From positions 13,561-77,560 of the forward strand of contig JAEUWH010000086.1 in the NCBI GenBank assembly GCA_016785955.1: DNA of 64,000 bases, in the 5' to 3' direction. Shown piece by piece: positions 1 to 64,000 of this stretch. The position numbers and the translations under genes are program-made. How positions within the stretch are numbered: the first letter of the stretch is position 1; each line of letters starts with the position of its first letter. Below the pieces are notes generated by a model. It made no database searches. It was not told the origin of the DNA and saw nothing but the letters and a program-made list of their open reading frames with translations. Source of the stretch: Pseudobdellovibrionaceae bacterium. Lineage in GTDB: Bacteria; Bdellovibrionota; Bdellovibrionia; Bdellovibrionales; Bdellovibrionaceae.

Positions 1-2
1 GC

Positions 3-776
3 GTTGTTCTTTCCGCCCTGCGTGGTATGTCCACAATGGGAATGGACGGAATTCAAATAAAAAAAGTTTTCTACGGCGGCGAGCATATCTATGAAGCCGA
101 CAAAATCGAATTGCGAGAAAAGTTTGGCGTCGAAGTCATCGGCGCACCAGGATACGGCACCGTAGACACCTGGTACATTGGTTATCAATGTTTGCACTCT
201 CCCACCGGAACATTTCATGCTCACGATGACCAGTGCTATATCGAAATTTTCGATGAAGACGAAAACAAACACGTCTCGGGCGAAGGCGTCGGTATGCTGT
301 ACGCCACACCCATGGTTCGTCGTCTGACACCCATTGTGCGCTATCGCGTGGGCGACCGCGCACAATGGCTGGAAACTCCCTGTGAGTGCGGTCGACAAAC
401 GCCTCGATTTCGCTTGCTGGGACGTGGTGATGATGTCCTTCGCATCGGTTATGATTCCGTCGACTATAATTTTATCCAAACCATTGTGGCTCAGTTCAAA
501 GAACTGTCAGGCACAATCCAAATGCAAAAACAACGCGTAGACGGTCGCGATCAATTGGTCATCCTGATTGAAACGGAAAGTAAAAATCATAGTCATCTGG
601 CACAACAAATCGCCGACGAAATTACAAATAACCGTCCCACTTTGCGGGATCATGTGAAAAAACAAACGGTATGGCCGGTTCACGTTCACCTGGTCGCACC
701 ACATACCATCGAGCGCAATGTCCGCACCGGAAAATTGATTCGCGTGAAAGATGCCGTACAGGAAAAGCATAAATAA
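3..776 (+). CDS. PaaK / coenzyme F390 synthetase-like adenylate-forming ligase, C-terminal part (5' end lies outside the window)
   Basis: The frame is open to the window edge. C-terminal ANL/PaaK-type motifs are PIVRYRVGDRA, CECGR, LLGRGDDVLRIG and terminal RTGKLIRVKD. They parallel PLVRYEIGDRA, CPCGS, YLGRDDIFCVG and RSGKIKQVID in ORF 3340..5964. Confidence 0.7.
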   Translation, partial: VVLSALRGMSTMGMDGIQIKKVFYGGEHIYEADKIELREKFGVEVIGAPGYGTVDTWYIGYQCLHSPTGTFHAHDDQCYIEIFDEDENKHVSGEGVGMLYATPMVRRLTPIVRYRVGDRAQWLETPCECGRQTPRFRLLGRGDDVLRIGYDSVDYNFIQTIVAQFKELSGTIQMQKQRVDGRDQLVILIETESKNHSHLAQQIADEITNNRPTLRDHVKKQTVWPVHVHLVAPHTIERNVRTGKLIRVKDAVQEKHK

Positions 777-777
777 T

Positions 778-2217
778 ATGGATAACATGGATAAAAAGCA
801 CGCTCAGTTAAGCATCCCTCCCTGTAGGACATACTTGTCGGCGGCTTCTGATTTTATCGCCATGACCGGTAAAGAAGTCGGCTTGTCAGCCGCCTCTAAC
901 GAAGTGCTTTTTAAATCCTGCCGATTTCTACTGAATGAACTTATGCTGAATTCTGAACGAGGAACCTTCAGCGACTACATTAAAATAGATATTCACAATA
1001 ACACCGATGAACTGAAAGTAGAAATTTTAAATAAAAACCTGCCACTGCCAACCGATTTCGGACAATATGCCCGCACATTGGACCTGCCCAATGTACACAT
1101 TGAAAATTTAGGTCCCGGTGGACAAAAATTAATTTTCAATATGCGATTGGAAAAATCGTACCTATCAGAAAAAGAACCCGCACCGATGGTGACCCCAGAT
1201 ACAAAAATAAATATTCGCCCCCTCAAAGATGGTGAAGAAGCCAAACTCACCGAGCTATTTTTCAACGTCTACGGTTACAACTACATCCATCAATATGTTT
1301 ATTATCCCGAACAAATTAAAGAACGTCGCAAAAACGGCGATTTGATTTGCATCGTCGGCGTCGATGATCACCATAACCTCTTAGGACATGTCGCACTTGT
1401 TCGACTGAATACCAACCCCGTGGTTTACGAAGCGGCGTTAGGCGTTGTCGATCCCCGCATTAAATCCCGTGGTCTATTCACCCAAATATTTGAAAGCACC
1501 ATGGAACACTCCAAAAGCCTGACGATGTCTTACTGCATTTTTGACTTCGTCACCAATCACGATTTCACCCAAAAGCTGGTCTCACGCTATGGCTCCGTAG
1601 ACATGGCTTTATTGATTGGCTGCCAATCCAAAGAAAATCAGGCCAGCTTAGCTCGTCTTGGATTAGGTCAAGACCCGGATGAAATGGATCGTTACAGTTT
1701 ACTGCTATCACTCTCTCCACGCCAAGCTCACCCATTCGGTCAAATGATTTCACTGCCCACTCACATAGGAGAAAACTTCAGCACCGTACTGCAATCCTTG
1801 GGACTTACCTGGCAACCGTCCCCACGGTTTGATCACTTGGGCCGCGACGGCGAATTCTTGGCGCACCGGCAACCCTCGCAAAAAGCAATTATTTTTGATT
1901 TATACAAACCAGGACGGGCGGCACTCCAACGAATGGTGAATGTGTGGCAGCAGCTTGTTCGCGAGGGTTATCAATATGCTGGTGTTAATGTACCCATATC
2001 TGCACCGGGGTTAGCCTATGTTTATGATTTCCTTTCTACAAAAGGTTTTTTTATCGGCGGTTTAATACCGTATCGAAATAGTCACGAATTGGGTTTTCGT
2101 TTTCAAGCTTTAGGTCCCACGCGTGTGGGGTTCGATCAAATCAAAGTTTACACACATACCAGCCAACAACTTCTTCGTGCCGTTAAGGACGATTTTTTAA
2201 GGAATACTTTGATATGA
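778..2217 (+). CDS. GNAT-like acyltransferase family protein with an extra N-terminal domain (loosely SpoIIAB/RsbW-like) and a C-terminal domain of unknown function
   Basis: The ATG lies 1 nt after the upstream stop; an alternative ATG at 751 overlaps it. The central segment INIRPLKDGEE...LLGHVALVRL...VVDPRIKSRGLFTQIF looks GNAT-like. The assignment is by eye only. Confidence 0.5.
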   Translation: MDNMDKKHAQLSIPPCRTYLSAASDFIAMTGKEVGLSAASNEVLFKSCRFLLNELMLNSERGTFSDYIKIDIHNNTDELKVEILNKNLPLPTDFGQYARTLDLPNVHIENLGPGGQKLIFNMRLEKSYLSEKEPAPMVTPDTKINIRPLKDGEEAKLTELFFNVYGYNYIHQYVYYPEQIKERRKNGDLICIVGVDDHHNLLGHVALVRLNTNPVVYEAALGVVDPRIKSRGLFTQIFESTMEHSKSLTMSYCIFDFVTNHDFTQKLVSRYGSVDMALLIGCQSKENQASLARLGLGQDPDEMDRYSLLLSLSPRQAHPFGQMISLPTHIGENFSTVLQSLGLTWQPSPRFDHLGRDGEFLAHRQPSQKAIIFDLYKPGRAALQRMVNVWQQLVREGYQYAGVNVPISAPGLAYVYDFLSTKGFFIGGLIPYRNSHELGFRFQALGPTRVGFDQIKVYTHTSQQLLRAVKDDFLRNTLI

Positions 2218-3338
2218 AAAATCTCTTTCCCGCCAGCGAACAAATAAGTCGAATTAAAAATCCACTGACGTGGACCCAGGAAAAAAACAAGCTCTTTGTG
2301 GAAGCATGCCGGGAAATGGCAGAGTTTCACTTGGCTCAATCCCCGGATATTCAGTCACTTTACGCACAAAAAAAATTTCACCCCTCGCATTTGCAAACCT
2401 TGGAAGATCTTGTGCATCTGCCCTCGATCGGCGTTCAAGCCATGAAATACTTTTTGCTGCTGTCGCAGCCAGAGTCTAAATCCTGTCTGCGCCTGACATC
2501 TTCAGGAACAAATGGACAGAAGACTCAAATATGGTTTGACGAGGGCAGTCTCCAACGTGTTCAAGCTATGCTGGATGGCCTGTGGGACCAATTTGGTTTG
2601 GTCAGCACTCGGCCGACTAACTATTTGATGATGGTCTACGACCCAAAATCGGCTGAAGATTTAGGAATCGCGTTTTCGATTCGCAATCAACAACGATTTG
2701 CTCCCAAGAAATCTGAATTTTTTGCTTTGCAAAAAAACTCGAGTACACAGTGGGAATTTATGATCGATGGCTGCATCGAAACGCTGTTAAAATATTCACA
2801 CGAAGGCTTGCCTGTGCGTATTTGCGGAATCCCCAGTTTTATCCACGATCTCACTGTGGCAATGAAGGCGCCGATTTCTTTGCCTGCGGGCAGCTATATT
2901 TTGACCGGCGGAGGTTGGAAAGCCGCTGAAGGAAAAAAAATCTCGAAAGAACAATTTCGCAAAGAGCTGTCTGAAAAATTGGGAATTCCAGAAGAAAATA
3001 TTCGTGATGGCTATGGAATGGCAGAACATAGCGCTCCGTACATGGAATGCACGCACCACCGATTTCACATCCCCGTGTACAATCGCATCCTCGTACGTGA
3101 TCCCGAAACTATGCACGCATTACCCTGTGGTCGAATCGGTCTATTGGAGCTGATCACACCGTTTAATACCATGATGCCCAACCTATCTGTCTTATCAACC
3201 GACCTAGGCTATATCGATACGGAACCCTGCCCCTGCGGTCTGACCTCGGATACCTTTACGCTCGTAGGACGAGGGGGATTAGTGAAACACAAAGGCTGCG
3301 CTATCACCGCGGCGGAACTTACCAAAAAGGAGACCTAA
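2214..3338 (+). CDS. LuxE-like acyl-protein synthetase (ANL superfamily)
   Basis: ATGA start/stop overlap with the upstream gene. P-loop-like TSSGTNGQKT and GYGMAEHS are present. A near-C-terminal Cys362 (KHKGCAI) sits where LuxE carries its acylated cysteine. The length of 374 aa is LuxE-like. Confidence 0.75.
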   Translation: MKNLFPASEQISRIKNPLTWTQEKNKLFVEACREMAEFHLAQSPDIQSLYAQKKFHPSHLQTLEDLVHLPSIGVQAMKYFLLLSQPESKSCLRLTSSGTNGQKTQIWFDEGSLQRVQAMLDGLWDQFGLVSTRPTNYLMMVYDPKSAEDLGIAFSIRNQQRFAPKKSEFFALQKNSSTQWEFMIDGCIETLLKYSHEGLPVRICGIPSFIHDLTVAMKAPISLPAGSYILTGGGWKAAEGKKISKEQFRKELSEKLGIPEENIRDGYGMAEHSAPYMECTHHRFHIPVYNRILVRDPETMHALPCGRIGLLELITPFNTMMPNLSVLSTDLGYIDTEPCPCGLTSDTFTLVGRGGLVKHKGCAITAAELTKKET

Positions 3339-3339
3339 C

Positions 3340-5964
3340 ATGCGTTATTTTTTTGGTGAATGGAAATCAGCGGATGAAAAACTGACGACAGAAGACATTC
3401 AGCACTTGGTCATGCTTGGTCAGGAACGCGCAAAAGCGATGTCGAAATATCCAATGGATCGCATTTTTTCCGTGCTCGAGCGACTGAGTCGATTGTGGGC
3501 CGATCCCAATTACGAAGGACGCAAACAAGCGCTGGAAATGTTGCCAAAAGAAACTGGTTTTTCTGCCGAGATGACTGCTTTAGCCTTGCATGAACTGCCA
3601 AAATTACTGAACCCACACGCCCTTGAAAAAAAATTAAAAACAGAACTCCGCGGCCTGCCACCCATCGGGGAAGAACATTATCAATTTGAAACTCAAACTG
3701 GGCTTTCGTGGCGCCCCTTGGGATTGGTCGTACACATACTGGCCGGCAACGTGTTCCTTGGCGGTCCCGGTTCTTGGTTGGAAGGACTCGTTACCAAAAA
3801 TGCGAATATTCTTAAAATGTCATCCGGAGAAAAAGTATTTCTACCCTTGTTTATTCGCTCGCTCCAAGAGGTGGATCATGACGGCGTTATTTCACGCGCT
3901 GTCGCACTGATAGACTTTTCATCTTCCGAAGAAAAAATCATTCAAACGTTAAAATCAGCCGCAGACGCCATAGTTGTTTGGGGCGGCGAACAGGCTGTGA
4001 AAGCCTATCAAAAAGATCTGCCACTGCACACCCGCTTGATCGCATTTGGCCCCAAGCTGAGTTTTTCGTTGATCTCCAGAAAGGGCATCTCAACAGCCAC
4101 ACTAGAGACCGTGGCTCAACATCTAGCAGACGATATCAGTATTTGGGATCAAAATGCCTGCACAGCTCCGCAATTGGTATACATAGAGAATGCCGAACTC
4201 GCTGTTCCTTTGGCGCAGGCACTGGGCCGTCACCTTCAAAAAAAAGCAACACTTTTGCCGGCGGGTCCCGCTGATTTGCAAACCGCCGTTGAAATTCGCA
4301 AACTCCGCACGGTCGCCGAGATCGCCGCAGCCCGGGGACACGGTTTTCTAGCCGCTTCAGAAAGAAACTTGGACTACACCGTGACGGTCGATTCGCAAAC
4401 AGCCATCACTGCGTCGCCTTTGCATCGAACAATTCGAATTGTTCCGGTCACAAATTTAGATGTCGTTTATACCGAAATGGAAAAACTAAAAGGGTTTCTA
4501 CAAAGCGTCGGCGTACAGGCTGATCTCAGTGAACATATGTCGATTCACCATCATTTAGCTTACGCCGGAGCCACACGCATTGTAGACATCGGCTCGATGG
4601 CCAACAGCGAAATTGATGATCCTCATGATGGACAATACGACTTATCGCAGTTTGTACATATCATCACCCACCGCTTAAAAAAACCGGATTCGATTGCCTC
4701 AACCGCCGATATTTATGAACCAGCTCATTTCCAGCAGCTACTGGATCAACGATTTCGTCATCTGATTCAACACATTGACTTGAATCAGCACGGTGGTTTT
4801 AGTGAACTCAAAGACAAAATCAACGACATCAGGGACATCGTTCAATTGCCGATAATGCTCAACCAAACTCCTAGCCACATTCCTAAGCAGCTTCATGCTC
4901 CCATCGGGGGCTATGTCACCCGCAGTGGTGGATCCACCGGCGAGCCTAAATATTCTATATACGATGGTGCAGATTGGGAACGTATGATTGCCAGCGCTGT
5001 TCCCGTTTTTCATGCCATGGGCTTACGCCGCGGCGATCGTGTCGCCAACTGTTTTATGGCGGGCGATTTGTATGGCAGCTTTGTATCGTTTGATCACATT
5101 AATGTACGGGTCGGTCTTTTGACATTTGGCTTTGCGGGACACGTTACTCCGGAATTCTTCGCGCAGTCCTATAAAAAAGTAGGATTCAACGTGGTTCAAG
5201 GCGTGCCCGCCAAAATTTTACCACTCCTTCGCCAAGCCAAGCAAATTGTACCCGAATTGAAAATTGAAAAAATCATGTACGCCGGCGCCCCCATGAGTGA
5301 TCGCGATCGCGATTGGTTGAAATCAGAATTAGGTGTATCCCGCATAGGATCGGTCATTGGAGCTAACGATGGCGGGCAATTTGCGTTTCAGTGTTCACAC
5401 CAGTCCGGTCGTTTGCACCACACGATTGACGATTTTAACTATGTAGAAATCGTCAACGATCAAGGTCAGCCTGTTCCTGACGGCGAGCCCGGTCGAATTT
5501 TGATCACCAGTTTGCTCAAATACAATTTCCCATTAGTTCGCTATGAGATCGGAGATCGAGCGCGCATCGTTCCTGGAAAATGCCCATGTGGCAGCCAACG
5601 TCGCGTGGTCGAGTATTTAGGCCGCGATGATATCTTTTGTGTCGGGATGCTGAACTTTTCGTTCGAAGATTGTCGAAAGATTCTGACTCTATTCGAAACC
5701 TCCGATGCACAAATTCATATTAAATCCGTTAACGGTCAAGACCTGTTGATCATCAATGTCGAAAGTACGTCCTCGAACCCAACATTGGCTGCTGATCTGC
5801 GGGCCGCTCTACTTGAAAATATGGGGAAGCTTAAAGAACGATTGAATGAAGGCGCTTTAGATTTGATGGTGAATGTTTTTTCCATCGGTGAAATTACGCG
5901 TGACAAACGTTCAGGAAAAATAAAGCAAGTCATCGATGAACGCATCACTGGAGACGTAAAATGA
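3340..5964 (+). CDS. Fusion protein: N-terminal LuxC-like acyl-CoA/acyl-protein reductase and C-terminal PaaK-like adenylate-forming ligase
   Basis: A GGAG RBS precedes an ATG 1 nt after the luxE-like stop. The N-terminal half has HILAGNVFLGG, NILKMSSGE and WDQNACTAPQ (Cys274, nt 4159-4161), an ALDH/LuxC-type nucleophile context. The C-terminal half has SGGSTGEPK (nt 4924-4950), YEIGDRA, CPCGS and RSGKIKQVIDER. Confidence 0.75.
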   Translation: MRYFFGEWKSADEKLTTEDIQHLVMLGQERAKAMSKYPMDRIFSVLERLSRLWADPNYEGRKQALEMLPKETGFSAEMTALALHELPKLLNPHALEKKLKTELRGLPPIGEEHYQFETQTGLSWRPLGLVVHILAGNVFLGGPGSWLEGLVTKNANILKMSSGEKVFLPLFIRSLQEVDHDGVISRAVALIDFSSSEEKIIQTLKSAADAIVVWGGEQAVKAYQKDLPLHTRLIAFGPKLSFSLISRKGISTATLETVAQHLADDISIWDQNACTAPQLVYIENAELAVPLAQALGRHLQKKATLLPAGPADLQTAVEIRKLRTVAEIAAARGHGFLAASERNLDYTVTVDSQTAITASPLHRTIRIVPVTNLDVVYTEMEKLKGFLQSVGVQADLSEHMSIHHHLAYAGATRIVDIGSMANSEIDDPHDGQYDLSQFVHIITHRLKKPDSIASTADIYEPAHFQQLLDQRFRHLIQHIDLNQHGGFSELKDKINDIRDIVQLPIMLNQTPSHIPKQLHAPIGGYVTRSGGSTGEPKYSIYDGADWERMIASAVPVFHAMGLRRGDRVANCFMAGDLYGSFVSFDHINVRVGLLTFGFAGHVTPEFFAQSYKKVGFNVVQGVPAKILPLLRQAKQIVPELKIEKIMYAGAPMSDRDRDWLKSELGVSRIGSVIGANDGGQFAFQCSHQSGRLHHTIDDFNYVEIVNDQGQPVPDGEPGRILITSLLKYNFPLVRYEIGDRARIVPGKCPCGSQRRVVEYLGRDDIFCVGMLNFSFEDCRKILTLFETSDAQIHIKSVNGQDLLIINVESTSSNPTLAADLRAALLENMGKLKERLNEGALDLMVNVFSIGEITRDKRSGKIKQVIDERITGDVK

Positions 5965-7109
5965 GCTTACATTTCACGTCGCGCGTCGCCACCGAAGCCG
6001 ATGTTTTTGAATTGATGAAAGTTTGGCATTTGGATTCCAACACCCAAAGAGATGAAGATGTATTCATCAATCTTGCCGATTTTAGAAAATCATTGAATGA
6101 CCCTCAAACGTTTTGGTTATTGTTGATTAACGAGGGCCAGATTGACGGTTTTGTGTGGGCTTTGATTGATTCCGACCAAAAGCTGGCCAAGGTCAAACGT
6201 GCGTGCGTGAAACAAGATGTCTCTGGTGGTCGCGATCAGAGGATTTTTTGGCTTGTTCAAGAATTGGTGCAAGCTCTGAAAAAACACATGCCCACTTTGG
6301 AAGTCTTGTACACAACCATGCGTCCATTGGCATACCAAACGGATGTCTTGCGCGACTTAGGATTTCGTGTTTTGGGAATTTTTCCTAATGGAAAAGAAAT
6401 CGACAGTTCCCTGGTGAATTCACTGGAAACCTATTTTTATGATAATGTGCTAGAAAAAAATCGTCCGGCGGAACTGACTCTACATCCACTTTTAATGCCT
6501 TTGTACGACATTGTCCGGCAAGAATGTATATTACCGAAAGTCACCGAGTATCAAGGTGATCTTTCGACCATTCGGGAATTTGAAGTTCTTCCTAAGCTAG
6601 ATATCCTGAAAGCGCCCAGTTTTGTCGCCCACCGATTTGAAAAATTGCGCAGCCGTCAGTCTTTGTCTTCACAATTTTATCCGTTTCATGCACCAAATGC
6701 ATTGATCACCGATTTGAACCAATCCATCGAAGTCTTTGTAAAAATATTTACAGAAACATCCATGGCCACAATCGTGGGCGAAAGACTCGAACTTGGGGTC
6801 AATCCGATTGATCTTTATAAAAATGTCGCTCGCATTCTGCGCGAACATGGTATCTTGTACGTTGAAATGATTAACGATGCCGCTGATGCCTTAGGTACAG
6901 AAGCCTTGATTCAAGCTGGTTATTTGCCCTGTGCCTACTTCCCCGCATTGAAAAAACAAAACAATGTCCGTCGTGACTATGTCGTTTTCGCCCGCTCGTT
7001 TGAAAATTTCTTTTACCCCGATTTGGGAAACATTGCTCCGGTATACCGTCAGTATTTAAAACAATACTATGAATATGAAAAACTAGTTTTCCACCGATTT
7101 ATTAAGTAG
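5961..7109 (+). CDS. GNAT-like protein with a C-terminal domain resembling that of ORF 778..2217
   Basis: ATGA overlap with the upstream stop. The N-terminus (RVATEADVFELMKVW...VKQDVSGGRDQRIFWLVQELVQ) is acetyltransferase-like. The C-terminal pattern HGILYVEMIND...LIQAGYLPCAYFP echoes EGYQYAGVNVP...LSTKGFFIGGLIP of ORF 778..2217. Confidence 0.45.
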   Translation: MSLHFTSRVATEADVFELMKVWHLDSNTQRDEDVFINLADFRKSLNDPQTFWLLLINEGQIDGFVWALIDSDQKLAKVKRACVKQDVSGGRDQRIFWLVQELVQALKKHMPTLEVLYTTMRPLAYQTDVLRDLGFRVLGIFPNGKEIDSSLVNSLETYFYDNVLEKNRPAELTLHPLLMPLYDIVRQECILPKVTEYQGDLSTIREFEVLPKLDILKAPSFVAHRFEKLRSRQSLSSQFYPFHAPNALITDLNQSIEVFVKIFTETSMATIVGERLELGVNPIDLYKNVARILREHGILYVEMINDAADALGTEALIQAGYLPCAYFPALKKQNNVRRDYVVFARSFENFFYPDLGNIAPVYRQYLKQYYEYEKLVFHRFIK

Positions 7110-7121
7110 GCAGCAACAGTA

Positions 7122-8336
7122 TCAATGTTGATTTGATGCCTGTAGCGCCTTGCGAACAAGAATCAGTGACAACGCCGAAATGGCCGCCGCTAAGTAGTAG
7201 GGAGCTCCCAAAAAAAAGCTATTGGGCTGGTTGACGCCCCAATTGAACGTGTGCGTGTAAATGACCGGAGCCAAGATCGAGGTCACACTAGCGACGGAAA
7301 CCAGTCCTCCTTGCAACTCCCCTTGGTAATGGGCATCTACCTTCTTGGTCATCAGTGATTGAAGGCACGGCATCGATAAGCCTTGAAGTGCCGATAACAC
7401 CATGATCGCGTAGACCATCCATCCGTCAGGCGCCAAGCCATACAGCAAAAACCCCACAGCATTAAAGAAAATACCGATGATCAGAGACTTATGTTCTCCC
7501 CAGAGGGGTACTAGTTTTTTAGTAAAAATAGACTGACTCATTCCATAAATCAATCCCACAAAGCTCAACGAGACGCCCACCTGAATGGAATTCCAATCAA
7601 ATTTTTCCTCGGTATATAAAGTCCATATACTAGGATGAGAGTTACCGGCCAAGAAAAGAAGTGCGTAGGTACACACGAATATCGCCATGCCGGGAATTTT
7701 CAATGTGTTCATAATGGTCGTGAATGGATTTAATTTTCTAATTTGAATGACCCGGCGATTTTCTGGTTTCAATGACTCGGGTAATATAAAAATTCCAAAC
7801 AGGAAATTTAAAATATTTAAAACGGCCGCCCCGATAAATGGCATTTGCGGTCCAAAGTGTCCTAACAAACCACCCATAATCGGCCCAGCAATAAAACCGA
7901 TGCCAAATGCAGCCCCGACTAAACCAAAATTGGCCGATCGATTTGAATCATCCGAAATATCCGCGATATAAGAGTTCGCCACGGTCATACTGGCGCCAGT
8001 TAATCCCGAAACCACACGCCCAATAAATAACAAAGGCAACGTTGGTGCAAACGCCATAAAAATATAATCAAGCCCTGCCCCCAATAGTGATCCAAGTAAT
8101 ATCGGTCGCCGTCCATATTGATCGGAAAGACCACCTAAAATAGGCGAGGCTACAAATTGCATGATGGCATAGGTCGCAATAAAGTAGCCAAATAACTCGG
8201 AAACTTCGCCGGGGTCTGTGACAAATCTCCTAATCACGTCTGGCAATACCGGCATGATCAATCCGATACCGATCATATCTAAGACAATAGTAGCAAAAAT
8301 AAAGTATATGGCTTTTTTACTGCGGGGTGAATTCAT
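7122..8336 (-). CDS. MFS transporter, TetA/TCR-like 12-TM drug:H+ antiporter family
   Basis: Motif A GGLSDQYGRRPILL. The N-terminus IYFIFATIVLDMIGIGLIMPVLPD is typical of the TetA-class family. The protein is hydrophobic throughout. Confidence 0.85.
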   Translation of the reverse strand: MNSPRSKKAIYFIFATIVLDMIGIGLIMPVLPDVIRRFVTDPGEVSELFGYFIATYAIMQFVASPILGGLSDQYGRRPILLGSLLGAGLDYIFMAFAPTLPLLFIGRVVSGLTGASMTVANSYIADISDDSNRSANFGLVGAAFGIGFIAGPIMGGLLGHFGPQMPFIGAAVLNILNFLFGIFILPESLKPENRRVIQIRKLNPFTTIMNTLKIPGMAIFVCTYALLFLAGNSHPSIWTLYTEEKFDWNSIQVGVSLSFVGLIYGMSQSIFTKKLVPLWGEHKSLIIGIFFNAVGFLLYGLAPDGWMVYAIMVLSALQGLSMPCLQSLMTKKVDAHYQGELQGGLVSVASVTSILAPVIYTHTFNWGVNQPNSFFLGAPYYLAAAISALSLILVRKALQASNQH

Positions 8337-8386
8337 TCAACAAGTATTTCTTATACAGGCACAGAGATCAAGTAAATCGACCTATA

Positions 8387-8414
8387 GGTAATGACCAGAT
8401 AAGTTGGTAATGAC
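8387..8414 (+). repeat. Two direct copies of GGTAATGAC (8387-8395 and 8406-8414); the second is embedded in GTTGGTAATGACA
   Basis: Read directly from the sequence. It lies between the motB stop (8417) and the MFS start (8336). The same core recurs at 16725..16738 (reverse orientation) and 39880..39893. Confidence 0.8.
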
Positions 8415-8416
8415 AG

Positions 8417-9406
8417 TTACTGGTTCTGTTCTGGATTCATTTTCTTTTCTTCTTCTACTGCTGGTACTTTACCAGGTACTTTGCTTTGTACTTTCTGTGG
8501 TACTGGTAATTTACCTGGTTTGGCAGCACTTGCCTTCTTCTTTTGCGATGCCAATTGATTTACAAAGTTATCGTAAACATTCATTGAATCATTAGAGGGG
8601 CCAAATGCTGTTTCAAGCTTTCTTTGTGGTTGTCCATTTGATTTAAATTCTTTCTGTTTGATAGAGATACGTAAAAATCCAATTTTCTTTTCCGAAGCGG
8701 GGTCGCCTTTGGTGTTCACAACACTTGTATTCCCATTAATGTCTACCGACGTGCTTTCTAAGCTGGCTTTTATTTTATTGGAAACCAGATCCAATCGTTC
8801 TTGAGCAATATTTAATGCGCTCTTTTCTTTGGCATCAGGCAGGGTTCCTGTAGTCACCACTGATTTCAATTCAACATTCGCATCCTCTAATCCAGTCGTA
8901 ATGCCTTTTATTTTGTCCATAACCTCGATAAAACGAGCGGCGGGAATAGCGCCACCTTTTTCAAATAGAATATTTTCTGGAATATCGAATTCAAAACCGG
9001 TCTGATCTATTTTCACATTCTGCGCATCTTCGGCCAAGGAATCCGCCAAAAATCCCACAACGACACTGGCCGAACCCATGTCTAACAAATTGGGAGTCTT
9101 ATCAATTGGTTCCATGAACGATTCAAACGCTTTCATTGGCTCATTGACTAGATCCAAAAATAATTTTTCTATTGTAATCGTCGCGCCGTAGTTTTTAAAA
9201 TTGTACTCAATAATGGACGGGGTAGAAAAGTAATCTGAAATGGCTTTCTTGGTTTCTTCGGACTGTCCCAAAAGCCACATGACCAGGAAGAACGCCATCA
9301 TCGCTGTCATGAAATCTGCGAGCGCCACTTTCCATGAACCACCATGGTGGCCGGCTCCGGCCACGATGACTTTCTTGATAACGATCATTGGTTTTTCTTT
9401 TGCCAT
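8417..9406 (-). CDS. motB: Flagellar motor stator protein MotB-like
   Basis: The N-terminus HHGGSWKVALADFMTAMMAFFLVMWLL is the MotB TM/plug signature. A divergent OmpA-like C-terminus is present (LFEKGGAIP...NIAQERLDLV). AAGGA RBS. Confidence 0.85.
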   Translation of the reverse strand: MAKEKPMIVIKKVIVAGAGHHGGSWKVALADFMTAMMAFFLVMWLLGQSEETKKAISDYFSTPSIIEYNFKNYGATITIEKLFLDLVNEPMKAFESFMEPIDKTPNLLDMGSASVVVGFLADSLAEDAQNVKIDQTGFEFDIPENILFEKGGAIPAARFIEVMDKIKGITTGLEDANVELKSVVTTGTLPDAKEKSALNIAQERLDLVSNKIKASLESTSVDINGNTSVVNTKGDPASEKKIGFLRISIKQKEFKSNGQPQRKLETAFGPSNDSMNVYDNFVNQLASQKKKASAAKPGKLPVPQKVQSKVPGKVPAVEEEKKMNPEQNQ

Positions 9407-9438
9407 GAAATCCTTCTACCCAACTACCTAGTCCGCTA

Positions 9439-10305
9439 TTAGGCTGCTTTCTTAATATCTTTTGTTGCTTTGTCCATTTCTTCGAATGTCGGTCTTTCCT
9501 CGGGCATGATTGAACGTCGAGCAAACTCCACACACACAAGTGGTGGCGCACCTCTTTGTAAACTGATCATAGCCGCTTTGATACAACCCAAATAACGACC
9601 TTCCGCTTCAATATCTGCTGCCATTTTACTGGCAACGGGACCAATCATACCGTACGCACCGAAAACCCCAAGCATCGTTCCTACCAGGGCGTTACCAATT
9701 AACCGACCGATGACTTCCGTCCCTTCCGTTAAATGTCCCATGGTCTTAACGATCCCCAAAACCGCCGCAACGATCCCCAGACCTGGAAAACCATCGGCCG
9801 CAGATTGAACCGCATGCTGAGCCATGTGTTCTTCGGCATGGATAGCTTTGATATCACCATCCAATAAATCGTCCACATCATAAGGGGACAACTCTGCGGA
9901 CAATGTAATCTTCATCGTGTCACACAAAAAATGTACAGCGTGATGATTTTTCATAAAATTGGGGTAAGCTTTGAAAATATCACTTTTCGAAGGGTCCTCG
10001 ATATGCTTCTCGATTCCTTGAGGTCCTTCTTTACGAAAAACTTGAAAAATTTGAAATAGTAACTGAAGTAATTCTAAATAGTCTTTTTTCTGAGGTCCTT
10101 TTGCGGTCATCGCGTGGATCGCAAGTTTAAAACCAGCTTTAATTGTCTTCATTGGGTTCGCAATGATATATGCACCCAGAGCGGCACCCCCGATGATCAT
10201 TAACTCTAACGGAGCGGCACTAATAATGACGCTTAAATGTCCACCGGCTAAAATGAAACCGCCGAACACCATGACGAAAACGACTATGACACCTACAAAT
10301 CCCAT
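9439..10305 (-). CDS. motA: Flagellar motor stator protein MotA
   Basis: 288 aa with a 4-TM MotA/TolQ/ExbB-type layout, GFPGLGIVAAVLGIV and GALVGTMLGV. It is adjacent to motB. GAGG RBS. Confidence 0.9.
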   Translation of the reverse strand: MGFVGVIVVFVMVFGGFILAGGHLSVIISAAPLELMIIGGAALGAYIIANPMKTIKAGFKLAIHAMTAKGPQKKDYLELLQLLFQIFQVFRKEGPQGIEKHIEDPSKSDIFKAYPNFMKNHHAVHFLCDTMKITLSAELSPYDVDDLLDGDIKAIHAEEHMAQHAVQSAADGFPGLGIVAAVLGIVKTMGHLTEGTEVIGRLIGNALVGTMLGVFGAYGMIGPVASKMAADIEAEGRYLGCIKAAMISLQRGAPPLVCVEFARRSIMPEERPTFEEMDKATKDIKKAA

Positions 10306-10430
10306 GCTTTACCTCAACGTTTTGATCGGTGGGTGCTGTAAAAAATTGAGACCAGCCTAGGAACTTTGATTTTTCCGGACCTTAGTCATATTAGGATCAA
10401 CATTTAATAAATCTACCGATAAGATAGGGA

Positions 10431-12230
10431 ATGTTTAAAAGTGGACTATTAACCTTATCACTATTTCTAGCTAGCCCTTCGTTCAGCTTCACAGATCAAC
10501 TCGGTAAATCCAAGGCGGCCGAACAAACGACCGATCCTTTGGAGGTACGTGTTTCTTCATCGCCCGAGATGATGATTCCTAAAAATGAATACACGTTGCA
10601 ACTAAGCCTACAGTTACCAAATACATTTCACGCCTATGAAGACCAATTCAAGATCGTTTTCTTAGAGCCCTCGGGATTGAATGTCAAAAGCATAGCCCTG
10701 ACGCCACTCAAAAGATGGTTTGATAAATTCTCTAAAAAGGAACGCTCGGGAGTTGGCGGGTCTTCAACAATGACATTGATTATAGAAACACCAGATCGCT
10801 TTGTGGATGAAAAAGACAAGCTTGTTTTTGAGTTTACATATCAAGCCTGCTCAGATACCTACTGTCTGTTTCCAAAAAGCAAAGACGTCACCGTACCAAT
10901 GAAATTCGAAAATATTTTGAATTCATCCCCACCATTTCTGACGGAAATGCCAAAAGGCAAGGCGCTTTTCACAACCGAAGGCTTTACCTATTTTCTAGGA
11001 CAAAGCTGGTGGCTAGCACTGATATTAGCATTTTTAGCTGGCATCATTACCAGTTTTACACCCTGTATTTTCCCAATGATTCCTATCACGCTCGCAATTT
11101 TGAACAATCATTCAGAGCAACGCACTCGATTGACCAATTTTTTAATCAGCGTCGTTTATGTTCTAGGAATCGCAACGACTTATTCAACTTTAGGTCTTGT
11201 CGCCGCAAAATCCGGTATGCTGTTTGGCTCGCTATTGTCTAATCCATATGTATTAACATTCATTTGCAGTTTGTTTTTTTTGATGGCGTTATCGATGTAC
11301 GGTGTGTTCGAATTACACATGCCAAATTTTATTACGCAACGGTTTGGCAAAGGCAGTAAACACAAAGGATACCTCGGAGCTTTTCTATCCGGCCTATTTG
11401 CCGGTATCGTGGCCAGTCCCTGCGTAGGCCCAGTGCTTGTTTCTATTTTGACTTTTGTATCTACTCGGCAAAGTGTTCTTTTTGGTTTTTTCTTGTTGTT
11501 TACTTATGCTTTGGGATTGGGGTTAATTTTTATCCTGCTCGGTTCATCTACGGAACTGACTAAAAAACTACCACGCTCGGGACCATGGTTAGAGACCACA
11601 AAATTTATTCTGGGCTCGTTAATGTTAGTAGGTTTCTTTTACTACTTTGACTTACTTGTCACTCCATTCATTTTCCAAGTCGTTCTTGGACTGATTCTTG
11701 TGGTCTTAGCGTCGCTGCAAGGAGCGTTTACCAAGCCCTCACAAAAGAAACTTGTACTGGTACGCAAAGGCTTCATGCAGGCCGTGCTGGTATTAGGCTT
11801 TACGCTGATTGTTTCTGGTGTGTATCGACAGTTTTTTAGCCCGAACCAACTGTCTTCATACCGAGACGTGCAATTCAACAAGAGTCAAATTTGGACCCCC
11901 TATTCCGACACCGCTCTTGCCCAAGCGCAGACGGACAAAAAACCGGTCATCATTGATTTCTTTGCTGAATGGTGCGAAGCCTGCCTACAACTCGAGGAAT
12001 TTGTATTTTCCACTCCCGAATTCAAAGACCAGACTCAAAATATGCGGCTATTAAAATTCGATGCTACTAAAAATTCTCCACAATTAGATAGCCTGCGAAA
12101 GAAATACGGAATTGTTGGTCTACCTTCAATTCTATTTATTGACTCAAATGGAAACTGGATCAAAGCTAAAACTTTGACGGAATTTGAAAAAAAAGAAGCA
12201 TTTTTTAAACGTATTGAAGATTTGAAATAG
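10431..12230 (+). CDS. dsbD: Thiol:disulfide interchange protein DsbD (DipZ)
   Basis: Signal peptide. An alpha domain with YQACSDTYCLFP. A CcdA-like core with FTPCIFPMIP and ASPCVGPVL. A C-terminal thioredoxin domain with FFAEWCEAC. Confidence 0.9.
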   Translation: MFKSGLLTLSLFLASPSFSFTDQLGKSKAAEQTTDPLEVRVSSSPEMMIPKNEYTLQLSLQLPNTFHAYEDQFKIVFLEPSGLNVKSIALTPLKRWFDKFSKKERSGVGGSSTMTLIIETPDRFVDEKDKLVFEFTYQACSDTYCLFPKSKDVTVPMKFENILNSSPPFLTEMPKGKALFTTEGFTYFLGQSWWLALILAFLAGIITSFTPCIFPMIPITLAILNNHSEQRTRLTNFLISVVYVLGIATTYSTLGLVAAKSGMLFGSLLSNPYVLTFICSLFFLMALSMYGVFELHMPNFITQRFGKGSKHKGYLGAFLSGLFAGIVASPCVGPVLVSILTFVSTRQSVLFGFFLLFTYALGLGLIFILLGSSTELTKKLPRSGPWLETTKFILGSLMLVGFFYYFDLLVTPFIFQVVLGLILVVLASLQGAFTKPSQKKLVLVRKGFMQAVLVLGFTLIVSGVYRQFFSPNQLSSYRDVQFNKSQIWTPYSDTALAQAQTDKKPVIIDFFAEWCEACLQLEEFVFSTPEFKDQTQNMRLLKFDATKNSPQLDSLRKKYGIVGLPSILFIDSNGNWIKAKTLTEFEKKEAFFKRIEDLK

Positions 12231-12305
12231 GTCATTCGGAGTTTGACTGATTTTATACCGAACGGAAAACAAAGTTTTCGTATGAGCTGCGGTTAAGCTT
12301 CTGCC

Positions 12306-13595
12306 TTAAGGCTGAAAGAATAATTTAATTTTCCCGCTGCTATTTTCGAGTTGCAAAAATGGGATCATATTCGTGGACTTGATCAATTCGGTATCTAACA
12401 CAAAATAGTCTGGAATAAATCGTACGTAGCGATAGAACCGGCTGACATCTTGAAACTCGGTACGCTGAGTTTTGATTCGCGACTGGGTGGTTTTATAGAA
12501 GTTAAGGCCACTATTATAGATTTCCGTTCCTGCAATCAAACCAATCGCGATAATTTGTCCAATAGCTTCACCACTTCCCGATATCTGCGAGGCCAAATAT
12601 ATACCTCCACCTACAATGCCGACGCCGACGGCTATTCCTGTCACGAGCACGACTCCCGTCGCCGCACTTGTCAAAAAATTCAACGATTGAAATTCTAGCT
12701 CGCTAACAAACATACGAGACATGTATTTTGAGCTTTGAATAGTTTCCTTAAAAGCTTCGTTACGCGCCAAGTTTTCGGTGTGCCATGATTTTGACGAGAA
12801 CACAAATTTTTTAGATTTCTCTAAATCAGGTACGTCAACATCTTTCGATGGCACTTCAGATTTGAATTCCAAGGCATGAAACCCAACACCTTGCAAGGCC
12901 GCTAATTTATCATCCGTAGTCGCCACCACTCCCGTACCTTTGAATAAAACTTCCCAGTTCAATGGTTTATTTTCGTATCGATTTGCGTCTACGAAACCTC
13001 CCATGGCTTGAGCTTTGCGAAGATCCACGATCGCATTCTCTTTCTCGCCACACAAACTCCACAGCACCGCTGATAAAATACGAACTCCGGCATTATCGTA
13101 AAAAGGTTTTCCGTTCATCCCGACTCGTGCAAACAGTTCGGATATACGTTTTGCTTCAACCCGGGCTTCATTCATTTTATTTTTCTTGATAAATGTCAGA
13201 CCCAACACAAAATGCATCCAAAAAATTTCGTGATTTCCGGGATAATAACCTTCATCCGTTTTGATAAATAGAAGCTGCGAAAGTTCGTTGGTGATGGATG
13301 TCATTTCGTTTTGCTCAATTTGACGAGACTCGCGTAGTAACTGAGTAAACTCAGCAGTGTCTTTGGAGTCTTTTGTGATGGTATTGGCATCATCGATTAG
13401 CTGTAAATATACCTTTTCTACCAAAGGAATAAAATGATTCGCCTCTTTTTTAGGAAAATGTTGCAAGGCCAATGCGGGACTTTCCATTTTTAAGGACGCA
13501 ACGGCCGGGATATATTCCTTTTTCTCGATAATTTGCCCGGTGGTGCAACCTACCAGAATCGAACCTATGACAAAAATTAAGCCAAAGGAAAACAT
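12306..13595 (-). CDS. Putative lipoprotein with a C-terminal glycine-zipper membrane segment
   Basis: Lipobox ILVGC. The C-terminal segment is GVVLVTGIAVGVGIVGGGIYLASQISGSGEAIGQIIAIGLIAG. No family recognised. Confidence 0.6.
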   Translation of the reverse strand: MFSFGLIFVIGSILVGCTTGQIIEKKEYIPAVASLKMESPALALQHFPKKEANHFIPLVEKVYLQLIDDANTITKDSKDTAEFTQLLRESRQIEQNEMTSITNELSQLLFIKTDEGYYPGNHEIFWMHFVLGLTFIKKNKMNEARVEAKRISELFARVGMNGKPFYDNAGVRILSAVLWSLCGEKENAIVDLRKAQAMGGFVDANRYENKPLNWEVLFKGTGVVATTDDKLAALQGVGFHALEFKSEVPSKDVDVPDLEKSKKFVFSSKSWHTENLARNEAFKETIQSSKYMSRMFVSELEFQSLNFLTSAATGVVLVTGIAVGVGIVGGGIYLASQISGSGEAIGQIIAIGLIAGTEIYNSGLNFYKTTQSRIKTQRTEFQDVSRFYRYVRFIPDYFVLDTELIKSTNMIPFLQLENSSGKIKLFFQP

Positions 13596-13598
13596 TTA

Positions 13599-14096
13599 CT
13601 ATAAGCGCTTTAGTCGTGCGATTTCAGCTTTGAGTTCTTTTAATGTGGTAACAGCTTCGACATAATCTTGCTCTTTCTGAAGCAGCAATTTTTGCATTTG
13701 ATTCAAGCGCACTTCGTAACCTTTCAAAAGATTATTGTGGCGATCAACAATATCTTGAACTTTTTGATCGTATTTTTTTTGCTCGTTCAACTTTTGCAGC
13801 AATAGAGCGAATTTATCGGCAATATCGGTTGCCATTTGATTCTGTTGATTTTCCAACCTTTGCAGCGATTGGTTATAACGATCGGTACGCAATTTTGAAT
13901 TTTTTTGAATTTCCAAAATTTCCATTTTTAAATCATTAATTTCGGGACCTTGATGAGGGGATGGAATCGCCGCTGTTTCAGCCACGACCTGTTCTTGAGC
14001 GAAATTCCAATTTGCAGGTGGCGTTTGACTAAACGCCGGCTTTTGAGCTGCGGCTGCATTCATATCAAAAAAATTGTAGTTTAATTCTTTTTTCAC
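13599..14096 (-). CDS. Coiled-coil protein, function unknown
   Basis: I prefer the GTG at 14096 because GGGAGG lies 4 nt upstream. The ORF-track TTG at 14114 and the ATG at 14063 are alternatives. Heptad-rich sequence. The stop lies 3 nt from the downstream lipoprotein start. Confidence 0.55.
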   Translation of the reverse strand: MKKELNYNFFDMNAAAAQKPAFSQTPPANWNFAQEQVVAETAAIPSPHQGPEINDLKMEILEIQKNSKLRTDRYNQSLQRLENQQNQMATDIADKFALLLQKLNEQKKYDQKVQDIVDRHNNLLKGYEVRLNQMQKLLLQKEQDYVEAVTTLKELKAEIARLKRL

Positions 14097-14226
14097 TCGG
14101 CCTCCCTCAACCAATTATTAACCCGCGCACAACCGATTAGTCACCTTTTTAATACATCGTTTTAACTACTAAGCATTGTAGAAGAATCTGCTAGACTAAT
14201 CACCAAAAAATTCTTATTTTATTTTT

Positions 14227-15210
14227 ATGTTGAAAGTTGCCTATTTGAACAAATTTTTGACCGAGATAAATCCACATACATCGCCAACGCGTTTGGCTTT
14301 GTACAACTACCTCAAAGCCTTTCACTCTCCTGAAGAGGAATTAACAAACGATTTAATCAACGAATTTTTCTACCAATGCCTTGAATACTCACACTGGTAT
14401 TCAAATCGCGGCCACTTTAGTCATGAATTACAAATCTTGTTGAAAAACTTTAACGACTTTTATCAAAATCATTTCGATCTTTCTCAGATTATATTTCCTG
14501 ATCAGATCCAGATCATCGAGGTTGAATCACCAAGATCTGTGGAAGAGGCATTGAGCCGATATATCAAAGCTCGCTATCTGAAAGAGGTAAAGTTTAAGCT
14601 GTTTACTGAACAAAAGAAGTGGGTCGCCTTTATTCTAAAAGATGGTAGTGGCATTGATGTTCTACAATTTGATCGTAAATTCACTATTCGCAATGGAAAT
14701 CTTGAGCCTTTGCGTACGCAATTGAAAATTTCGTTTGATTCATCAATGGAAATTGACTCTCAGTTTATCCATTCCATCGAAGTCAGCCCTCATCATCTGG
14801 TACGATTTACGATGAAAAATGGCCTGATTTCTGGCGTCCTTACCCGAGGATATATGTTCCAAAAATCTCAGGATATCCAAAATGCCAAACTTCATGATGT
14901 CCCAAAGCTGTTCTGGCCGGTTAAGCGTATCGAGCAGTTCTTTGTGTCGAGAGGCACCGATCCGTTCTATTGCGATATCGTAAAGAAACTAGAGGACATT
15001 ACCTTGGGCTTCTGGGAAAAAAATTCAGAATCTTGGCAAAACTATATTACTATTTTACTCTCTCAATCTGAATCCGCTCTGGAAAACGTGTATATAGGTG
15101 ACAAAAGGCTCGAAGACTTGATAAGAAAAGTCCGTCACTTACTAGTAACGGAAAAGAGCGAGCCATGGCAGCAGAGAAATCAAGCAAAACCCCTACAACG
15201 GGATCTATAA
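14227..15210 (+). CDS. Hypothetical cytoplasmic protein
   Basis: Long ORF with an ATG start and coding-like composition. No recognisable motif. Confidence 0.6.
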   Translation: MLKVAYLNKFLTEINPHTSPTRLALYNYLKAFHSPEEELTNDLINEFFYQCLEYSHWYSNRGHFSHELQILLKNFNDFYQNHFDLSQIIFPDQIQIIEVESPRSVEEALSRYIKARYLKEVKFKLFTEQKKWVAFILKDGSGIDVLQFDRKFTIRNGNLEPLRTQLKISFDSSMEIDSQFIHSIEVSPHHLVRFTMKNGLISGVLTRGYMFQKSQDIQNAKLHDVPKLFWPVKRIEQFFVSRGTDPFYCDIVKKLEDITLGFWEKNSESWQNYITILLSQSESALENVYIGDKRLEDLIRKVRHLLVTEKSEPWQQRNQAKPLQRDL

Positions 15211-16064
15211 GACTTAACAAATTTTTGGCAGACTCTGGGATCTGCTCGCGTCGGGCCGCTGATGGCGTTATCGCCGATGGCCGAGTTCTTGTAAATGGCA
15301 AAAAGGTGTTCGAGCTGGGGATCAAAGTTAATCCTCAGTCAGATCGTATCACGGTCGACGGCAAACCCATCAAACCGGCTCAGCAAAAAATCTATTTGAT
15401 GCTTCACAAGCCAAAGGGGGTTTTGACCACTCTTTCAGATGAAGCCGGCCGCCCAACAGTGGCGGACTACTTGGGAGATATTTCTCAGCGAGTGTTTCCA
15501 GTGGGTCGTTTGGATTGGGATTCGGAGGGCCTTTTACTGTTCACTAATGATGGCGATTTCGCCAACAAAGTCATGCAGCCAAAAAGTGACGTAACCAAAA
15601 CATATCTAGTCAAAGTAGATGGAAAACCAGAAGATAAGCACCTGACTCGTTTGAAAATGGGTGTATCTATTCCCGGTGGCCGCGTGCGTGCCGTTCATAT
15701 TGAAAAAATAAACCGCAAAGAAGGTTCAAAGCAATATAACTGGATAAAAATTGTGATCAACGAAGGTAAAAACCGTCAAATCCGTTACATGTTTGAAAAG
15801 ATTGGCTTCGACGTTCTAAAACTGCAACGTATTGCTATCGGTCAGTTGAAAATGGGCCATCTAGATCGTGGAGAAATAGAATATCTGGACGAAACCGATT
15901 TAAAACGTGTGTTCATTAAAGACCTACCTGCAGATGCTCGGCCGAAGTCACACACTCAAACCAAGGTAAAACGTCCGGCTCACGCAAAACGCACTTTCAA
16001 AGCAACCCATAAACAGAACCGCGAGTTCAACAAAGTATTCCAGAACCAAGACAACAAAGATTAA
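15165..16064 (+). CDS. rluB: Pseudouridine synthase, RsuA/RluB family
   Basis: S4 domain IRLNKFLADSGICSRRAADGVIADGRVLVNG. Catalytic motif GRLDWDSEGLLLFTNDG. GKNRQIRYMF. A basic C-terminal tail as in RluB. Confidence 0.9.
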   Translation: MAAEKSSKTPTTGSIRLNKFLADSGICSRRAADGVIADGRVLVNGKKVFELGIKVNPQSDRITVDGKPIKPAQQKIYLMLHKPKGVLTTLSDEAGRPTVADYLGDISQRVFPVGRLDWDSEGLLLFTNDGDFANKVMQPKSDVTKTYLVKVDGKPEDKHLTRLKMGVSIPGGRVRAVHIEKINRKEGSKQYNWIKIVINEGKNRQIRYMFEKIGFDVLKLQRIAIGQLKMGHLDRGEIEYLDETDLKRVFIKDLPADARPKSHTQTKVKRPAHAKRTFKATHKQNREFNKVFQNQDNKD

Positions 16065-16283
16065 ATACCGCAAACTTTTGCTTATAGATTCGCAAATAGA
16101 GAATGTGCTTTATAAGCACAAGACCTCGTCGCTTACGAACGTCCAGAAAAACGGATTCTCTGCTGGCACACAGTTCTTGTTATGACCAACCATTGAGTGT
16201 CCTTACCAGCCAAATTGTCATTGCCCAACAAATCTAGCCCAAAGCTGTGTGAAGTCTCATTTTTAGACTCCGATACAGTAGGT

Positions 16284-16658
16284 ATGAAATGGATTTTATT
16301 CTTTGTCATGTTAACGATGCAATCGCTAGCAATGGCCGATGAAATTTCAATTTTTGAAGTGCGCCGAAATATTCCGCTGTCGGATACGGATCCTATTTAC
16401 AAAGATTTCTACATCAAAGGCGACAACGGAAAGTTGAAGAAAAATCAAACCTACACGGTCACTCGGAAAGTAACTATGCAAGATGCTTCTGGCTCTCAAG
16501 TGATGGGCGAGGTTCAGGCCCCGGTGGGACAGCTCAAAATTATTGCCGTCTATGGCAAAATTGCTGTTGCTCGAGAAGTAAAACTATTTTCACGCGAAGA
16601 TCTTCCTATGCTGGACAATCCCTGGTTTATGATTGGGGACTCGCTCGAATCCAATTAG
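16284..16658 (+). CDS. Small secreted protein, function unknown
   Basis: The ATG at 16284 gives the signal peptide MKWILFFVMLTMQSLAMA. The ORF-track start at 16197 is a GTG with no signal peptide. Confidence 0.55.
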   Translation: MKWILFFVMLTMQSLAMADEISIFEVRRNIPLSDTDPIYKDFYIKGDNGKLKKNQTYTVTRKVTMQDASGSQVMGEVQAPVGQLKIIAVYGKIAVAREVKLFSREDLPMLDNPWFMIGDSLESN

Positions 16659-16724
16659 AATGACTCTAAAAAATCAATATTGCTTTTAGGCACCGCCCCT
16701 TCGGTCTTTGCGTAACCCTGGGTA

Positions 16725-16738
16725 TGTCATTACCAACC
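16725..16738 (-). repeat. Copy of the GGTTGGTAATGACA motif (reads TGTCATTACCAACC on the + strand)
   Basis: Read directly. It is intergenic, about 90 bp upstream of prmA. Confidence 0.8.
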
Positions 16739-16827
16739 CTGTAAACTCTCCCCAACTGAATTGTCCCACAGCTGCCAGGAAAAACGCTTTTGACGACCTT
16801 TTAAGAACCTGCTAGTTCTGGCGACCT

Positions 16828-17727
16828 ATGATATCCCAAACAACTTATTTTCGAATTAAAATTAAAAATCTAAGTTCCGAAACTGAAGCGACGGTCACGC
16901 AACATTGCTTTGCTTGTGGCGCCTTAGGAGTGTCAGAAGCCTTGAATTTCGTGCAGCCGAATTTGGTTTACGATCCAAAAGTTTTGTACGCAAAAAATTT
17001 CGCCTATGATGTCTATTTCAGTGAACGCCCTGATGGGCATTTTTTCGATGCACTTACTGAAATCGCACCTCAAATTTCATGGGAAATTTCAGAAGAGGAA
17101 TCGAAAGATTGGCTTGAAGAATGGAAAAAAGGATTTAAGGCATTCAAACTAATCGACAAATATTGGGTTGTCCCAAGCTGGGAACCCGTGCCTCCAGAAT
17201 GCCCAACTCCCATCTTCATCGATCCAGGAATGGCGTTTGGCACCGGAACTCATGCAACGACACAAATGGCTTCATACCTAATTGTTAAGTATGCAAAACA
17301 ACAGCAAGAACTTTCCAAACAAACAATGTTAGATATCGGCACCGGCACCGGAATTCTAGGGATTTTAGCCCGCCATCAAGGATTTTCAAGTATCTTAGGC
17401 CTCGAAGTCGATCCCGAAGCCATTCGTGTTGCTGGCGAAAATATTTCCAAAAACAATACAACAAACTTTGAAATCTCGGGAACGCCCGTTGACGAAATTC
17501 GCGAATCGTATGATCTGGTGGTAGCCAATATTATTGATGGGGTACTTTTAAAAATAAAATCAAGCCTAGTAAAATGTATGAAGGCTCAAGGAGCGATGAT
17601 TTTAACTGGTATTTTAAAAGAGCACGAATCCGAGTTTTTAACCGATTTCATTGAAGACAAAAATTTGAAAATCGAAATGCGTCTTGAAAAAGACGACTGG
17701 ATTGGATACTGGGTTACGCATGCGTAG
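16828..17727 (+). CDS. prmA: Ribosomal protein L11 methyltransferase
   Basis: IDPGMAFGTGTHATTQM and the SAM motif MLDIGTGTGILGI. The end of the gene overlaps rsmE. Confidence 0.9.
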   Translation: MISQTTYFRIKIKNLSSETEATVTQHCFACGALGVSEALNFVQPNLVYDPKVLYAKNFAYDVYFSERPDGHFFDALTEIAPQISWEISEEESKDWLEEWKKGFKAFKLIDKYWVVPSWEPVPPECPTPIFIDPGMAFGTGTHATTQMASYLIVKYAKQQQELSKQTMLDIGTGTGILGILARHQGFSSILGLEVDPEAIRVAGENISKNNTTNFEISGTPVDEIRESYDLVVANIIDGVLLKIKSSLVKCMKAQGAMILTGILKEHESEFLTDFIEDKNLKIEMRLEKDDWIGYWVTHA

Positions 17728-18490
17728 ATATTGGCATGATGTTCAACTCAAAATTGCTGAGCAGCTGACGATCGACAAAGATTTATTTCATCATATTTTT
17801 GATGTCTGTCGGGTCGAAAAAAATCAACATTTTGAGTTATTAAACTCTTCAGGTCAGGGTTTCTTAGTGCATGTCGACACTATCGAAAAAAAACGAGCCA
17901 CTGTGACAGTGATCGAAATTCGTAAAATTCCTGAACTCAAAAAACCTCATATTCATTTGTTTATTTCGATGCCTAAATTTTCGACCCTAGAAGCCGTCAT
18001 CGAAAAATCAGTGGAATTAGGTGTGCATTCAATTCATCCGTTTTATTCTGATTATTCTTTTGTAAAAAGCATGACGGAAAAAGATTGGTTACATAAACAC
18101 GAACGTTGGCAAAAAATTATCATTTCCGCCACCCAACAATCTGGCCGTGGGGAACTGATGCGTTTGGAAAAACCGTTCGCATGGAAAGATTTTGTTAAAC
18201 ATTTTAACCAGTTTGAAATTTCAAAGTGTCTGTTCTTTTATGAAGGGGACTCAGCCCTGAATGCCAAGCAAGCAATTAGCCAATTTAAGGAGTATGGAAA
18301 AACCAATCCGATCTCGTCCATAGGTTTAGTAATTGGCAGTGAGGGCGGTTTTTCCACCAACGAAATCAATAGCTTATCTGATCTTGGCTTAAGTCCTGTC
18401 ACTTTAGGATCTCAAGTTTTAAGGGTTGAAACGGCTTGCCTTAGTGGTTTGTCCATCCTAAAGTATGAATTTGATTTGATGGAGGCCTAA
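17720..18490 (+). CDS. rsmE: 16S rRNA (uracil1498-N3)-methyltransferase RsmE
   Basis: The start MRRYW is typical of RsmE. It also has SATQQSGRG, IGSEGGFS and LGSQVLRVETA. The upstream part of the ORF-track model overlaps prmA, so I use the ATG at 17720. Confidence 0.85.
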   Translation: MRRYWHDVQLKIAEQLTIDKDLFHHIFDVCRVEKNQHFELLNSSGQGFLVHVDTIEKKRATVTVIEIRKIPELKKPHIHLFISMPKFSTLEAVIEKSVELGVHSIHPFYSDYSFVKSMTEKDWLHKHERWQKIIISATQQSGRGELMRLEKPFAWKDFVKHFNQFEISKCLFFYEGDSALNAKQAISQFKEYGKTNPISSIGLVIGSEGGFSTNEINSLSDLGLSPVTLGSQVLRVETACLSGLSILKYEFDLMEA

Positions 18491-19245
18491 TGCACAATGA
18501 AATCGATCCTTTCGAAGAATTTGAATTCAAACCAATTACGGATGGGCTTGGGTTTCACAGAAATCAAAAATCTCTAAATGAAAAATCCACAGCAACGGCC
18601 TCTCAACATCACACTCCCACACAACCGTTATTTTCAACTCCCTTGCCAAATAAAAAATCTCGATCAACGGAATCATTTGAGGCCCACGAATCATTGTCAC
18701 AAACTCACGACATTGTGGACGAAATCTTAAAAAACATCGAAACATCGAAACAAAAGGCGATTCCTCAATTTGAAGCTCCAAAAAGTGAACCCAAAATCAT
18801 CACGTCTCGAGTCGAACCAGTGTACAAACCCTCAGGTCCGCTTTTGACGGCAATGTTGCTCGACTTGATGCTTGTGGTGGCATCAACATTATTGTTCTTA
18901 GTGGCTTTGCTGGCGATTACAAAAATCGACCTTCTTCAAAATATAAAAAACCCAGACGAACAAGGGTCTGTTTATATTTCCATGTTCCTGCTGTTCTGCA
19001 GTGTTGGCTTCATGTACTATGTCTGTTTCCGCGCATTCTTGGGTTACACCCCGGGTGAGTGGGCATACGATCAAAAAATTTTCCTTCGCGGGGGAAAAGT
19101 TGATTTTTTAAACTTAACCAAGATCGCCCTTAGAAGCGTCCTGATAATCATCACGGGAGGCTTTATCGTTCCATTGATTTCATGGGCCTTTGACAAAGAT
19201 ATCATTGGAAACTTTTTAGACCTTCCTTTGGTACGCAGAAAATAA
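18490..19245 (+). CDS. RDD-family-like membrane protein with a disordered N-terminus
   Basis: GGAGG RBS and a TAATG overlap. The C-terminal half has 3 TM segments and FRAFLGYTPGEWAYDQKI, resembling the RDD family. Confidence 0.5.
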   Translation: MHNEIDPFEEFEFKPITDGLGFHRNQKSLNEKSTATASQHHTPTQPLFSTPLPNKKSRSTESFEAHESLSQTHDIVDEILKNIETSKQKAIPQFEAPKSEPKIITSRVEPVYKPSGPLLTAMLLDLMLVVASTLLFLVALLAITKIDLLQNIKNPDEQGSVYISMFLLFCSVGFMYYVCFRAFLGYTPGEWAYDQKIFLRGGKVDFLNLTKIALRSVLIIITGGFIVPLISWAFDKDIIGNFLDLPLVRRK

Positions 19246-19716
19246 ATGGGGCAGTTTTACACAGAATCCTCGACCCTAATCGAAAAACTAAGCTCTATTC
19301 GCAAAAATAAAAAAATAGTTTTCACAAATGGCTGTTTCGATCTTTTACATATCGGCCACGTAAAATACTTAAAAGAAGCCAAATCCAAAGGTGATTTCTT
19401 AATTGTCGGAATCAATTCCGACGCATCCGTGAGACGCTTAAAAGGCCCCACCCGCCCTATACAAAATGAGTCCGACCGTTCTGAAATTCTTGCAGCGCTA
19501 GAAGCCGTGGATGCAACAGTTGTTTTCACAGAAGACACCCCCGAGTTACTTATCAAGTCTTTAAAACCAGATATTCTTGTGAAAGGCGGCGATTGGAAAA
19601 TCAGCCAAATCGTCGGCGGTGATTTTGTACAAAGCTATGGCGGTCAAGTGCTGTCGCTTATGTTTATCGATGGAAAATCAACCACGAATATTGTTTCCAA
19701 AATCGAAAAATCTTAG
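19246..19716 (+). CDS. rfaE2: D-glycero-beta-D-manno-heptose 1-phosphate adenylyltransferase (RfaE domain II / HldC type cytidylyltransferase fold)
   Basis: VFTNGCFDLLHIGHVKYL, LIVGINSDASVRRLKG..RPI and PDILVKGGDW. Confidence 0.9.
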   Translation: MGQFYTESSTLIEKLSSIRKNKKIVFTNGCFDLLHIGHVKYLKEAKSKGDFLIVGINSDASVRRLKGPTRPIQNESDRSEILAALEAVDATVVFTEDTPELLIKSLKPDILVKGGDWKISQIVGGDFVQSYGGQVLSLMFIDGKSTTNIVSKIEKS

Positions 19717-19750
19717 CTAATACCGATAACAGCTCTAGACCAAAAAAATT

Positions 19751-20566
19751 CTAAAACCTTTTACTGATCTTCAGAGCAAATGACTCTTCATAAAATCGTT
19801 CAGTATGAATCCCAACTTGAAAGGATTGAAAATCATACGAGACTCCCCCAAAAACACGGTTCTGCGCAAAGTCCTCGGTGGCGGTCATATTATCGTCAGT
19901 AAGACCATTGTTACCACCAATAAATGTTCCAATAATTCGTGTCTGCCCAAAGCCCGCATAAAATGACCAATATTTTTGATAATAATTTACAACAAGATCC
20001 ATACCGACGCTTTGAATTCCCAACAAATTGGCAAAATTAATCCCGCCACCATGTAGCAGATAATCAACTGTAATAGGCAATCGCTCGTCCTCATAAAATG
20101 AATAGCGCAAAGAACCACTATAACCTGACATTTCAGTTTGCAGAAAAAACGGAATGAATTGAAATGAAATTTCAATATTATGATAAAATCCCTTTGAAAT
20201 CCCTAGTCGTGCTAAAACACGATCTGGTTGGTTGATCGAGGTTAAACTCATTCTAGTAATTTCAGAAAATGGAATAGACTCTAATTGTGACGAAAACTCG
20301 ACTCCATCATAGCCCCCCAGTAGGTAGCCGTTGGAAATAAATTTTGTTGTTCCCGCGAAACCAATTTTCTGCATGATAATTTTACGCTCGCCCGAGTCCA
20401 GCCCATTAGGCAATTGCAGATAAGCCCAACTAGGCCCAGCCGATAACAGTATCCAAAAAATTATTGTAAAGTAAAAATTAAGGGGTTTTAGAAATCTGAG
20501 ACAACTGCTGTGACAGAGCCGCTCCCAAACTTGCAATAGTTTGGTCAGGATTTGATTTAAGAGCAT
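19751..20566 (-). CDS. Putative outer-membrane beta-barrel protein (start uncertain)
   Basis: C-terminal ...ALKISKRF ends in an aromatic residue, with alternating hydrophobic strands. A hydrophobic signal-like stretch FYFTIIFWILLSAGPSWA is present. The ATG at 20566 overlaps the upstream gene end (20478), and no clean start lies closer. Confidence 0.5.
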   Translation of the reverse strand: MLLNQILTKLLQVWERLCHSSCLRFLKPLNFYFTIIFWILLSAGPSWAYLQLPNGLDSGERKIIMQKIGFAGTTKFISNGYLLGGYDGVEFSSQLESIPFSEITRMSLTSINQPDRVLARLGISKGFYHNIEISFQFIPFFLQTEMSGYSGSLRYSFYEDERLPITVDYLLHGGGINFANLLGIQSVGMDLVVNYYQKYWSFYAGFGQTRIIGTFIGGNNGLTDDNMTATEDFAQNRVFGGVSYDFQSFQVGIHTERFYEESFALKISKRF

Positions 20567-21545
20567 CCGCGATTGGCAAGAAGTACCCCAAAAAGCTTTC
20601 TGACTTAACTTCATTATTTCCCCGGTTACTACGAGCACCATAATCTATGGTTTGGCCTTTTTTGATATTTTGCAATCCAAAAATCACCAATTCTCCGGCC
20701 TTCGTTACGACTTTGATATCGCTTGACTGTAATGCCTGAGCTAAAACCGGCAGCTTAGATGGTTGATTGAATGAAGTCAAAAACTGATCCGAATACGTTT
20801 TCACTTCTGGGCTTAATTTATCTTGATTCGTCACTACCAAGGTGAACGACTCGACCGTCGGAATGTAATAGGCAACATAGACACCCACAGATTGCACTTG
20901 TGGTTTATCCGAAACCAACATTTTTCCCATGAAAGAATACACTTGGCTTATTTCAAATTCATTACTTTTTATCGCATTGACGAACGCTGTAATGCGCTCG
21001 GGTTTAGGATCTGTTAATAGATCGACAAATTCTGAAATGGATTTCTTTTTATTTTCATCGTCATTCTTAGTGGTATCATTCTTGTTGTTATTTTTATTTG
21101 TATTCTGATGACCTGACTGCGAATTCTGAGGGTTATAGCGTTGATAATAATTTTCATCAGATTCTGAATGCCTTGGACCAGATACATCTCGAGATACAAT
21201 ATTGACATCTAGACCTTTTTTCTTTTTATCGTCGGCTTTTGATTTTTCTTTTTTCTTATCCGCCGTCTTTTTGATAGGAACGAACTTAGGCGTGTTCATT
21301 CTATTGGTATCTTTGTGTAAGTCTTTTTTAACGAACGGGTTTTCAAATCGTGAATCTACCTCTCGACCATCTAAGGTAAACTCATTAATAACATCTTGTT
21401 GAGGACGGATCATCTCGAAAGAGATTTTATCCGCAGGGCTAATCTTACGTGGCTTGATGGTCATCATTTGATAAAACAAATAGACGAACACTAGCGCCAA
21501 GCTCGATCCGACCAAAATTTCCAGTTTATACTCTTTGAAAAACAT
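20478..21545 (-). CDS. Membrane-anchored protein with a Lys/Asn/Asp-rich low-complexity linker, function unknown
   Basis: The ATG has a GGAG RBS. The N-terminal TM is LEILVGSSLALVFVYLFYQMM. The linker is KKKEKSKADDKKKKG...NKNNNKNDTTKNDDENKKK. A globular C-terminal domain follows. Confidence 0.65.
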   Translation of the reverse strand: MFFKEYKLEILVGSSLALVFVYLFYQMMTIKPRKISPADKISFEMIRPQQDVINEFTLDGREVDSRFENPFVKKDLHKDTNRMNTPKFVPIKKTADKKKEKSKADDKKKKGLDVNIVSRDVSGPRHSESDENYYQRYNPQNSQSGHQNTNKNNNKNDTTKNDDENKKKSISEFVDLLTDPKPERITAFVNAIKSNEFEISQVYSFMGKMLVSDKPQVQSVGVYVAYYIPTVESFTLVVTNQDKLSPEVKTYSDQFLTSFNQPSKLPVLAQALQSSDIKVVTKAGELVIFGLQNIKKGQTIDYGARSNRGNNEVKSESFLGYFLPIADALKSNPDQTIASLGAALSQQLSQISKTP

Positions 21546-21551
21546 AAACTC

Positions 21552-21571
21552 CTCTTACTGGATAGTAAGAG
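21552..21571 (-). promoter_or_regulatory. 5'-UTR hairpin overlapping the Shine-Dalgarno of gene 20478..21545
   Basis: The minus strand reads CTCTTACT-ATCC-AGTAAGAG-GAGTTT-ATG. This is a perfect 8-bp stem whose 3' arm contains the AAGAG of AAGAGGAG. Confidence 0.5.
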
Positions 21572-21742
21572 CATGAACAGTGCCAGCATTTTGTTCATTT
21601 TGAGTCATAAACTGTATCATTTTAGAACTAAATATCATCTCAGACCAGGACAGTGACAAAAAGCGAATACAGCCACTTCGGCATCAGTTACCTATGAGTC
21701 AATACGAAGAGCCCACACCTACACCGATACTGTCTTAATTTT

Positions 21743-21816
21743 GATGCTTGATGCTTGATGCTTGATGCTTGATGCTTGATGCTTGATGCTTGATGCTTGA
21801 TGCTTGATGCTTGATG
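21743..21816. repeat. Perfect heptanucleotide tandem repeat (GATGCTT)x10 plus partial GATG
   Basis: Counted directly: 70 nt of exact 7-nt periodicity from 21743 to 21812, then GATG. It is intergenic. Confidence 0.98.
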
Positions 21817-21856
21817 AAAGAAAATAGCTTCCAAGTAGAAACATTTCAAACACTAT

Positions 21857-21887
21857 AAAAAAAAGCGTCCGATGAGGGACGCTTTTT
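21857..21887 (-). terminator. Rho-independent terminator of gene 21912..22292 (potentially bidirectional)
   Basis: AAAAAAA-AGCGTCC-gatgag-GGACGCT-TTTT. The stem is 7 bp. The minus strand reads a 7-U tail, and the hairpin starts 25 nt after the stop codon. Confidence 0.8.
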
Positions 21888-21911
21888 CACTCGCTCTCTA
21901 TAATTATAAAA

Positions 21912-22292
21912 CTAGTAGTTGAATTGGTAATGAACTTGTTCGTAAAGATCAGAACTAGTAGAGTGCATATAAACTTTAAAGTTATCAGCGCCCCATACGT
22001 TGATTTTTGAGTAGTCAACCCAGAAAGAACCTCTCATATCATGCTCTGAAGTGCCATATGTCGGCCAGTAATCTTGACCAACATAAAGCTTGATGCGGTC
22101 GCAACGATAGCTGTTGCTGAATTGAATTTCGCAACGATCGTTTTGTTTAGCATTACGTTGATCGGGGCAAACCAAACGAGTTGAACCACCGCAATGTGGT
22201 AAATAGGTCCAACGATTATAAGGTACATAAACTTCTGCCATTGCAGAAAAACCTACAACAGACATAACAAGAGCGGCTAATAACATTTTCAT
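21912..22292 (-). CDS. Small secreted 4-Cys, aromatic-rich protein, function unknown
   Basis: AAGGAG RBS. Signal peptide MKMLLAALVMSVVGFSAMA. The mature part has 4 Cys and many W/Y. It is followed by its own terminator. Confidence 0.7.
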   Translation of the reverse strand: MKMLLAALVMSVVGFSAMAEVYVPYNRWTYLPHCGGSTRLVCPDQRNAKQNDRCEIQFSNSYRCDRIKLYVGQDYWPTYGTSEHDMRGSFWVDYSKINVWGADNFKVYMHSTSSDLYEQVHYQFNY

Positions 22293-22558
22293 AAAATCTC
22301 CTTAATTTGGACAGAATGACTCTGCCATGGTTATTTTTAAATACGGAGATATGTAATAGCGAATTGTATACCAACTAAACAGGTGTCAAAAAAGGCCTCA
22401 ACAAAAAATAGAAAATGATAAAATCGAATTAAATAACACTACAAGTAGACTCATTAAAAAATCGACAAAAAATAGTCCTAAAAATTAAGCAGATTTATTA
22501 AAATATTTACAAATCTTTGGGATCATTACGCACCCAAACTCAAGGAACAAAAAAATCG

Positions 22559-23221
22559 CTACTTCTTTAATCCTTTAATCTTGGCCTTAGCTTTCTTAGC
22601 TTCAGCAGAAGCCGGAAATTTCGAAATGACCTCTTCATAAAAAGTTTTTGCTTCATCTTTCATTCCCAATTCACCAAAAGAATAGGCAATTCGGTAGGTA
22701 CTTTCAGCCACTTTTTTACCTTTGGGATTTTCATCACGGTATTTTTGATATTGAATGATCGCTTTTTTCCAGTCGGATTGTTTAAAATAATCATCGGCCA
22801 ATTGAAGAGGCGTTTTCTTTTCGACTTTCTCTTCGGCCGCTTTGGCACGTTCTGTTTTTAAAACCTCAATTTCTTGGGTCAATTGCTTAATCGTTGCATC
22901 CTGCTTAACCAGCTCTTCTTGATACGCAGACAATTTTTTACTAGCATCAGCCATTTGCTCATGCATGCCTTTCATATGCTTTTCTGAATCAGGATTTGGC
23001 TTACTGAGTTTGTTTTCTAGAACTTCTACTTTACCGTTCATCTCCCGAAGCTGCTCTTCAAGCTCGGCAATACGGTTGTTGGTATCAGCATTCGTTCGTT
23101 GCAACGTTGTCACTTGTTGGGCCATTACTTGCTTCGTCTCAACGTCCTTCACCTCACTGCGCGTTTTCAAGCATCCCATTAATGAAAGACCCAAAAACAA
23201 ACTGATAACCATTTTAATCAT
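22559..23221 (-). CDS. cpoB: Tol-Pal system protein CpoB (YbgF)
   Basis: Signal/lipobox-like N-terminus, a coiled coil, then C-terminal TPR YRIAYSFGELGMKDEAKTFYEEVISKFPAS. It lies downstream of pal. Confidence 0.8.
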   Translation of the reverse strand: MIKMVISLFLGLSLMGCLKTRSEVKDVETKQVMAQQVTTLQRTNADTNNRIAELEEQLREMNGKVEVLENKLSKPNPDSEKHMKGMHEQMADASKKLSAYQEELVKQDATIKQLTQEIEVLKTERAKAAEEKVEKKTPLQLADDYFKQSDWKKAIIQYQKYRDENPKGKKVAESTYRIAYSFGELGMKDEAKTFYEEVISKFPASAEAKKAKAKIKGLKK

Positions 23222-23529
23222 AGCACTTCTCCACTGCGAAAGCGTTTTAAGCGAGCAGAGTTTTCCGCCTTTTCTGCCGCTTTTCTGGCCTCGATAAACT
23301 CTAACCTAGCTTCATCAAAACTTTCTTCTTTATATAAAACTCGCGCTTTCTTATATGACTCTTCAGCTTGATGCCAAAACCCAGCAGAGTATTTGGCCGC
23401 CTGAACAGCGCGAGCCGAATCAAACGCCGCTCGCGCCAGCACCCACTCCTCGACAGGCGGTTCTACGGTCTGACATCCGACGATGAAAAAACAGCTCAAA
23501 AGACCTATGAATAATAATCGTTTAATCAT
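23218..23529 (-). CDS. DUF4398-like lipoprotein
   Basis: Lipobox FFIVGC. Helical AAFDSARAVQAAKYSAGFWHQAEESYKKA. ATGA overlap with cpoB. Confidence 0.6.
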   Translation of the reverse strand: MIKRLLFIGLLSCFFIVGCQTVEPPVEEWVLARAAFDSARAVQAAKYSAGFWHQAEESYKKARVLYKEESFDEARLEFIEARKAAEKAENSARLKRFRSGEVL

Positions 23530-23532
23530 TTC

Positions 23533-24066
23533 CTACATTGCAGAAGGGACAAAGTTAGCGCGGCGGTTTTTCTTCCATGCCGATTCACTTTCCGAAGAAA
23601 CTAGAGGCTTCTCTTCACCATAACTAATGGTTGCTAAGCGGTTACCCGATAATCCCAAACTGACCATGTAATCTTTTACAGTGTTAGCACGGCGTTCACC
23701 CAAAGCAACGTTGTATTCGATTGAACCGCGGTTATCACAGTGACCTTCAATTTGTACTTTAGTATTCGCATTCTTTTTCATCCAATCCACATTGCCTTGG
23801 ATCGTTCTTTTTGCTTCAGCCGATAAAGTTGATTTATCATAGTCGAAAAACACTGTTTTCAAACCATCAATTTTGCCACTATCCGATCCTGCTGGGTCAA
23901 ATGACATAGCCGTAGAATCAATAGCCGGACTTTCTTGAGTGCCGGTTGTATTTTCTGTCGGAGTCGTTTCTTCATTTGGTTTTTCTTCTTTACCTCGGCA
24001 ACTGATAAACGAACCTGCGATAGCCAAAATAGCGATGAATTTAGTGATATTTTTCAGTGTACTCAT
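23533..24066 (-). CDS. pal: Peptidoglycan-associated lipoprotein Pal
   Basis: The ATG at 24066 follows a GGAG RBS. Lipobox GSFISC. OmpA-like VQIEGHCDNRGSIEYNVALGERRANTV. Confidence 0.9.
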   Translation of the reverse strand: MSTLKNITKFIAILAIAGSFISCRGKEEKPNEETTPTENTTGTQESPAIDSTAMSFDPAGSDSGKIDGLKTVFFDYDKSTLSAEAKRTIQGNVDWMKKNANTKVQIEGHCDNRGSIEYNVALGERRANTVKDYMVSLGLSGNRLATISYGEEKPLVSSESESAWKKNRRANFVPSAM

Positions 24067-24160
24067 GTGATTTCTCCTCATCTGCAATAAAATCTATTGC
24101 ATGGCTTCTAAAAGTCAAACGAGTTTGATGTTGCAACGCTTTAGGTATTACCCTTAGAAG

Positions 24161-27082
24161 ATGCCAAAAATATTTTTATCACTTCTGTTTGTTACTTTTC
24201 TTGCTCATAGTTTTGAAGTTCCACCACGACTTCGTTTCAAGACGATTGAAACACCTCATTTTTATGTTGTTGTTGACGAAAAAAAATTGGACGTCGGTTT
24301 TTTTGTCGCGGGTACTCTGGAAAAAGCCTATAAATCTCTTGATCCATTTTTTTCCCAAAAGCCAAAAAAGACAACCGTTGTAGTTAACGATCGTACCGAT
24401 CTGACTAATGGCTATGCAACGCGCATCCCTTATCCTCACATTATGATTTATCCCGTATTGCCGAATACCAATGAAAGTTTAGCAGATTACGGCGACTGGG
24501 CATTTGAATTATTGGCTCATGAATATGCACATATTCTGACCTTTGAGGGATCACGTGGATTTTATCGTTATCTTCGACCAATTTTTGGTTCGATCATTTC
24601 CCCTAACGGGTTGATGCCACGTTGGTGGAAAGAAGGCGTTTCTGTCTATCTGGAAACTCAGCTATCTAACGGGGGACGTCTTCGCTCGAACTATCAAGAA
24701 TCCGTACTCAGGTCTTTCGTCTTAAACGACACGCTCAGTGATTTCAAAATTTTTGAAATTAACGAATTTTTACCCACTTGGCCCGAAGGCAATCGCCCGT
24801 ATCTGTTTGGTTCCCTGATCTGGAGCCAAATGGCGCAAGAAGAATCACCCGAGATCGTCAAGCAACTTCATGATCGCCAAGCTGGTCGTGTTCCATTTTT
24901 CATCAATACTCCCGCTGAAGACTACTTAGGCAGCGATTATGAAAAGTTTTTTGAAGACACTTTATTTATTGTTGAAGAAAAAATTTTACATCAGATCGAT
25001 ATTATCAAACAGCTTCCCGAGACTATTGCCCAAACGCTGGACAACAAAGCCAAATACTCTTCAAGCCCTGCCATCAGTTTTGACGGAAAATATATGGCGT
25101 ATTTAGCTGTGTCTAGGCGAGATGTAAAAGAAGTCAAAATTATTGATAAGAATAAAAACAATAATTTTGTAATTATGGACCCCAGCCAAATTGAAAACGC
25201 AAATCAAATTGACGATATTTATAATGAATCCGAAGACGACCAGCACTCTAACGATGGCCCCATTGCGGGAAATATTCAACGGATCACTTGGCTGCCCAAA
25301 AGCTACAAAATTATCTATGACAAAATTGATTCTTTTAGCCCCTCCGAGTCTTTTTCCGATCTTTTTCTGTTTGATTTTAATACAAAAAAAACCGAGCGTT
25401 TAACCATCGGCGAACGTGTACGCGAAGCCTCTCCATCTCCAGATGGCGAGAACGTCGTTTTCGTCAAGTTGGACGCCTTAAAAACCAAACTTGGAATTTT
25501 AAACCTAAAAACCAAGAAATCTACGCTTGTGTGGGCGGGACAACTGCAAGAACGTATTTCGCATCCGTCCTATCTGGATGCGAATACGATTATCTTTTCT
25601 CTTCGAAAGCCCTCAACAGAAGAAGGCTTGTACACCTTGGATATCGGCACAGGTTCCGTCAAGCCAATGCTGCCTGATTTTCCCGAAAGTCGTTATCCCA
25701 CGGTCGTTGGTTCTTACTTGTATTTCTCATCGACTAAAAATGGTATCCGCAATATCTACGTAAATAACTTAAAAGATGGTTCTACTCAGGCTGTCACTCA
25801 TATTTACACGGGTTCATTTTCCTACGCGCTAGATCCTTTGACTCGAGATATGTACTACACCAAATTGACAGGAAAAGGGCCTCAGGTTCTTTTTTCTAGC
25901 CATGCAGATTTGACTAAAACACCATCGGAACTTCCTAAAATCAACAAGCTTTACGCTTCACAATTTCCAGACAAACCCAAAAACACCCCCACCACAGAGA
26001 CACGTGGTAACTATCCAGTTCGCGATTATTCTCCGTATTCATACTTATGGCCACAATATTGGATACCCTTCGTAGCGACATCTTCAAATGACAATCGATT
26101 TTTATTGCAAGCACAAACCAGCGGTTTTGATCCTTTGAAAAAACATATGTATTCGTTAGATTTAATTTTTGACTCAGCCACCGGGAAGACATCGATCGAT
26201 GGTACTTATTTGAACCAAATATATCCTACTAAATTTGGCTTTATTTATAACGAATACACCACGTACTTTGTATATGCCTCAAATGCGGCCACGTATTCTA
26301 CACGATCTGTTTTTGCTCAGCCCAGCGTATGGCACATGAACAAAAATATGAATCTGCAAATTGCAGCTAAACAAATTAGTACACGCACCCAAAGCACAAA
26401 TATAAATCGCGAAGGCGCCAGCTTCTTATTTTCATACACAGACATCGAAACCACTTCGGCCTTATCCTCCCCTTTTGAAGGGCAAAGTTACTATTTGGGG
26501 ATGAATCAGTATTTTAAAAATGCGGACAATGTTCAACAAACGCAGTTCTTACTAGGCACATCTCAGTATTGGCCAGATTGGTTAGTAGAAAACCATGTTG
26601 TGTATTTTAAACTAGATGCTTTATATTCCAGTGATCGTATTCATCCCATTGTCGGAGCCGTCACCAATTCACTTTTACTGCAGCAAGACCCATTGAATCC
26701 GTATTTTTTGATGAGAGGCTACCTTCAAGGTCAATTCGTTGGGGAAACTCTTATTAACCCTAAACTAGAATATCGTTTCCCTATGCGCGAAATTAATCGA
26801 GGAAACTCAACCCATCCTATCTATCTAAAACGTCTACATGGCGCATTTGTCACGGATGGTGTTTTTCTTGATGGTCGCGCATTCCATCAAAAAGACAATC
26901 GTTTTGTTACAGTTTCGACAAACCAAAGTTTTTGGAATTTTGGCTTTGAATTCCGCTTTGATATGAATTTAGCATATCAAATGCCACTGACCGCTATCGT
27001 TGGAATTTACAATCCGCTCAGTGGTTCTTACGCGGCTACGTCGTCAGCAACAACCCATTTTCAGATCGGAACCTTCTTTTAA
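24161..27082 (+). CDS. Large secreted/outer-membrane protein: Peptidase_MA-like HExxH domain, then PD40/TolB-like propeller repeats, then a C-terminal beta-barrel
   Basis: Signal peptide. LLAHEYAHIL followed by RWWKEGVSVYLE. TolB-like repeats SPAISFDGKYMAYLAV and ASPSPDGENVVFVK. The C-terminus alternates strands and ends in ...HFQIGTFF. Confidence 0.65.
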   Translation: MPKIFLSLLFVTFLAHSFEVPPRLRFKTIETPHFYVVVDEKKLDVGFFVAGTLEKAYKSLDPFFSQKPKKTTVVVNDRTDLTNGYATRIPYPHIMIYPVLPNTNESLADYGDWAFELLAHEYAHILTFEGSRGFYRYLRPIFGSIISPNGLMPRWWKEGVSVYLETQLSNGGRLRSNYQESVLRSFVLNDTLSDFKIFEINEFLPTWPEGNRPYLFGSLIWSQMAQEESPEIVKQLHDRQAGRVPFFINTPAEDYLGSDYEKFFEDTLFIVEEKILHQIDIIKQLPETIAQTLDNKAKYSSSPAISFDGKYMAYLAVSRRDVKEVKIIDKNKNNNFVIMDPSQIENANQIDDIYNESEDDQHSNDGPIAGNIQRITWLPKSYKIIYDKIDSFSPSESFSDLFLFDFNTKKTERLTIGERVREASPSPDGENVVFVKLDALKTKLGILNLKTKKSTLVWAGQLQERISHPSYLDANTIIFSLRKPSTEEGLYTLDIGTGSVKPMLPDFPESRYPTVVGSYLYFSSTKNGIRNIYVNNLKDGSTQAVTHIYTGSFSYALDPLTRDMYYTKLTGKGPQVLFSSHADLTKTPSELPKINKLYASQFPDKPKNTPTTETRGNYPVRDYSPYSYLWPQYWIPFVATSSNDNRFLLQAQTSGFDPLKKHMYSLDLIFDSATGKTSIDGTYLNQIYPTKFGFIYNEYTTYFVYASNAATYSTRSVFAQPSVWHMNKNMNLQIAAKQISTRTQSTNINREGASFLFSYTDIETTSALSSPFEGQSYYLGMNQYFKNADNVQQTQFLLGTSQYWPDWLVENHVVYFKLDALYSSDRIHPIVGAVTNSLLLQQDPLNPYFLMRGYLQGQFVGETLINPKLEYRFPMREINRGNSTHPIYLKRLHGAFVTDGVFLDGRAFHQKDNRFVTVSTNQSFWNFGFEFRFDMNLAYQMPLTAIVGIYNPLSGSYAATSSATTHFQIGTFF

Positions 27083-27151
27083 ACTCGTTTGAATATTCTT
27101 TTATGTTGCAAGGGTTTGCGGCAATAGAGATACTATAACCGTGGAGGTTCT

Positions 27152-27661
27152 ATGAATCAGATGGAATGGATTAAGGAACTTATTGATTCAGAAAATAAAA
27201 TTTTAGAATCTGGTGTTGTCGACACCAATCCTGAATATCGGAAACAACGTTTAGTTGTAAAATCCACCTTAGATTTATTGTTAGATCTGAAAGCTCGTTT
27301 TACCGAAACAACACAAATGTACAACGAACTAAAACCAACACCACAAAGTAAAATTAAAATCTACACGATTGCGCAAACACATTCTGATTTCATGCTATTC
27401 CGAAACGGCTATAAAATGATATTCACGATGAAAGAGCCCGGCGTCATCGAAATTAGATTCAATTTTATTGGTTCACAGTTAATAAGCTCTATCCACAGTA
27501 TCGAATCAAAAGTAAACTCAAAAATTTTCGATGATCAAAAACTGCAACTCCAAGTAAAACCTTTCGATGAAGTGACTTGGACATTTAATGGCTCCGAGTT
27601 TAAAGCCGAGTATTTGGTTAAGTACTACCTAAATCTTTTCGTGCGAGAAAGCTTGAACTAA
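27152..27661 (+). CDS. Hypothetical protein
   Basis: GGAGG RBS and coding-like composition. The 3' end overlaps the convergent murF by 33 nt. Confidence 0.55.
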   Translation: MNQMEWIKELIDSENKILESGVVDTNPEYRKQRLVVKSTLDLLLDLKARFTETTQMYNELKPTPQSKIKIYTIAQTHSDFMLFRNGYKMIFTMKEPGVIEIRFNFIGSQLISSIHSIESKVNSKIFDDQKLQLQVKPFDEVTWTFNGSEFKAEYLVKYYLNLFVRESLN

Positions 27662-29050
27662 CAACGAAACGGCGTTCTCAGTTTTCATACCGCGAGAACC
27701 TTTGATGGCAATTATATCACCGGGGCGATAGTCAGCCTTTAGTTTATTAATTAATTGATCGTCCATTTTCTCGGATGCCCAGACCTGCACTTTTGAGTTA
27801 CCAACAAAGGCCTCTTTAAATTTTTTCCATGATGGCCCGTAGAAAATCACTTGGTCATACGCGAGCTCATTTATTTTTTTTGCCAAATCATAGTGAAATT
27901 CTCCTCGCGTCTCTCCAAGCTCGAGCATCTCACCCAAAATTAAAACTCGCTTTCCTAGAATGGGCGTTTGCGAAATATTCTGCACTAAGCTTAGCATAGA
28001 ATCGGGATTCGCATTGTAACCATCAAAAATAACTTGGGCACCACTGTCTGCCTTCAACAATTGATTACGCCCCCAATTAGTCTTGAGATAACCCAACCGA
28101 CTCCAAATATCTGCCGGTTTCATCTGGGCCGCCATGGCCAGCGCGGACGCCGCTAATATATTAGTGATATTATGCTGGCCAAATACCGGAACCAACGCTT
28201 CGCCAAAGTGTTGTAGAATATGCCCTTCGACATATAAACCCTCGGCCGCCACTTTCTTTATTCTCATAAAAACATGGGCATCCCGATCTTCGGCCGAAAA
28301 CTCAAAGATTTGACTGCGGCCGGTAAATTGATCACGCATTTTTCGCGTATGAGGATCATCGATATTAAAAATACGAATAGTATTAGCTTTCGAGTGTTGA
28401 TAAATCTCAAATTTGGCCCTCGCAATATTCTCTTGTGAACCAAAATGTTCGAAATGAGCCCGCCCCACCATAGTACATACCACAATATCGGGATCAGCGA
28501 TTTCTACAAGTCGCTGAATTTCTCCGTAATTGTTCATGCCCATCTCGATCACACCAAACTGATCGGTAGTACGCATATTTAACAAAGAAAATGGTACCCC
28601 CCAATGGTTGTTAAGCGAACCTTTGCTGGCATAGGTAGGCTGGTAGAAGTTTAAAATTTGATGTGCAAATTCCTTTGCGGTCGTTTTACCTGCCGAACCC
28701 GTAATAGCTAAAATTGTTTTATTCAGCTTTTTTCGATACCCTTGCGCCAAACTTTGCAACGCCGATAACGTGTCCTCCACTTCAATCAACGTCACGGGTA
28801 CGCTCTTGTCCAGACTTAATGACGCTTTAGATTTTCGATCGTAGATAATTCCTGCGCAACCGTTTTCAATCGCCTTGTGGATAAACTGATGACCATCAAA
28901 ACTATCTCCACGCAAAGGTACAAATAGTTTTCCTGTCAGATCAACGCGTGAATCCGTGCCAATAAAATCAAATTGTTCGCTATTTTTAAGAATCAATGTT
29001 CCTTTAGTCCAATGTACAACATCTTCTAATTTCAAAAGTTCATTTTGCAT
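27629..29050 (-). CDS. murF: UDP-N-acetylmuramoyl-tripeptide--D-alanyl-D-alanine ligase
   Basis: ITGSAGKTTAKEF, DGYNANPDS and its position after murE. Confidence 0.92.
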   Translation of the reverse strand: MQNELLKLEDVVHWTKGTLILKNSEQFDFIGTDSRVDLTGKLFVPLRGDSFDGHQFIHKAIENGCAGIIYDRKSKASLSLDKSVPVTLIEVEDTLSALQSLAQGYRKKLNKTILAITGSAGKTTAKEFAHQILNFYQPTYASKGSLNNHWGVPFSLLNMRTTDQFGVIEMGMNNYGEIQRLVEIADPDIVVCTMVGRAHFEHFGSQENIARAKFEIYQHSKANTIRIFNIDDPHTRKMRDQFTGRSQIFEFSAEDRDAHVFMRIKKVAAEGLYVEGHILQHFGEALVPVFGQHNITNILAASALAMAAQMKPADIWSRLGYLKTNWGRNQLLKADSGAQVIFDGYNANPDSMLSLVQNISQTPILGKRVLILGEMLELGETRGEFHYDLAKKINELAYDQVIFYGPSWKKFKEAFVGNSKVQVWASEKMDDQLINKLKADYRPGDIIAIKGSRGMKTENAVSLLVQAFSHEKI

Positions 29051-30536
29051 GTCTTACTACCTCTTTGTAGTCGTCAAATGGACGCTTTTTAGTACCGACA
29101 ATCTGATACGTCTCATGACCCTTGCCTAGAATCAAAACCACATCTCCGTCCCTAGAAATCTCCATCGCTTTTTGGATCGCTAACGAACGATCCAATACAA
29201 AAAATTTATCCTGCGAACTGTTAAATCCTCTTTTTATTTGCTCAATAATTACCTGGGGGTCTTCCGTCCTAGGGTTATCGGATGTAACGATCACACAATC
29301 AGATTTTTCTTCCGCAATTTTTCCCATGATTGGTCGCTTAGTGACATCACGATCACCACCACAACCAAATACTGTGATGATTCGATTTTTTGATTGAAGT
29401 TCCATCCGAAGCTCACGAACTGTATCTATAGTTTTGGCAACAGCGTCGGGAGTATGTGCAAAATCAACAAATACATTTTTGTTTTTCAGTTCTTGAACTC
29501 GCTGCAATCGCCCTGGGATACCAGGAAATTTTTCAAATTTCTGGATCGCATCGGCTAAAGGAATTTTCAAGTACTGGCAAACAAATAACGTCGAAATGAA
29601 ATTATAGATATTATGTTCTCCCAACAGTGGAAACTTCATCGAAAATTCCTGGCCAAAATAGCCAATGTTGATTTTTTGAAATTCGAAACGTCGTTCTTTC
29701 ACTTCAAACCAAATAGGAAATTTTCTATTCTTTCCAAAAAAATATTTGGTGATCCCAGGCGCCGTTTTCAATTTCTGTCCGTACGGGTCATCACCATTTA
29801 TCAATGCAAACTTGTCCAGCTTGCCGGATTGAGCCAAAAGTTCCGTGAACAATTTCTCTTTTATTGAAAAATAGTTCTCCATTGTTCCATGATAGTCTAA
29901 ATGGTCCTGAGTCAAATTGGTGAAAATTCCTATATCAAAATTAATTGAATGCATTCGTTTCTGATCAATTCCATGACTCGTAATTTCCACCGCCGTTGCC
30001 TGCGCCCCCTGCCTTTTAAAATCCCGAAAACGACTATGCACTGTCCACGGATCCGGAGTTGTATGATTTGTGGGCCATATTTTTTTTGCTACGCGGTGAT
30101 TAACAGTTCCAATAATTCCAGTTTTTATTTTTTGGGATTGCAAAAGATATTCGATGATAAATGTCGTAGACGTTTTTCCATTAGTACCCGTAATACCTAT
30201 GTTAAACAAACGCTCGTCATTACGGCCGAAAAACAAAGAACACATTTTTTCATAATAGCGACGGGTATCTTTTACCACAATGTATGGCACAGATTTAATT
30301 TGAAAAGCATATGTTTCGCTTTCAATAATAACAAGAACCGCACCCTTTTTTATCGCCTCTGTAATAAACAGATGACCATCGACAGAATTGCCTTTAATCG
30401 CAAAAAATACACATGACTTCACGGCCCTACTAGAAGAATCCACCAACTGACTGATCTTAACAGCCTTTGTACGTGATCTTTTTGGATATATAACCGACTG
30501 TGGAGGAAAAAAATCAATAAATTCAGCCAATTTCAT
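29040..30536 (-). CDS. murE: UDP-N-acetylmuramoyl-L-alanyl-D-glutamate--2,6-diaminopimelate ligase
   Basis: GITGTNGKTSTTFI, DFAHTPDA, GCGGDRD, SDNPRTEDP and GKGHE. Confidence 0.92.
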   Translation of the reverse strand: MKLAEFIDFFPPQSVIYPKRSRTKAVKISQLVDSSSRAVKSCVFFAIKGNSVDGHLFITEAIKKGAVLVIIESETYAFQIKSVPYIVVKDTRRYYEKMCSLFFGRNDERLFNIGITGTNGKTSTTFIIEYLLQSQKIKTGIIGTVNHRVAKKIWPTNHTTPDPWTVHSRFRDFKRQGAQATAVEITSHGIDQKRMHSINFDIGIFTNLTQDHLDYHGTMENYFSIKEKLFTELLAQSGKLDKFALINGDDPYGQKLKTAPGITKYFFGKNRKFPIWFEVKERRFEFQKINIGYFGQEFSMKFPLLGEHNIYNFISTLFVCQYLKIPLADAIQKFEKFPGIPGRLQRVQELKNKNVFVDFAHTPDAVAKTIDTVRELRMELQSKNRIITVFGCGGDRDVTKRPIMGKIAEEKSDCVIVTSDNPRTEDPQVIIEQIKRGFNSSQDKFFVLDRSLAIQKAMEISRDGDVVLILGKGHETYQIVGTKKRPFDDYKEVVRHAK

Positions 30537-30565
30537 CTTTATACAATAATCGTTTTAATGATAAG

Positions 30566-31249
30566 ATGTCCATCATGAATCTATTTGAACGAAATGCAGT
30601 TGAAGTTTTTGAAGATGATAAAAATCCTAATATCATTCTGTTTCATGGTTACGGTGCTGACGCACAAGATCTGGCACCACTTTCACAAGTTATTCGCACC
30701 AAACACAAATGTAATTGGTTTTTCCCCCAAGGACCTTTAGATATTCCACTAGGTGCCCATTGGATCGGAAAGGCCTGGTGGCCAATTGCCATTGATCGCT
30801 ATCAATCTGCTGGCGCGGAATTGGATACCTCCACGGAAGTTCCTAAAGGCATTGAAAAATTAAGGACTGAGTTTCAAAAATGGCTGGACCTAAAAAAGTT
30901 AGATCCTAAAAAAACTTTAGTCGCGGGGTTCAGTCAAGGTGGTATGCTGGCCTCAGATCTATTTTTCACATTTCCTAAAAATTTTCGCGCGCTTGGATTA
31001 CTATCAACCAATCTCATAAACAAAGCCTATTTAAAAATATTACCCACAGATGATATAAAAGGAAAAATGGCGTTTATAAGTCATGGTCATTCGGACCCCG
31101 TATTACCAATTAGTGGCGCCAGGGCTTTAGAAAGTTTCCTAAATCAAGCTGGACTTAAGGCCAAAACCATATTCTTTAATGGAGGTCACGAAATACCACC
31201 TCTTGTATTGTCACAGTTTGGTCAATTTATCGACCAAACTCTAGACTAA
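30566..31249 (+). CDS. Alpha/beta hydrolase, phospholipase/carboxylesterase family
   Basis: ILFHGYGAD, nucleophile elbow GFSQGGMLA, HGHSDPVLP and GGHEI. Confidence 0.8.
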   Translation: MSIMNLFERNAVEVFEDDKNPNIILFHGYGADAQDLAPLSQVIRTKHKCNWFFPQGPLDIPLGAHWIGKAWWPIAIDRYQSAGAELDTSTEVPKGIEKLRTEFQKWLDLKKLDPKKTLVAGFSQGGMLASDLFFTFPKNFRALGLLSTNLINKAYLKILPTDDIKGKMAFISHGHSDPVLPISGARALESFLNQAGLKAKTIFFNGGHEIPPLVLSQFGQFIDQTLD

Positions 31250-31292
31250 CGAGATATCATCTAATTGGCTTAGGATCCGATGCAATATTGAA

Positions 31293-32474
31293 ATGAAATT
31301 TCAGAAGCTGGGTAAATACACACTATTAGAGCTGATTTCTGCCAATACATCGACAGAAGTCTATTTAGCGGTCGGTAATGAGGCCGACGGCATTCACAAC
31401 TTTATAGCAATCAAACAATTTCCTAAAGCCTCTTCTAGCAATGAAGAGTATGTAAATAACTTTCTTAAGAATGCGCGAATTTTTTCGCATCTAGAACATC
31501 CAAATATTGTGAATATAAAAGACTTCGGCAATGAACAATCAAATTTATTTTTTGCTATGGAATACGTTCACGGCAAAACCCTGCTTCAAATAGTCCAAGC
31601 CCTAGAGAAAGACAATCGCCAACTACCGACCGAACATGTCGCACATATTATCCGAGAAATCGCCAAGGGTTTAGACTATATCCACATGGCCTCGACCTCA
31701 GAATCAGAGATACCCCTAAACATCATTCATCACCAAGTCTATCCACAAAATATTCTCGTGGGCTACAATGGTGAAATAAAAATATTTGATTTTGGAATTC
31801 CCAAACCAGAAAAGACGGATTCAGAAATTGTCGATGCCCACAAAAAAAAGTTGGGCTATCTGAGCCCCGAAGAAATTAGAAAAGACCCCATAGACTACCG
31901 CATAGATATCTACGCCCTGGGCGTGATCGCCTGGGAATTACTGGCAAACCGAAAGCTTTTTCAAACTGAAAATGGATTTGAAATCATGAAAAAGACTAAG
32001 GATGGAGATATCCCCGACATCACTCCATTTCTGGACCCCAAGTATGCAGAACTAGCAAGCATTGTAAATGTTTGCTTAGCCACTGATCGAGAACTTCGAT
32101 ACCAAACCGGCCAACATATTGCCGATGAACTCGAAGCATTCATGAAAAACCACTTTCCTGAATATAGTCAACACGTATTTTCCGAATACATAAAAAGCTT
32201 GTTTTTCTACTATCACGAAAAGTCTTCAGAAAAATTAGACAATTTCACGCGCTCTGTTTTTGGATCAATTGATAACACCGAGTATACACCCGAGAAAGAA
32301 AGTAAACTAACCGAGTCAGTAATTATTGCAAATCCTGTTGGCCCCTTGAAAGTTATTTCTCTTAAGGACATTCCCAGCAAAGAAAGAAAATGGTGGGAAT
32401 ATGGCATCGGTATAGCAGTTACCTTGATTTTCATTTTTATTGTTAGAATAATTTTTGTAAATTATTTTCGTTAA
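31293..32474 (+). CDS. Hanks-type Ser/Thr kinase-like protein with degenerate catalytic motifs (predicted pseudokinase) and a C-terminal TM anchor
   Basis: AIK, HPNIV, DFG, SPE and DIYALGVIAWELL are retained. The G-loop lacks glycines (ELISANTSTEV). The alphaC Glu is replaced (FLKNARI). HRDLKPxN reads HHQVYPQN. The C-terminal TM is GIGIAVTLIFIFIVRIIFV. Confidence 0.75.
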   Translation: MKFQKLGKYTLLELISANTSTEVYLAVGNEADGIHNFIAIKQFPKASSSNEEYVNNFLKNARIFSHLEHPNIVNIKDFGNEQSNLFFAMEYVHGKTLLQIVQALEKDNRQLPTEHVAHIIREIAKGLDYIHMASTSESEIPLNIIHHQVYPQNILVGYNGEIKIFDFGIPKPEKTDSEIVDAHKKKLGYLSPEEIRKDPIDYRIDIYALGVIAWELLANRKLFQTENGFEIMKKTKDGDIPDITPFLDPKYAELASIVNVCLATDRELRYQTGQHIADELEAFMKNHFPEYSQHVFSEYIKSLFFYYHEKSSEKLDNFTRSVFGSIDNTEYTPEKESKLTESVIIANPVGPLKVISLKDIPSKERKWWEYGIGIAVTLIFIFIVRIIFVNYFR

Positions 32475-32476
32475 GC

Positions 32477-32489
32477 TAGGGCCTGTCCT
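32477..32489. repeat. 13-mer TAGGGCCTGTCCT at a convergent stop-stop junction (copy 1)
   Basis: Read directly. An identical 13-mer occurs at 46443..46455. Here it overlaps the ftsI stop codon. Confidence 0.9.
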
Positions 32490-34395
32490 AGTTGGATTTC
32501 AAATAGACACGAACTTTTTTAGTATTCGTCTCAACCTGTTCTTCCTCGGCCATGAAGTCCACTTTCGATCCCTTGCCAATGAATTCAATGTCATCATGCA
32601 GGTGAGGCGTTTTCAATAAATCACGCAAAGATAGAATTTTACTTTCAGCCACTGCTGAAGTTTCGTCCTTTTTACCTTTCGCGCTTGGCCTTACATTTTT
32701 TTCGAAACCGGCCACAAGATTTTTATCTGAAATCACATTGGGTACCATGCCATCTTTACGGGCCAGAAATGATGCGACTTTCGCAAATACCGGTGCTGCC
32801 ACCTGTGATCCGTAAAAAGACTTTTTCGGCGTATCGATCATAACATAGATGACGTACTTAGGTTCGTGAACGGGTATAAATCCTATAAAACTTGAAAGAT
32901 AGGCATTCGGTTCATAGCCGCGAAATTTCAGGCTGGCTTTCTGGGCGGTGCCGGTCTTACCACCAATCAAAAAACCAGGAACTCGGGCGTTCACACCAGT
33001 CCCTCCTTCATGAGTCACCGAGGACAACATCACTTTCAACAGGTCTGAAGTTTTTTTTGAAATCACACGTGTGGGTTCAGCACGCTCCAACTCGGTATAC
33101 TCTAGGGTTTCAGCATTTCGGCGTCCTTTTACTAGAAGAGGACGATTTAGCAATCCACCATTGACTAAGGCTGCAAACGAATTTGTCAGTTGAAGAGCGT
33201 TCACCGATAGACCTTGTCCAAACGAAATATTAGCCAGCAAATGGGAATTCCAAGGAGTCTCATGTAGAACGCCCTTGGACTCTCCGGGAAAATCTACCTG
33301 CGTTTTTTGGCCAATTCCAAAACGTATTAAACCGTCTCGCAACCTATCAGTTCCTAATTGAAATCCAATTTTTGCGATACCGATATTAGACGAAAATGCC
33401 AAAATTTCGGATGGGCTTAGATAGCCAAATTGATGATGCTGATCAGACTCTTTAATCCATCGATCCGCGACTTTCATTTTTCCGTTCTCACAGAAAATCT
33501 TTGAATTCGGCATAATCAAATTTTCTTCTAGACCTAAAGCCATCACAAATGGCTTTAGTGTTGAACCGGGCTCAAAAACATCCGTAATCGCCTTCTGCTT
33601 GACAAAATAATCTCGCCGACGCTGACTCTCTAACGAAACCATCGACCGAATTTCTGAAGTAGTTGCATCCAACACAATCCCGATGGCGCCTTCCCCATCA
33701 AACTTAGCTAATGTTTCTTTCATCTGGGTTTCAAAATAAAATTGCAAGTCCGTATCAATGGTCATAACCAGGTCATTACCCATTTGATTTTCTGTAACGA
33801 TCATCCCATCAATATTTAAAGGACGCCCTCGCGCATCGCGCTTGACGTTAACTTTTCCGTTGTCGCCTGAAATCCATTTGTCGTACCTAAGCTCCAAGCC
33901 TTCCAAGCCGTTGCCTTCTTGACCGACAATTCCGACAATCCCTTTATATAAATTTTCAAATGGATAAATCCGTTTCCACTCTTGGACATATGATATTCCA
34001 GCGAGTTCACTTGATTGGATGCGCGTAAGCTTGGCCTCGTCGATAAATCTTTGCAACCAGACAAAGCGCCTATTTCTGTCCTTGATTTTCATATAGATCG
34101 TTTCGTAGCCAACACCAAGATGCTTGCTCAACTGCCGAGCAGTCGCTTTCGGGGACTTGATCAGTTTTGGATCAGCATACACTGAATACGAAATTTGCGA
34201 CATCGCAATTTCACGTCTATCTTTGTCCAAAAAACTTCCGCGTTGTGAATTCAGTTTAATTCTAGTTTGATATTTTTTTTCTTGCAGATGAGTCAGTTTT
34301 TGATTTGGTAGCACCTGAATATATAAAGCACGAGACAAAACCAAGCACCAAACCAAGGCAAAGCACAAAAATATAATTATAATTCTAGTTTTCAA
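32488..34395 (-). CDS. ftsI: Penicillin-binding protein 3-type transpeptidase FtsI
   Basis: N-terminal TM, STLKPF (SxxK), SSN and KTGTA. The apparent TTG start overlaps the ftsL stop (TTGA). Confidence 0.9.
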   Translation of the reverse strand: MKTRIIIIFLCFALVWCLVLSRALYIQVLPNQKLTHLQEKKYQTRIKLNSQRGSFLDKDRREIAMSQISYSVYADPKLIKSPKATARQLSKHLGVGYETIYMKIKDRNRRFVWLQRFIDEAKLTRIQSSELAGISYVQEWKRIYPFENLYKGIVGIVGQEGNGLEGLELRYDKWISGDNGKVNVKRDARGRPLNIDGMIVTENQMGNDLVMTIDTDLQFYFETQMKETLAKFDGEGAIGIVLDATTSEIRSMVSLESQRRRDYFVKQKAITDVFEPGSTLKPFVMALGLEENLIMPNSKIFCENGKMKVADRWIKESDQHHQFGYLSPSEILAFSSNIGIAKIGFQLGTDRLRDGLIRFGIGQKTQVDFPGESKGVLHETPWNSHLLANISFGQGLSVNALQLTNSFAALVNGGLLNRPLLVKGRRNAETLEYTELERAEPTRVISKKTSDLLKVMLSSVTHEGGTGVNARVPGFLIGGKTGTAQKASLKFRGYEPNAYLSSFIGFIPVHEPKYVIYVMIDTPKKSFYGSQVAAPVFAKVASFLARKDGMVPNVISDKNLVAGFEKNVRPSAKGKKDETSAVAESKILSLRDLLKTPHLHDDIEFIGKGSKVDFMAEEEQVETNTKKVRVYLKSN

Positions 34396-34721
34396 TCGAA
34401 AGATTTTCCTTTTATGCCGGACTGAGGGGTCGGCGACGCCAAATGAATAATTTGATTCAACTCGGGACTGCGCAAAGTCAGCTTGTTTTTCGCAAAGGAC
34501 ATAATTTGTGATGGAATAGCCAACCGAGCCAACTCAATTTCTTTCACTTTACGTTCAATCTCAATTTTCTTATTTTGCTGTGAAAGATAGTAAATTTGAT
34601 ATCCCAACCGTCTTTCTTCCATATGTAAAAAAGCAATAAAGAATAACGTGCAAATCATTATTACAATGCTCAGGAAGGGTTTAATATCTTTACGATTTTT
34701 CTTAAAAAATGCCGAGTTCAT
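34392..34721 (-). CDS. ftsL: Cell division protein FtsL-like
   Basis: 109 aa with a single TM (FLSIVIMICTLFFIAFL) followed by a coiled coil. It lies between rsmH and ftsI. Confidence 0.75.
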   Translation of the reverse strand: MNSAFFKKNRKDIKPFLSIVIMICTLFFIAFLHMEERRLGYQIYYLSQQNKKIEIERKVKEIELARLAIPSQIMSFAKNKLTLRSPELNQIIHLASPTPQSGIKGKSFD

Positions 34722-34816
34722 CCATGACCTCTCTCTTTAAACTAAACATAGACCGGTCATAAGACAATAGCCGCTGGACCGTCTTTAGGTCGAGGCGACA
34801 GTAAACTGTATCGAGT

Positions 34817-35689
34817 TTAGGCTCTGACAAAAACTCGCAGTTTACCACTGCGACTGCGAGGATTGGCTAATTCTTCTTCACGAGTAGGATGAGTCACCTT
34901 ACGGCGCAGTGGTTCTCCTAATTCAGGATAAATACGAAACAAATTTTTTACAATTCGATCTTCCAAAGAATGAAAAGTAATAACGGCTAAACGCCCTCCG
35001 GGACGCAACTTGGCCATCAGCTTAGGCAAGACCTCGTCTACAACTTCAAGCTCTCGATTCACTTTCAGCCGAAGCGCCATAAAATATTGAGTCGCAGGGT
35101 GAAACCCTTTCCGCCGCCATCCGTCTACACGCTCGATCAAACCAGACAATTGTTTAGTCGAGGTAAACGGAGTCTCCTTGCGGTCCTCCAAAATGGCGCG
35201 CACAACACGAAACGGATTTGAAATTTCACCAAACGTCTTAAACAATACGACCAAATCATTTTCGCTCATTTGATTGACTAAGTCTGCCGCGGTAATGCCA
35301 GTTTGATTGTTCATCCGCATATCCAAAGGCCCATCATGGTAGAAACTGAAACCTCGAGAAGGTTCATCCAATTGTGGCGAACTGACCCCCAGATCAAGCA
35401 AAGCAAAGTCAATGGGACCATCGTAATGTTGTTCAAAATTAACAAAGTTATCCAGATAAAAAAGAAGCCTCTTTTCCTTTAGCAACTCACCGAAATGGGC
35501 CTGGGCAAAGGCATAGGCATCGGGGTCCTGATCAAACGCAATCGCCTGCATCCCGGGATTTTTCTCGAGAAGTAGACGAAAATGCCCACCTCGCCCAAAT
35601 GTTCCATCAACATACACGGTTTCTGTACGAGCATAAAAGGGTTCGAAAGCTGCGACGATTTCGTTGGAAAGGACAGGGATATGAATCAT
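34817..35689 (-). CDS. rsmH: 16S rRNA (cytosine1402-N4)-methyltransferase RsmH (MraW)
   Basis: HIPVL, DGTFGRGGH, LLDLGVSSPQLD and SLEDR. I prefer the ATG at 35689 over the GTG at 35695. Confidence 0.92.
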   Translation of the reverse strand: MIHIPVLSNEIVAAFEPFYARTETVYVDGTFGRGGHFRLLLEKNPGMQAIAFDQDPDAYAFAQAHFGELLKEKRLLFYLDNFVNFEQHYDGPIDFALLDLGVSSPQLDEPSRGFSFYHDGPLDMRMNNQTGITAADLVNQMSENDLVVLFKTFGEISNPFRVVRAILEDRKETPFTSTKQLSGLIERVDGWRRKGFHPATQYFMALRLKVNRELEVVDEVLPKLMAKLRPGGRLAVITFHSLEDRIVKNLFRIYPELGEPLRRKVTHPTREEELANPRSRSGKLRVFVRA

Positions 35690-35748
35690 TTCCACAAACT
35701 AAGAATTTTTTAATTGTGCGTCAATGGCTATTCTCTTATCCTGTAACT

Positions 35749-36798
35749 ATGCTAGTGAGATGTCCAAAATGTCATTTTGAACAACCCCAAGATCCTTTCT
35801 GTGCCAAATGCGGAATCGATATGGCGTCTTATAAGCCTCCCGCAGATACACTGTTTGGAAAAATTTTTAAAAATGCGACGGCGTTATTTTTTATTGTGAT
35901 TGTCAGCCTTTTCGCCGGAACATTTTTCTTTTTTAAATCCAACCAAAGTCAAATGGAAGACCCATTGCAAAATAGCAAGCGCTTTGGCCTGTCCCAGCGT
36001 CAGTACATTAATGATCACGTCGCCGAGATTGAAGTAACTGGCGGGGAAAAACACAGCGCTGTTTCCGAAGGTTTAACCGATGCCTCATCTAGCACACATA
36101 CAACCACTGACGGCACCCCTTCAGCAAAAGCCATAAAAGATCAATCAGCTGATGAAATTCGTGAAAACCTTGAAAACCAACTTTTCCGTAAAGAGTCTGC
36201 GGCTGGCGCCGAAACGAATCAAACTCAGAGCTTCGAACTTCACGTTTATTTTGCAGAAGTGTCATCAAAAGGCTTAGAAATGCTTTATCAAGAGTCTCGA
36301 GTCAGCGGTCAAATGGCCCACACTGATTTCGCTCAAGGCGTTGTAAATATGCCGATGACCAAAATTCTTTCTTACCGAGATGATTTCAGCGTTTACGCCG
36401 AACTTTCCAAGCCACTTGAAAAGAATAAACCCTTGGATTGGTTCCAAGGCCTTAAAAGCGCAGGTCCCGAAGGCGACATTGGGTTAAACTACACGATTGT
36501 CATCAAAGACAGCCCCAACGGACGCGAACAACTGGAAGTCAAAATTTCAAAACGTTACCAATTAAATGCTGCAGAAGGTGGGACTAAAAGCTTTCAAAAT
36601 ATCGACTATATCGGTGGCGGCGAACTCGAGGGACATCGCGGTCAAACGTATTTTGTTGCTGAAATACTTTCAAAATTTCCGATGACCTCGCAACAAGAGT
36701 ATTTAATGGCCCTTAGTCCTTTTGAAATTTACAAATCTCAAAATTTCCTAAACGGAAAAACTTTCTCAGTGTTTTTTTACACTATTGAAAATAAATAG
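35749..36798 (+). CDS. Zinc-ribbon plus single-TM protein, function unknown
   Basis: The ATG at 35749 gives MLVRCPKCHFEQPQDPFCAKCG followed by a TM. The upstream part of the ORF-track model is antisense to rsmH. Confidence 0.6.
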   Translation: MLVRCPKCHFEQPQDPFCAKCGIDMASYKPPADTLFGKIFKNATALFFIVIVSLFAGTFFFFKSNQSQMEDPLQNSKRFGLSQRQYINDHVAEIEVTGGEKHSAVSEGLTDASSSTHTTTDGTPSAKAIKDQSADEIRENLENQLFRKESAAGAETNQTQSFELHVYFAEVSSKGLEMLYQESRVSGQMAHTDFAQGVVNMPMTKILSYRDDFSVYAELSKPLEKNKPLDWFQGLKSAGPEGDIGLNYTIVIKDSPNGREQLEVKISKRYQLNAAEGGTKSFQNIDYIGGGELEGHRGQTYFVAEILSKFPMTSQQEYLMALSPFEIYKSQNFLNGKTFSVFFYTIENK

Positions 36799-36831
36799 AC
36801 TTGCCGAACTCCGACCGCTAAAACATCCCCC

Positions 36832-37602
36832 ATGCAGCACCACTACGGAAAAAACGTTCATTTTTTCGACAAGCCTTATTTACTCGGCATTCTTGCTCGC
36901 CTCTGCCAACCCTCGATATTTCAACCCGATATTAATCGCTACGTTGAGTATCTCTATGGGCAGCTTCTAGGGGAAGTCGTTCAAACTTTTTTCCCCTACG
37001 AATGGATCGAAGTAGAAACACGTATGCACCAAGATCACCCCGAGATTTTATTAAAGACTCAGCAGATTGCTAAAACTGCAAAAGCGGTATGTATCAACTT
37101 GGCTCGAGCAGGAACCTACCCATCACATATTTGTTACGAAAAATTGCATTTTTTCTTGAAGCCTGAAAATATTCGCCAAGATCACATTTTTGCCGCGCGT
37201 GCAATCAACTCTGACAATCAGGTCACAAAGACAGAACTCGACGGTTTCAAAATTGGTGGTGGGATTGACAACAGTTTTGTTTTGATTCCCGACCCTATGG
37301 GCGCAACCGGCAATACAATTTTGTCCACAATCAATCATTATAAACAAAATGTGCCTGGCAAACCTGTTAGATTTATTGCAATGCATTTAATCGTTACACC
37401 CGAGTACTTAAAGCGCGTTTCAGAAGTCCACCCCGACTTAGAAATTGTAGCCATCCGTTTGGACCGAGGTCTTTCCAGCGCCAAAGCCTTATCGGCAGAG
37501 CCGGGACGATATTGGAATGAAGAAAAAGGCCTGAACACCAAAGACTATATCGTTCCTGGCGGGGGTGGCTTTGGTGAGGTCATGAATAATTCGTTCGTTT
37601 AA
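36832..37602 (+). CDS. Uracil phosphoribosyltransferase family protein (long form)
   Basis: PRPP loop LIPDPMGATGNT and C-terminal YIVPGGGGFGE, resembling the Upp GLNxxGYIVPGLGDAGD. Confidence 0.7.
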   Translation: MQHHYGKNVHFFDKPYLLGILARLCQPSIFQPDINRYVEYLYGQLLGEVVQTFFPYEWIEVETRMHQDHPEILLKTQQIAKTAKAVCINLARAGTYPSHICYEKLHFFLKPENIRQDHIFAARAINSDNQVTKTELDGFKIGGGIDNSFVLIPDPMGATGNTILSTINHYKQNVPGKPVRFIAMHLIVTPEYLKRVSEVHPDLEIVAIRLDRGLSSAKALSAEPGRYWNEEKGLNTKDYIVPGGGGFGEVMNNSFV

Positions 37603-37686
37603 TGAACGCTCGATTTTATGATTGAAATTTAGGGGTAAATTTAACTAGAATGTCACAAATTAACGTCCACGCAAAGGGATCGAACT

Positions 37687-38211
37687 ATGGATTTACAAAT
37701 CAAACCATTTATATCTGCTGAAAAAATTCAACAACGTGTTCAAGAATTGGGAAAAGAACTCACAAAAAAATTTCAAAACAAAGATGTTGTTGCCGTTTGT
37801 GTACTCAAGGGTTCCTTTATGTTTTATTCAGACTTAATACGTAATATTGACACAGATCTGGCCTGCGAGTTTTATGGTGTGTCCAGCTATCACGGCACAT
37901 CATCTTCGGGCGAAATCAAAGTCACCTTAGATTTGAATAAACCTGTTGAAAATCGGCATGTACTTTTAGTTGAAGATATTGTCGATACAGGTTTAACAAT
38001 GAATTATTTAAAAAACTCGATTCTATCCCGTAAGCCTGCCAGCTTAACTACGGTGACATTATTAGAAAAGCCAGAAGCACTCAAAGTCCCCTGTCAGTTG
38101 GATCACGTCGGTTTTAAAATTAGCAATGAATTTGTCGTTGGTTACGGCCTAGATTATGAAGGACAGTATCGAAATCTTCCTTTCATCGGCCAAGTTCAGA
38201 ATTTCCAATAA
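37687..38211 (+). CDS. hpt: Hypoxanthine phosphoribosyltransferase
   Basis: VLLVEDIVDTGLTM, VVGYGLDYEGQYRNLPFIG and a length of 174 aa. Confidence 0.92.
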   Translation: MDLQIKPFISAEKIQQRVQELGKELTKKFQNKDVVAVCVLKGSFMFYSDLIRNIDTDLACEFYGVSSYHGTSSSGEIKVTLDLNKPVENRHVLLVEDIVDTGLTMNYLKNSILSRKPASLTTVTLLEKPEALKVPCQLDHVGFKISNEFVVGYGLDYEGQYRNLPFIGQVQNFQ

Positions 38212-38223
38212 ATAGAAACACCA

Positions 38224-38244
38224 GGCGTAGAACACCGCTACGCC
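38224..38244. terminator. Hairpin between convergent hpt and small ORF 38261..38416
   Basis: GGCGTAG-aacaccg-CTACGCC, a 7-bp stem. The U-tracts are weak on both strands. Confidence 0.35.
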
Positions 38245-38260
38245 TACAATTTAAGCATGT

Positions 38261-38416
38261 TTAGTACGGAGGTCCGTACATTAACGCGATTACGATCGTT
38301 ATAAACAATGGTATTGCGGCATAAACAACAAATGGCATCATTTCGCCTGCAATTTCTGATTCGTTTTTACCTTTTTTTTCTACTTCGTGACTGTGATTAT
38401 TTTGAGCATGTACCAT
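38261..38416 (-). CDS. Unlisted 51-aa small membrane protein
   Basis: Below the ORF-track size cut-off. AAGGAG lies 6 nt upstream of the ATG. Translation: MVHAQNNHSHEVEKKGKNESEIAGEMMPFVVYAAIPLFITIVIALMYGPPY, a polar N-terminus followed by one TM. Confidence 0.55.
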   Translation of the reverse strand: MVHAQNNHSHEVEKKGKNESEIAGEMMPFVVYAAIPLFITIVIALMYGPPY

Positions 38417-38557
38417 CTGCGTCTCCTTAAGCTTTCTTAAATAAACTAAATTTTAAACGCCCTAAAGACAACTGGAATTTACATCGCTTTTCATCAATTT
38501 CAAAAAGATTTTGAAACTCGCAAACTCAGTCTATATGGTAGTTTCGGGAGGCTGGAA

Positions 38558-39352
38558 ATGCATCAATACCTAGACCTTTTAAAACACGTCCTAGATCATG
38601 GTGAAAAAAAATCTGATCGAACCGGCACTGGAACATTAAGTTCTTTCGGCTATCAAATGCGATTCAATTTGAAAAACGGCTTTCCATTGGTCACGACAAA
38701 AAAATTACACACACGATCTATTTTTCACGAGCTTTTGTGGTTCGTAAAAGGCGATACAAACATCAAGTATCTTCGCGACAACAAAGTCAGCATATGGGAC
38801 GAATGGGCTGATGAGAACGGCGACTTGGGCCCGGTGTATGGAAAACAGTGGCGTGCCTGGGAAACCGCAGATGGACGCAAAATTGATCAACTTCTTCAGG
38901 TCATTGAATCGATTAAAAAAGATCCCCATTCTCGACGTCATTTGGTTGTCGCTTTCAATCCCGGCGAGGTCAGCAAAATGGCATTACCCCCCTGCCACGC
39001 ATTCTTTCAATTTTATGTCGGCAATGGATCGCTCTCTTGTCAGTTGTATCAGCGCAGTGCCGATGTTTTTTTAGGGGTTCCATTTAATATTGCCAGCTAT
39101 GCACTGCTCACTCATATGGTGGCCCAGGTCTGCGGCCTAGGTGTTGGTGAGTTTGTTCATACATTAGGTGATGCTCACTTGTATTTAAATCATGTCGAGC
39201 AGGCAAAGCTTCAATTGACCCGCACACCCATGCCTTTACCAAAATTGGTTTTAAATCCAGATGTAAAAAATATCGATGATTTTAAATTTGAGGATATCCA
39301 AGTTTTAGAATACCAGTCACATCCAACTATCAAAGCTGATATTAGTGTATGA
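38558..39352 (+). CDS. thyA: Thymidylate synthase (ThyA type)
   Basis: [42 protein letters not shown] and a length of 264 aa. Confidence 0.95.
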
Positions 39353-39846
39353 TTTTATCACTCGTGGCCGCGATGGCAAAAAATCGCACGATTGGCAAAG
39401 ACAATACTCTGATTTGGCATTTGCCCGAAGATTTAGAGTTTTTCAAAACAACGACAAAAAATAAGATCATGGTCATGGGAAGAAAAACGTTCGACTCACT
39501 TCCCAAAGTTCTACCCGGCCGATTTCATATCGTGATTTCCCGAACACTGAGTCCCTCGACCCACGAACGTGTTCATTTTGTGACATCGGTCGACCAAGCC
39601 ATTGCTAAATCATCTGAATTGATTGCCCAAGGCTGGGACAAAGAAGTGTGCATTATCGGGGGAGCGGAAATCTATAAACTTTTTATTCCTTTGGCGAATC
39701 GTATTTATCTGACTGAACTAAATAGAAATTTCGATGGTGATACATTTTTCCCCGAATTCGACAAATCACAATTCAGAGATGAACTCTTAAAACACTCATC
39801 AGAAGGTGATATTGATATGGATTTCAAGCTCTACAGCCGAAAATAA
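39349..39846 (+). CDS. folA: Dihydrofolate reductase
   Basis: ATGA overlap with thy[35 protein letters not shown] and IGGAEIY. Confidence 0.92.
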
Positions 39847-39879
39847 GCGAAACGGCCACTCCTTGAGTGGACCTAGATA

Positions 39880-39893
39880 GGTTGGTAATGACA
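39880..39893 (+). repeat. Copy of the GGTTGGTAATGACA motif, in the loop of an imperfect long hairpin
   Basis: Read directly. The flanking arms GGACCTAGATA (39869-79) and TATCTATGGTTCC (39911-23) can pair with two 1-nt bulges. Confidence 0.8.
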
Positions 39894-39959
39894 TTGGCAA
39901 GACAGCTGAGTATCTATGGTTCCGGACACACCCTTAGAACCACTCAGTCGATGCCGTTC

Positions 39960-41276
39960 CTAATTTTTATTACTCTCTTTTGAGCTTTCTAACAAATCGT
40001 ACAGTTCTTTTCTGATTTCCGTGTGGGCGTCGGTGCCCTTTAAAATAAGCGTCTCGGCCAAGGTATATTTACCCGTTTCAATTGCCAACAACACTGTTTT
40101 TTTAGTAACGTCCGCAGTTGTTTTACCTTCGGCAATAATTTTTCGACCCATTTCCAAAGCTGCTTCCGGGGAAAACACGTGATAGCCGATCTTAAAGTTC
40201 AACTGTATATAACGAATCGAACCAACATCGTCTGCACGAGCCTGTTTAAAAAATTTTTCGGACGAAGCTACGTCTTTGAACTTCAAAAGTTCTTCGATGA
40301 TTTTTTCTAAAAACTCCATATTTCGACCTGATACGTTCACTGTTAAATCGAAATACTTAATGGCCTCTTCTTTGTTCTTTTTTCTGATATAGAAACGCCC
40401 AGCCGTCATCAAAGCAATTGAAATCAAGTTCACCAATTCAGCCGGTCGGTAATCAAGGTTTGTGTACAATTCATAAAGCGGTGACAAATCCTGAAAATTC
40501 TCTGTATATACCGCCGCAATAAAAAATTTTCCTAAGCGTGCAGATGTCACGGGATAATTAGCGCGAATGAGCCCAACCAACTGGTATGCTTCTTTATATA
40601 ATTTTTCATGCATCAAACAGTCAAACTCACCGGTTAAACACCTATAGTGAAGACTGTTATGTTTTCGCCCCTCCGAGAATTCTTTTCGAGCCCTAGCGAT
40701 ATCATTTAAACCGAGGTACGTTTCCCCCAAATAGTGACAAGCCAAAGTTGGCTTTGGATTTAAATCTTTAGCAGCCGAAAATAGGGAAATCGCATCCTCA
40801 AATTCCTTAGCTTTTAGTTTCTGTTTACCTATTCTAATTTTTTGAAAATACTCGCTAGGATACATCTTTCGTTTAACAACTTCCAAAATTCTTTTTTGAA
40901 AATCTGCACCCGAAAACGGTTTGACAATATAAGCGTCTAGCTGCTCTTCCGCGGCTTCGGCGACTGCATTATCAGAAGCCTCTTTAGTTACCATAATGGA
41001 AATCCGCGCTAAAGAGTCAAACATTTCATCATGAATCTCAACTAACGATAAACCAAAATTTTTACCAATTAAATATTCCGTAATTAAAATTTTTGGTTTC
41101 TCGGCTTTCAAAATTTCTACGGCATCTTTAAACGTATTCGCCATTAAAATACGCTTAGAGTCCATACCAAAACCAACCAAGCAGCTTTGAATCACTGAAA
41201 AAAACGCGCTTGAGGGCTCGACCACAAGCGCCCCCTGGCTATTTAAAAAATCGGCGACGTCTTGCTCCACGCTCAT
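39960..41276 (-). CDS. Receiver-like (pseudo-receiver, Asp to Glu) plus TPR repeat protein
   Basis: A CheY-like fold with conserved T (MVTKE) and K (IVKPF). The acidic pocket reads VVEPSS and the phospho-acceptor position reads ILITEYL. The C-terminal ~300 aa is TPR-like. Confidence 0.65.
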   Translation of the reverse strand: MSVEQDVADFLNSQGALVVEPSSAFFSVIQSCLVGFGMDSKRILMANTFKDAVEILKAEKPKILITEYLIGKNFGLSLVEIHDEMFDSLARISIMVTKEASDNAVAEAAEEQLDAYIVKPFSGADFQKRILEVVKRKMYPSEYFQKIRIGKQKLKAKEFEDAISLFSAAKDLNPKPTLACHYLGETYLGLNDIARARKEFSEGRKHNSLHYRCLTGEFDCLMHEKLYKEAYQLVGLIRANYPVTSARLGKFFIAAVYTENFQDLSPLYELYTNLDYRPAELVNLISIALMTAGRFYIRKKNKEEAIKYFDLTVNVSGRNMEFLEKIIEELLKFKDVASSEKFFKQARADDVGSIRYIQLNFKIGYHVFSPEAALEMGRKIIAEGKTTADVTKKTVLLAIETGKYTLAETLILKGTDAHTEIRKELYDLLESSKESNKN

Positions 41277-41662
41277 TATTCGTCACCTTTTAATGATTCT
41301 AATATGTGATCCACTCGTTTTTGTTTTGTTTCTAATTGTGAAATAAAATAGTCCCAATCTTTCTTGCTATATTGATTCATTTTAATCGTAATCTGTTGCT
41401 GAGCTGGTTCGCCCACTGATTTAAGACCAATTATTTTTCCCACGATTGTAAAGTCTATTGATGATTCCGCCCCAGTTTTTAAAGCCCCCTTCATCAAGAC
41501 CAGCTGATCCATTGAACCCGAAAAAGAAGGCGCTTGGAATGTGATAACATTTTGTTCGCATAGGACTACCTCCACCTGATTTTCTGAATTCATTAAATTT
41601 AAATCCGAAGTCAAATTCTTTAGTTCAAATACCTCAAAAGTATTGTGCTCATGCAACACCAA
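41276..41662 (-). CDS. Hypothetical protein (start uncertain; only TTG/GTG candidates at the 5' end)
   Basis: The ORF is joined to the downstream gene by a 1-nt overlap. No motif recognised. Confidence 0.45.
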   Translation of the reverse strand: MVLHEHNTFEVFELKNLTSDLNLMNSENQVEVVLCEQNVITFQAPSFSGSMDQLVLMKGALKTGAESSIDFTIVGKIIGLKSVGEPAQQQITIKMNQYSKKDWDYFISQLETKQKRVDHILESLKGDE

Positions 41663-41926
41663 GATAATCCCCCATATCTTCCTAACGGAATACTTGTATG
41701 AATTTTAAAATGTATTGTGACAACGTTAGATCCAGATTTTTAACTATATAAAATTAATACAAAAAAACAAAAATTCTCGTTTTAAGACGGTCTAAATTCA
41801 GTAATCATCTCAAGATTACACAGGGAAAGAATCTTATCAATGATAAAATCTGGACTCACCAATTATTCAGAATATCTAAATTAAAATATGTATTTGTACG
41901 ATATGATAATAGAACCAAGGGGACGC

Positions 41927-42229
41927 ATGCAAGAAGTCGCAAGAAGATTCACTACAAACGAGTCCGCAACCATCGAAGTTTTTGGCCGCATGGAAACCAT
42001 GCATGGAACAATGAAAAATCTGTCGGTGTCCGGCTGTTTTCTAGAGCTAACCAAGGGCGAATATATTCCTCAAGAGGGTGACTGCATCCGCGTTATCCTG
42101 CCACTGAAATCCATTAAAAAAACTCGTAACCTTTTTGGTCAAGTAGTATGGAAAAAGGGAGTAGGCTTTGGCATTACTTTTATTAAAAAAGAAGATATTT
42201 CCAAAAAAATGTTAGAACGTTTTCAGTAA
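41927..42229 (+). CDS. PilZ domain protein (putative c-di-GMP receptor)
   Basis: RRFTTNES (RRxxxR-like) and NLSVSGCFL (D/NxSxxG). I prefer the ATG at 41927, with AAGGGG 5 nt upstream, over the ATG at 41888. Confidence 0.7.
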   Translation: MQEVARRFTTNESATIEVFGRMETMHGTMKNLSVSGCFLELTKGEYIPQEGDCIRVILPLKSIKKTRNLFGQVVWKKGVGFGITFIKKEDISKKMLERFQ

Positions 42230-42369
42230 AGACATAAAACGGCACTTTCCTTTAAAAAGAACATCAAAATCAATTCAGTCGCAAAAAACTGTCATTTTTT
42301 TTTACGATTATTTTTTCTAAAAATTTATGTTCATTTTGAGATTCTGTGATAGAATATAAGACGCAGTTT

Positions 42370-42813
42370 ATGATGAAACACATGTATTTGATATTCCTAC
42401 TGCCACTTATTTCTTTTGCCGCAAATACTCGCGACACCTACCGCACGTGCTTTAATGCCTCCAACAAGCTCGAATCACCAGCTGACCGCGATGCGGAAAA
42501 GATTCATTGCTTCAATAGCCTTCCACGCAGGCCAATGAATCTTTGTCTAAATCTAGCTGGTGTACTCGAGCACACTAGCACTTCGGACGCTCTGATTTTA
42601 GATTGCATTTCAACCAATATTCTAAAGATGAAAATTGAGACCTTTCTTGAAACAACAAAAAGTCTTCACTACGCAGAAAGTAAAGACAAAGCTATTTGGA
42701 CTTATCTTGAACATCATGCTGTCCAAAGTTCTCAGTGTAAACGCATTACGGATAAAATGGTTTACCCCCATAACCGTAATGTGGCGTTAAATTACTGTTT
42801 ACTAAGAAATTAA
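42370..42813 (+). CDS. Secreted Cys-containing protein, function unknown
   Basis: The ATG at 42370 gives the signal peptide MMKHMYLIFLLPLISFAA. The ORF-track start is a GTG. Confidence 0.5.
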   Translation: MMKHMYLIFLLPLISFAANTRDTYRTCFNASNKLESPADRDAEKIHCFNSLPRRPMNLCLNLAGVLEHTSTSDALILDCISTNILKMKIETFLETTKSLHYAESKDKAIWTYLEHHAVQSSQCKRITDKMVYPHNRNVALNYCLLRN

Positions 42814-44010
42814 TTAGCGATCATTACTGGCAATGCGGCGTTTTAATCGCGCCATATCTGAAAGAGCATTCAAATAGGACTTTTCGGGAATTAATAACCA
42901 TGTCCCATTTGGTACCGAATCTGATTTGACAATCAACTTTCTATTTAGATGTGGATTATATATTTGCAGTTTTAGCAAATCATGATCGAACCATTTCGAA
43001 AGCATCTCAAATGGCAAAGAATGGCGCATCTTTAAAGGCTCCCCAGGAATACGTTTGGACCATTTGATATTTTTGAAATATTTCGAGGCATTGCTTTCAA
43101 CTTCAAGAATAGCTAAAAAGCTGGCATAGAAGTTACGAGAAGCAAATCCAAAGCTTCTTCGCGAGCTAACATTATCGATCAATTCACTCAAATCACGTGT
43201 TTTGTATTTTTTGGTCATCTTCATCACACCTGTCGGCCCATGATTGTATCCCGTTACCGCTAAAGGCCAACTTTCTAGCATACCAAAATTGCTTTTTAAA
43301 ATTTTTGCTGCCAATTTAGTGGCCTCAATAGGATGGTTTCTTTTGTCTACCAATGAACTAATCATGCGGTGTGGACGCGCATTGGATGGCATAATCTGCC
43401 ACAGTCCACTGGCCCCCACTTTCGATCTTGCAAGGACATTAAATGAACTCTCTACGAATACCAAACGAACCAATTGGATAGGCAATTGGTTCTGCCGGAA
43501 AATATCTTCAAAATCTTCAATATAGCGACCAGACAGAAATATCGCCGTCTCGATGCGATCTTTCTGTCCAAGCTGAAATCGCAGATCTTCCATTCTCAGA
43601 TTTTTCTTTTCCAACAGAATAATTTTTTTAAGGTTATCAACTCTAGATTGTTTTTCTTTTTCAATTTGTCGTCTGGTCAAATTTGGGTTTGAAATGATGT
43701 CGCCAAAATCAACCTCTTTGTACACTTCACCTATATTTTCAGCATTATGGATAATACCTTGATCCGTTGTATACTTTGTATAGATATTCTTCCAAAACTC
43801 TACGCGCTCTTCCATTCCCTTGGGAACTTTGAAAGCGTTCTTATCAAATCCAACAAATGCTCCCTGACCATCAAAATCGGGACTTCGCCATTCACGGCTG
43901 CCAAATGGATTTGTAGCTCCTAAAATTTCGTCATGAGTCACGGGAGTGTCTTCTGTAGATAAAGCCAATCCAGAAATGAGAATGCAAATCGAAAAAAGAA
44001 TGTATTTCAT
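42814..44010 (-). CDS. Lytic murein transglycosylase (SLT domain, MltD-like)
   Basis: Signal peptide. VFVESSFNVLARSKVGASGLWQIMP carries the catalytic Glu context. AYNHGP-like GYNHGPTG. Confidence 0.85.
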   Translation of the reverse strand: MKYILFSICILISGLALSTEDTPVTHDEILGATNPFGSREWRSPDFDGQGAFVGFDKNAFKVPKGMEERVEFWKNIYTKYTTDQGIIHNAENIGEVYKEVDFGDIISNPNLTRRQIEKEKQSRVDNLKKIILLEKKNLRMEDLRFQLGQKDRIETAIFLSGRYIEDFEDIFRQNQLPIQLVRLVFVESSFNVLARSKVGASGLWQIMPSNARPHRMISSLVDKRNHPIEATKLAAKILKSNFGMLESWPLAVTGYNHGPTGVMKMTKKYKTRDLSELIDNVSSRRSFGFASRNFYASFLAILEVESNASKYFKNIKWSKRIPGEPLKMRHSLPFEMLSKWFDHDLLKLQIYNPHLNRKLIVKSDSVPNGTWLLIPEKSYLNALSDMARLKRRIASNDR

Positions 44011-44014
44011 TCTT

Positions 44015-45415
44015 CTATTCTATCAAGGTATTCAAAATTTTATCAAAAAAGTTTCTAATTCTGGTCTCGTCCGTACTGCCATTAAAGATAAAAGTGAATT
44101 GATACACACGACCATCAGCACGTCCGGCATAACCGGCTAGACTAACGACGCCAGTTAAAAATCCTGTTTTCGCTCGCACCCAACGTTCGGCCGGTTCATT
44201 TTTCATTCGTCGTTTAAGCGTACCATCAACCCCCGAAATGGGCAGTGAGCTCAAAAACTCCGGAAAAATTTTAAAATCTTTGTGAACGACTTCTAAAAGA
44301 TGGTTCATTGCCCGTGCGCTCATTTTGTTTTCCCTAGTTAATCCTGATGGATTCACCAGATAATACTGATCCTTAGGCATTTTGATACGACTTAAATATT
44401 CGTTGATTTTCACCATCCCTCTTTTTAAATTTCCTTGTTCATCTCCCGAAATACTCAGGTTTTTTGTCAACATCTCGGCGACATAGTTGTTTGAGAACTT
44501 GTTCATGTCCGCCAAAATACTCTCGATCGGTTTACTTTCATATTCAGACACAATCTTAACAGTTTTTGGCATGGCTCCGGATTTGACGTCACCTTCAACA
44601 AAAATACCTCGTTGTTTCAAGAACAGTTTCAAATTACGACCACTCCATTCCACAGGATCTTCGACATTTTTGTACACGACTACTTCTTTACTCTTTTTTC
44701 CTATAGTGCCACTGACAATAATTCTGTTTCCTTTCCGCTCAACAAAAATATCGCTCTTCTCACCTTCAGTTTGTGTCGCTCGATTATCAACGTCAAAAAT
44801 CCCTGTATCTGGATCCAAAAATACTTTTGGTTTTTTTGAAGTTGGATCATGACGAACAAAAATATTGAGTGAATTCCAATTAAAAGACATGGCTCCTACG
44901 GGTGCATCATAAGCACGATCTACCCGATTTTCCTGCCGACTTTCATCAAATCGCACACTGTCAAAAAGTAAATCGTCCACCACAATTGATCCTTTAATCT
45001 TGTTAATCTGATTGCGATCGAATTGATTAACTAAAAACCACATATTTTCTGAAACAAAAGAAGGATCACCGCCACCTTTTATGTACAAATCTCCACTATA
45101 ACCCTCGTTGGAAATCTTGTCAGGGTCGACAGCCAAAATTGTTTTGAATTTATGACTAGGAGGAAACTGATCTAATACCGCGGCCGCAGTTGCTAACTTA
45201 GAAATGGACGCGGGAATTTTTTTGGCTGTCGAGTTTAATTCGTATATGGTCTCACTTTTCTGATTGTCTATCAAAGAAATGATCAAACTCAGATCAGATC
45301 TAGAAATTTTACTTTGTGTAACAACTTTTTCAATTTTTTTATTTTGCTCGGTGGAGGCAACAGAGTTCAATGCAGAGGCCAAGACCAAAGTCATACAAAT
45401 ATTACTTATTTTCAT
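44015..45415 (-). CDS. dacB: D-alanyl-D-alanine carboxypeptidase/endopeptidase, PBP4 family
   Basis: The ATG at 45415 has a GAGGAA RBS and a signal peptide. PASISKL (SxxK), FSNNYVAE (SxN) and RAKTGFLTG (KTG). Confidence 0.88.
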   Translation of the reverse strand: MKISNICMTLVLASALNSVASTEQNKKIEKVVTQSKISRSDLSLIISLIDNQKSETIYELNSTAKKIPASISKLATAAAVLDQFPPSHKFKTILAVDPDKISNEGYSGDLYIKGGGDPSFVSENMWFLVNQFDRNQINKIKGSIVVDDLLFDSVRFDESRQENRVDRAYDAPVGAMSFNWNSLNIFVRHDPTSKKPKVFLDPDTGIFDVDNRATQTEGEKSDIFVERKGNRIIVSGTIGKKSKEVVVYKNVEDPVEWSGRNLKLFLKQRGIFVEGDVKSGAMPKTVKIVSEYESKPIESILADMNKFSNNYVAEMLTKNLSISGDEQGNLKRGMVKINEYLSRIKMPKDQYYLVNPSGLTRENKMSARAMNHLLEVVHKDFKIFPEFLSSLPISGVDGTLKRRMKNEPAERWVRAKTGFLTGVVSLAGYAGRADGRVYQFTFIFNGSTDETRIRNFFDKILNTLIE

Positions 45416-45503
45416 TTCCTCAGTGTATCTCCGAGCCCGGACTTTAAGCAAAAAAAATTTATCTTTATTTACTGAATTTCCTTTTAAATTCATACTGATT
45501 TTT

Positions 45504-46445
45504 ATGAAGAGAATTGAATGGGTCATCGTCCTTTTACCGCTTATTATTTGTTGGGTTCTTGATCGGGTCACAAAATTGTGGGCCAATGGTCTTACTGAAG
45601 TCCAATCATATGGATACTTGAATTTTGTACTACATCACAATCATGGTGCTATGCTGGGATTGTTTTCCGAACTTCCCCAAGTTTTGCGTATTGTATCGCT
45701 TTCAACCGGTGGTGCATTTTTATTGTGTATATACGTAATCATCCAATATCTTTTGCCAATTAAATCATTGGTATTAAGGACAGGTCTTTCGATTTTAATT
45801 GGTGGAATACTTGGTAATGTTGCGGATCGAATTATCTGGGGTTACGTCGTTGACTTCATCGTCTTGGGAACCCCTTCACTTTCCAGTCCCGCGTTCAACG
45901 TCGCTGATGCTGTACAATGGGTTGGCTATGCTATGATTGTTTCCGCAATTATTAAAGAAGGTGAAATTCTATGGCCAGAAAACAATACGCGTAGAAAATA
46001 TTGGGTGAATCCGTCCTTCCAACTAAAATACTGTTTTGTACTTCTTGGCGTCGGAATTGGTTTAACAGTAATCAGTTTAGTCTTTTCTTATACATATTTG
46101 CGGGTCTCCATTTCAGAACTTGTTGGCGGCAACCAATTTCTAATTGATAAATTCATTTCGCCATTTGTAGTTACGTTCTTGGTCATTTCGGTCGGATTCT
46201 GCGGAATCCTATTTACAGTCGGAAAGATCATTTCTCATCGAATTGCCGGTCCTCTTTATGCTTTCGAACGATTTCTAGACGATACTTTGGCCGGAAGGCC
46301 ATCTCATCTAAAGCTGCGAGCGGGTGACGAATTCAAACATTTAGAAGAACTATCCGATCAAATCAAGGTACAATTGATGAACATTCAAGAAAAGACGATG
46401 CAAAAAGTCGCTTCGATGGAAGACAATAAAATTCTAAAAGATTAG
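45504..46445 (+). CDS. lspA: Lipoprotein signal peptidase II with a C-terminal 2-TM plus HAMP-like extension
   Basis: The ATG at 45504 gives MKRIEWVIVLLPLIICWVLDRVTKLWA. The LspA motifs are NHGAMLG, GNVADRIIWGYVVDFI and FNVADA. About 150 extra aa carry two TM segments and SHRIAGPLYAFERFLDDTLAGRPSHLKLRAGDEFKHLEE. Confidence 0.85.
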   Translation: MKRIEWVIVLLPLIICWVLDRVTKLWANGLTEVQSYGYLNFVLHHNHGAMLGLFSELPQVLRIVSLSTGGAFLLCIYVIIQYLLPIKSLVLRTGLSILIGGILGNVADRIIWGYVVDFIVLGTPSLSSPAFNVADAVQWVGYAMIVSAIIKEGEILWPENNTRRKYWVNPSFQLKYCFVLLGVGIGLTVISLVFSYTYLRVSISELVGGNQFLIDKFISPFVVTFLVISVGFCGILFTVGKIISHRIAGPLYAFERFLDDTLAGRPSHLKLRAGDEFKHLEELSDQIKVQLMNIQEKTMQKVASMEDNKILKD

Positions 46446-46455
46446 GGCCTGTCCT
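46443..46455. repeat. 13-mer TAGGGCCTGTCCT at a convergent stop-stop junction (copy 2)
   Basis: Read directly. It starts with the lspA TAG stop and ends on the first base of the ykgJ-like stop complement. Confidence 0.9.
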
Positions 46456-46847
46456 CAAGAACCGAATACTTTTTTAAGAATGAGAGGACAATAACCTGGG
46501 CGCGGTCCTATAGCCGGAAACTGTCGACACACATCAGGCCGTGTACTATAAGATGTGCATAGCCTGGTTTTAGAGTCTAAGAAAATGCAATCACGATTCG
46601 CTTTTTGGGTTAACATAAAAAGTCCTGTAGCCTCGCGATAAGAAGTAATCCACTTCTCTTTTACAAGTCGTTTAGCAATTTTTCGAACTGTTAAATTTTG
46701 CACTTCATCTTCAGAAACTAAGTTCAATCTAATTAAATCAGAGAGTGTAACTTCAACGGGCATGGTACAACAGCTGGCATTACAGCTGCGGCATGCTTCA
46801 TCAGAGGAAAATTTTCTCCATGTAGAGGGTCTATCAATATCAATCAT
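46455..46847 (-). CDS. YkgJ-family (CxxCxxCC-type) zinc/iron-chelating cysteine-cluster protein
   Basis: CRSCNASCC near the N-terminus plus further Cys (RDCIF, RLCTSY, DVCRQF). An alternative GTG start lies at 46856. Confidence 0.7.
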   Translation of the reverse strand: MIDIDRPSTWRKFSSDEACRSCNASCCTMPVEVTLSDLIRLNLVSEDEVQNLTVRKIAKRLVKEKWITSYREATGLFMLTQKANRDCIFLDSKTRLCTSYSTRPDVCRQFPAIGPRPGYCPLILKKVFGS

Positions 46848-46968
46848 ACTTGGCACACTAGAAAGTTTTAATCGGTGTAATGATCATAGACCTAATTGTA
46901 TAGTTATTTTTTTCCACGTATCATTACAAATGAATCACCCCTAATAAGTGAATTTTTTTCCTTCTCCC

Positions 46969-46976
46969 TGTATAAT
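46969..46976 (+). promoter_or_regulatory. Candidate extended -10 promoter element TGTATAAT
   Basis: An exact TGnTATAAT about 115 nt upstream of the ATG at 47091 in an AT-rich spacer. No clear -35 element. Confidence 0.35.
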
Positions 46977-47090
46977 TTCTAGTCATCCTCAAATTGCCAA
47001 AATTTATGTTCCATTACCCCAAGTAAATGACCTCACATCTGGACCTTGGGATGTTTGACGACCACGTATCTAGCCTATAGCCTTATTCGT

Positions 47091-48014
47091 ATGAATACAC
47101 CCGAGCATGAAAAATTATTTGATGAAATTTGCAATAAACTTAACGAACTTTCTCATCGCGATGATGTTTCGTTACCACAAACGAATAAAATCGAAAAGAT
47201 GCAAACTCAAATTAAAAAATTCCACAGTGACTTGCTAGATACGCAAGATGAATTCCGGAACAAAATTAAATCACTTGAGAGCCTACAGGTGTCTAAGTCC
47301 GAGAATAACACACAACTACGCTTGCTTACCGAGCAATTGCAAACAGAACGTAATCTGAACACAAAGTTGAATGCTGACCTTGTTAAATCCAACGAAATTG
47401 CCCTACATCTGCAATTAGAAATGCAAGGCTTAAAAACTCGTGCACAGCAAATTCAAAATGAAGAGCGTAAATACAATATTCAGCTGCAAGAAAAAATCAA
47501 AAACTCTCAAAAAGACTTGGAACTAAATGAGGCTGTTAAAGAGGAACTAAGTCTAGAGCTGGCAAAAGCCAAGAACCAGTTCCAAATGGACCGCACAGAG
47601 TGGTCAAGTGAAAAAGAGAAAATTAGCTCGACTGTCGAAGAGTTAAATCAAAAGATGATAGAAAAAGATAGTCAGATTATGGCTCTGGCGAACCAAATTG
47701 AAGAACTTCAGACATCGCTCAATGAGATAGAGGAAGCCAGCCACAAACAAAACGAGAATATGAAGAATTTGATGACGGTGGCTGAAAACAAGATTGTCGA
47801 ATTAAAGATGGGTTACGACAAAAAACATATCGAAGCTCAAGACTATTACAACCATTTACAGCAAGGTTTGACTCAAATTAACCTTCTAAAGCAAGAAAAT
47901 GCTAATCTTAAAGAATACGTGACAAAGGTTAACCATTTCTTGCAACAACAACAGCAAATGCAAGCCAATACCCAACCGACGGCTCCACAGACAAATACAA
48001 AACCAGCCAACTAA
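47091..48014 (+). CDS. Coiled-coil protein with a Gln-rich C-terminus, function unknown
   Basis: ATG at 47091 (the ORF-track start at 47046 is TTG). Heptad repeats run throughout. Confidence 0.6.
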   Translation: MNTPEHEKLFDEICNKLNELSHRDDVSLPQTNKIEKMQTQIKKFHSDLLDTQDEFRNKIKSLESLQVSKSENNTQLRLLTEQLQTERNLNTKLNADLVKSNEIALHLQLEMQGLKTRAQQIQNEERKYNIQLQEKIKNSQKDLELNEAVKEELSLELAKAKNQFQMDRTEWSSEKEKISSTVEELNQKMIEKDSQIMALANQIEELQTSLNEIEEASHKQNENMKNLMTVAENKIVELKMGYDKKHIEAQDYYNHLQQGLTQINLLKQENANLKEYVTKVNHFLQQQQQMQANTQPTAPQTNTKPAN

Positions 48015-48023
48015 GGGGATAAC

Positions 48024-48338
48024 ATGATTCTTACAACTATCGAGGTCGTGCCCGATAAAAAAATCGTGGCTCATTTCGGTATCGTCACAGGCTCAACCGT
48101 ACGCTCAAAGCATTTTGGGCGTGATTTATTTGCTGGTCTAAAAAATATTATCGGTGGAGAACTAAAAGCCTATACAGAGCTAATGGAAGAAACTCGAGAC
48201 GAAGCCACGGAACGTATGATCGCGCAAGCAACCAAGCTGGGGGCCAACGCAGTCATTGGGATTCGCTTTGCATCCAGCGACGTTGCTCCCGGTGCTGCTG
48301 AAGTTTTCGCCTACGGAACTGCCGTAAAGGTTGAATAG
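48024..48338 (+). CDS. ybjQ: YbjQ (UPF0145) family protein
   Basis: 104 aa. GIVTGSTVRSKHFGRDLFAGLKNIIGGELKAYT...AVIGIRF...FAYGTAVKV is the family pattern. Confidence 0.85.
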   Translation: MILTTIEVVPDKKIVAHFGIVTGSTVRSKHFGRDLFAGLKNIIGGELKAYTELMEETRDEATERMIAQATKLGANAVIGIRFASSDVAPGAAEVFAYGTAVKVE

Positions 48339-48778
48339 TGGAATTGATAATTCAACTTGGCTTTGTCGCATTCCTATTGGCGATAGGATACTTTTTTGGT
48401 TCTGCACGCGAACAAAGTCATTACAAAAGTATTATCCAACGCCAGAAATCAATGTCCCACTTGCCGACTCGGGCAGAGAAGATAAAAGACACGTCCCCGT
48501 ATTCTGAAGCAATGTTAGTCAGTGGCAGTGTTGTTATTGCCAGCGACTATTTCAAAAATTTTGTTGCTGGAATTAAAGGCTTCTTTGGAGGGCGTCTAAC
48601 AACATACGAAACTTTAATGGATCGCGGTCGTCGCGAGTCTATACTACGTATGAAAGAACAGGCACTCAAGTGGGGTGCGGATGAAATTCTGGAAGTTCGA
48701 TTGGAAATGGCGACCCTAGATGCCATTGGAATCGAAATGTTTGCCTACGGCACTGCTGTTAAAAAACATAAAGTATGA
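48338..48778 (+). CDS. Membrane-tethered YbjQ-like domain protein
   Basis: The GTG start overlaps the upstream TAG by 1 nt. An N-terminal TM is followed by FVAGIKGFFGGRLTTYETLM...FAYGTAVK. Confidence 0.7.
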   Translation: MELIIQLGFVAFLLAIGYFFGSAREQSHYKSIIQRQKSMSHLPTRAEKIKDTSPYSEAMLVSGSVVIASDYFKNFVAGIKGFFGGRLTTYETLMDRGRRESILRMKEQALKWGADEILEVRLEMATLDAIGIEMFAYGTAVKKHKV

Positions 48779-49587
48779 AGTATATTCCTTCTGAAGAAGC
48801 CGAAGAGATCAACTACCAAACAGAGCGGCATCCTTGGCTTAACGTTATTGTTTTGGTTGTTTCGGCGATCGCACTCTATCTGGTCTTTATATTTGCTATT
48901 GGATTATTCGGTGAAACATTGGCAGTTAAAATTCCTCCAAAATACGAAACTTCGATATTTTCATTCATGGATTTTGAAATTGCCAAAAAACCGTGGCCGT
49001 TAGGACAGGAAATTGTCGACGACATTTTTGCTCGAAATGAAATCGATCCCGAATTAAAACCACAAATATTTCTTTCTTGCGGAGATATGGTAAATGCCTT
49101 GGCATTGCCGGGAAAGCGAATCATCGTTTTTAAGGGTTTACTGAAGGACATTAAATCTTTAAATTCTCTATACTTCGTCATTGGCCATGAAATCGGTCAT
49201 GTCATCCACCGTGATCATCTACGCAGTATTGGCCGCGCTCTGGCTATTTCGATTGGTTTATTTTTTGTTAATGTAGGAACAGACTCGAATTCATTTTTCT
49301 CATTCAACCAGGCCATTATCGATCGCCGATTCAACCAAAATCAAGAAACGGCCAGTGACAATGAGGCGATTAAATTTACGGTAAAACGCTTTAATGGGCT
49401 TCATCGCTCGCATGACTTTTTTGATCAAATTTCAAAAACAGAAATAGGTTCAACAAAACTATCAGGATTCTTGAACACACACCCCTTGACAGAACATCGA
49501 ATTGAAAAAATAAAAAATCACAAAGACTACAATACAGATACGACAAACATCGAAGGCTTTGACTCAAAAACTCTGGACTGTCCTTAA
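48775..49587 (+). CDS. M48-family zinc metallopeptidase, membrane anchored
   Basis: ATGA overlap. N-terminal TM and VIGHEIGHVIHRDH (HExxH). Confidence 0.8.
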   Translation: MKYIPSEEAEEINYQTERHPWLNVIVLVVSAIALYLVFIFAIGLFGETLAVKIPPKYETSIFSFMDFEIAKKPWPLGQEIVDDIFARNEIDPELKPQIFLSCGDMVNALALPGKRIIVFKGLLKDIKSLNSLYFVIGHEIGHVIHRDHLRSIGRALAISIGLFFVNVGTDSNSFFSFNQAIIDRRFNQNQETASDNEAIKFTVKRFNGLHRSHDFFDQISKTEIGSTKLSGFLNTHPLTEHRIEKIKNHKDYNTDTTNIEGFDSKTLDCP

Positions 49588-49595
49588 AAAACGAA

Positions 49596-50897
49596 CTAAA
49601 TCACCTGTGCAGTAATCATTTTTAAATAGTAACCTTCTGGAAAGCTGAACAGATGAGGATGGTCAGCCGCATGCCCTCCTTGGGCGACAATTTTTCCCGA
49701 TCGGAATGCCTTGATTTGAGCACGATTAACAGAATCCTTTAGATCCTCTAAGGAAATAGCCCCCGAGCATGAACACGAGACAACAAATCCATACTTCTTA
49801 ATTCCCTTATAAGCTTTTAGATTCAATTTTTGATATGCTGATTTAGCTGCTGGCACATGATCCTTGCTTTTGGCAAACGCGGGGGGATCCACAATAATCA
49901 AATCATACGACTTATCTTCAATCACAAATGCTTCGTCTAGAACATCGATCATTCGACATTCCACATGAATTCCATAGCTATCCATGGTCGCTTTAGCTTT
50001 ATTTAGCGCGTCTTGAGAAATGTCTACTAGAACAAGCTCAGTTTTGACCCCCATTTGCTTTAGAATAATTCCCAAATACGCCGACCACTGGCCTAAATGG
50101 CAACATATATCCATAATCCGTACATTCTGTGGTTTGAAAAACTTCACATACTCGGTAAAAATCTCAGCCACGCGCAAAAGATTATAGTTTTGATCCAAAA
50201 AGAAGCCCGTTTTCTGTCCTCCCATCAAATCTGCCTGCATCTTGATTTCAGATTTCAAAAATTGATGATCAATTAAAATTGGCATTGTAGATAAATCTAC
50301 CTTTTGCTCGTTATTCAATACTTGCGGAGGGCCAAACGGTAGTCCTTCCTTTTCACGAATCTTGATGTCATTTCTCATGACCACGATCGATCGCTCCCAA
50401 GGAATTAGAATTCGATTCTCCTGTGCAAGACGGTCCACTAGATTTTTAAATACTTTTAAAGGATCAGAAATATACGAGTTGATCCCCGCCGTAGTGACTT
50501 GCACGACAAATACTTGATAGGCTTGTTGGTTCTTTTCCGATAAAAAGCGATCAACTATTAAACCCGGTAAAGAGTCATTTTCGCTGAAACATAAACGGAA
50601 GCTACGGTTATACCCTAAAGATAACCTTTGAATAAACAAATCATACAAACGTTCTTGCAGAAAACTCAATTTATTTTCAAGCTTCTCTCGAGAATCAAAT
50701 GTGACAGCTCGATAATAAAAAAATGATAGCGAGTTGGCAAAACCTCGAGACACAAACTGATTGTGCGCATCGCGAACCTCGATGATCTCGCCTGGGTTTA
50801 CAGACTCATTAGGTTTATCAAAAAGATTTTTCGCGATCCACGGATGATGGTGAAGAACTTTGGAATCGACGTTTTTTTTTAAATTTAATGTAATCAT
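49596..50897 (-). CDS. Class I SAM-dependent rRNA methyltransferase, RlmI/RlmK-like (PUA-like N-terminus)
   Basis: A PUA-like N-terminus. RIMDICCHLGQW (SAM motif I-like) and LIIVDPPAFAKSK. Confidence 0.7.
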   Translation of the reverse strand: MITLNLKKNVDSKVLHHHPWIAKNLFDKPNESVNPGEIIEVRDAHNQFVSRGFANSLSFFYYRAVTFDSREKLENKLSFLQERLYDLFIQRLSLGYNRSFRLCFSENDSLPGLIVDRFLSEKNQQAYQVFVVQVTTAGINSYISDPLKVFKNLVDRLAQENRILIPWERSIVVMRNDIKIREKEGLPFGPPQVLNNEQKVDLSTMPILIDHQFLKSEIKMQADLMGGQKTGFFLDQNYNLLRVAEIFTEYVKFFKPQNVRIMDICCHLGQWSAYLGIILKQMGVKTELVLVDISQDALNKAKATMDSYGIHVECRMIDVLDEAFVIEDKSYDLIIVDPPAFAKSKDHVPAAKSAYQKLNLKAYKGIKKYGFVVSCSCSGAISLEDLKDSVNRAQIKAFRSGKIVAQGGHAADHPHLFSFPEGYYLKMITAQVI

Positions 50898-51910
50898 TTA
50901 ACCTCGAAATCAAAAAAACTAAAAACGGTTTTTTCGAAACTATTAAAATTATCGTCACTGACAAGAACTAAATAACGTCTGCCATTCCACTCCAGCAGAG
51001 ACATGCCTTCATAGTTTTGGTTTAATTCCTCATTCGCGTTTTCTGGATTAATAATATATTTATCTTTGATTTCCCAAGAATCCTTCACAGATCTACGCTT
51101 AATTAACCAAACGATATTTGTATATTGCAGACTCAAAGACGCTTGCACCGAGCGAGTCAACAATAAGAGTGTGTTTTCAGAAACTTGAGTCAGCTCGCTA
51201 GCTCCATTGTATAAAAAGCTTCCCTCGATTTTTCCATTAAAATCTAGTTGCGACATTTTGTCATAGCTAAATTCTCCGTTTTTTTCCGTATACTCTAGAA
51301 TATAGAAAACTAAATCGCCATCTTTCTTCTGAACAAGACCACTTTCAGAGACCATTAACAACCGGCGAGACCTTTCGTCAAAATAAAGTCCTTCAAATGC
51401 CTTATTATTATAAAGCCCGCGGACCTGCTGACCATTGAACTTGGGAATAAAGTCCTCTGGTAAATCAATTTTCTGTTTGATTTCCTTATTCTTAACAAAA
51501 AATATTTCAGGCCAGATTTTTGGTTTGGCATTCAAATCCCCTTCAGAACTCAAAATCCATCCGCCATCAAACGGCGCGAGTGCCTCGAGATCAAAAACAG
51601 GAAGTTTTTTATTTTTTTTAAGCAACGAAATTTTCTCTTTTACGTCCAGCTTAAATATACCTGCCGAGCTTTTCTCCATTGGTACCGATAATTCCAATCG
51701 ATAAATTCTTGATTCACCAAACCGACCGCGATCGTCACTGACGACGTAAAAATCTTTGCCTTTGATGACCAGCCCAGAAAATCCCCCTAATTTGGTGGAT
51801 TGAAATTTATTTTTGGTATCGATGGTAATGGACTGCACAAGCTTCATCGATAACGACGCCTGCCCGATTCTACTATATATTAAAATAAATATAAATATCG
51901 AACGAATCAC
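50894..51910 (-). CDS. Secreted protein of the esterase-like activity of phytase family
   Basis: KLGGFSGLVIKGKDFYVVSDDRG and FEGL are typical of that family. GTG start and signal peptide. Confidence 0.6.
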   Translation of the reverse strand: MIRSIFIFILIYSRIGQASLSMKLVQSITIDTKNKFQSTKLGGFSGLVIKGKDFYVVSDDRGRFGESRIYRLELSVPMEKSSAGIFKLDVKEKISLLKKNKKLPVFDLEALAPFDGGWILSSEGDLNAKPKIWPEIFFVKNKEIKQKIDLPEDFIPKFNGQQVRGLYNNKAFEGLYFDERSRRLLMVSESGLVQKKDGDLVFYILEYTEKNGEFSYDKMSQLDFNGKIEGSFLYNGASELTQVSENTLLLLTRSVQASLSLQYTNIVWLIKRRSVKDSWEIKDKYIINPENANEELNQNYEGMSLLEWNGRRYLVLVSDDNFNSFEKTVFSFFDFEVK

Positions 51911-51919
51911 GTAGCTAGA

Positions 51920-52774
51920 TCAGGCCTTTGCCATGCGCATGCGAGCCAGTTTAATGGTGTTTTCCAGCAAACAGGCAATAGTCATAGGACCAACACCGCC
52001 GGGGACTGGTGTGATCGCCTTTACGACTGCAGAAACCTCGTCGAATTTCACATCGCCGCCTAGTTTTCCATTTAAATCTTTATGAATTCCGACATCCACA
52101 ACCACATGATTTTTGTTAAAATACTCCGAGCCGAAGAAGCTCATTTTTCCCGCTGCAACCACAACAACTTCAGCATCCTGAACAACGTGTCGTAAGTTTT
52201 CGGTTCCGCTGTGAGCAATCGTTACGGTCGCGTTTTTCTTCAACAACAATGCGGCCATGGGTTTACCGACAATTTGACTACGTCCAATGACGACCGCGCG
52301 CTTTCCTTTTAAGGGAATATTGTAAAAATCTAGAATTTTTATCACGCCACTGGGGGTGCATGGCTGCACATGTTCAAAATCCGACCACAAATAACCAGCG
52401 GATAAAAATGTTAGACCGTCAGCATCTTTTTTTGGATCAATCGTCTTTAAAACCGCCGTTAGGTCTATGTGCTTAGGCACCGGCAACTGCACTAAAATAC
52501 CATCGACATTGTTATCGTTATTCAGTTTTTGGATTTCATTTTCTAGGTTAGCTTGGGTCACATTTGAATCCAAATTAATGATTTCGGATCCCATACCCAC
52601 CTTCTGACAAGCCATATGTTTACTTTTTACGTACACCATACTGGCGGGGTCGTTTCCAACGATAATCACTTTCAAACAAGGTTTGCGGTGGTAGGCTTTC
52701 TCGAACTCGACGACATCTAAGGCTAATTTTGCTTTCAGATCATCGGCGACTTTGCGCCCGTCCAAAAGTATCAT
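51920..52774 (-). CDS. folD: Bifunctional methylenetetrahydrofolate dehydrogenase/cyclohydrolase
   Basis: ILVQLPVP, DVDGL-type DADGLT, VVIGRSQIVGKPMA and PVPGGVGPMT. Confidence 0.93.
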   Translation of the reverse strand: MILLDGRKVADDLKAKLALDVVEFEKAYHRKPCLKVIIVGNDPASMVYVKSKHMACQKVGMGSEIINLDSNVTQANLENEIQKLNNDNNVDGILVQLPVPKHIDLTAVLKTIDPKKDADGLTFLSAGYLWSDFEHVQPCTPSGVIKILDFYNIPLKGKRAVVIGRSQIVGKPMAALLLKKNATVTIAHSGTENLRHVVQDAEVVVVAAGKMSFFGSEYFNKNHVVVDVGIHKDLNGKLGGDVKFDEVSAVVKAITPVPGGVGPMTIACLLENTIKLARMRMAKA

Positions 52775-52921
52775 CGGATACCCCCTGTTTCTGTATGGTG
52801 ATGAGGTTGTTTTACCCCATACTTTTCAATTATTTAAATTATTTATTGACCCCCCTTTCAGAATTGATTAGTTTTCATAGGTCTCTTTATCGCCTAATGT
52901 CAATTTTCGGAGGAAAGACCC

Positions 52922-53179
52922 ATGTCTGAAAAAGTAAAATTATCCAAAGATGGCAGCAGCATCGATTTCGTACAATCTGAAAACGTTCCCACGTCTTTGA
53001 AAAAATTCAGACAAAGTCCTGAAATTGAAGGCTTTTATCGTTTTATTTATGAAAACGATTTGCAAAAAGAGGGTTACGAAATTCTGGATCGTATTATCAC
53101 TCAACGTAAATTAAAAAAGCAGGCCGATAAAAAACAAGCTGCTTTAGAAGATAAAAAAGATACTAAAAAGAAAAAATAG
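52922..53179 (+). CDS. Small Lys-rich hypothetical protein
   Basis: GGAGG RBS. 85 aa with a basic C-terminal tail. Confidence 0.5.
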   Translation: MSEKVKLSKDGSSIDFVQSENVPTSLKKFRQSPEIEGFYRFIYENDLQKEGYEILDRIITQRKLKKQADKKQAALEDKKDTKKKK

Positions 53180-53260
53180 TCCGACTTTCGACTCCTATTT
53201 CGAATTAACCTCACCCTGACCTTAGTTTAAAAGTTGCCTGCTTCCCGTCGCGGAGGCAGC

Positions 53261-53515
53261 ATGAAGTTTCAAAAAACAAAATTTAAAACACGTTCTCAAG
53301 GACAAGGCCTGGTCGAATATTTGATTATCGTATCTATCGTCGCCGTTGCGACCATTGGTATCGTCAAAGTCATCAGTCAAAATATGCGATTTCACTTTAC
53401 CCATGTCGCCGAAACCCTGGGTTCACGCGCCCCTGAAAGACCGCAACGTGGTGAAATCCGCAAATCTCATTTCGAAGCCAAAGACTTCAGTAATTTCTGG
53501 GAAGGTTCCAAGTGA
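53261..53515 (+). CDS. flp: Flp/Fap-family type IVb prepilin (long C-terminus)
   Basis: GGAGG RBS. GQGLVEYLIIVSIVAVATIG matches the Flp G/xxxxEY processing motif plus a hydrophobic helix. Confidence 0.75.
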   Translation: MKFQKTKFKTRSQGQGLVEYLIIVSIVAVATIGIVKVISQNMRFHFTHVAETLGSRAPERPQRGEIRKSHFEAKDFSNFWEGSK

Positions 53516-53871
53516 ACCAGCGAGGATTTTCTGTCATCGAGTTTGCCATTTCCGTGGTGTCTTTTGCGAGCGGACTCTACTTCATCTTCTGGGCTTGCTA
53601 TTTGGGTAGCAACTATTCACTAGCTCGCTACTATCTGGACGACTTTCTGTTTTGCGAAATGAAAGCTCACCCTAAAGAATGCTGGCAATCGCTGAAACGC
53701 CGTGTGGATTCCTTGAAATTCGTGGAAGTGAGGCAGCTCTCAACAAATATTTTGGGCCAAACAAAAACAGCGATTTTAGTGTTTAACTATTCTCTGCCTA
53801 TTTTCGGCCTGAGCCAGGGTATAACAAATATCAAACTTACGGCATCTCAACAAATAGGGAAATGGCAATGA
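53512..53871 (+). CDS. TadE/TadF-like pseudopilin
   Basis: The GTGA overlap couples it to flp. The N-terminus QRGFSVIEFAISVVSFASGLYFIF resembles the TadE-like N-terminal motif. Confidence 0.5.
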   Translation: MNQRGFSVIEFAISVVSFASGLYFIFWACYLGSNYSLARYYLDDFLFCEMKAHPKECWQSLKRRVDSLKFVEVRQLSTNILGQTKTAILVFNYSLPIFGLSQGITNIKLTASQQIGKWQ

Positions 53872-54554
53872 AACCAAATCACCATGGCTATGCGACAGTA
53901 TTGATTTGCATCTTGCTACCAGTTCTATTTATTGGGCTTGGACTTGTGACATTTAGCTTGGTGAAAACAAGATACAATACTCAGATCAAATCAACGTGCC
54001 AAATCCAATTTCAGGGCTATTTTTCCAAACTACGTTCTCAAATTCAATTTATAGAAAGCTGGAACTCGCTTGCTGTTTCTCTTTATCAAATGCAGACGGC
54101 GATGCTGCCATTCATCTGGTTGCCACCCGTTTTTAAAATGTATCGATCTCTTTTAAAAATCAGACAGCGTTTCGAGAAAATACAAAACACATTGATTCAT
54201 GCTTTCAATACCACTAACAAGCTAAAGTCCGTCTTGGTATTCGCCCACGTTCAACGATCACTCTTCAGTCAAAATAGAAAATTAACAAAAGTTCTTCCTC
54301 ATCAAAGTCAAATGACCTTTCAAGTGAACCCGAACCTGCAAATCGTAAAAAAAATGAATATTACATTTCCTCCCTATCAAGCTCATCGCGATATTCATGC
54401 GAGACAGGAATTTCTTATCTCTGTAAATAGTGTCATTCGACCCCAGGGATGGATGAATTTTTTTTCCGTAAGCAGACTAAACGAAAATTATACCTGCTCT
54501 GCTAGCCTAAAACAGAATCTTCAGAATCAACTCACAATTACCTATGCTATATGA
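53862..54554 (+). CDS. Putative Tad pilus accessory protein (TadG-like N-terminal anchor)
   Basis: The N-terminus GYATVLICILLPVLFIGLGLVTF. The call rests mainly on position within the flp operon. Confidence 0.35.
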   Translation: MAMKPNHHGYATVLICILLPVLFIGLGLVTFSLVKTRYNTQIKSTCQIQFQGYFSKLRSQIQFIESWNSLAVSLYQMQTAMLPFIWLPPVFKMYRSLLKIRQRFEKIQNTLIHAFNTTNKLKSVLVFAHVQRSLFSQNRKLTKVLPHQSQMTFQVNPNLQIVKKMNITFPPYQAHRDIHARQEFLISVNSVIRPQGWMNFFSVSRLNENYTCSASLKQNLQNQLTITYAI

Positions 54555-54649
54555 GCCATTTTTTTGAAGAACTGATTCTGCTAATTCTATTTTTTCTGAT
54601 TATTGCATTTTTAGCATTTATCGCGACAAACTCAAAGGGACATCTATGA
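54551..54649 (+). CDS. Unlisted 32-aa single-TM peptide, coupled at both ends
   Basis: MSHFFEELILLILFFLIIAFLAFIATNSKGHL. ATGA overlaps occur with both the upstream stop and the downstream start. Confidence 0.45.
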   Translation: MSHFFEELILLILFFLIIAFLAFIATNSKGHL

Positions 54650-55131
54650 AGGCATTCAAAAACTATTTGCAGAAAATATATGAAGGACTGGACCATAAAA
54701 ACAAGTTAATCATATTTTTTGTCATTGGATTTTTCTTAGTCGGTTACTCCCATCTCAAGCCAGTTCCTAAAGATGCTGATACTAACCGATTTCAAATTGA
54801 TACCATCATTCCGGAAGGCTACGTTCTGATTCCAATCGAAGTTCTAAACGCAGACTCTATCTCGGCGGTGATAGGCAGCCATGGTGTCGCTGATATTTAC
54901 TCAACGGTTCAAGGGGAAAAAGCAAAACGACTGTTTTCTCGAGCCAGAATTATTAAGTCACCATTAAATGAAGCCAGTTTTGCAGTTCTCGTGAAAGAAA
55001 CCAAGGCTTATTTACTCTCCCAAAGTAAAGATCCATTTTTTGCTGCTGTTCAGAATCCCAAAGCACGTGCTTACGAACAAGAGATACCAAGAAAGCAAAC
55101 ATCGACAATAAAAATTATTTACCAAAACTAA
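54646..55131 (+). CDS. Short CpaB/RcpC-like Flp pilus assembly protein
   Basis: N-terminal TM. IPEGYVLIPIEV...AVIGSHGVADIY resembles the RcpC/CpaB beta-clip region. It lacks the SAF-like N-terminal domain. Confidence 0.45.
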   Translation: MKAFKNYLQKIYEGLDHKNKLIIFFVIGFFLVGYSHLKPVPKDADTNRFQIDTIIPEGYVLIPIEVLNADSISAVIGSHGVADIYSTVQGEKAKRLFSRARIIKSPLNEASFAVLVKETKAYLLSQSKDPFFAAVQNPKARAYEQEIPRKQTSTIKIIYQN

Positions 55132-55141
55132 CGGGGGAAAA

Positions 55142-55981
55142 ATGTTTTTAAAATCTATCTTATGGCTTATTTTTCTTCATTCGTGTGCGCGTGCGCAGCA
55201 TTGGATCAATGCCTCTCAAGAGCGACTAGAGTTTCAAGAGTTTGTTTCTGAGCGCGAGGAAAATCGTATTTCCCAACACTATCTAGAATTTTATGAAAAC
55301 AAAAAAGTAAATCAAATCCAACTGCTGGACCAGATTCAATCGTGGTCAAAAAACAATATCTCTACGAACGCCATTGAAAAAGAACTACGAAATCTGCAAA
55401 ACGCACATACATTTAGCTCAAGTAATCGTCTCGCGTTATTTGAATATTTTAAAAATCAATCGGATGTCCCACTCCTGTGTCATATTTATGCCAATGATGT
55501 CGAAATCAAAAACGCAGAACCATTTTTTGATGCCACTTGTGGATTGAAGCCTATATCTTTGAAAGACTTAAATCCTCAATTTTTAAATTATGACTATTTG
55601 CTCGTCGATGGAAATCGAATAGATATTCAACCTTCATCCCAAATTTATTCGACGGGAAAAACACACCAAATGGTTTTCATTTCAGATCGCTTTATACCTC
55701 AGGAAGTGACTGGCACTATCCAAAAAATAAAACAAACACCGCATGCACCACAACCATGGGTCGAAGGAACATGCGATAACTTCAAAAGTGAAAATTCGAA
55801 ATTATCAGTGCCTGTGCAAGTGTACTTTTCCAAAACATGCACCCCTGGGATTCAGACCAACGAGTCTGCAACCTGGACTTATATTAAAAAAAATAAATAC
55901 ACGCTAATTACCACAATGGTTATCGCGGCGGCGGTAATATATCTTAACTCTCAATATGAATTGGGGGTAACTCTACCTTGA
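55142..55981 (+). CDS. Secreted protein with a C-terminal TM anchor, function unknown (last gene of the flp operon)
   Basis: Signal peptide MFLKSILWLIFLHSCARA. C-terminal TM LITTMVIAAAVIYL. Confidence 0.5.
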   Translation: MFLKSILWLIFLHSCARAQHWINASQERLEFQEFVSEREENRISQHYLEFYENKKVNQIQLLDQIQSWSKNNISTNAIEKELRNLQNAHTFSSSNRLALFEYFKNQSDVPLLCHIYANDVEIKNAEPFFDATCGLKPISLKDLNPQFLNYDYLLVDGNRIDIQPSSQIYSTGKTHQMVFISDRFIPQEVTGTIQKIKQTPHAPQPWVEGTCDNFKSENSKLSVPVQVYFSKTCTPGIQTNESATWTYIKKNKYTLITTMVIAAAVIYLNSQYELGVTLP

Positions 55982-57353
55982 TTGGCCGATACTCTTTTAA
56001 TACAGTTATCGCCTGCTTGCCCAAATCAGTTGGCAAGGGATGACGATAAAACTCCAAAAAGCTACCTTGAAATTTATCGACACCATGTTTTTCCGAATCA
56101 ATGAGAGCGCTATATGTAAGATGAATATCACTCTCTTCAATAGGTGCATCTGAACCAAAACTGATCGGAACTTTGGCGCGTCGTAATGCCTCCCATGAAA
56201 ACAAATGTTTCATGGAGTCGGGGCTCAGTCGATTTTTTAAAAATTTTTTATCATTGAGCCAATGTGATGGTTGCATATGGCAACGAACAAACAAAGATTT
56301 CATTTTTCCAATCGTATCAGGATGAACTAATTGTACATGCTCCAAGTTTAAATAGCCGCGTATTTTTTCTGAATACAAAGTACGTGCGATATCCACGACC
56401 TTATCTACAGCTCTATCGCCTAGAGCATGTACACTGATTTCCAAGTTATTTTCCCAACACAGTCTCATGACTTGATAAATACTGTCCTCATCCCAAAGAA
56501 GATCACCATGATTTTCAGTGCCCACGTAATTATCCATCAAGAGCGCCGAGCGTGATCCCAATGAACCGTCCACAAATATTTTAAGCCCGCTAATTTTCAG
56601 GTGTGTAAAATCTGCCGTCCTTTCGTTCATCACAAATGGCAGAACAGATGCATGTGCTTGGGAAAAGTTATCGACATTAAAATTGATATCAGAAAATATC
56701 CGAAGCTGGTTATTTTTTTCCATTTTTTTCAACACCTGCCATTGAGCAATGGAGCATGTCATATCTCGAATATGCGTAAACCCCCTCTCTAAAAAATAAC
56801 TCTGCGCTTGCAGCAGACACGTTTCAATCTCTAATGATGTTAACGGCGGCAATTGCGGATAGATTGCGTAGAATGCACTCTCTTTCAAGATTCCAGTCGG
56901 TCGATGCGCCTGATCTCGTTCGACAAATGCGTGTAAAACAGGATCAGCTTCTATCGCACTTAACACACGATCCAGGGCCACTTGATTCAGCAAACAGCTA
57001 TGGGCATCTTTTTTAATAAAACAAATGGGGAATGAAGTACTCAATCGCGCCATTTCGACTAACTGTGAATTCTGCGTTAACTGCGAATCGTCCCAGCCAA
57101 AACCAAACAGCCAATCCCCGCGAAAATTTTTCTTTTTGAATTGATCTGCTGAAATGTCTGAAAGCGACGAATAGCTTTGTAAGTCAAAATAACTTTGTTT
57201 TTCTCCGGTCATCAGCCAATGGACATGACTATCATAAAGAGCCGACACACGAGTTACATTGTCAATCATACGTTCACCGAATACTCTTTTTGGGCTAAGC
57301 CCCTTAAACTCAACTATTTTTTGTTTCAATACGATATAAATTCTGTACCACAA
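55944..57353 (-). CDS. Amidohydrolase-family metal-dependent hydrolase (YtcJ-like); start uncertain
   Basis: YDSHVHW (HxH), ISVHALGDRAVD, LEHVQLV and FGSDAPIE. The ORF-track start is TTG; the first ATG is at 57269. Confidence 0.7.
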   Translation of the reverse strand: MWYRIYIVLKQKIVEFKGLSPKRVFGERMIDNVTRVSALYDSHVHWLMTGEKQSYFDLQSYSSLSDISADQFKKKNFRGDWLFGFGWDDSQLTQNSQLVEMARLSTSFPICFIKKDAHSCLLNQVALDRVLSAIEADPVLHAFVERDQAHRPTGILKESAFYAIYPQLPPLTSLEIETCLLQAQSYFLERGFTHIRDMTCSIAQWQVLKKMEKNNQLRIFSDINFNVDNFSQAHASVLPFVMNERTADFTHLKISGLKIFVDGSLGSRSALLMDNYVGTENHGDLLWDEDSIYQVMRLCWENNLEISVHALGDRAVDKVVDIARTLYSEKIRGYLNLEHVQLVHPDTIGKMKSLFVRCHMQPSHWLNDKKFLKNRLSPDSMKHLFSWEALRRAKVPISFGSDAPIEESDIHLTYSALIDSEKHGVDKFQGSFLEFYRHPLPTDLGKQAITVLKEYRPIKVELPPIHIES

Positions 57354-57420
57354 TAGGAAAAATTATCAAAATGAAACTCATTTTGTCTGACAATCATGGC
57401 TCTTGAATTGAATACATACT

Positions 57421-57720
57421 ATGAATATGAATGCATTGAATTTAGTTATTTTCCTATTTTTCACGATCTTAATTAGTTTTTTCGCCCATGCCAAAACAGA
57501 GGCGGGTATTGCCGAAATCGGATTTAACTCGAAGAAACAATCACGCACGATCGCCAACACGGCTCAAGGATTAGACGCCCTTTCGAAATTGAATAATATG
57601 AGTGAAACACCTCATCCTATTCAAAAATACGAAACCACTTATGCGGGATTTGCGGGCTCTGAAGGAGCTCTCACTAAAAAAAGAGCACCGGCTAATAGAA
57701 AGAAATCAGCAAAAAAATAG
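57421..57720 (+). CDS. Small secreted protein with a basic tail, function unknown
   Basis: Signal peptide MNMNALNLVIFLFFTILISFFAHA. The mature part is ~75 aa, polar, and ends KKRAPANRKKSAKK. Confidence 0.6.
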   Translation: MNMNALNLVIFLFFTILISFFAHAKTEAGIAEIGFNSKKQSRTIANTAQGLDALSKLNNMSETPHPIQKYETTYAGFAGSEGALTKKRAPANRKKSAKK

Positions 57721-57737
57721 AATATCAAATAACTGGA

Positions 57738-59948
57738 TCAACGAGAACCCAATGGCGCCGGCGTCGCGATCGTTCCCGCAGGTAGACCACCCAGCCCACC
57801 GTTTGATAGTCCGAATTGGTAAGCGCCACCTAAAATACCAGATGTAGCCCCGTAACCACCTACTTGAACTTGTTGAATTCTTTGGATCACACCCATCAAC
57901 TCGGATTGAAGACCGGCCACAGCTCGTTGTCTTTGCATCGCATTTTCATAGGTGCGCATTTGCTGTTGCATCACCATTTGCTGTTGCTGCAATTGCATTT
58001 GCATCATTTGCTGCTGCATTTGAATTCCACCCACACCTAAACCGCCTAGACCTGAATCTAAACCACCCAAGCCGCCAAGTCCCCCTAAGCCGCCAGCTAA
58101 GCCGCCAAGGCCACCCAGTCCGCCTAGGCCTCCAAGTCCTCCTAAACCGCCCAAGCCGCCCAGACCTCCTAAGCCAGCTAATCCTCCAAGACCTCCTAGA
58201 CCTCCCAGTCCACCTAGGCCGCCCAAACCACCACCAAGACCCATAATTCCAGGAATACCTGCACCACCAACCATACCATAAGGCATTCCACCCAACGCCG
58301 CGTAAGGATTCATCAAACCACCACCTAAGCCGCCAAGACCTCCTAGACCACCCAGGCCGCCCAAACCAGCCAGACCTCCTAAACCACCTTGACCTAATAA
58401 TGCCATTGTCATTGGGTCCATGCCACCCATAGCCCCAGCCATTCCTGGAAATCCTAAACCTAAACCGCCGCCTAATGCTAATTGCGGAAACAAACCCATG
58501 CCCATCCCATTCAATCCCCACGGACCATTCATTCCCCACGGAGCCGCACCACCTAAGTATGCACCGCCGCCAAGACCGCCACCTAAAGCCCATGCTGGTA
58601 AACCAAAGGCACCACCAACTTGTCCCATACCGCCTAAAGCTGCATACGGACCAAATGCTCCACCCATACCACCAATTCCACCGGACATACCCGCACAGCC
58701 GAAACCACCTTGGCCCAAGCCAGAGCCAATAGCTCCCATAATATTTCCAGAAGCCGCCATCCACGGCGACATCATTGGCATTTGGGTTGGGAAACCTAAG
58801 TTAGCATTACGATCTTGCATTCCATTATAGAAATTTTTTGTCGATGAATACGCCAAAATAGCCATCAATGAATTTCCGATAACACCACCCCAATTTGGTT
58901 TGATGTCCTCAGAACCACCAGCGGAGGTCAGACATTCGTAACAGATGCCACCTTCGCGAATTTCTTCAATTCGTTGACGACGGTTTTCTACAAGTTCATC
59001 ACGCATTGATTTTTTCAAATCTGGAATTTGCTTCTTCGCCGCTGCTATGGCATCTTTCTTAATCTCGATTTCTTTCTTTAACAATTCAATACGACGTTTA
59101 GTCGCTGGGTAATTTGCAACGGCCGCTTTACATTCCGTTGAATTAAACTTTGTACCGCTTGTTATATAACGGCGATCACAAATGGCCGCGCGCAAGCTTC
59201 CAGGACGGTTATTCACCTTATCACAAACTTGTCCCCAATCAGCGTTTAATCTTTCAGACTCAATAGTCAGGTCACCCGTATCACGTCCGTCATCCTCACG
59301 TGAACTTGCAGGCATACGAGAATTTGTATACGCCATAATTAATGTTTGAGGACCGATCACCTTAGAGCCGGTCGGACCGCCATCCACAGATCGACTCACT
59401 GGTGCGGCTGCAGGCGCAGCCGAAGCTCCGGTCCGTGGCGCACGCGGAGGCTGAGCTGGAGGGGCCTGGGCCGCCGGCTGAGCCGACACTTCTCGTCCAT
59501 CTACTTGCGTAGTGGCCGACTGTCTTTGCTCTTGTCTTTGTTCTATTCTTTGCTGTTCTATTCTTTGCTGCTGTTGAAGCTGCTGGTCTTCTTGAGGACT
59601 CAATCGTTCATGACCTTTATAGTCCATACAACGATTGTCCTGATCAAAATGATTTTTTACAAACGTGTAGCCTTCCACGGTAAAATTAGTTCGCAAATGC
59701 AAATCGTATTTTTTAAGATTTGTATTTTCCGTATTCAATTTTCGTCGTAACTCTGAAAGTTCTTTGGTGCCTTCATTAATTTGCTTTCTGGTTTCTTCAA
59801 TTTCGTCCTTATAGCTAGAGGCTTCTTCAGCTTGAGAAACATCGTACCCACAACCTTGCAAACCTCCGTAAAGACCGTAACCCCAAAAGGCTTCGGCGTG
59901 CAGGGAAGTCAGAATTGCACCCACAATCAGTAATTTCGGGAATCTCAT
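57738..59948 (-). CDS. Secreted 736-aa protein with a coiled-coil/Gln-rich/Pro-Ala-rich N-terminal half and a (GGL)n glycine-rich C-terminal half
   Basis: AAGGAG RBS. Signal peptide MRFPKLLIVGAILTSLHAEA. QQQRIEQQRIEQRQEQRQ and AQPAAQAPPAQPPRAPR. Long GGLGGLGGLGGLAGLGG runs. A Q/M-rich block IQMQQQMMQMQLQQQQMVMQQQM. Confidence 0.8.
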   Translation of the reverse strand: MRFPKLLIVGAILTSLHAEAFWGYGLYGGLQGCGYDVSQAEEASSYKDEIEETRKQINEGTKELSELRRKLNTENTNLKKYDLHLRTNFTVEGYTFVKNHFDQDNRCMDYKGHERLSPQEDQQLQQQQRIEQQRIEQRQEQRQSATTQVDGREVSAQPAAQAPPAQPPRAPRTGASAAPAAAPVSRSVDGGPTGSKVIGPQTLIMAYTNSRMPASSREDDGRDTGDLTIESERLNADWGQVCDKVNNRPGSLRAAICDRRYITSGTKFNSTECKAAVANYPATKRRIELLKKEIEIKKDAIAAAKKQIPDLKKSMRDELVENRRQRIEEIREGGICYECLTSAGGSEDIKPNWGGVIGNSLMAILAYSSTKNFYNGMQDRNANLGFPTQMPMMSPWMAASGNIMGAIGSGLGQGGFGCAGMSGGIGGMGGAFGPYAALGGMGQVGGAFGLPAWALGGGLGGGAYLGGAAPWGMNGPWGLNGMGMGLFPQLALGGGLGLGFPGMAGAMGGMDPMTMALLGQGGLGGLAGLGGLGGLGGLGGLGGGLMNPYAALGGMPYGMVGGAGIPGIMGLGGGLGGLGGLGGLGGLGGLAGLGGLGGLGGLGGLGGLGGLGGLGGLAGGLGGLGGLGGLDSGLGGLGVGGIQMQQQMMQMQLQQQQMVMQQQMRTYENAMQRQRAVAGLQSELMGVIQRIQQVQVGGYGATSGILGGAYQFGLSNGGLGGLPAGTIATPAPLGSR
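58024..58745 (-). repeat. Coding low-complexity array: Gly-rich region dominated by GGL/GGM/GGA tripeptide units
   Basis: Read from the translation and the DNA. The units use many different synonymous codons, so the DNA repeat is imperfect. Confidence 0.85.
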
Positions 59949-60085
59949 AGTTTCTCCTTAATTTCTTTTATCACCTCTAGGATATCGTCCTAATAGGAAG
60001 AAAACTTGACTCATTTTTGTCCGCTGGACCTTATTCCAAAAAAACTAGACTTAAGAAATAATATGGAATCAGGTACGATTAAGCC

Positions 60086-61213
60086 ATGGTAACGGCTGGC
60101 TTAAATCCAAAACCCACTATCCTTTGCGTCGATGACGAAAATGACAATTTGGAAGCATTGGAGCGAATTTTTAGGAAGAAATATAATGTTTTAAAAGCGT
60201 CTTCTGGTAAACACGCGCTAGAACTTATTCAACAATCAGGACCCGAAATCAGCCTGATTCTTACTGATCAGCGAATGCCAGAAATGACGGGCATCGAAGT
60301 TTTAGAAAAGGTCATTGGGCAATATCCCGAAATGATACGTATTTTGATAACGGGATTCACCGATTTAGAATCCGTCATTCAAGCCATCAACAAAGGTCAA
60401 ATTTACCAATACATCACTAAACCATGGGATCCGGTCGAGCTTTCAAACACCGTTGATCGGGCCGTAGATCGCTATACTGTTGGCAAAGAACTGGCCGTAC
60501 GAACAAAACAACTAGAAATTGCCTACAATGAACTAAAGACTTTAGATGACGCAAAATCAAAATTCATGATCCTTATAAATCATGAACTGAAAACTCCACT
60601 CACTTCGATCATTAATTTTCTATCTTTGCTTAATGAATCGCCCCTCACGGACGATCAGAAGCTGTACGTTGACCGCACAATAAAAAGCTCGAACAAATTG
60701 AAACAAATTATCGATGATGTTTTAATTTTGGTACGTGCCGAGTTGAATCAGCTGCATCTGGATCCACAGGCCATTATACTGAATTCTGTCGAGCATATGG
60801 TAAATGCAGAAAACCAATCCTTTAAAAACAAAAAACATCTGGTACTCGTGGAAACTATTGATCCACTAGAATTTAAAGCCGACAAGCGCCTATTCGAACA
60901 GATTTTAAATCGAATTCTGAATAACGCGATTAAATTTGCCACGGAAAATTCAGTCATCGAAATCAAAGGGTCGAAGATTGGCAATTTTTATGAATTTAAA
61001 ATTATTAATAACGGCGACAACATCGCCGAGGCCGCAATGAAAAAAATATTTCAACCCTTCTTTATTGATGAAAACATCATGAACCATTCTATTGGCCTAG
61101 GATTAGGACTCAGTATTTGCGATAAGCTCCTTAAACTGCACGGTACGTCTTTGAATATTCGTAATATCGATCACGGTGTTCAAGTCGCATTCTACTTTCC
61201 GCTGATGCAATAG
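60086..61213 (+). CDS. Hybrid response-regulator receiver / histidine kinase
   Basis: REC: ILCVDDENDNL, LILTDQRMPEMTG and ITKPWD. HisKA: INHELKTPLTSI. HATPase: NNAIKF, FQPFF and GLGLGLSI. The G1 box is degenerate (NNGDNI). Confidence 0.8.
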   Translation: MVTAGLNPKPTILCVDDENDNLEALERIFRKKYNVLKASSGKHALELIQQSGPEISLILTDQRMPEMTGIEVLEKVIGQYPEMIRILITGFTDLESVIQAINKGQIYQYITKPWDPVELSNTVDRAVDRYTVGKELAVRTKQLEIAYNELKTLDDAKSKFMILINHELKTPLTSIINFLSLLNESPLTDDQKLYVDRTIKSSNKLKQIIDDVLILVRAELNQLHLDPQAIILNSVEHMVNAENQSFKNKKHLVLVETIDPLEFKADKRLFEQILNRILNNAIKFATENSVIEIKGSKIGNFYEFKIINNGDNIAEAAMKKIFQPFFIDENIMNHSIGLGLGLSICDKLLKLHGTSLNIRNIDHGVQVAFYFPLMQ

Positions 61214-61289
61214 CCGATTCGCCCTTCGGACACAGATACTTAAACTGGCTCCTCACTGAATATCTCAAATTTGCAAAGCCGTCCCAAAT

Positions 61290-62567
61290 ATGTCGACATT
61301 TATATTTTCACTATTATTTGTAGCCTCCGCATGGACCAAAGAACTTATTATTCCCCTTGGAGACAGCACTGTGGTGCCTATTCATGGGAATCAAATTTGG
61401 ATCGAAAAAAAAAGCATCCTCCGTGCGCAAGTCGTCGGACGTTCGCTGAAAATCATCGGCATAGAAACTGGATATAGCTACCTAAAAATCAAAAACACTC
61501 TCTACTTTGTTCAAGTCGTTCGCCCTAGCCAGATGGACTTATTCAATAAACTCTCTGGACTTATCAAAAACCGTCTTGGTCTGAAACTAAAAGTTTCACA
61601 GACCCGAATCGAGATCACCGGTCACTTATTCCGCTTTGAAGACTGGTTACATATCGCCGAAAGCATCAACGACCAAGACGAATATGCCTTTAAAGCCAAA
61701 ATTTCTTCAGAGTTGGTTCCGCAAATTAAACGGTTTTTTATAAATCAGTTCAAAATACGAGGCCTGGCAGACCAAAGAATTAATTTCGAAGGTGAGCCAC
61801 AATTGAAACTTCACACCCGTGATCCCCACTTTACCGAATATAAATCTCTTCTCCGGAAATATGGAATACCGGTCGTCAAAGATTCTACCTCACTGATTTT
61901 AGAGCCTATAATCAAAGTACAAATAACAGTGGCTGAAATCGATCGTGCGTTTATTCAACGTTACGGTTTAGAGCTAGGTTCACCTCTCCAGTCCGAAGTT
62001 TTACCCACCACACAATTTAAGACGTTCGAAGCAGAATTGCACATGCTCGAGGCCTCGGGGCGCGGACGGCTGCTTGCCAGTCCCAATATCCTTTGTAAAA
62101 GCGGAAAAGAAGCTGATTTCTGGGCCGGCGGAGAAATTCCGATCAAAAACAGCACTCGGAACGTCAGCAATGTTCAATGGAAAAAATATGGTGTGTATTT
62201 GAAAGTAAAACCAAAAGCGGACTATTTAGGGCGCATAAGTGTTTCGCTGCAAACTGAAGTTTCATCTTTGGATTCCAGTCTGACTGTCGATGGCGTACCA
62301 GGTATTTCTACTAATCGCGTTTCCAGTTATTTTGACCTTCCCGAAACAAAAATCATCGCTCTTTCCGGGCTATTAAAAGAAGTCGATGGCAATAGTTATT
62401 CCGGGCTCCCACTGCTATCCCGATTACCTATACTAGGCCCTTTGTTTTCCAGCCGAAATTTTCAACAGAAAAAAACGGAGCTAGTTATATTTGTAAAACC
62501 CGAAGTCATGACACGTGAGACCGATATCAACGTGTTTTCTAAGCCAAAACATCTAAGGACGTTGTAG
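61290..62567 (+). CDS. cpaC: Flp pilus secretin CpaC/RcpA
   Basis: Signal peptide and a pilus N-terminal domain. Secretin core ASPNILCKSGKEADFWAGGEIPI, GVPGISTNRV, SGLPLLSRLPILGPLFSS and ELVIFVKPEV. Confidence 0.88.
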   Translation: MSTFIFSLLFVASAWTKELIIPLGDSTVVPIHGNQIWIEKKSILRAQVVGRSLKIIGIETGYSYLKIKNTLYFVQVVRPSQMDLFNKLSGLIKNRLGLKLKVSQTRIEITGHLFRFEDWLHIAESINDQDEYAFKAKISSELVPQIKRFFINQFKIRGLADQRINFEGEPQLKLHTRDPHFTEYKSLLRKYGIPVVKDSTSLILEPIIKVQITVAEIDRAFIQRYGLELGSPLQSEVLPTTQFKTFEAELHMLEASGRGRLLASPNILCKSGKEADFWAGGEIPIKNSTRNVSNVQWKKYGVYLKVKPKADYLGRISVSLQTEVSSLDSSLTVDGVPGISTNRVSSYFDLPETKIIALSGLLKEVDGNSYSGLPLLSRLPILGPLFSSRNFQQKKTELVIFVKPEVMTRETDINVFSKPKHLRTL

Positions 62568-63659
62568 ATGGAAGACATGGAAAACTTGGTTCAAAAAATT
62601 GTCCAATCCGTTAAAGATCAATCCATGACCGAATTCAACTTTGAAGGGTATCAAGACAAAGATCTTTCAAATATAGTCGAGCCACAAATATCTCACCTTG
62701 CACATGCCCTTCAACAGCGACTTCGAGATGAATTTCTAAATATGGGTCCCATTGAGCCTTTGCTGGCGGACGAGTCTATTTCAGAGATACTGGTGAACAG
62801 TAAAGATGATATTTGGTTTGAAAGACAGGGATGTCTGCACCGTGCCAGTGACAATTTTTTTAGCTCGTTTACATACCAACTATTTTTAAATAAAATTTTG
62901 GCCCGTGTAGATGGGGTGATCGACAAAGAAAATCCTATTCTTGATCGCCCCATGGATTCCTTCCGTATCTGTGTTATTGATGAATGTCTCACACTCAAAT
63001 CCTCAATCATCAGTATTCGTCGACACCCTCAGTTTTCTTGGACACTTGAAAAATTAAAAAGTGCTGGCTGGTGCAATGACGACGAACTTTGTTTTTTCCA
63101 AAGTATCATTGAAAAACGAAAACGCTTTCTAATTATTGGGCCTACCGGCTGTGGCAAAACATCCGTCATCAATGCACTTTTACGGGAAACGGGCGAAAAC
63201 TGTCGGTCTATTGTCATCGAAGACACAGCCGAAATTTCCAGTATTAATTCATGCAGCTTGAAACTGGTGACCCGTCTACAACGATCGCAACTGTCAGACA
63301 TCACCCAGTCTGACCTGGTAAAGTCCTCACTACGACTGAGACCCGATCGTATTATCATGGGAGAGATTCGCGGGACAGAGGCGAAAGATTTTTTAATGGC
63401 ACTCTCGACAGGACATGACGGATCATTTGGATCACTTCATGCCAGTGATCCCCACCAAGCCTTGATTCGCTTAGAAATGTTAATTCAGATGGGTGCCCCA
63501 CAGTGGAGTCTAGATGCAATTCGCAAACTCATTTTTCTGAGCCTGGATGGCATCATCGTGTTAGGAAAGGAAACGAATGGACAACGCATTTTTAAAGGCG
63601 CTTACCAGATTACCTCTTTAGAAACTTCTGGCTTTCTGATTGATCGATGGATCGCTTAA
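62568..63659 (+). CDS. cpaF: Flp pilus assembly ATPase CpaF/TadA
   Basis: Walker A GPTGCGKTS, Walker B IVIEDTAE, RPDRIIMGEIRG and His box GHDGSFGSLHA. It starts immediately after the cpaC stop. Confidence 0.88.
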   Translation: MEDMENLVQKIVQSVKDQSMTEFNFEGYQDKDLSNIVEPQISHLAHALQQRLRDEFLNMGPIEPLLADESISEILVNSKDDIWFERQGCLHRASDNFFSSFTYQLFLNKILARVDGVIDKENPILDRPMDSFRICVIDECLTLKSSIISIRRHPQFSWTLEKLKSAGWCNDDELCFFQSIIEKRKRFLIIGPTGCGKTSVINALLRETGENCRSIVIEDTAEISSINSCSLKLVTRLQRSQLSDITQSDLVKSSLRLRPDRIIMGEIRGTEAKDFLMALSTGHDGSFGSLHASDPHQALIRLEMLIQMGAPQWSLDAIRKLIFLSLDGIIVLGKETNGQRIFKGAYQITSLETSGFLIDRWIA

Positions 63660-64000
63660 GCCGGCGCAGAATCCATTGAATCAAGCTCGCGCGTGAGAAC
63701 GTCTTCACTCAATGAAGTGGAAGTGGACGCGGCCTCGGTTTTTGGTTCTAAATTTGCGAAATTTCGGCTGATATCGTCGGCGATCCTAACCTTATGAATT
63801 TCACCTTTACGATTGTAACCAGCTAGCTTTACTTCACCCGCTGTCTCGTCACCTAAGCTGACTCTGTCCTCTGGCGTATCGACAGAAAATTTCTCTGTAA
63901 ATGACAAATCAGGAGTCACCCGAGTTAAAGCCTCTGACGGTTGATCTTCAAAAACAGTTTTTTGAGTGACTCGTCCCATAGGACGCCCCAACAGTGGAGC
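63656..64000 (-). CDS. Hypothetical acidic protein, possibly continuing beyond the window end
   Basis: The frame is still open at nt 64000. Candidate starts are TTG 63991 and ATG 63979. The 3' end overlaps the cpaF stop by 4 nt. Confidence 0.4.
   Translation of the reverse strand, partial: APLLGRPMGRVTQKTVFEDQPSEALTRVTPDLSFTEKFSVDTPEDRVSLGDETAGEVKLAGYNRKGEIHKVRIADDISRNFANLEPKTEAASTSTSLSEDVLTRELDSMDSAPA

Follow-up and report, generated by a model that had tools for sequence, protein, structure and literature searches.

The five-gene operon at the start of the window (the whole 64,000-nt stretch of DNA that was analysed, from an uncultured Bdellovibrio-like bacterium of the Pseudobdellovibrionaceae) probably encodes a divergent version of the NRPS-independent leupeptin-type (leupABCD-like) pathway, and as such it would make an N-acyl peptide aldehyde. 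The reasons for this reading are homology to all four Leup proteins, conservation of the catalytic residues, and conserved synteny. An earlier note on this DNA had proposed an undescribed acyl-activation and reduction system, but this description fails, because the same gene set has already been assigned to a characterised pathway, leupeptin biosynthesis (leupABCD), and all of the Leup proteins are homologous to proteins found here. New are the divergent branch, its additional parts, and the range of its hosts; systems of this kind are known already. The leup pathway uses no NRPS enzymes and yields protease inhibitors that are small N-acyl peptide aldehydes; its namesake is leupeptin, which we take to be Ac/Pr-Leu-Leu-argininal. 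Peptide aldehydes of the leupeptin type are widely used protease inhibitors as well as bacterial colonisation and signalling factors. To our knowledge, descriptions of the NRPS-independent route to them are so far limited to a few Gammaproteobacteria. The leupeptin operon is reportedly that of Klebsiella oxytoca/michiganensis, Photorhabdus, and Xenorhabdus, as Li et al. 2020 are said to have described in Angew Chem 59:17872.

Layout of the operon

Inspection of the open reading frames and their junctions placed genes A to E on the same strand and in tight coupling over positions 3-7109, and the features discussed below are as follows.

3..776, + strand: gene A, C-terminal 257 aa of a PaaK-like (ANL) ligase, with its 5' end beyond the window edge
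787..2217 (alternative ATG at 778), + strand: gene B, 476 aa, GHKL-like N-domain plus tandem GNAT
2214..3338, + strand: gene C, 374 aa, LuxE-family acyl-protein synthetase
3340..5964, + strand: gene D, 874 aa, LuxC::PaaK-like fusion
nt ~3445-4656 (aa 36-439 of D), + strand: LuxC-type thioester reductase domain, carrying Cys274
nt ~4813-5943 (aa ~492-868 of D), + strand: PaaK-like ligase domain, with the P-loop SGGSTGEPK and Lys860
5961..7109, + strand: gene E, 382 aa, second tandem-GNAT protein
7122..8336, - strand: MFS_1 transporter (Pfam MFS_1, 1.8e-50), convergent, 12 nt 3' of E

The TAA of A ends at 776 and is followed by two candidate ATGs of B, at 778 and 787, the second of which is the start in the NCBI model of B (476 aa). 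B and C share an ATGA overlap at 2214-2217, one base separates the TAA of C (ending at 3338) from the ATG of D at 3340, and D and E overlap again by ATGA at 5961-5964. These ORF ends, the 1-nt spacer, and the ATGA overlaps bear out the claim of the earlier note that five same-strand genes are coupled, and its count of three adenylate-forming modules (A, C, and the PaaK-like half of D) also holds. Promoter and terminator scans of positions 1-10500 stayed at chance level and did not reveal the operon boundaries, and an Rfam search of the window found no RNA families.

Homology to Leup and Lux proteins

In three papers, leupeptin biosynthesis is assigned to leupABCD and a transporter (Li et al. 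2020, cited in PMC11212599, PMC8283571, bioRxiv 10.64898/2026.08.25.747093), and the last of them names as the components two ligases, one of the LuxE and one of the PaaK family, together with a LuxC::AMP-binding fusion, a GNAT, and an MFS transporter (bioRxiv 10.64898/2026.08.25.747093). Our reference for the leup operon was locus L050, in which both published primers match exactly, 1235 bp apart (PMC8283571), and in which leupABCD spans 5.8 kb, in agreement with the published size (PMC8283571). In this locus, LeupA is a LuxE protein, LeupB carries LuxC and AMP-binding domains, LeupC is a PaaK-type ligase, and LeupD is a GNAT, with an MFS gene alongside. The window cassette has the same part list (a LuxE-family ligase with a C-terminal Cys, LuxC::ANL, a PaaK-type ligase, and a GNAT), shares the sub-order LuxE then LuxC::ANL, and is likewise NRPS-independent. 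Each Leup protein is significantly homologous to its window counterpart, although the identities are only 27-35%.

The fragment of A in the window matches Pfam AMP-binding_C_2 (3.4e-6) and NCBIfam PaaK (2.9e-20); full-length A has about 446-448 aa in relatives, and the N-terminus of the present copy lies outside the window. The fragment is 30% identical to LeupC over 246 aa (E 8e-21), and the full-length orthologue from Pendulispora is 33% identical over 452 aa (E 6e-39). A would be the counterpart of LeupC, with one-to-one orthology resting on architecture, as sequence alone does not discriminate here. A is about equally similar to LeupC and to the ANL half of LeupB, and thus the sequences do not reveal which ligase serves which step.

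Gene C matches Pfam LuxE (E 1.7e-34) and has the P-loop TSSGTNGQKT, K236, R353, and the near-C-terminal Cys362. In an alignment with PDB 7xc6_E, K236, R353, and Cys362 fall on K238, R355, and Cys364 of LuxE, and all three are at least 95% conserved among 48 sequences. With 35% identity over 369 aa (E 1e-77) and Cys362 opposite LeupA Cys367, C is the counterpart of LeupA; for canonical LuxE, the values are 26% and 86 bits. Gene D matches Pfam LuxC (4.1e-86), Pfam AMP-binding, and the NCBIfam PaaK / AMP-binding families (1e-16 to 1e-22), and its matches in the PDB are LuxC 7xc6_A (2.5e-26) and PaaK 4r1l (1.9e-28). Cys274 lies in WDQNACTAPQ, which aligns with YDQQACFSTQ of Photobacterium (P.) phosphoreum LuxC, the segment holding the catalytic Cys296. 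In a set of 120 sequences to which LeupB belongs, Cys274, the P-loop, and Lys860 reach at least 97% conservation. The similarity of D to LeupB extends over both domains (28% over 818 aa, E 2e-71), and D is the counterpart of LeupB. The LuxE-like 374-aa protein with Cys362 and the LuxC-type domain with Cys274 that had been read from the letters were thus both confirmed, as the HMM matches are significant and both cysteines align with the active-site cysteines.

The same Pfam matches and conserved cysteines would fit a Lux-type reductase, in which C and D turn a fatty acid into its aldehyde for use in lipids, waxes, or signalling, with accessory roles for the remaining genes. The folds are those of LuxC-LuxE (PDB 7XC6), and the mechanism is presumably common to both systems, with adenylation, a Cys-to-Cys relay, and NADPH reduction. 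However, C and D are only 25-26% identical to LuxE and LuxC and score 86 and 100 bits against the canonical proteins, compared with 234 and 240 bits against the Leup proteins (234-298 when the Streptomyces proteins described below are included), so that, measured in bits, Leup outscores canonical LuxC/LuxE two- to threefold in comparisons with the window proteins. The LuxC domain of the window is fused to an ANL ligase, unlike LuxC, and its substrate would be a peptide acid, whereas that of Lux is myristate. The earlier note saw no luxD-like gene in the window, and tblastn agreed, finding no LuxD homologue in the window or in ~60 loci; no luciferase-like gene recurs among the neighbours of the cassette in over 40 loci. 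Supply of a fatty aldehyde would also leave the obligatory linkage to two extra ligases, the GNATs, and an exporter unexplained. Lux-type fatty aldehyde supply was rejected because C and D are far closer in score to leup-type proteins than to canonical Lux proteins, and we consider it improbable.

Neither Pfam nor NCBIfam gave a match for B. A degenerate GHKL domain of the RsbW/SpoIIAB type takes up residues 1-125, and a tandem GNAT fold residues ~140-476; the first half of this fold is homologous to LeupD (residues 141-276 against LeupD residues 2-136: 27%, E 2e-13). The profile of the B family matches anti-sigma F with E 0.013, and for the AF2 model (pLDDT 91), Foldseek returned GNATs at 1e-7 and RsbW at TM 0.85, so the N-domain of B has kept the RsbW fold despite the loss of motifs. 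When the profile is aligned with SpoIIAB, the N-box Asn is opposite Leu, DEGVG is opposite NRGxP, and the segment of the lid is missing. B thus conserves neither the N-box Asn nor the G1 Asp nor the ATP lid / G2 box of GHKL kinases. As these ATP-binding residues are not conserved, B was rejected as an active GHKL kinase, and its GHKL-like N-domain is most likely a docking or regulatory module. Distant relatives of B match Pfam HATPase_c_2 and Acetyltransf_1, and the HATPase_c_2+GNAT family of ~500-aa proteins has 417 representatives at E<1e-10. The existence of this broad family and the resemblance to anti-sigma factor kinases might point to a protein-modification or regulatory module, with B as a partner-switching kinase or acetyltransferase and with ligases that tag a protein substrate. 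We regard this as very improbable, since the loss of the GHKL residues argues against it, no RsbV/STAS or sigma-factor gene was found to recur in the loci, and the conserved exporter points to a small secreted molecule.

Gene E is also without Pfam and NCBIfam matches. Its family profile matches the PDB GNAT 2i79 (E 0.002), and its AF2 model (pLDDT 88) was matched by Foldseek to GNATs at 1e-8 and aligned over its full length with the tandem GNATs 2wpx and 9emp. The label "GNAT-like" that B and E had been given therefore stands, as both are tandem GNATs by profiles and by AlphaFold/Foldseek, but it missed the RsbW/SpoIIAB-like domain at the N-terminus of B. That B and E are recent paralogues was rejected, as the hhalign probability is only 54%. 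The comparison of E with LeupD gave no significant match, and a 390-aa GNAT of Streptomyces is 23-24% identical to E over ~380 aa (E 5e-18; 4.6e-12 in the reverse search). E thus has no counterpart in Klebsiella leupABCD and is kin to the single GNAT of the Streptomyces cassette.

This Streptomyces/Kitasatospora cassette (for example on Streptomyces sp. NBC_00158 plasmid NZ_CP108162) has the order PaaK-MFS-GNAT-LuxE-LuxC::PaaK. Like the window branch, it opens with a PaaK ligase and has LuxE followed by LuxC::PaaK, which are its last two genes; its MFS_3 exporter shares 34% identity with that of the window family, and its 390-aa GNAT is the homologue of E. Unlike the window branch, it has a single GNAT and no B-like GHKL::GNAT protein, and its ligases and reductase are 40-53% identical to Leup versus 28-36% to the window proteins. 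The plasmid cassette thereby connects the leup branch with that of the window.

The predicted pathway and its product

By leup-type logic, free-standing ATP-dependent ligases would build a short N-acyl peptide, the C-terminal carboxylate of which would then be reduced to an aldehyde. We assigned the steps by analogy and gene anatomy, with secondary citations and what is generally known of LuxC/LuxE and ANL enzymes as the basis. With an acyl-CoA as donor, the LeupD-like GNAT half of B would N-acylate the first amino acid, the PaaK-like A would adenylate the N-acyl amino acid and join the second amino acid to it, and the PaaK-like half of D would append the third residue. The LuxE-like C would then adenylate the finished peptide acid and attach it through a thioester to its own Cys362, from which the acyl group would move to Cys274 in the LuxC domain of D, and NADPH would release the peptide aldehyde. 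Finally, an MFS pump would export the product, namely the in-operon MFS_3 in relatives and possibly the neighbouring MFS_1 here. As for E, our guess is that it may add or alter the acyl group or detoxify an intermediate. The product is likely an exported N-acyl peptide aldehyde. The guess of the earlier note, an aldehyde and/or an N-acylated product, agrees with this reading, in which the product itself is predicted. Because the identities to Leup are only 27-35%, the product may be something other than leupeptin, or may not be a tripeptide at all.

The same enzyme logic might instead act on non-peptide substrates (aryl or fatty acids plus an amine), with an ester-linked product, an amino-alcohol lipid, or an N-acyl amino aldehyde as the outcome; esters and amides of this sort are made by PaaK-family ligases, NatL2, AjiA1, and BagE among them. 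The ligase domains also match PaaK, FlxY, BagE/FevW, and the PDB PaaK-like structures AjiA1 and 6siw, the substrate specificity of such ligases is unpredictable from sequence, and the low identity to Leup, the two tandem GNATs, and the extra domain hint at chemistry beyond leupeptin. However, the best characterised match of every core protein is the leup pathway, and three adenylating units, one reductase, and an N-acyltransferase are an exact fit to an N-acyl tripeptide aldehyde. We therefore consider the use of non-peptide substrates unlikely and prefer the leupeptin-type pathway.

Conservation, export, and possible role

Of 44 genome loci across four phyla, about 35 keep the order A-B-C-D-(MFS_3)-E, the hosts being Bdellovibrionota, Elusimicrobiota, Riflebacteria, and Pendulispora (Myxococcota), whereas the leup operon is found in Gammaproteobacteria. 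The window branch thus runs PaaK-GNAT-LuxE-LuxC::PaaK-(MFS_3)-GNAT2, compared with MFS-LuxE-LuxC::ANL-PaaK-GNAT in leup. In content, too, it differs from leupABCD, with the additional tandem GNAT E, the tandem GNAT and GHKL-like N-domain of B in place of the simpler LeupD, and, in most relatives, an upstream gene for a secreted Cys-His-Asp protein (32 loci). The gene content 5' of the window cassette was taken from relatives (locus L060), and a search of the PDB with the profile of this upstream gene found no match. The conserved cassette probably represents a branch of the leup-type pathway that is deeper and larger than leup itself and is kept by predatory and uncultured lineages. Some Elusimicrobia carry MFS-A-B only, which fits A and B as a first, self-sufficient acylation/ligation module.

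The exporters differ as well, being MFS_3 in the relatives and MFS_1 in leup. Some 30 loci, that of the closest relative (L060) among them, have the MFS_3 gene between D and E, and the window copy lacks it; an in-operon exporter is expected of a secreted small molecule. The MFS_1 gene at 7122-8336 is unrelated to MFS_3 and has no homologue adjoining the cassette in other loci, so it was rejected as the conserved exporter of the family; for the window copy, it is a possible candidate exporter.

Taken further, the cassette may represent a separate, phylum-spanning leup-type branch that makes a new, doubly GNAT-tailored peptide aldehyde rather than leupeptin, with the pseudo-kinase docking domain organising synthesis and the product paired with the secreted Cys-His-Asp enzyme. 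We offer this tentatively, with slightly less than even confidence. If true, the Cys-His-Asp enzyme would process the product or be under its control, and predation or a defence against proteases of the prey or host would be examples of such a role. As the conserved branch includes the culturable myxobacterium Pendulispora brunnea (locus around LZC95_30115, at ~7.68-7.69 Mb of CP089982), it is a genome-mining target for new protease inhibitors, and the stand-alone amide ligases could find use in biocatalysis. The finding also corrects database labels that mislead about the cassette genes, for example "bioluminescence", "phenylacetate-CoA ligase", and "hypothetical protein".

The cassette and its domains

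The five open reading frames of the cassette lie on the same strand, and reading these frames bore out the coordinates and junctions (1-nt spacers and ATGA overlaps) described in the earlier note:

3-776, +, gene A, PaaK-like ligase, open at the window edge
778 or 787 to 2217, +, gene B, GHKL-like domain with tandem GNAT (ATG at 778; the NCBI model uses the ATG at 787)
2214-3338, +, gene C, LuxE-family protein
3340-5964, +, gene D, LuxC::PaaK-like fusion
5961-7109, +, gene E, second tandem GNAT

The TAA of A ends at 776, one nucleotide before the ATG at 778, B and C share an ATGA (2214-2217), C and D are separated by a single nucleotide (3339), and D and E again overlap in an ATGA (5961-5964). 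The encoded proteins match locus tags JNL11_13810 to 13825 exactly. Because A has about 446 aa when complete, its first ~190 residues fall outside the window, which holds the C-terminal portion of the ligase. Promoter and terminator scans gave chance-level results only and were uninformative for the cassette.

The LuxE/LuxC identity proposed earlier for C and D was confirmed by significant Pfam matches (LuxE, 1.7e-34; LuxC, 4.1e-86), the LuxC domain of D being fused to a PaaK-like ANL ligase. In the alignment to the LuxC-LuxE cryo-EM chains of P. phosphoreum (7XC6), Cys274 of D falls in the catalytic-Cys motif (WDQNAC against YDQQAC, the site of Cys296), and K236/R353/C362 of C correspond to K238/R355/C364 of LuxE, residues to which adenylation, thioesterification and acyl transfer are ascribed; Cys274 and Cys362 thus align with the active-site cysteines, as had been supposed. 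Conservation across the family is at least 95-97% for the catalytic residues, both P-loops and the ANL catalytic Lys860. The conserved Cys tail is found at the end of C but not of the PaaK domains, which makes C the likely partner of the LuxC domain in the relay.

B and E have no match in Pfam or NCBIfam, and their folds were assigned by profiles and AlphaFold2 models (pLDDT 91 and 88, respectively). Both proved to be GNAT proteins, as the first reading had it, with only remote kinship to each other: E is a tandem GNAT, and in B the tandem GNAT follows an RsbW/SpoIIAB-like GHKL domain (residues 1-125, TM 0.85 to RsbW), which is new to the description. More distant relatives of B (~500 aa) match Pfam HATPase_c_2 and Acetyltransf_1, which confirms this architecture. 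The N-box Asn, G1 Asp and ATP lid are not conserved, so the GHKL-like domain is probably not a kinase. We give hardly any credence to a protein-modification or partner-switching module, since the ATP site is degenerate, STAS or sigma-factor partners are lacking and the exporter is conserved. The HATPase_c_2 (RsbW-like) plus tandem GNAT architecture also marks a large uncharacterised family of ~500-aa proteins (P0276-P0379), with 417 representatives at E<1e-10 and only 22-30% identity to B.

Relation to leupeptin-type pathways

For comparison, a genuine leup locus (the leupeptin pathway leupABCD) was recovered from metagenome contigs via the published leupA primer. In this locus, L050, the two published primers find exact matches 1235 bp from each other, equal to the published distance (PMC8283571); leupABCD spans ~5.8 kb with the transporter upstream.

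Leup proteins and their pairwise BLASTP comparison with cassette proteins
LeupA, 378 aa, Pfam LuxE; C, 35% over 369 aa, E 1e-77
LeupB, 801 aa, Pfam LuxC + AMP-binding; D, 28% over 818 aa, E 2e-71
LeupC, 446 aa, Pfam AMP-binding + AMP-binding_C_2; A, 33% over 452 aa, E 6e-39 (full-length Pendulispora orthologue) and 30% over 246 aa, E 8e-21 (window fragment)
LeupD, 305 aa, Pfam GNAT; B (141-276 against LeupD 2-136), 27%, E 2e-13; E, not significant

The earlier note had taken the cassette for an undescribed system. That reading, which the note itself would have given up had the gene set been assigned to a characterised pathway, fails, because the pairwise homology of A-D to LeupC/D/A/B shows that the kind is already known as leup-type. 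A fatty acid reductase of the Lux type is very unlikely: C scores 234 bits to Leup and 86 bits to canonical LuxE, D 240 bits to Leup and 100 bits to canonical LuxC (both from a luxCDE construct), tblastn found no LuxD in the window or related loci, and no luciferase-like gene recurs as a cassette neighbour.

Two further cassettes bear on the placement. Streptomyces sp. NBC_00158 plasmid NZ_CP108162 (L057; 5245-12686 and 13416-14783) carries PaaK-MFS_3-GNAT-LuxE-LuxC::PaaK; the GNAT resembles E (E 5e-18) and the exporter belongs to MFS_3, as in the window's family, whereas the remaining enzymes are closer to Leup (40-53%). Salmonella plasmids bear a leupABC-like set. On this comparison the window cassette forms a third branch, deeper than the other two, within a single pathway type. 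Unlike leupABCD, this branch has a second tandem GNAT, a GHKL-like domain, an MFS_3 exporter and an associated secreted Cys-His-Asp protein, and its gene order and host range differ. The combination of a LeupD-like with a Streptomyces-type GNAT is unique to the window cassette.

Some features of these plasmids may be recorded. The Streptomyces cassette adjoins three tandem 'peptidase inhibitor family I36' genes, and its reductase carries the misleading GO term 'bioluminescence'. On the conjugative Salmonella enterica IncF plasmid CP053580 (L056, 7989-12866), the leupA/B/C homologues are 66-73% identical to Klebsiella proteins and lie near IS and recombinase genes; leupD is not among the genes listed for 12866-15079, where the gene table is incomplete. 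Chloroflexota plasmid CP069395 (L058, 8971-11372) has a bare LuxE-like and unfused LuxC-like pair beside a heliorhodopsin gene, the LuxE resembling LeupA (38%) and C (32%) more than it does canonical LuxE.

Gene order, exporter and gene0 in relatives

The LuxC::PaaK fusion and the B family co-occur in many genomes. With B as marker, 44 loci were found in 185,579 species-representative genomes, in Bdellovibrionota (including Bacteriovoracaceae and Oligoflexales), Elusimicrobiota and Riflebacteria; the cultured myxobacterium Pendulispora brunnea carries the cassette too. The order A-B-C-D-(MFS_3 transporter)-E is shared by about 35 loci. The following genes concern the exporter and gene0, a seventh conserved gene:

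L060:12227-13444, MFS_3 exporter gene between D and E
7122-8336, convergent to the cassette, MFS_1 transporter gene, 12 nt downstream of E, unrelated to MFS_3
L060:4750-5763, +, gene0, outside the window
L006:7756-8637, gene0, outside the window, an example of those upstream of A in L004-L047

Because the closest relative (L060, D 74% identical) reads gene0-A-B-C-D-MFS_3-E, the window's genome has lost the in-operon MFS_3 gene, and cleanly, since D overlaps E directly; the convergent MFS_1 is the only MFS gene at the cassette. The same loss is seen in two Bdellovibrionia MAGs (L019, L021).

In 32 loci gene0 adjoins the cassette, mostly just upstream of A, and it is absent from the window's 64 kb. 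Its product (about 300-350 aa) has a signal peptide, invariant Cys98, His139 and Asp155, and the motifs GFCFGR, WRFH and AIDP; PF18626, a papain-like family, is matched weakly and below threshold, and PDB gave no match. The pathway may have in it a secreted partner, either a peptidase or a transglutaminase-like protein. In an Elusimicrobiota single-cell genome (L042:3-8441, +), a gene0-like segment lies upstream of A inside a 2812-aa open reading frame, which may reflect a gene fusion or wrongly joined frames.

Four Elusimicrobia MAGs (L015:1328-6200, L033, L034 and L035) carry only an MFS protein (650-685 aa), A and B; the genes after them are unrelated (T2SS ATPase, PEP-utilising enzyme, M3 peptidase), and there is no C, D or E within 10 kb. 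Such loci fit A and B as a first module and are possibly stand-alone N-acyl-dipeptide modules.

Proposed product and other genes of the window

As a general model for the cassette, we consider a route to an N-acyl peptide aldehyde probable. The GNAT of B would N-acylate the first amino acid, A and the PaaK half of D would form two amide bonds via acyl-adenylates, and C would adenylate the peptide acid and carry it on Cys362, from which the LuxC domain would take the acyl group on Cys274 and reduce it with NADPH to the aldehyde, for export by an MFS pump. The count of three adenylating units, with one reductase and an N-acyltransferase, is exactly what an N-acyl tripeptide aldehyde would require; the same enzyme logic acting on non-peptide acids seems rather unlikely. 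E could carry out a second acylation or protect the producer itself, and the GHKL-like domain of B could serve docking or regulation; the gene0 protein could be a processing enzyme for the product or the target on which the product acts. None of the papers searched ties leupeptin-type clusters to Bdellovibrio, Elusimicrobia or Pendulispora, and the branch lends itself to genome mining for new protease inhibitors of the peptide-aldehyde type.

The remaining genes considered are three housekeeping neighbours, none of which recurs near the cassette in other genomes, and a distant gene:

8417-9406, -, MotB-like
9439-10305, -, MotA-like
10431-12230, +, DsbD-type thiol:disulfide interchange protein
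57738-59948, -, 736-aa secreted protein, no Pfam match

The 736-aa protein contains long (G-L-G-G)n repeats as well as Q-rich segments, and this explains why GC rises locally (0.49) and GC skew is strongly negative at 58-60 kb.
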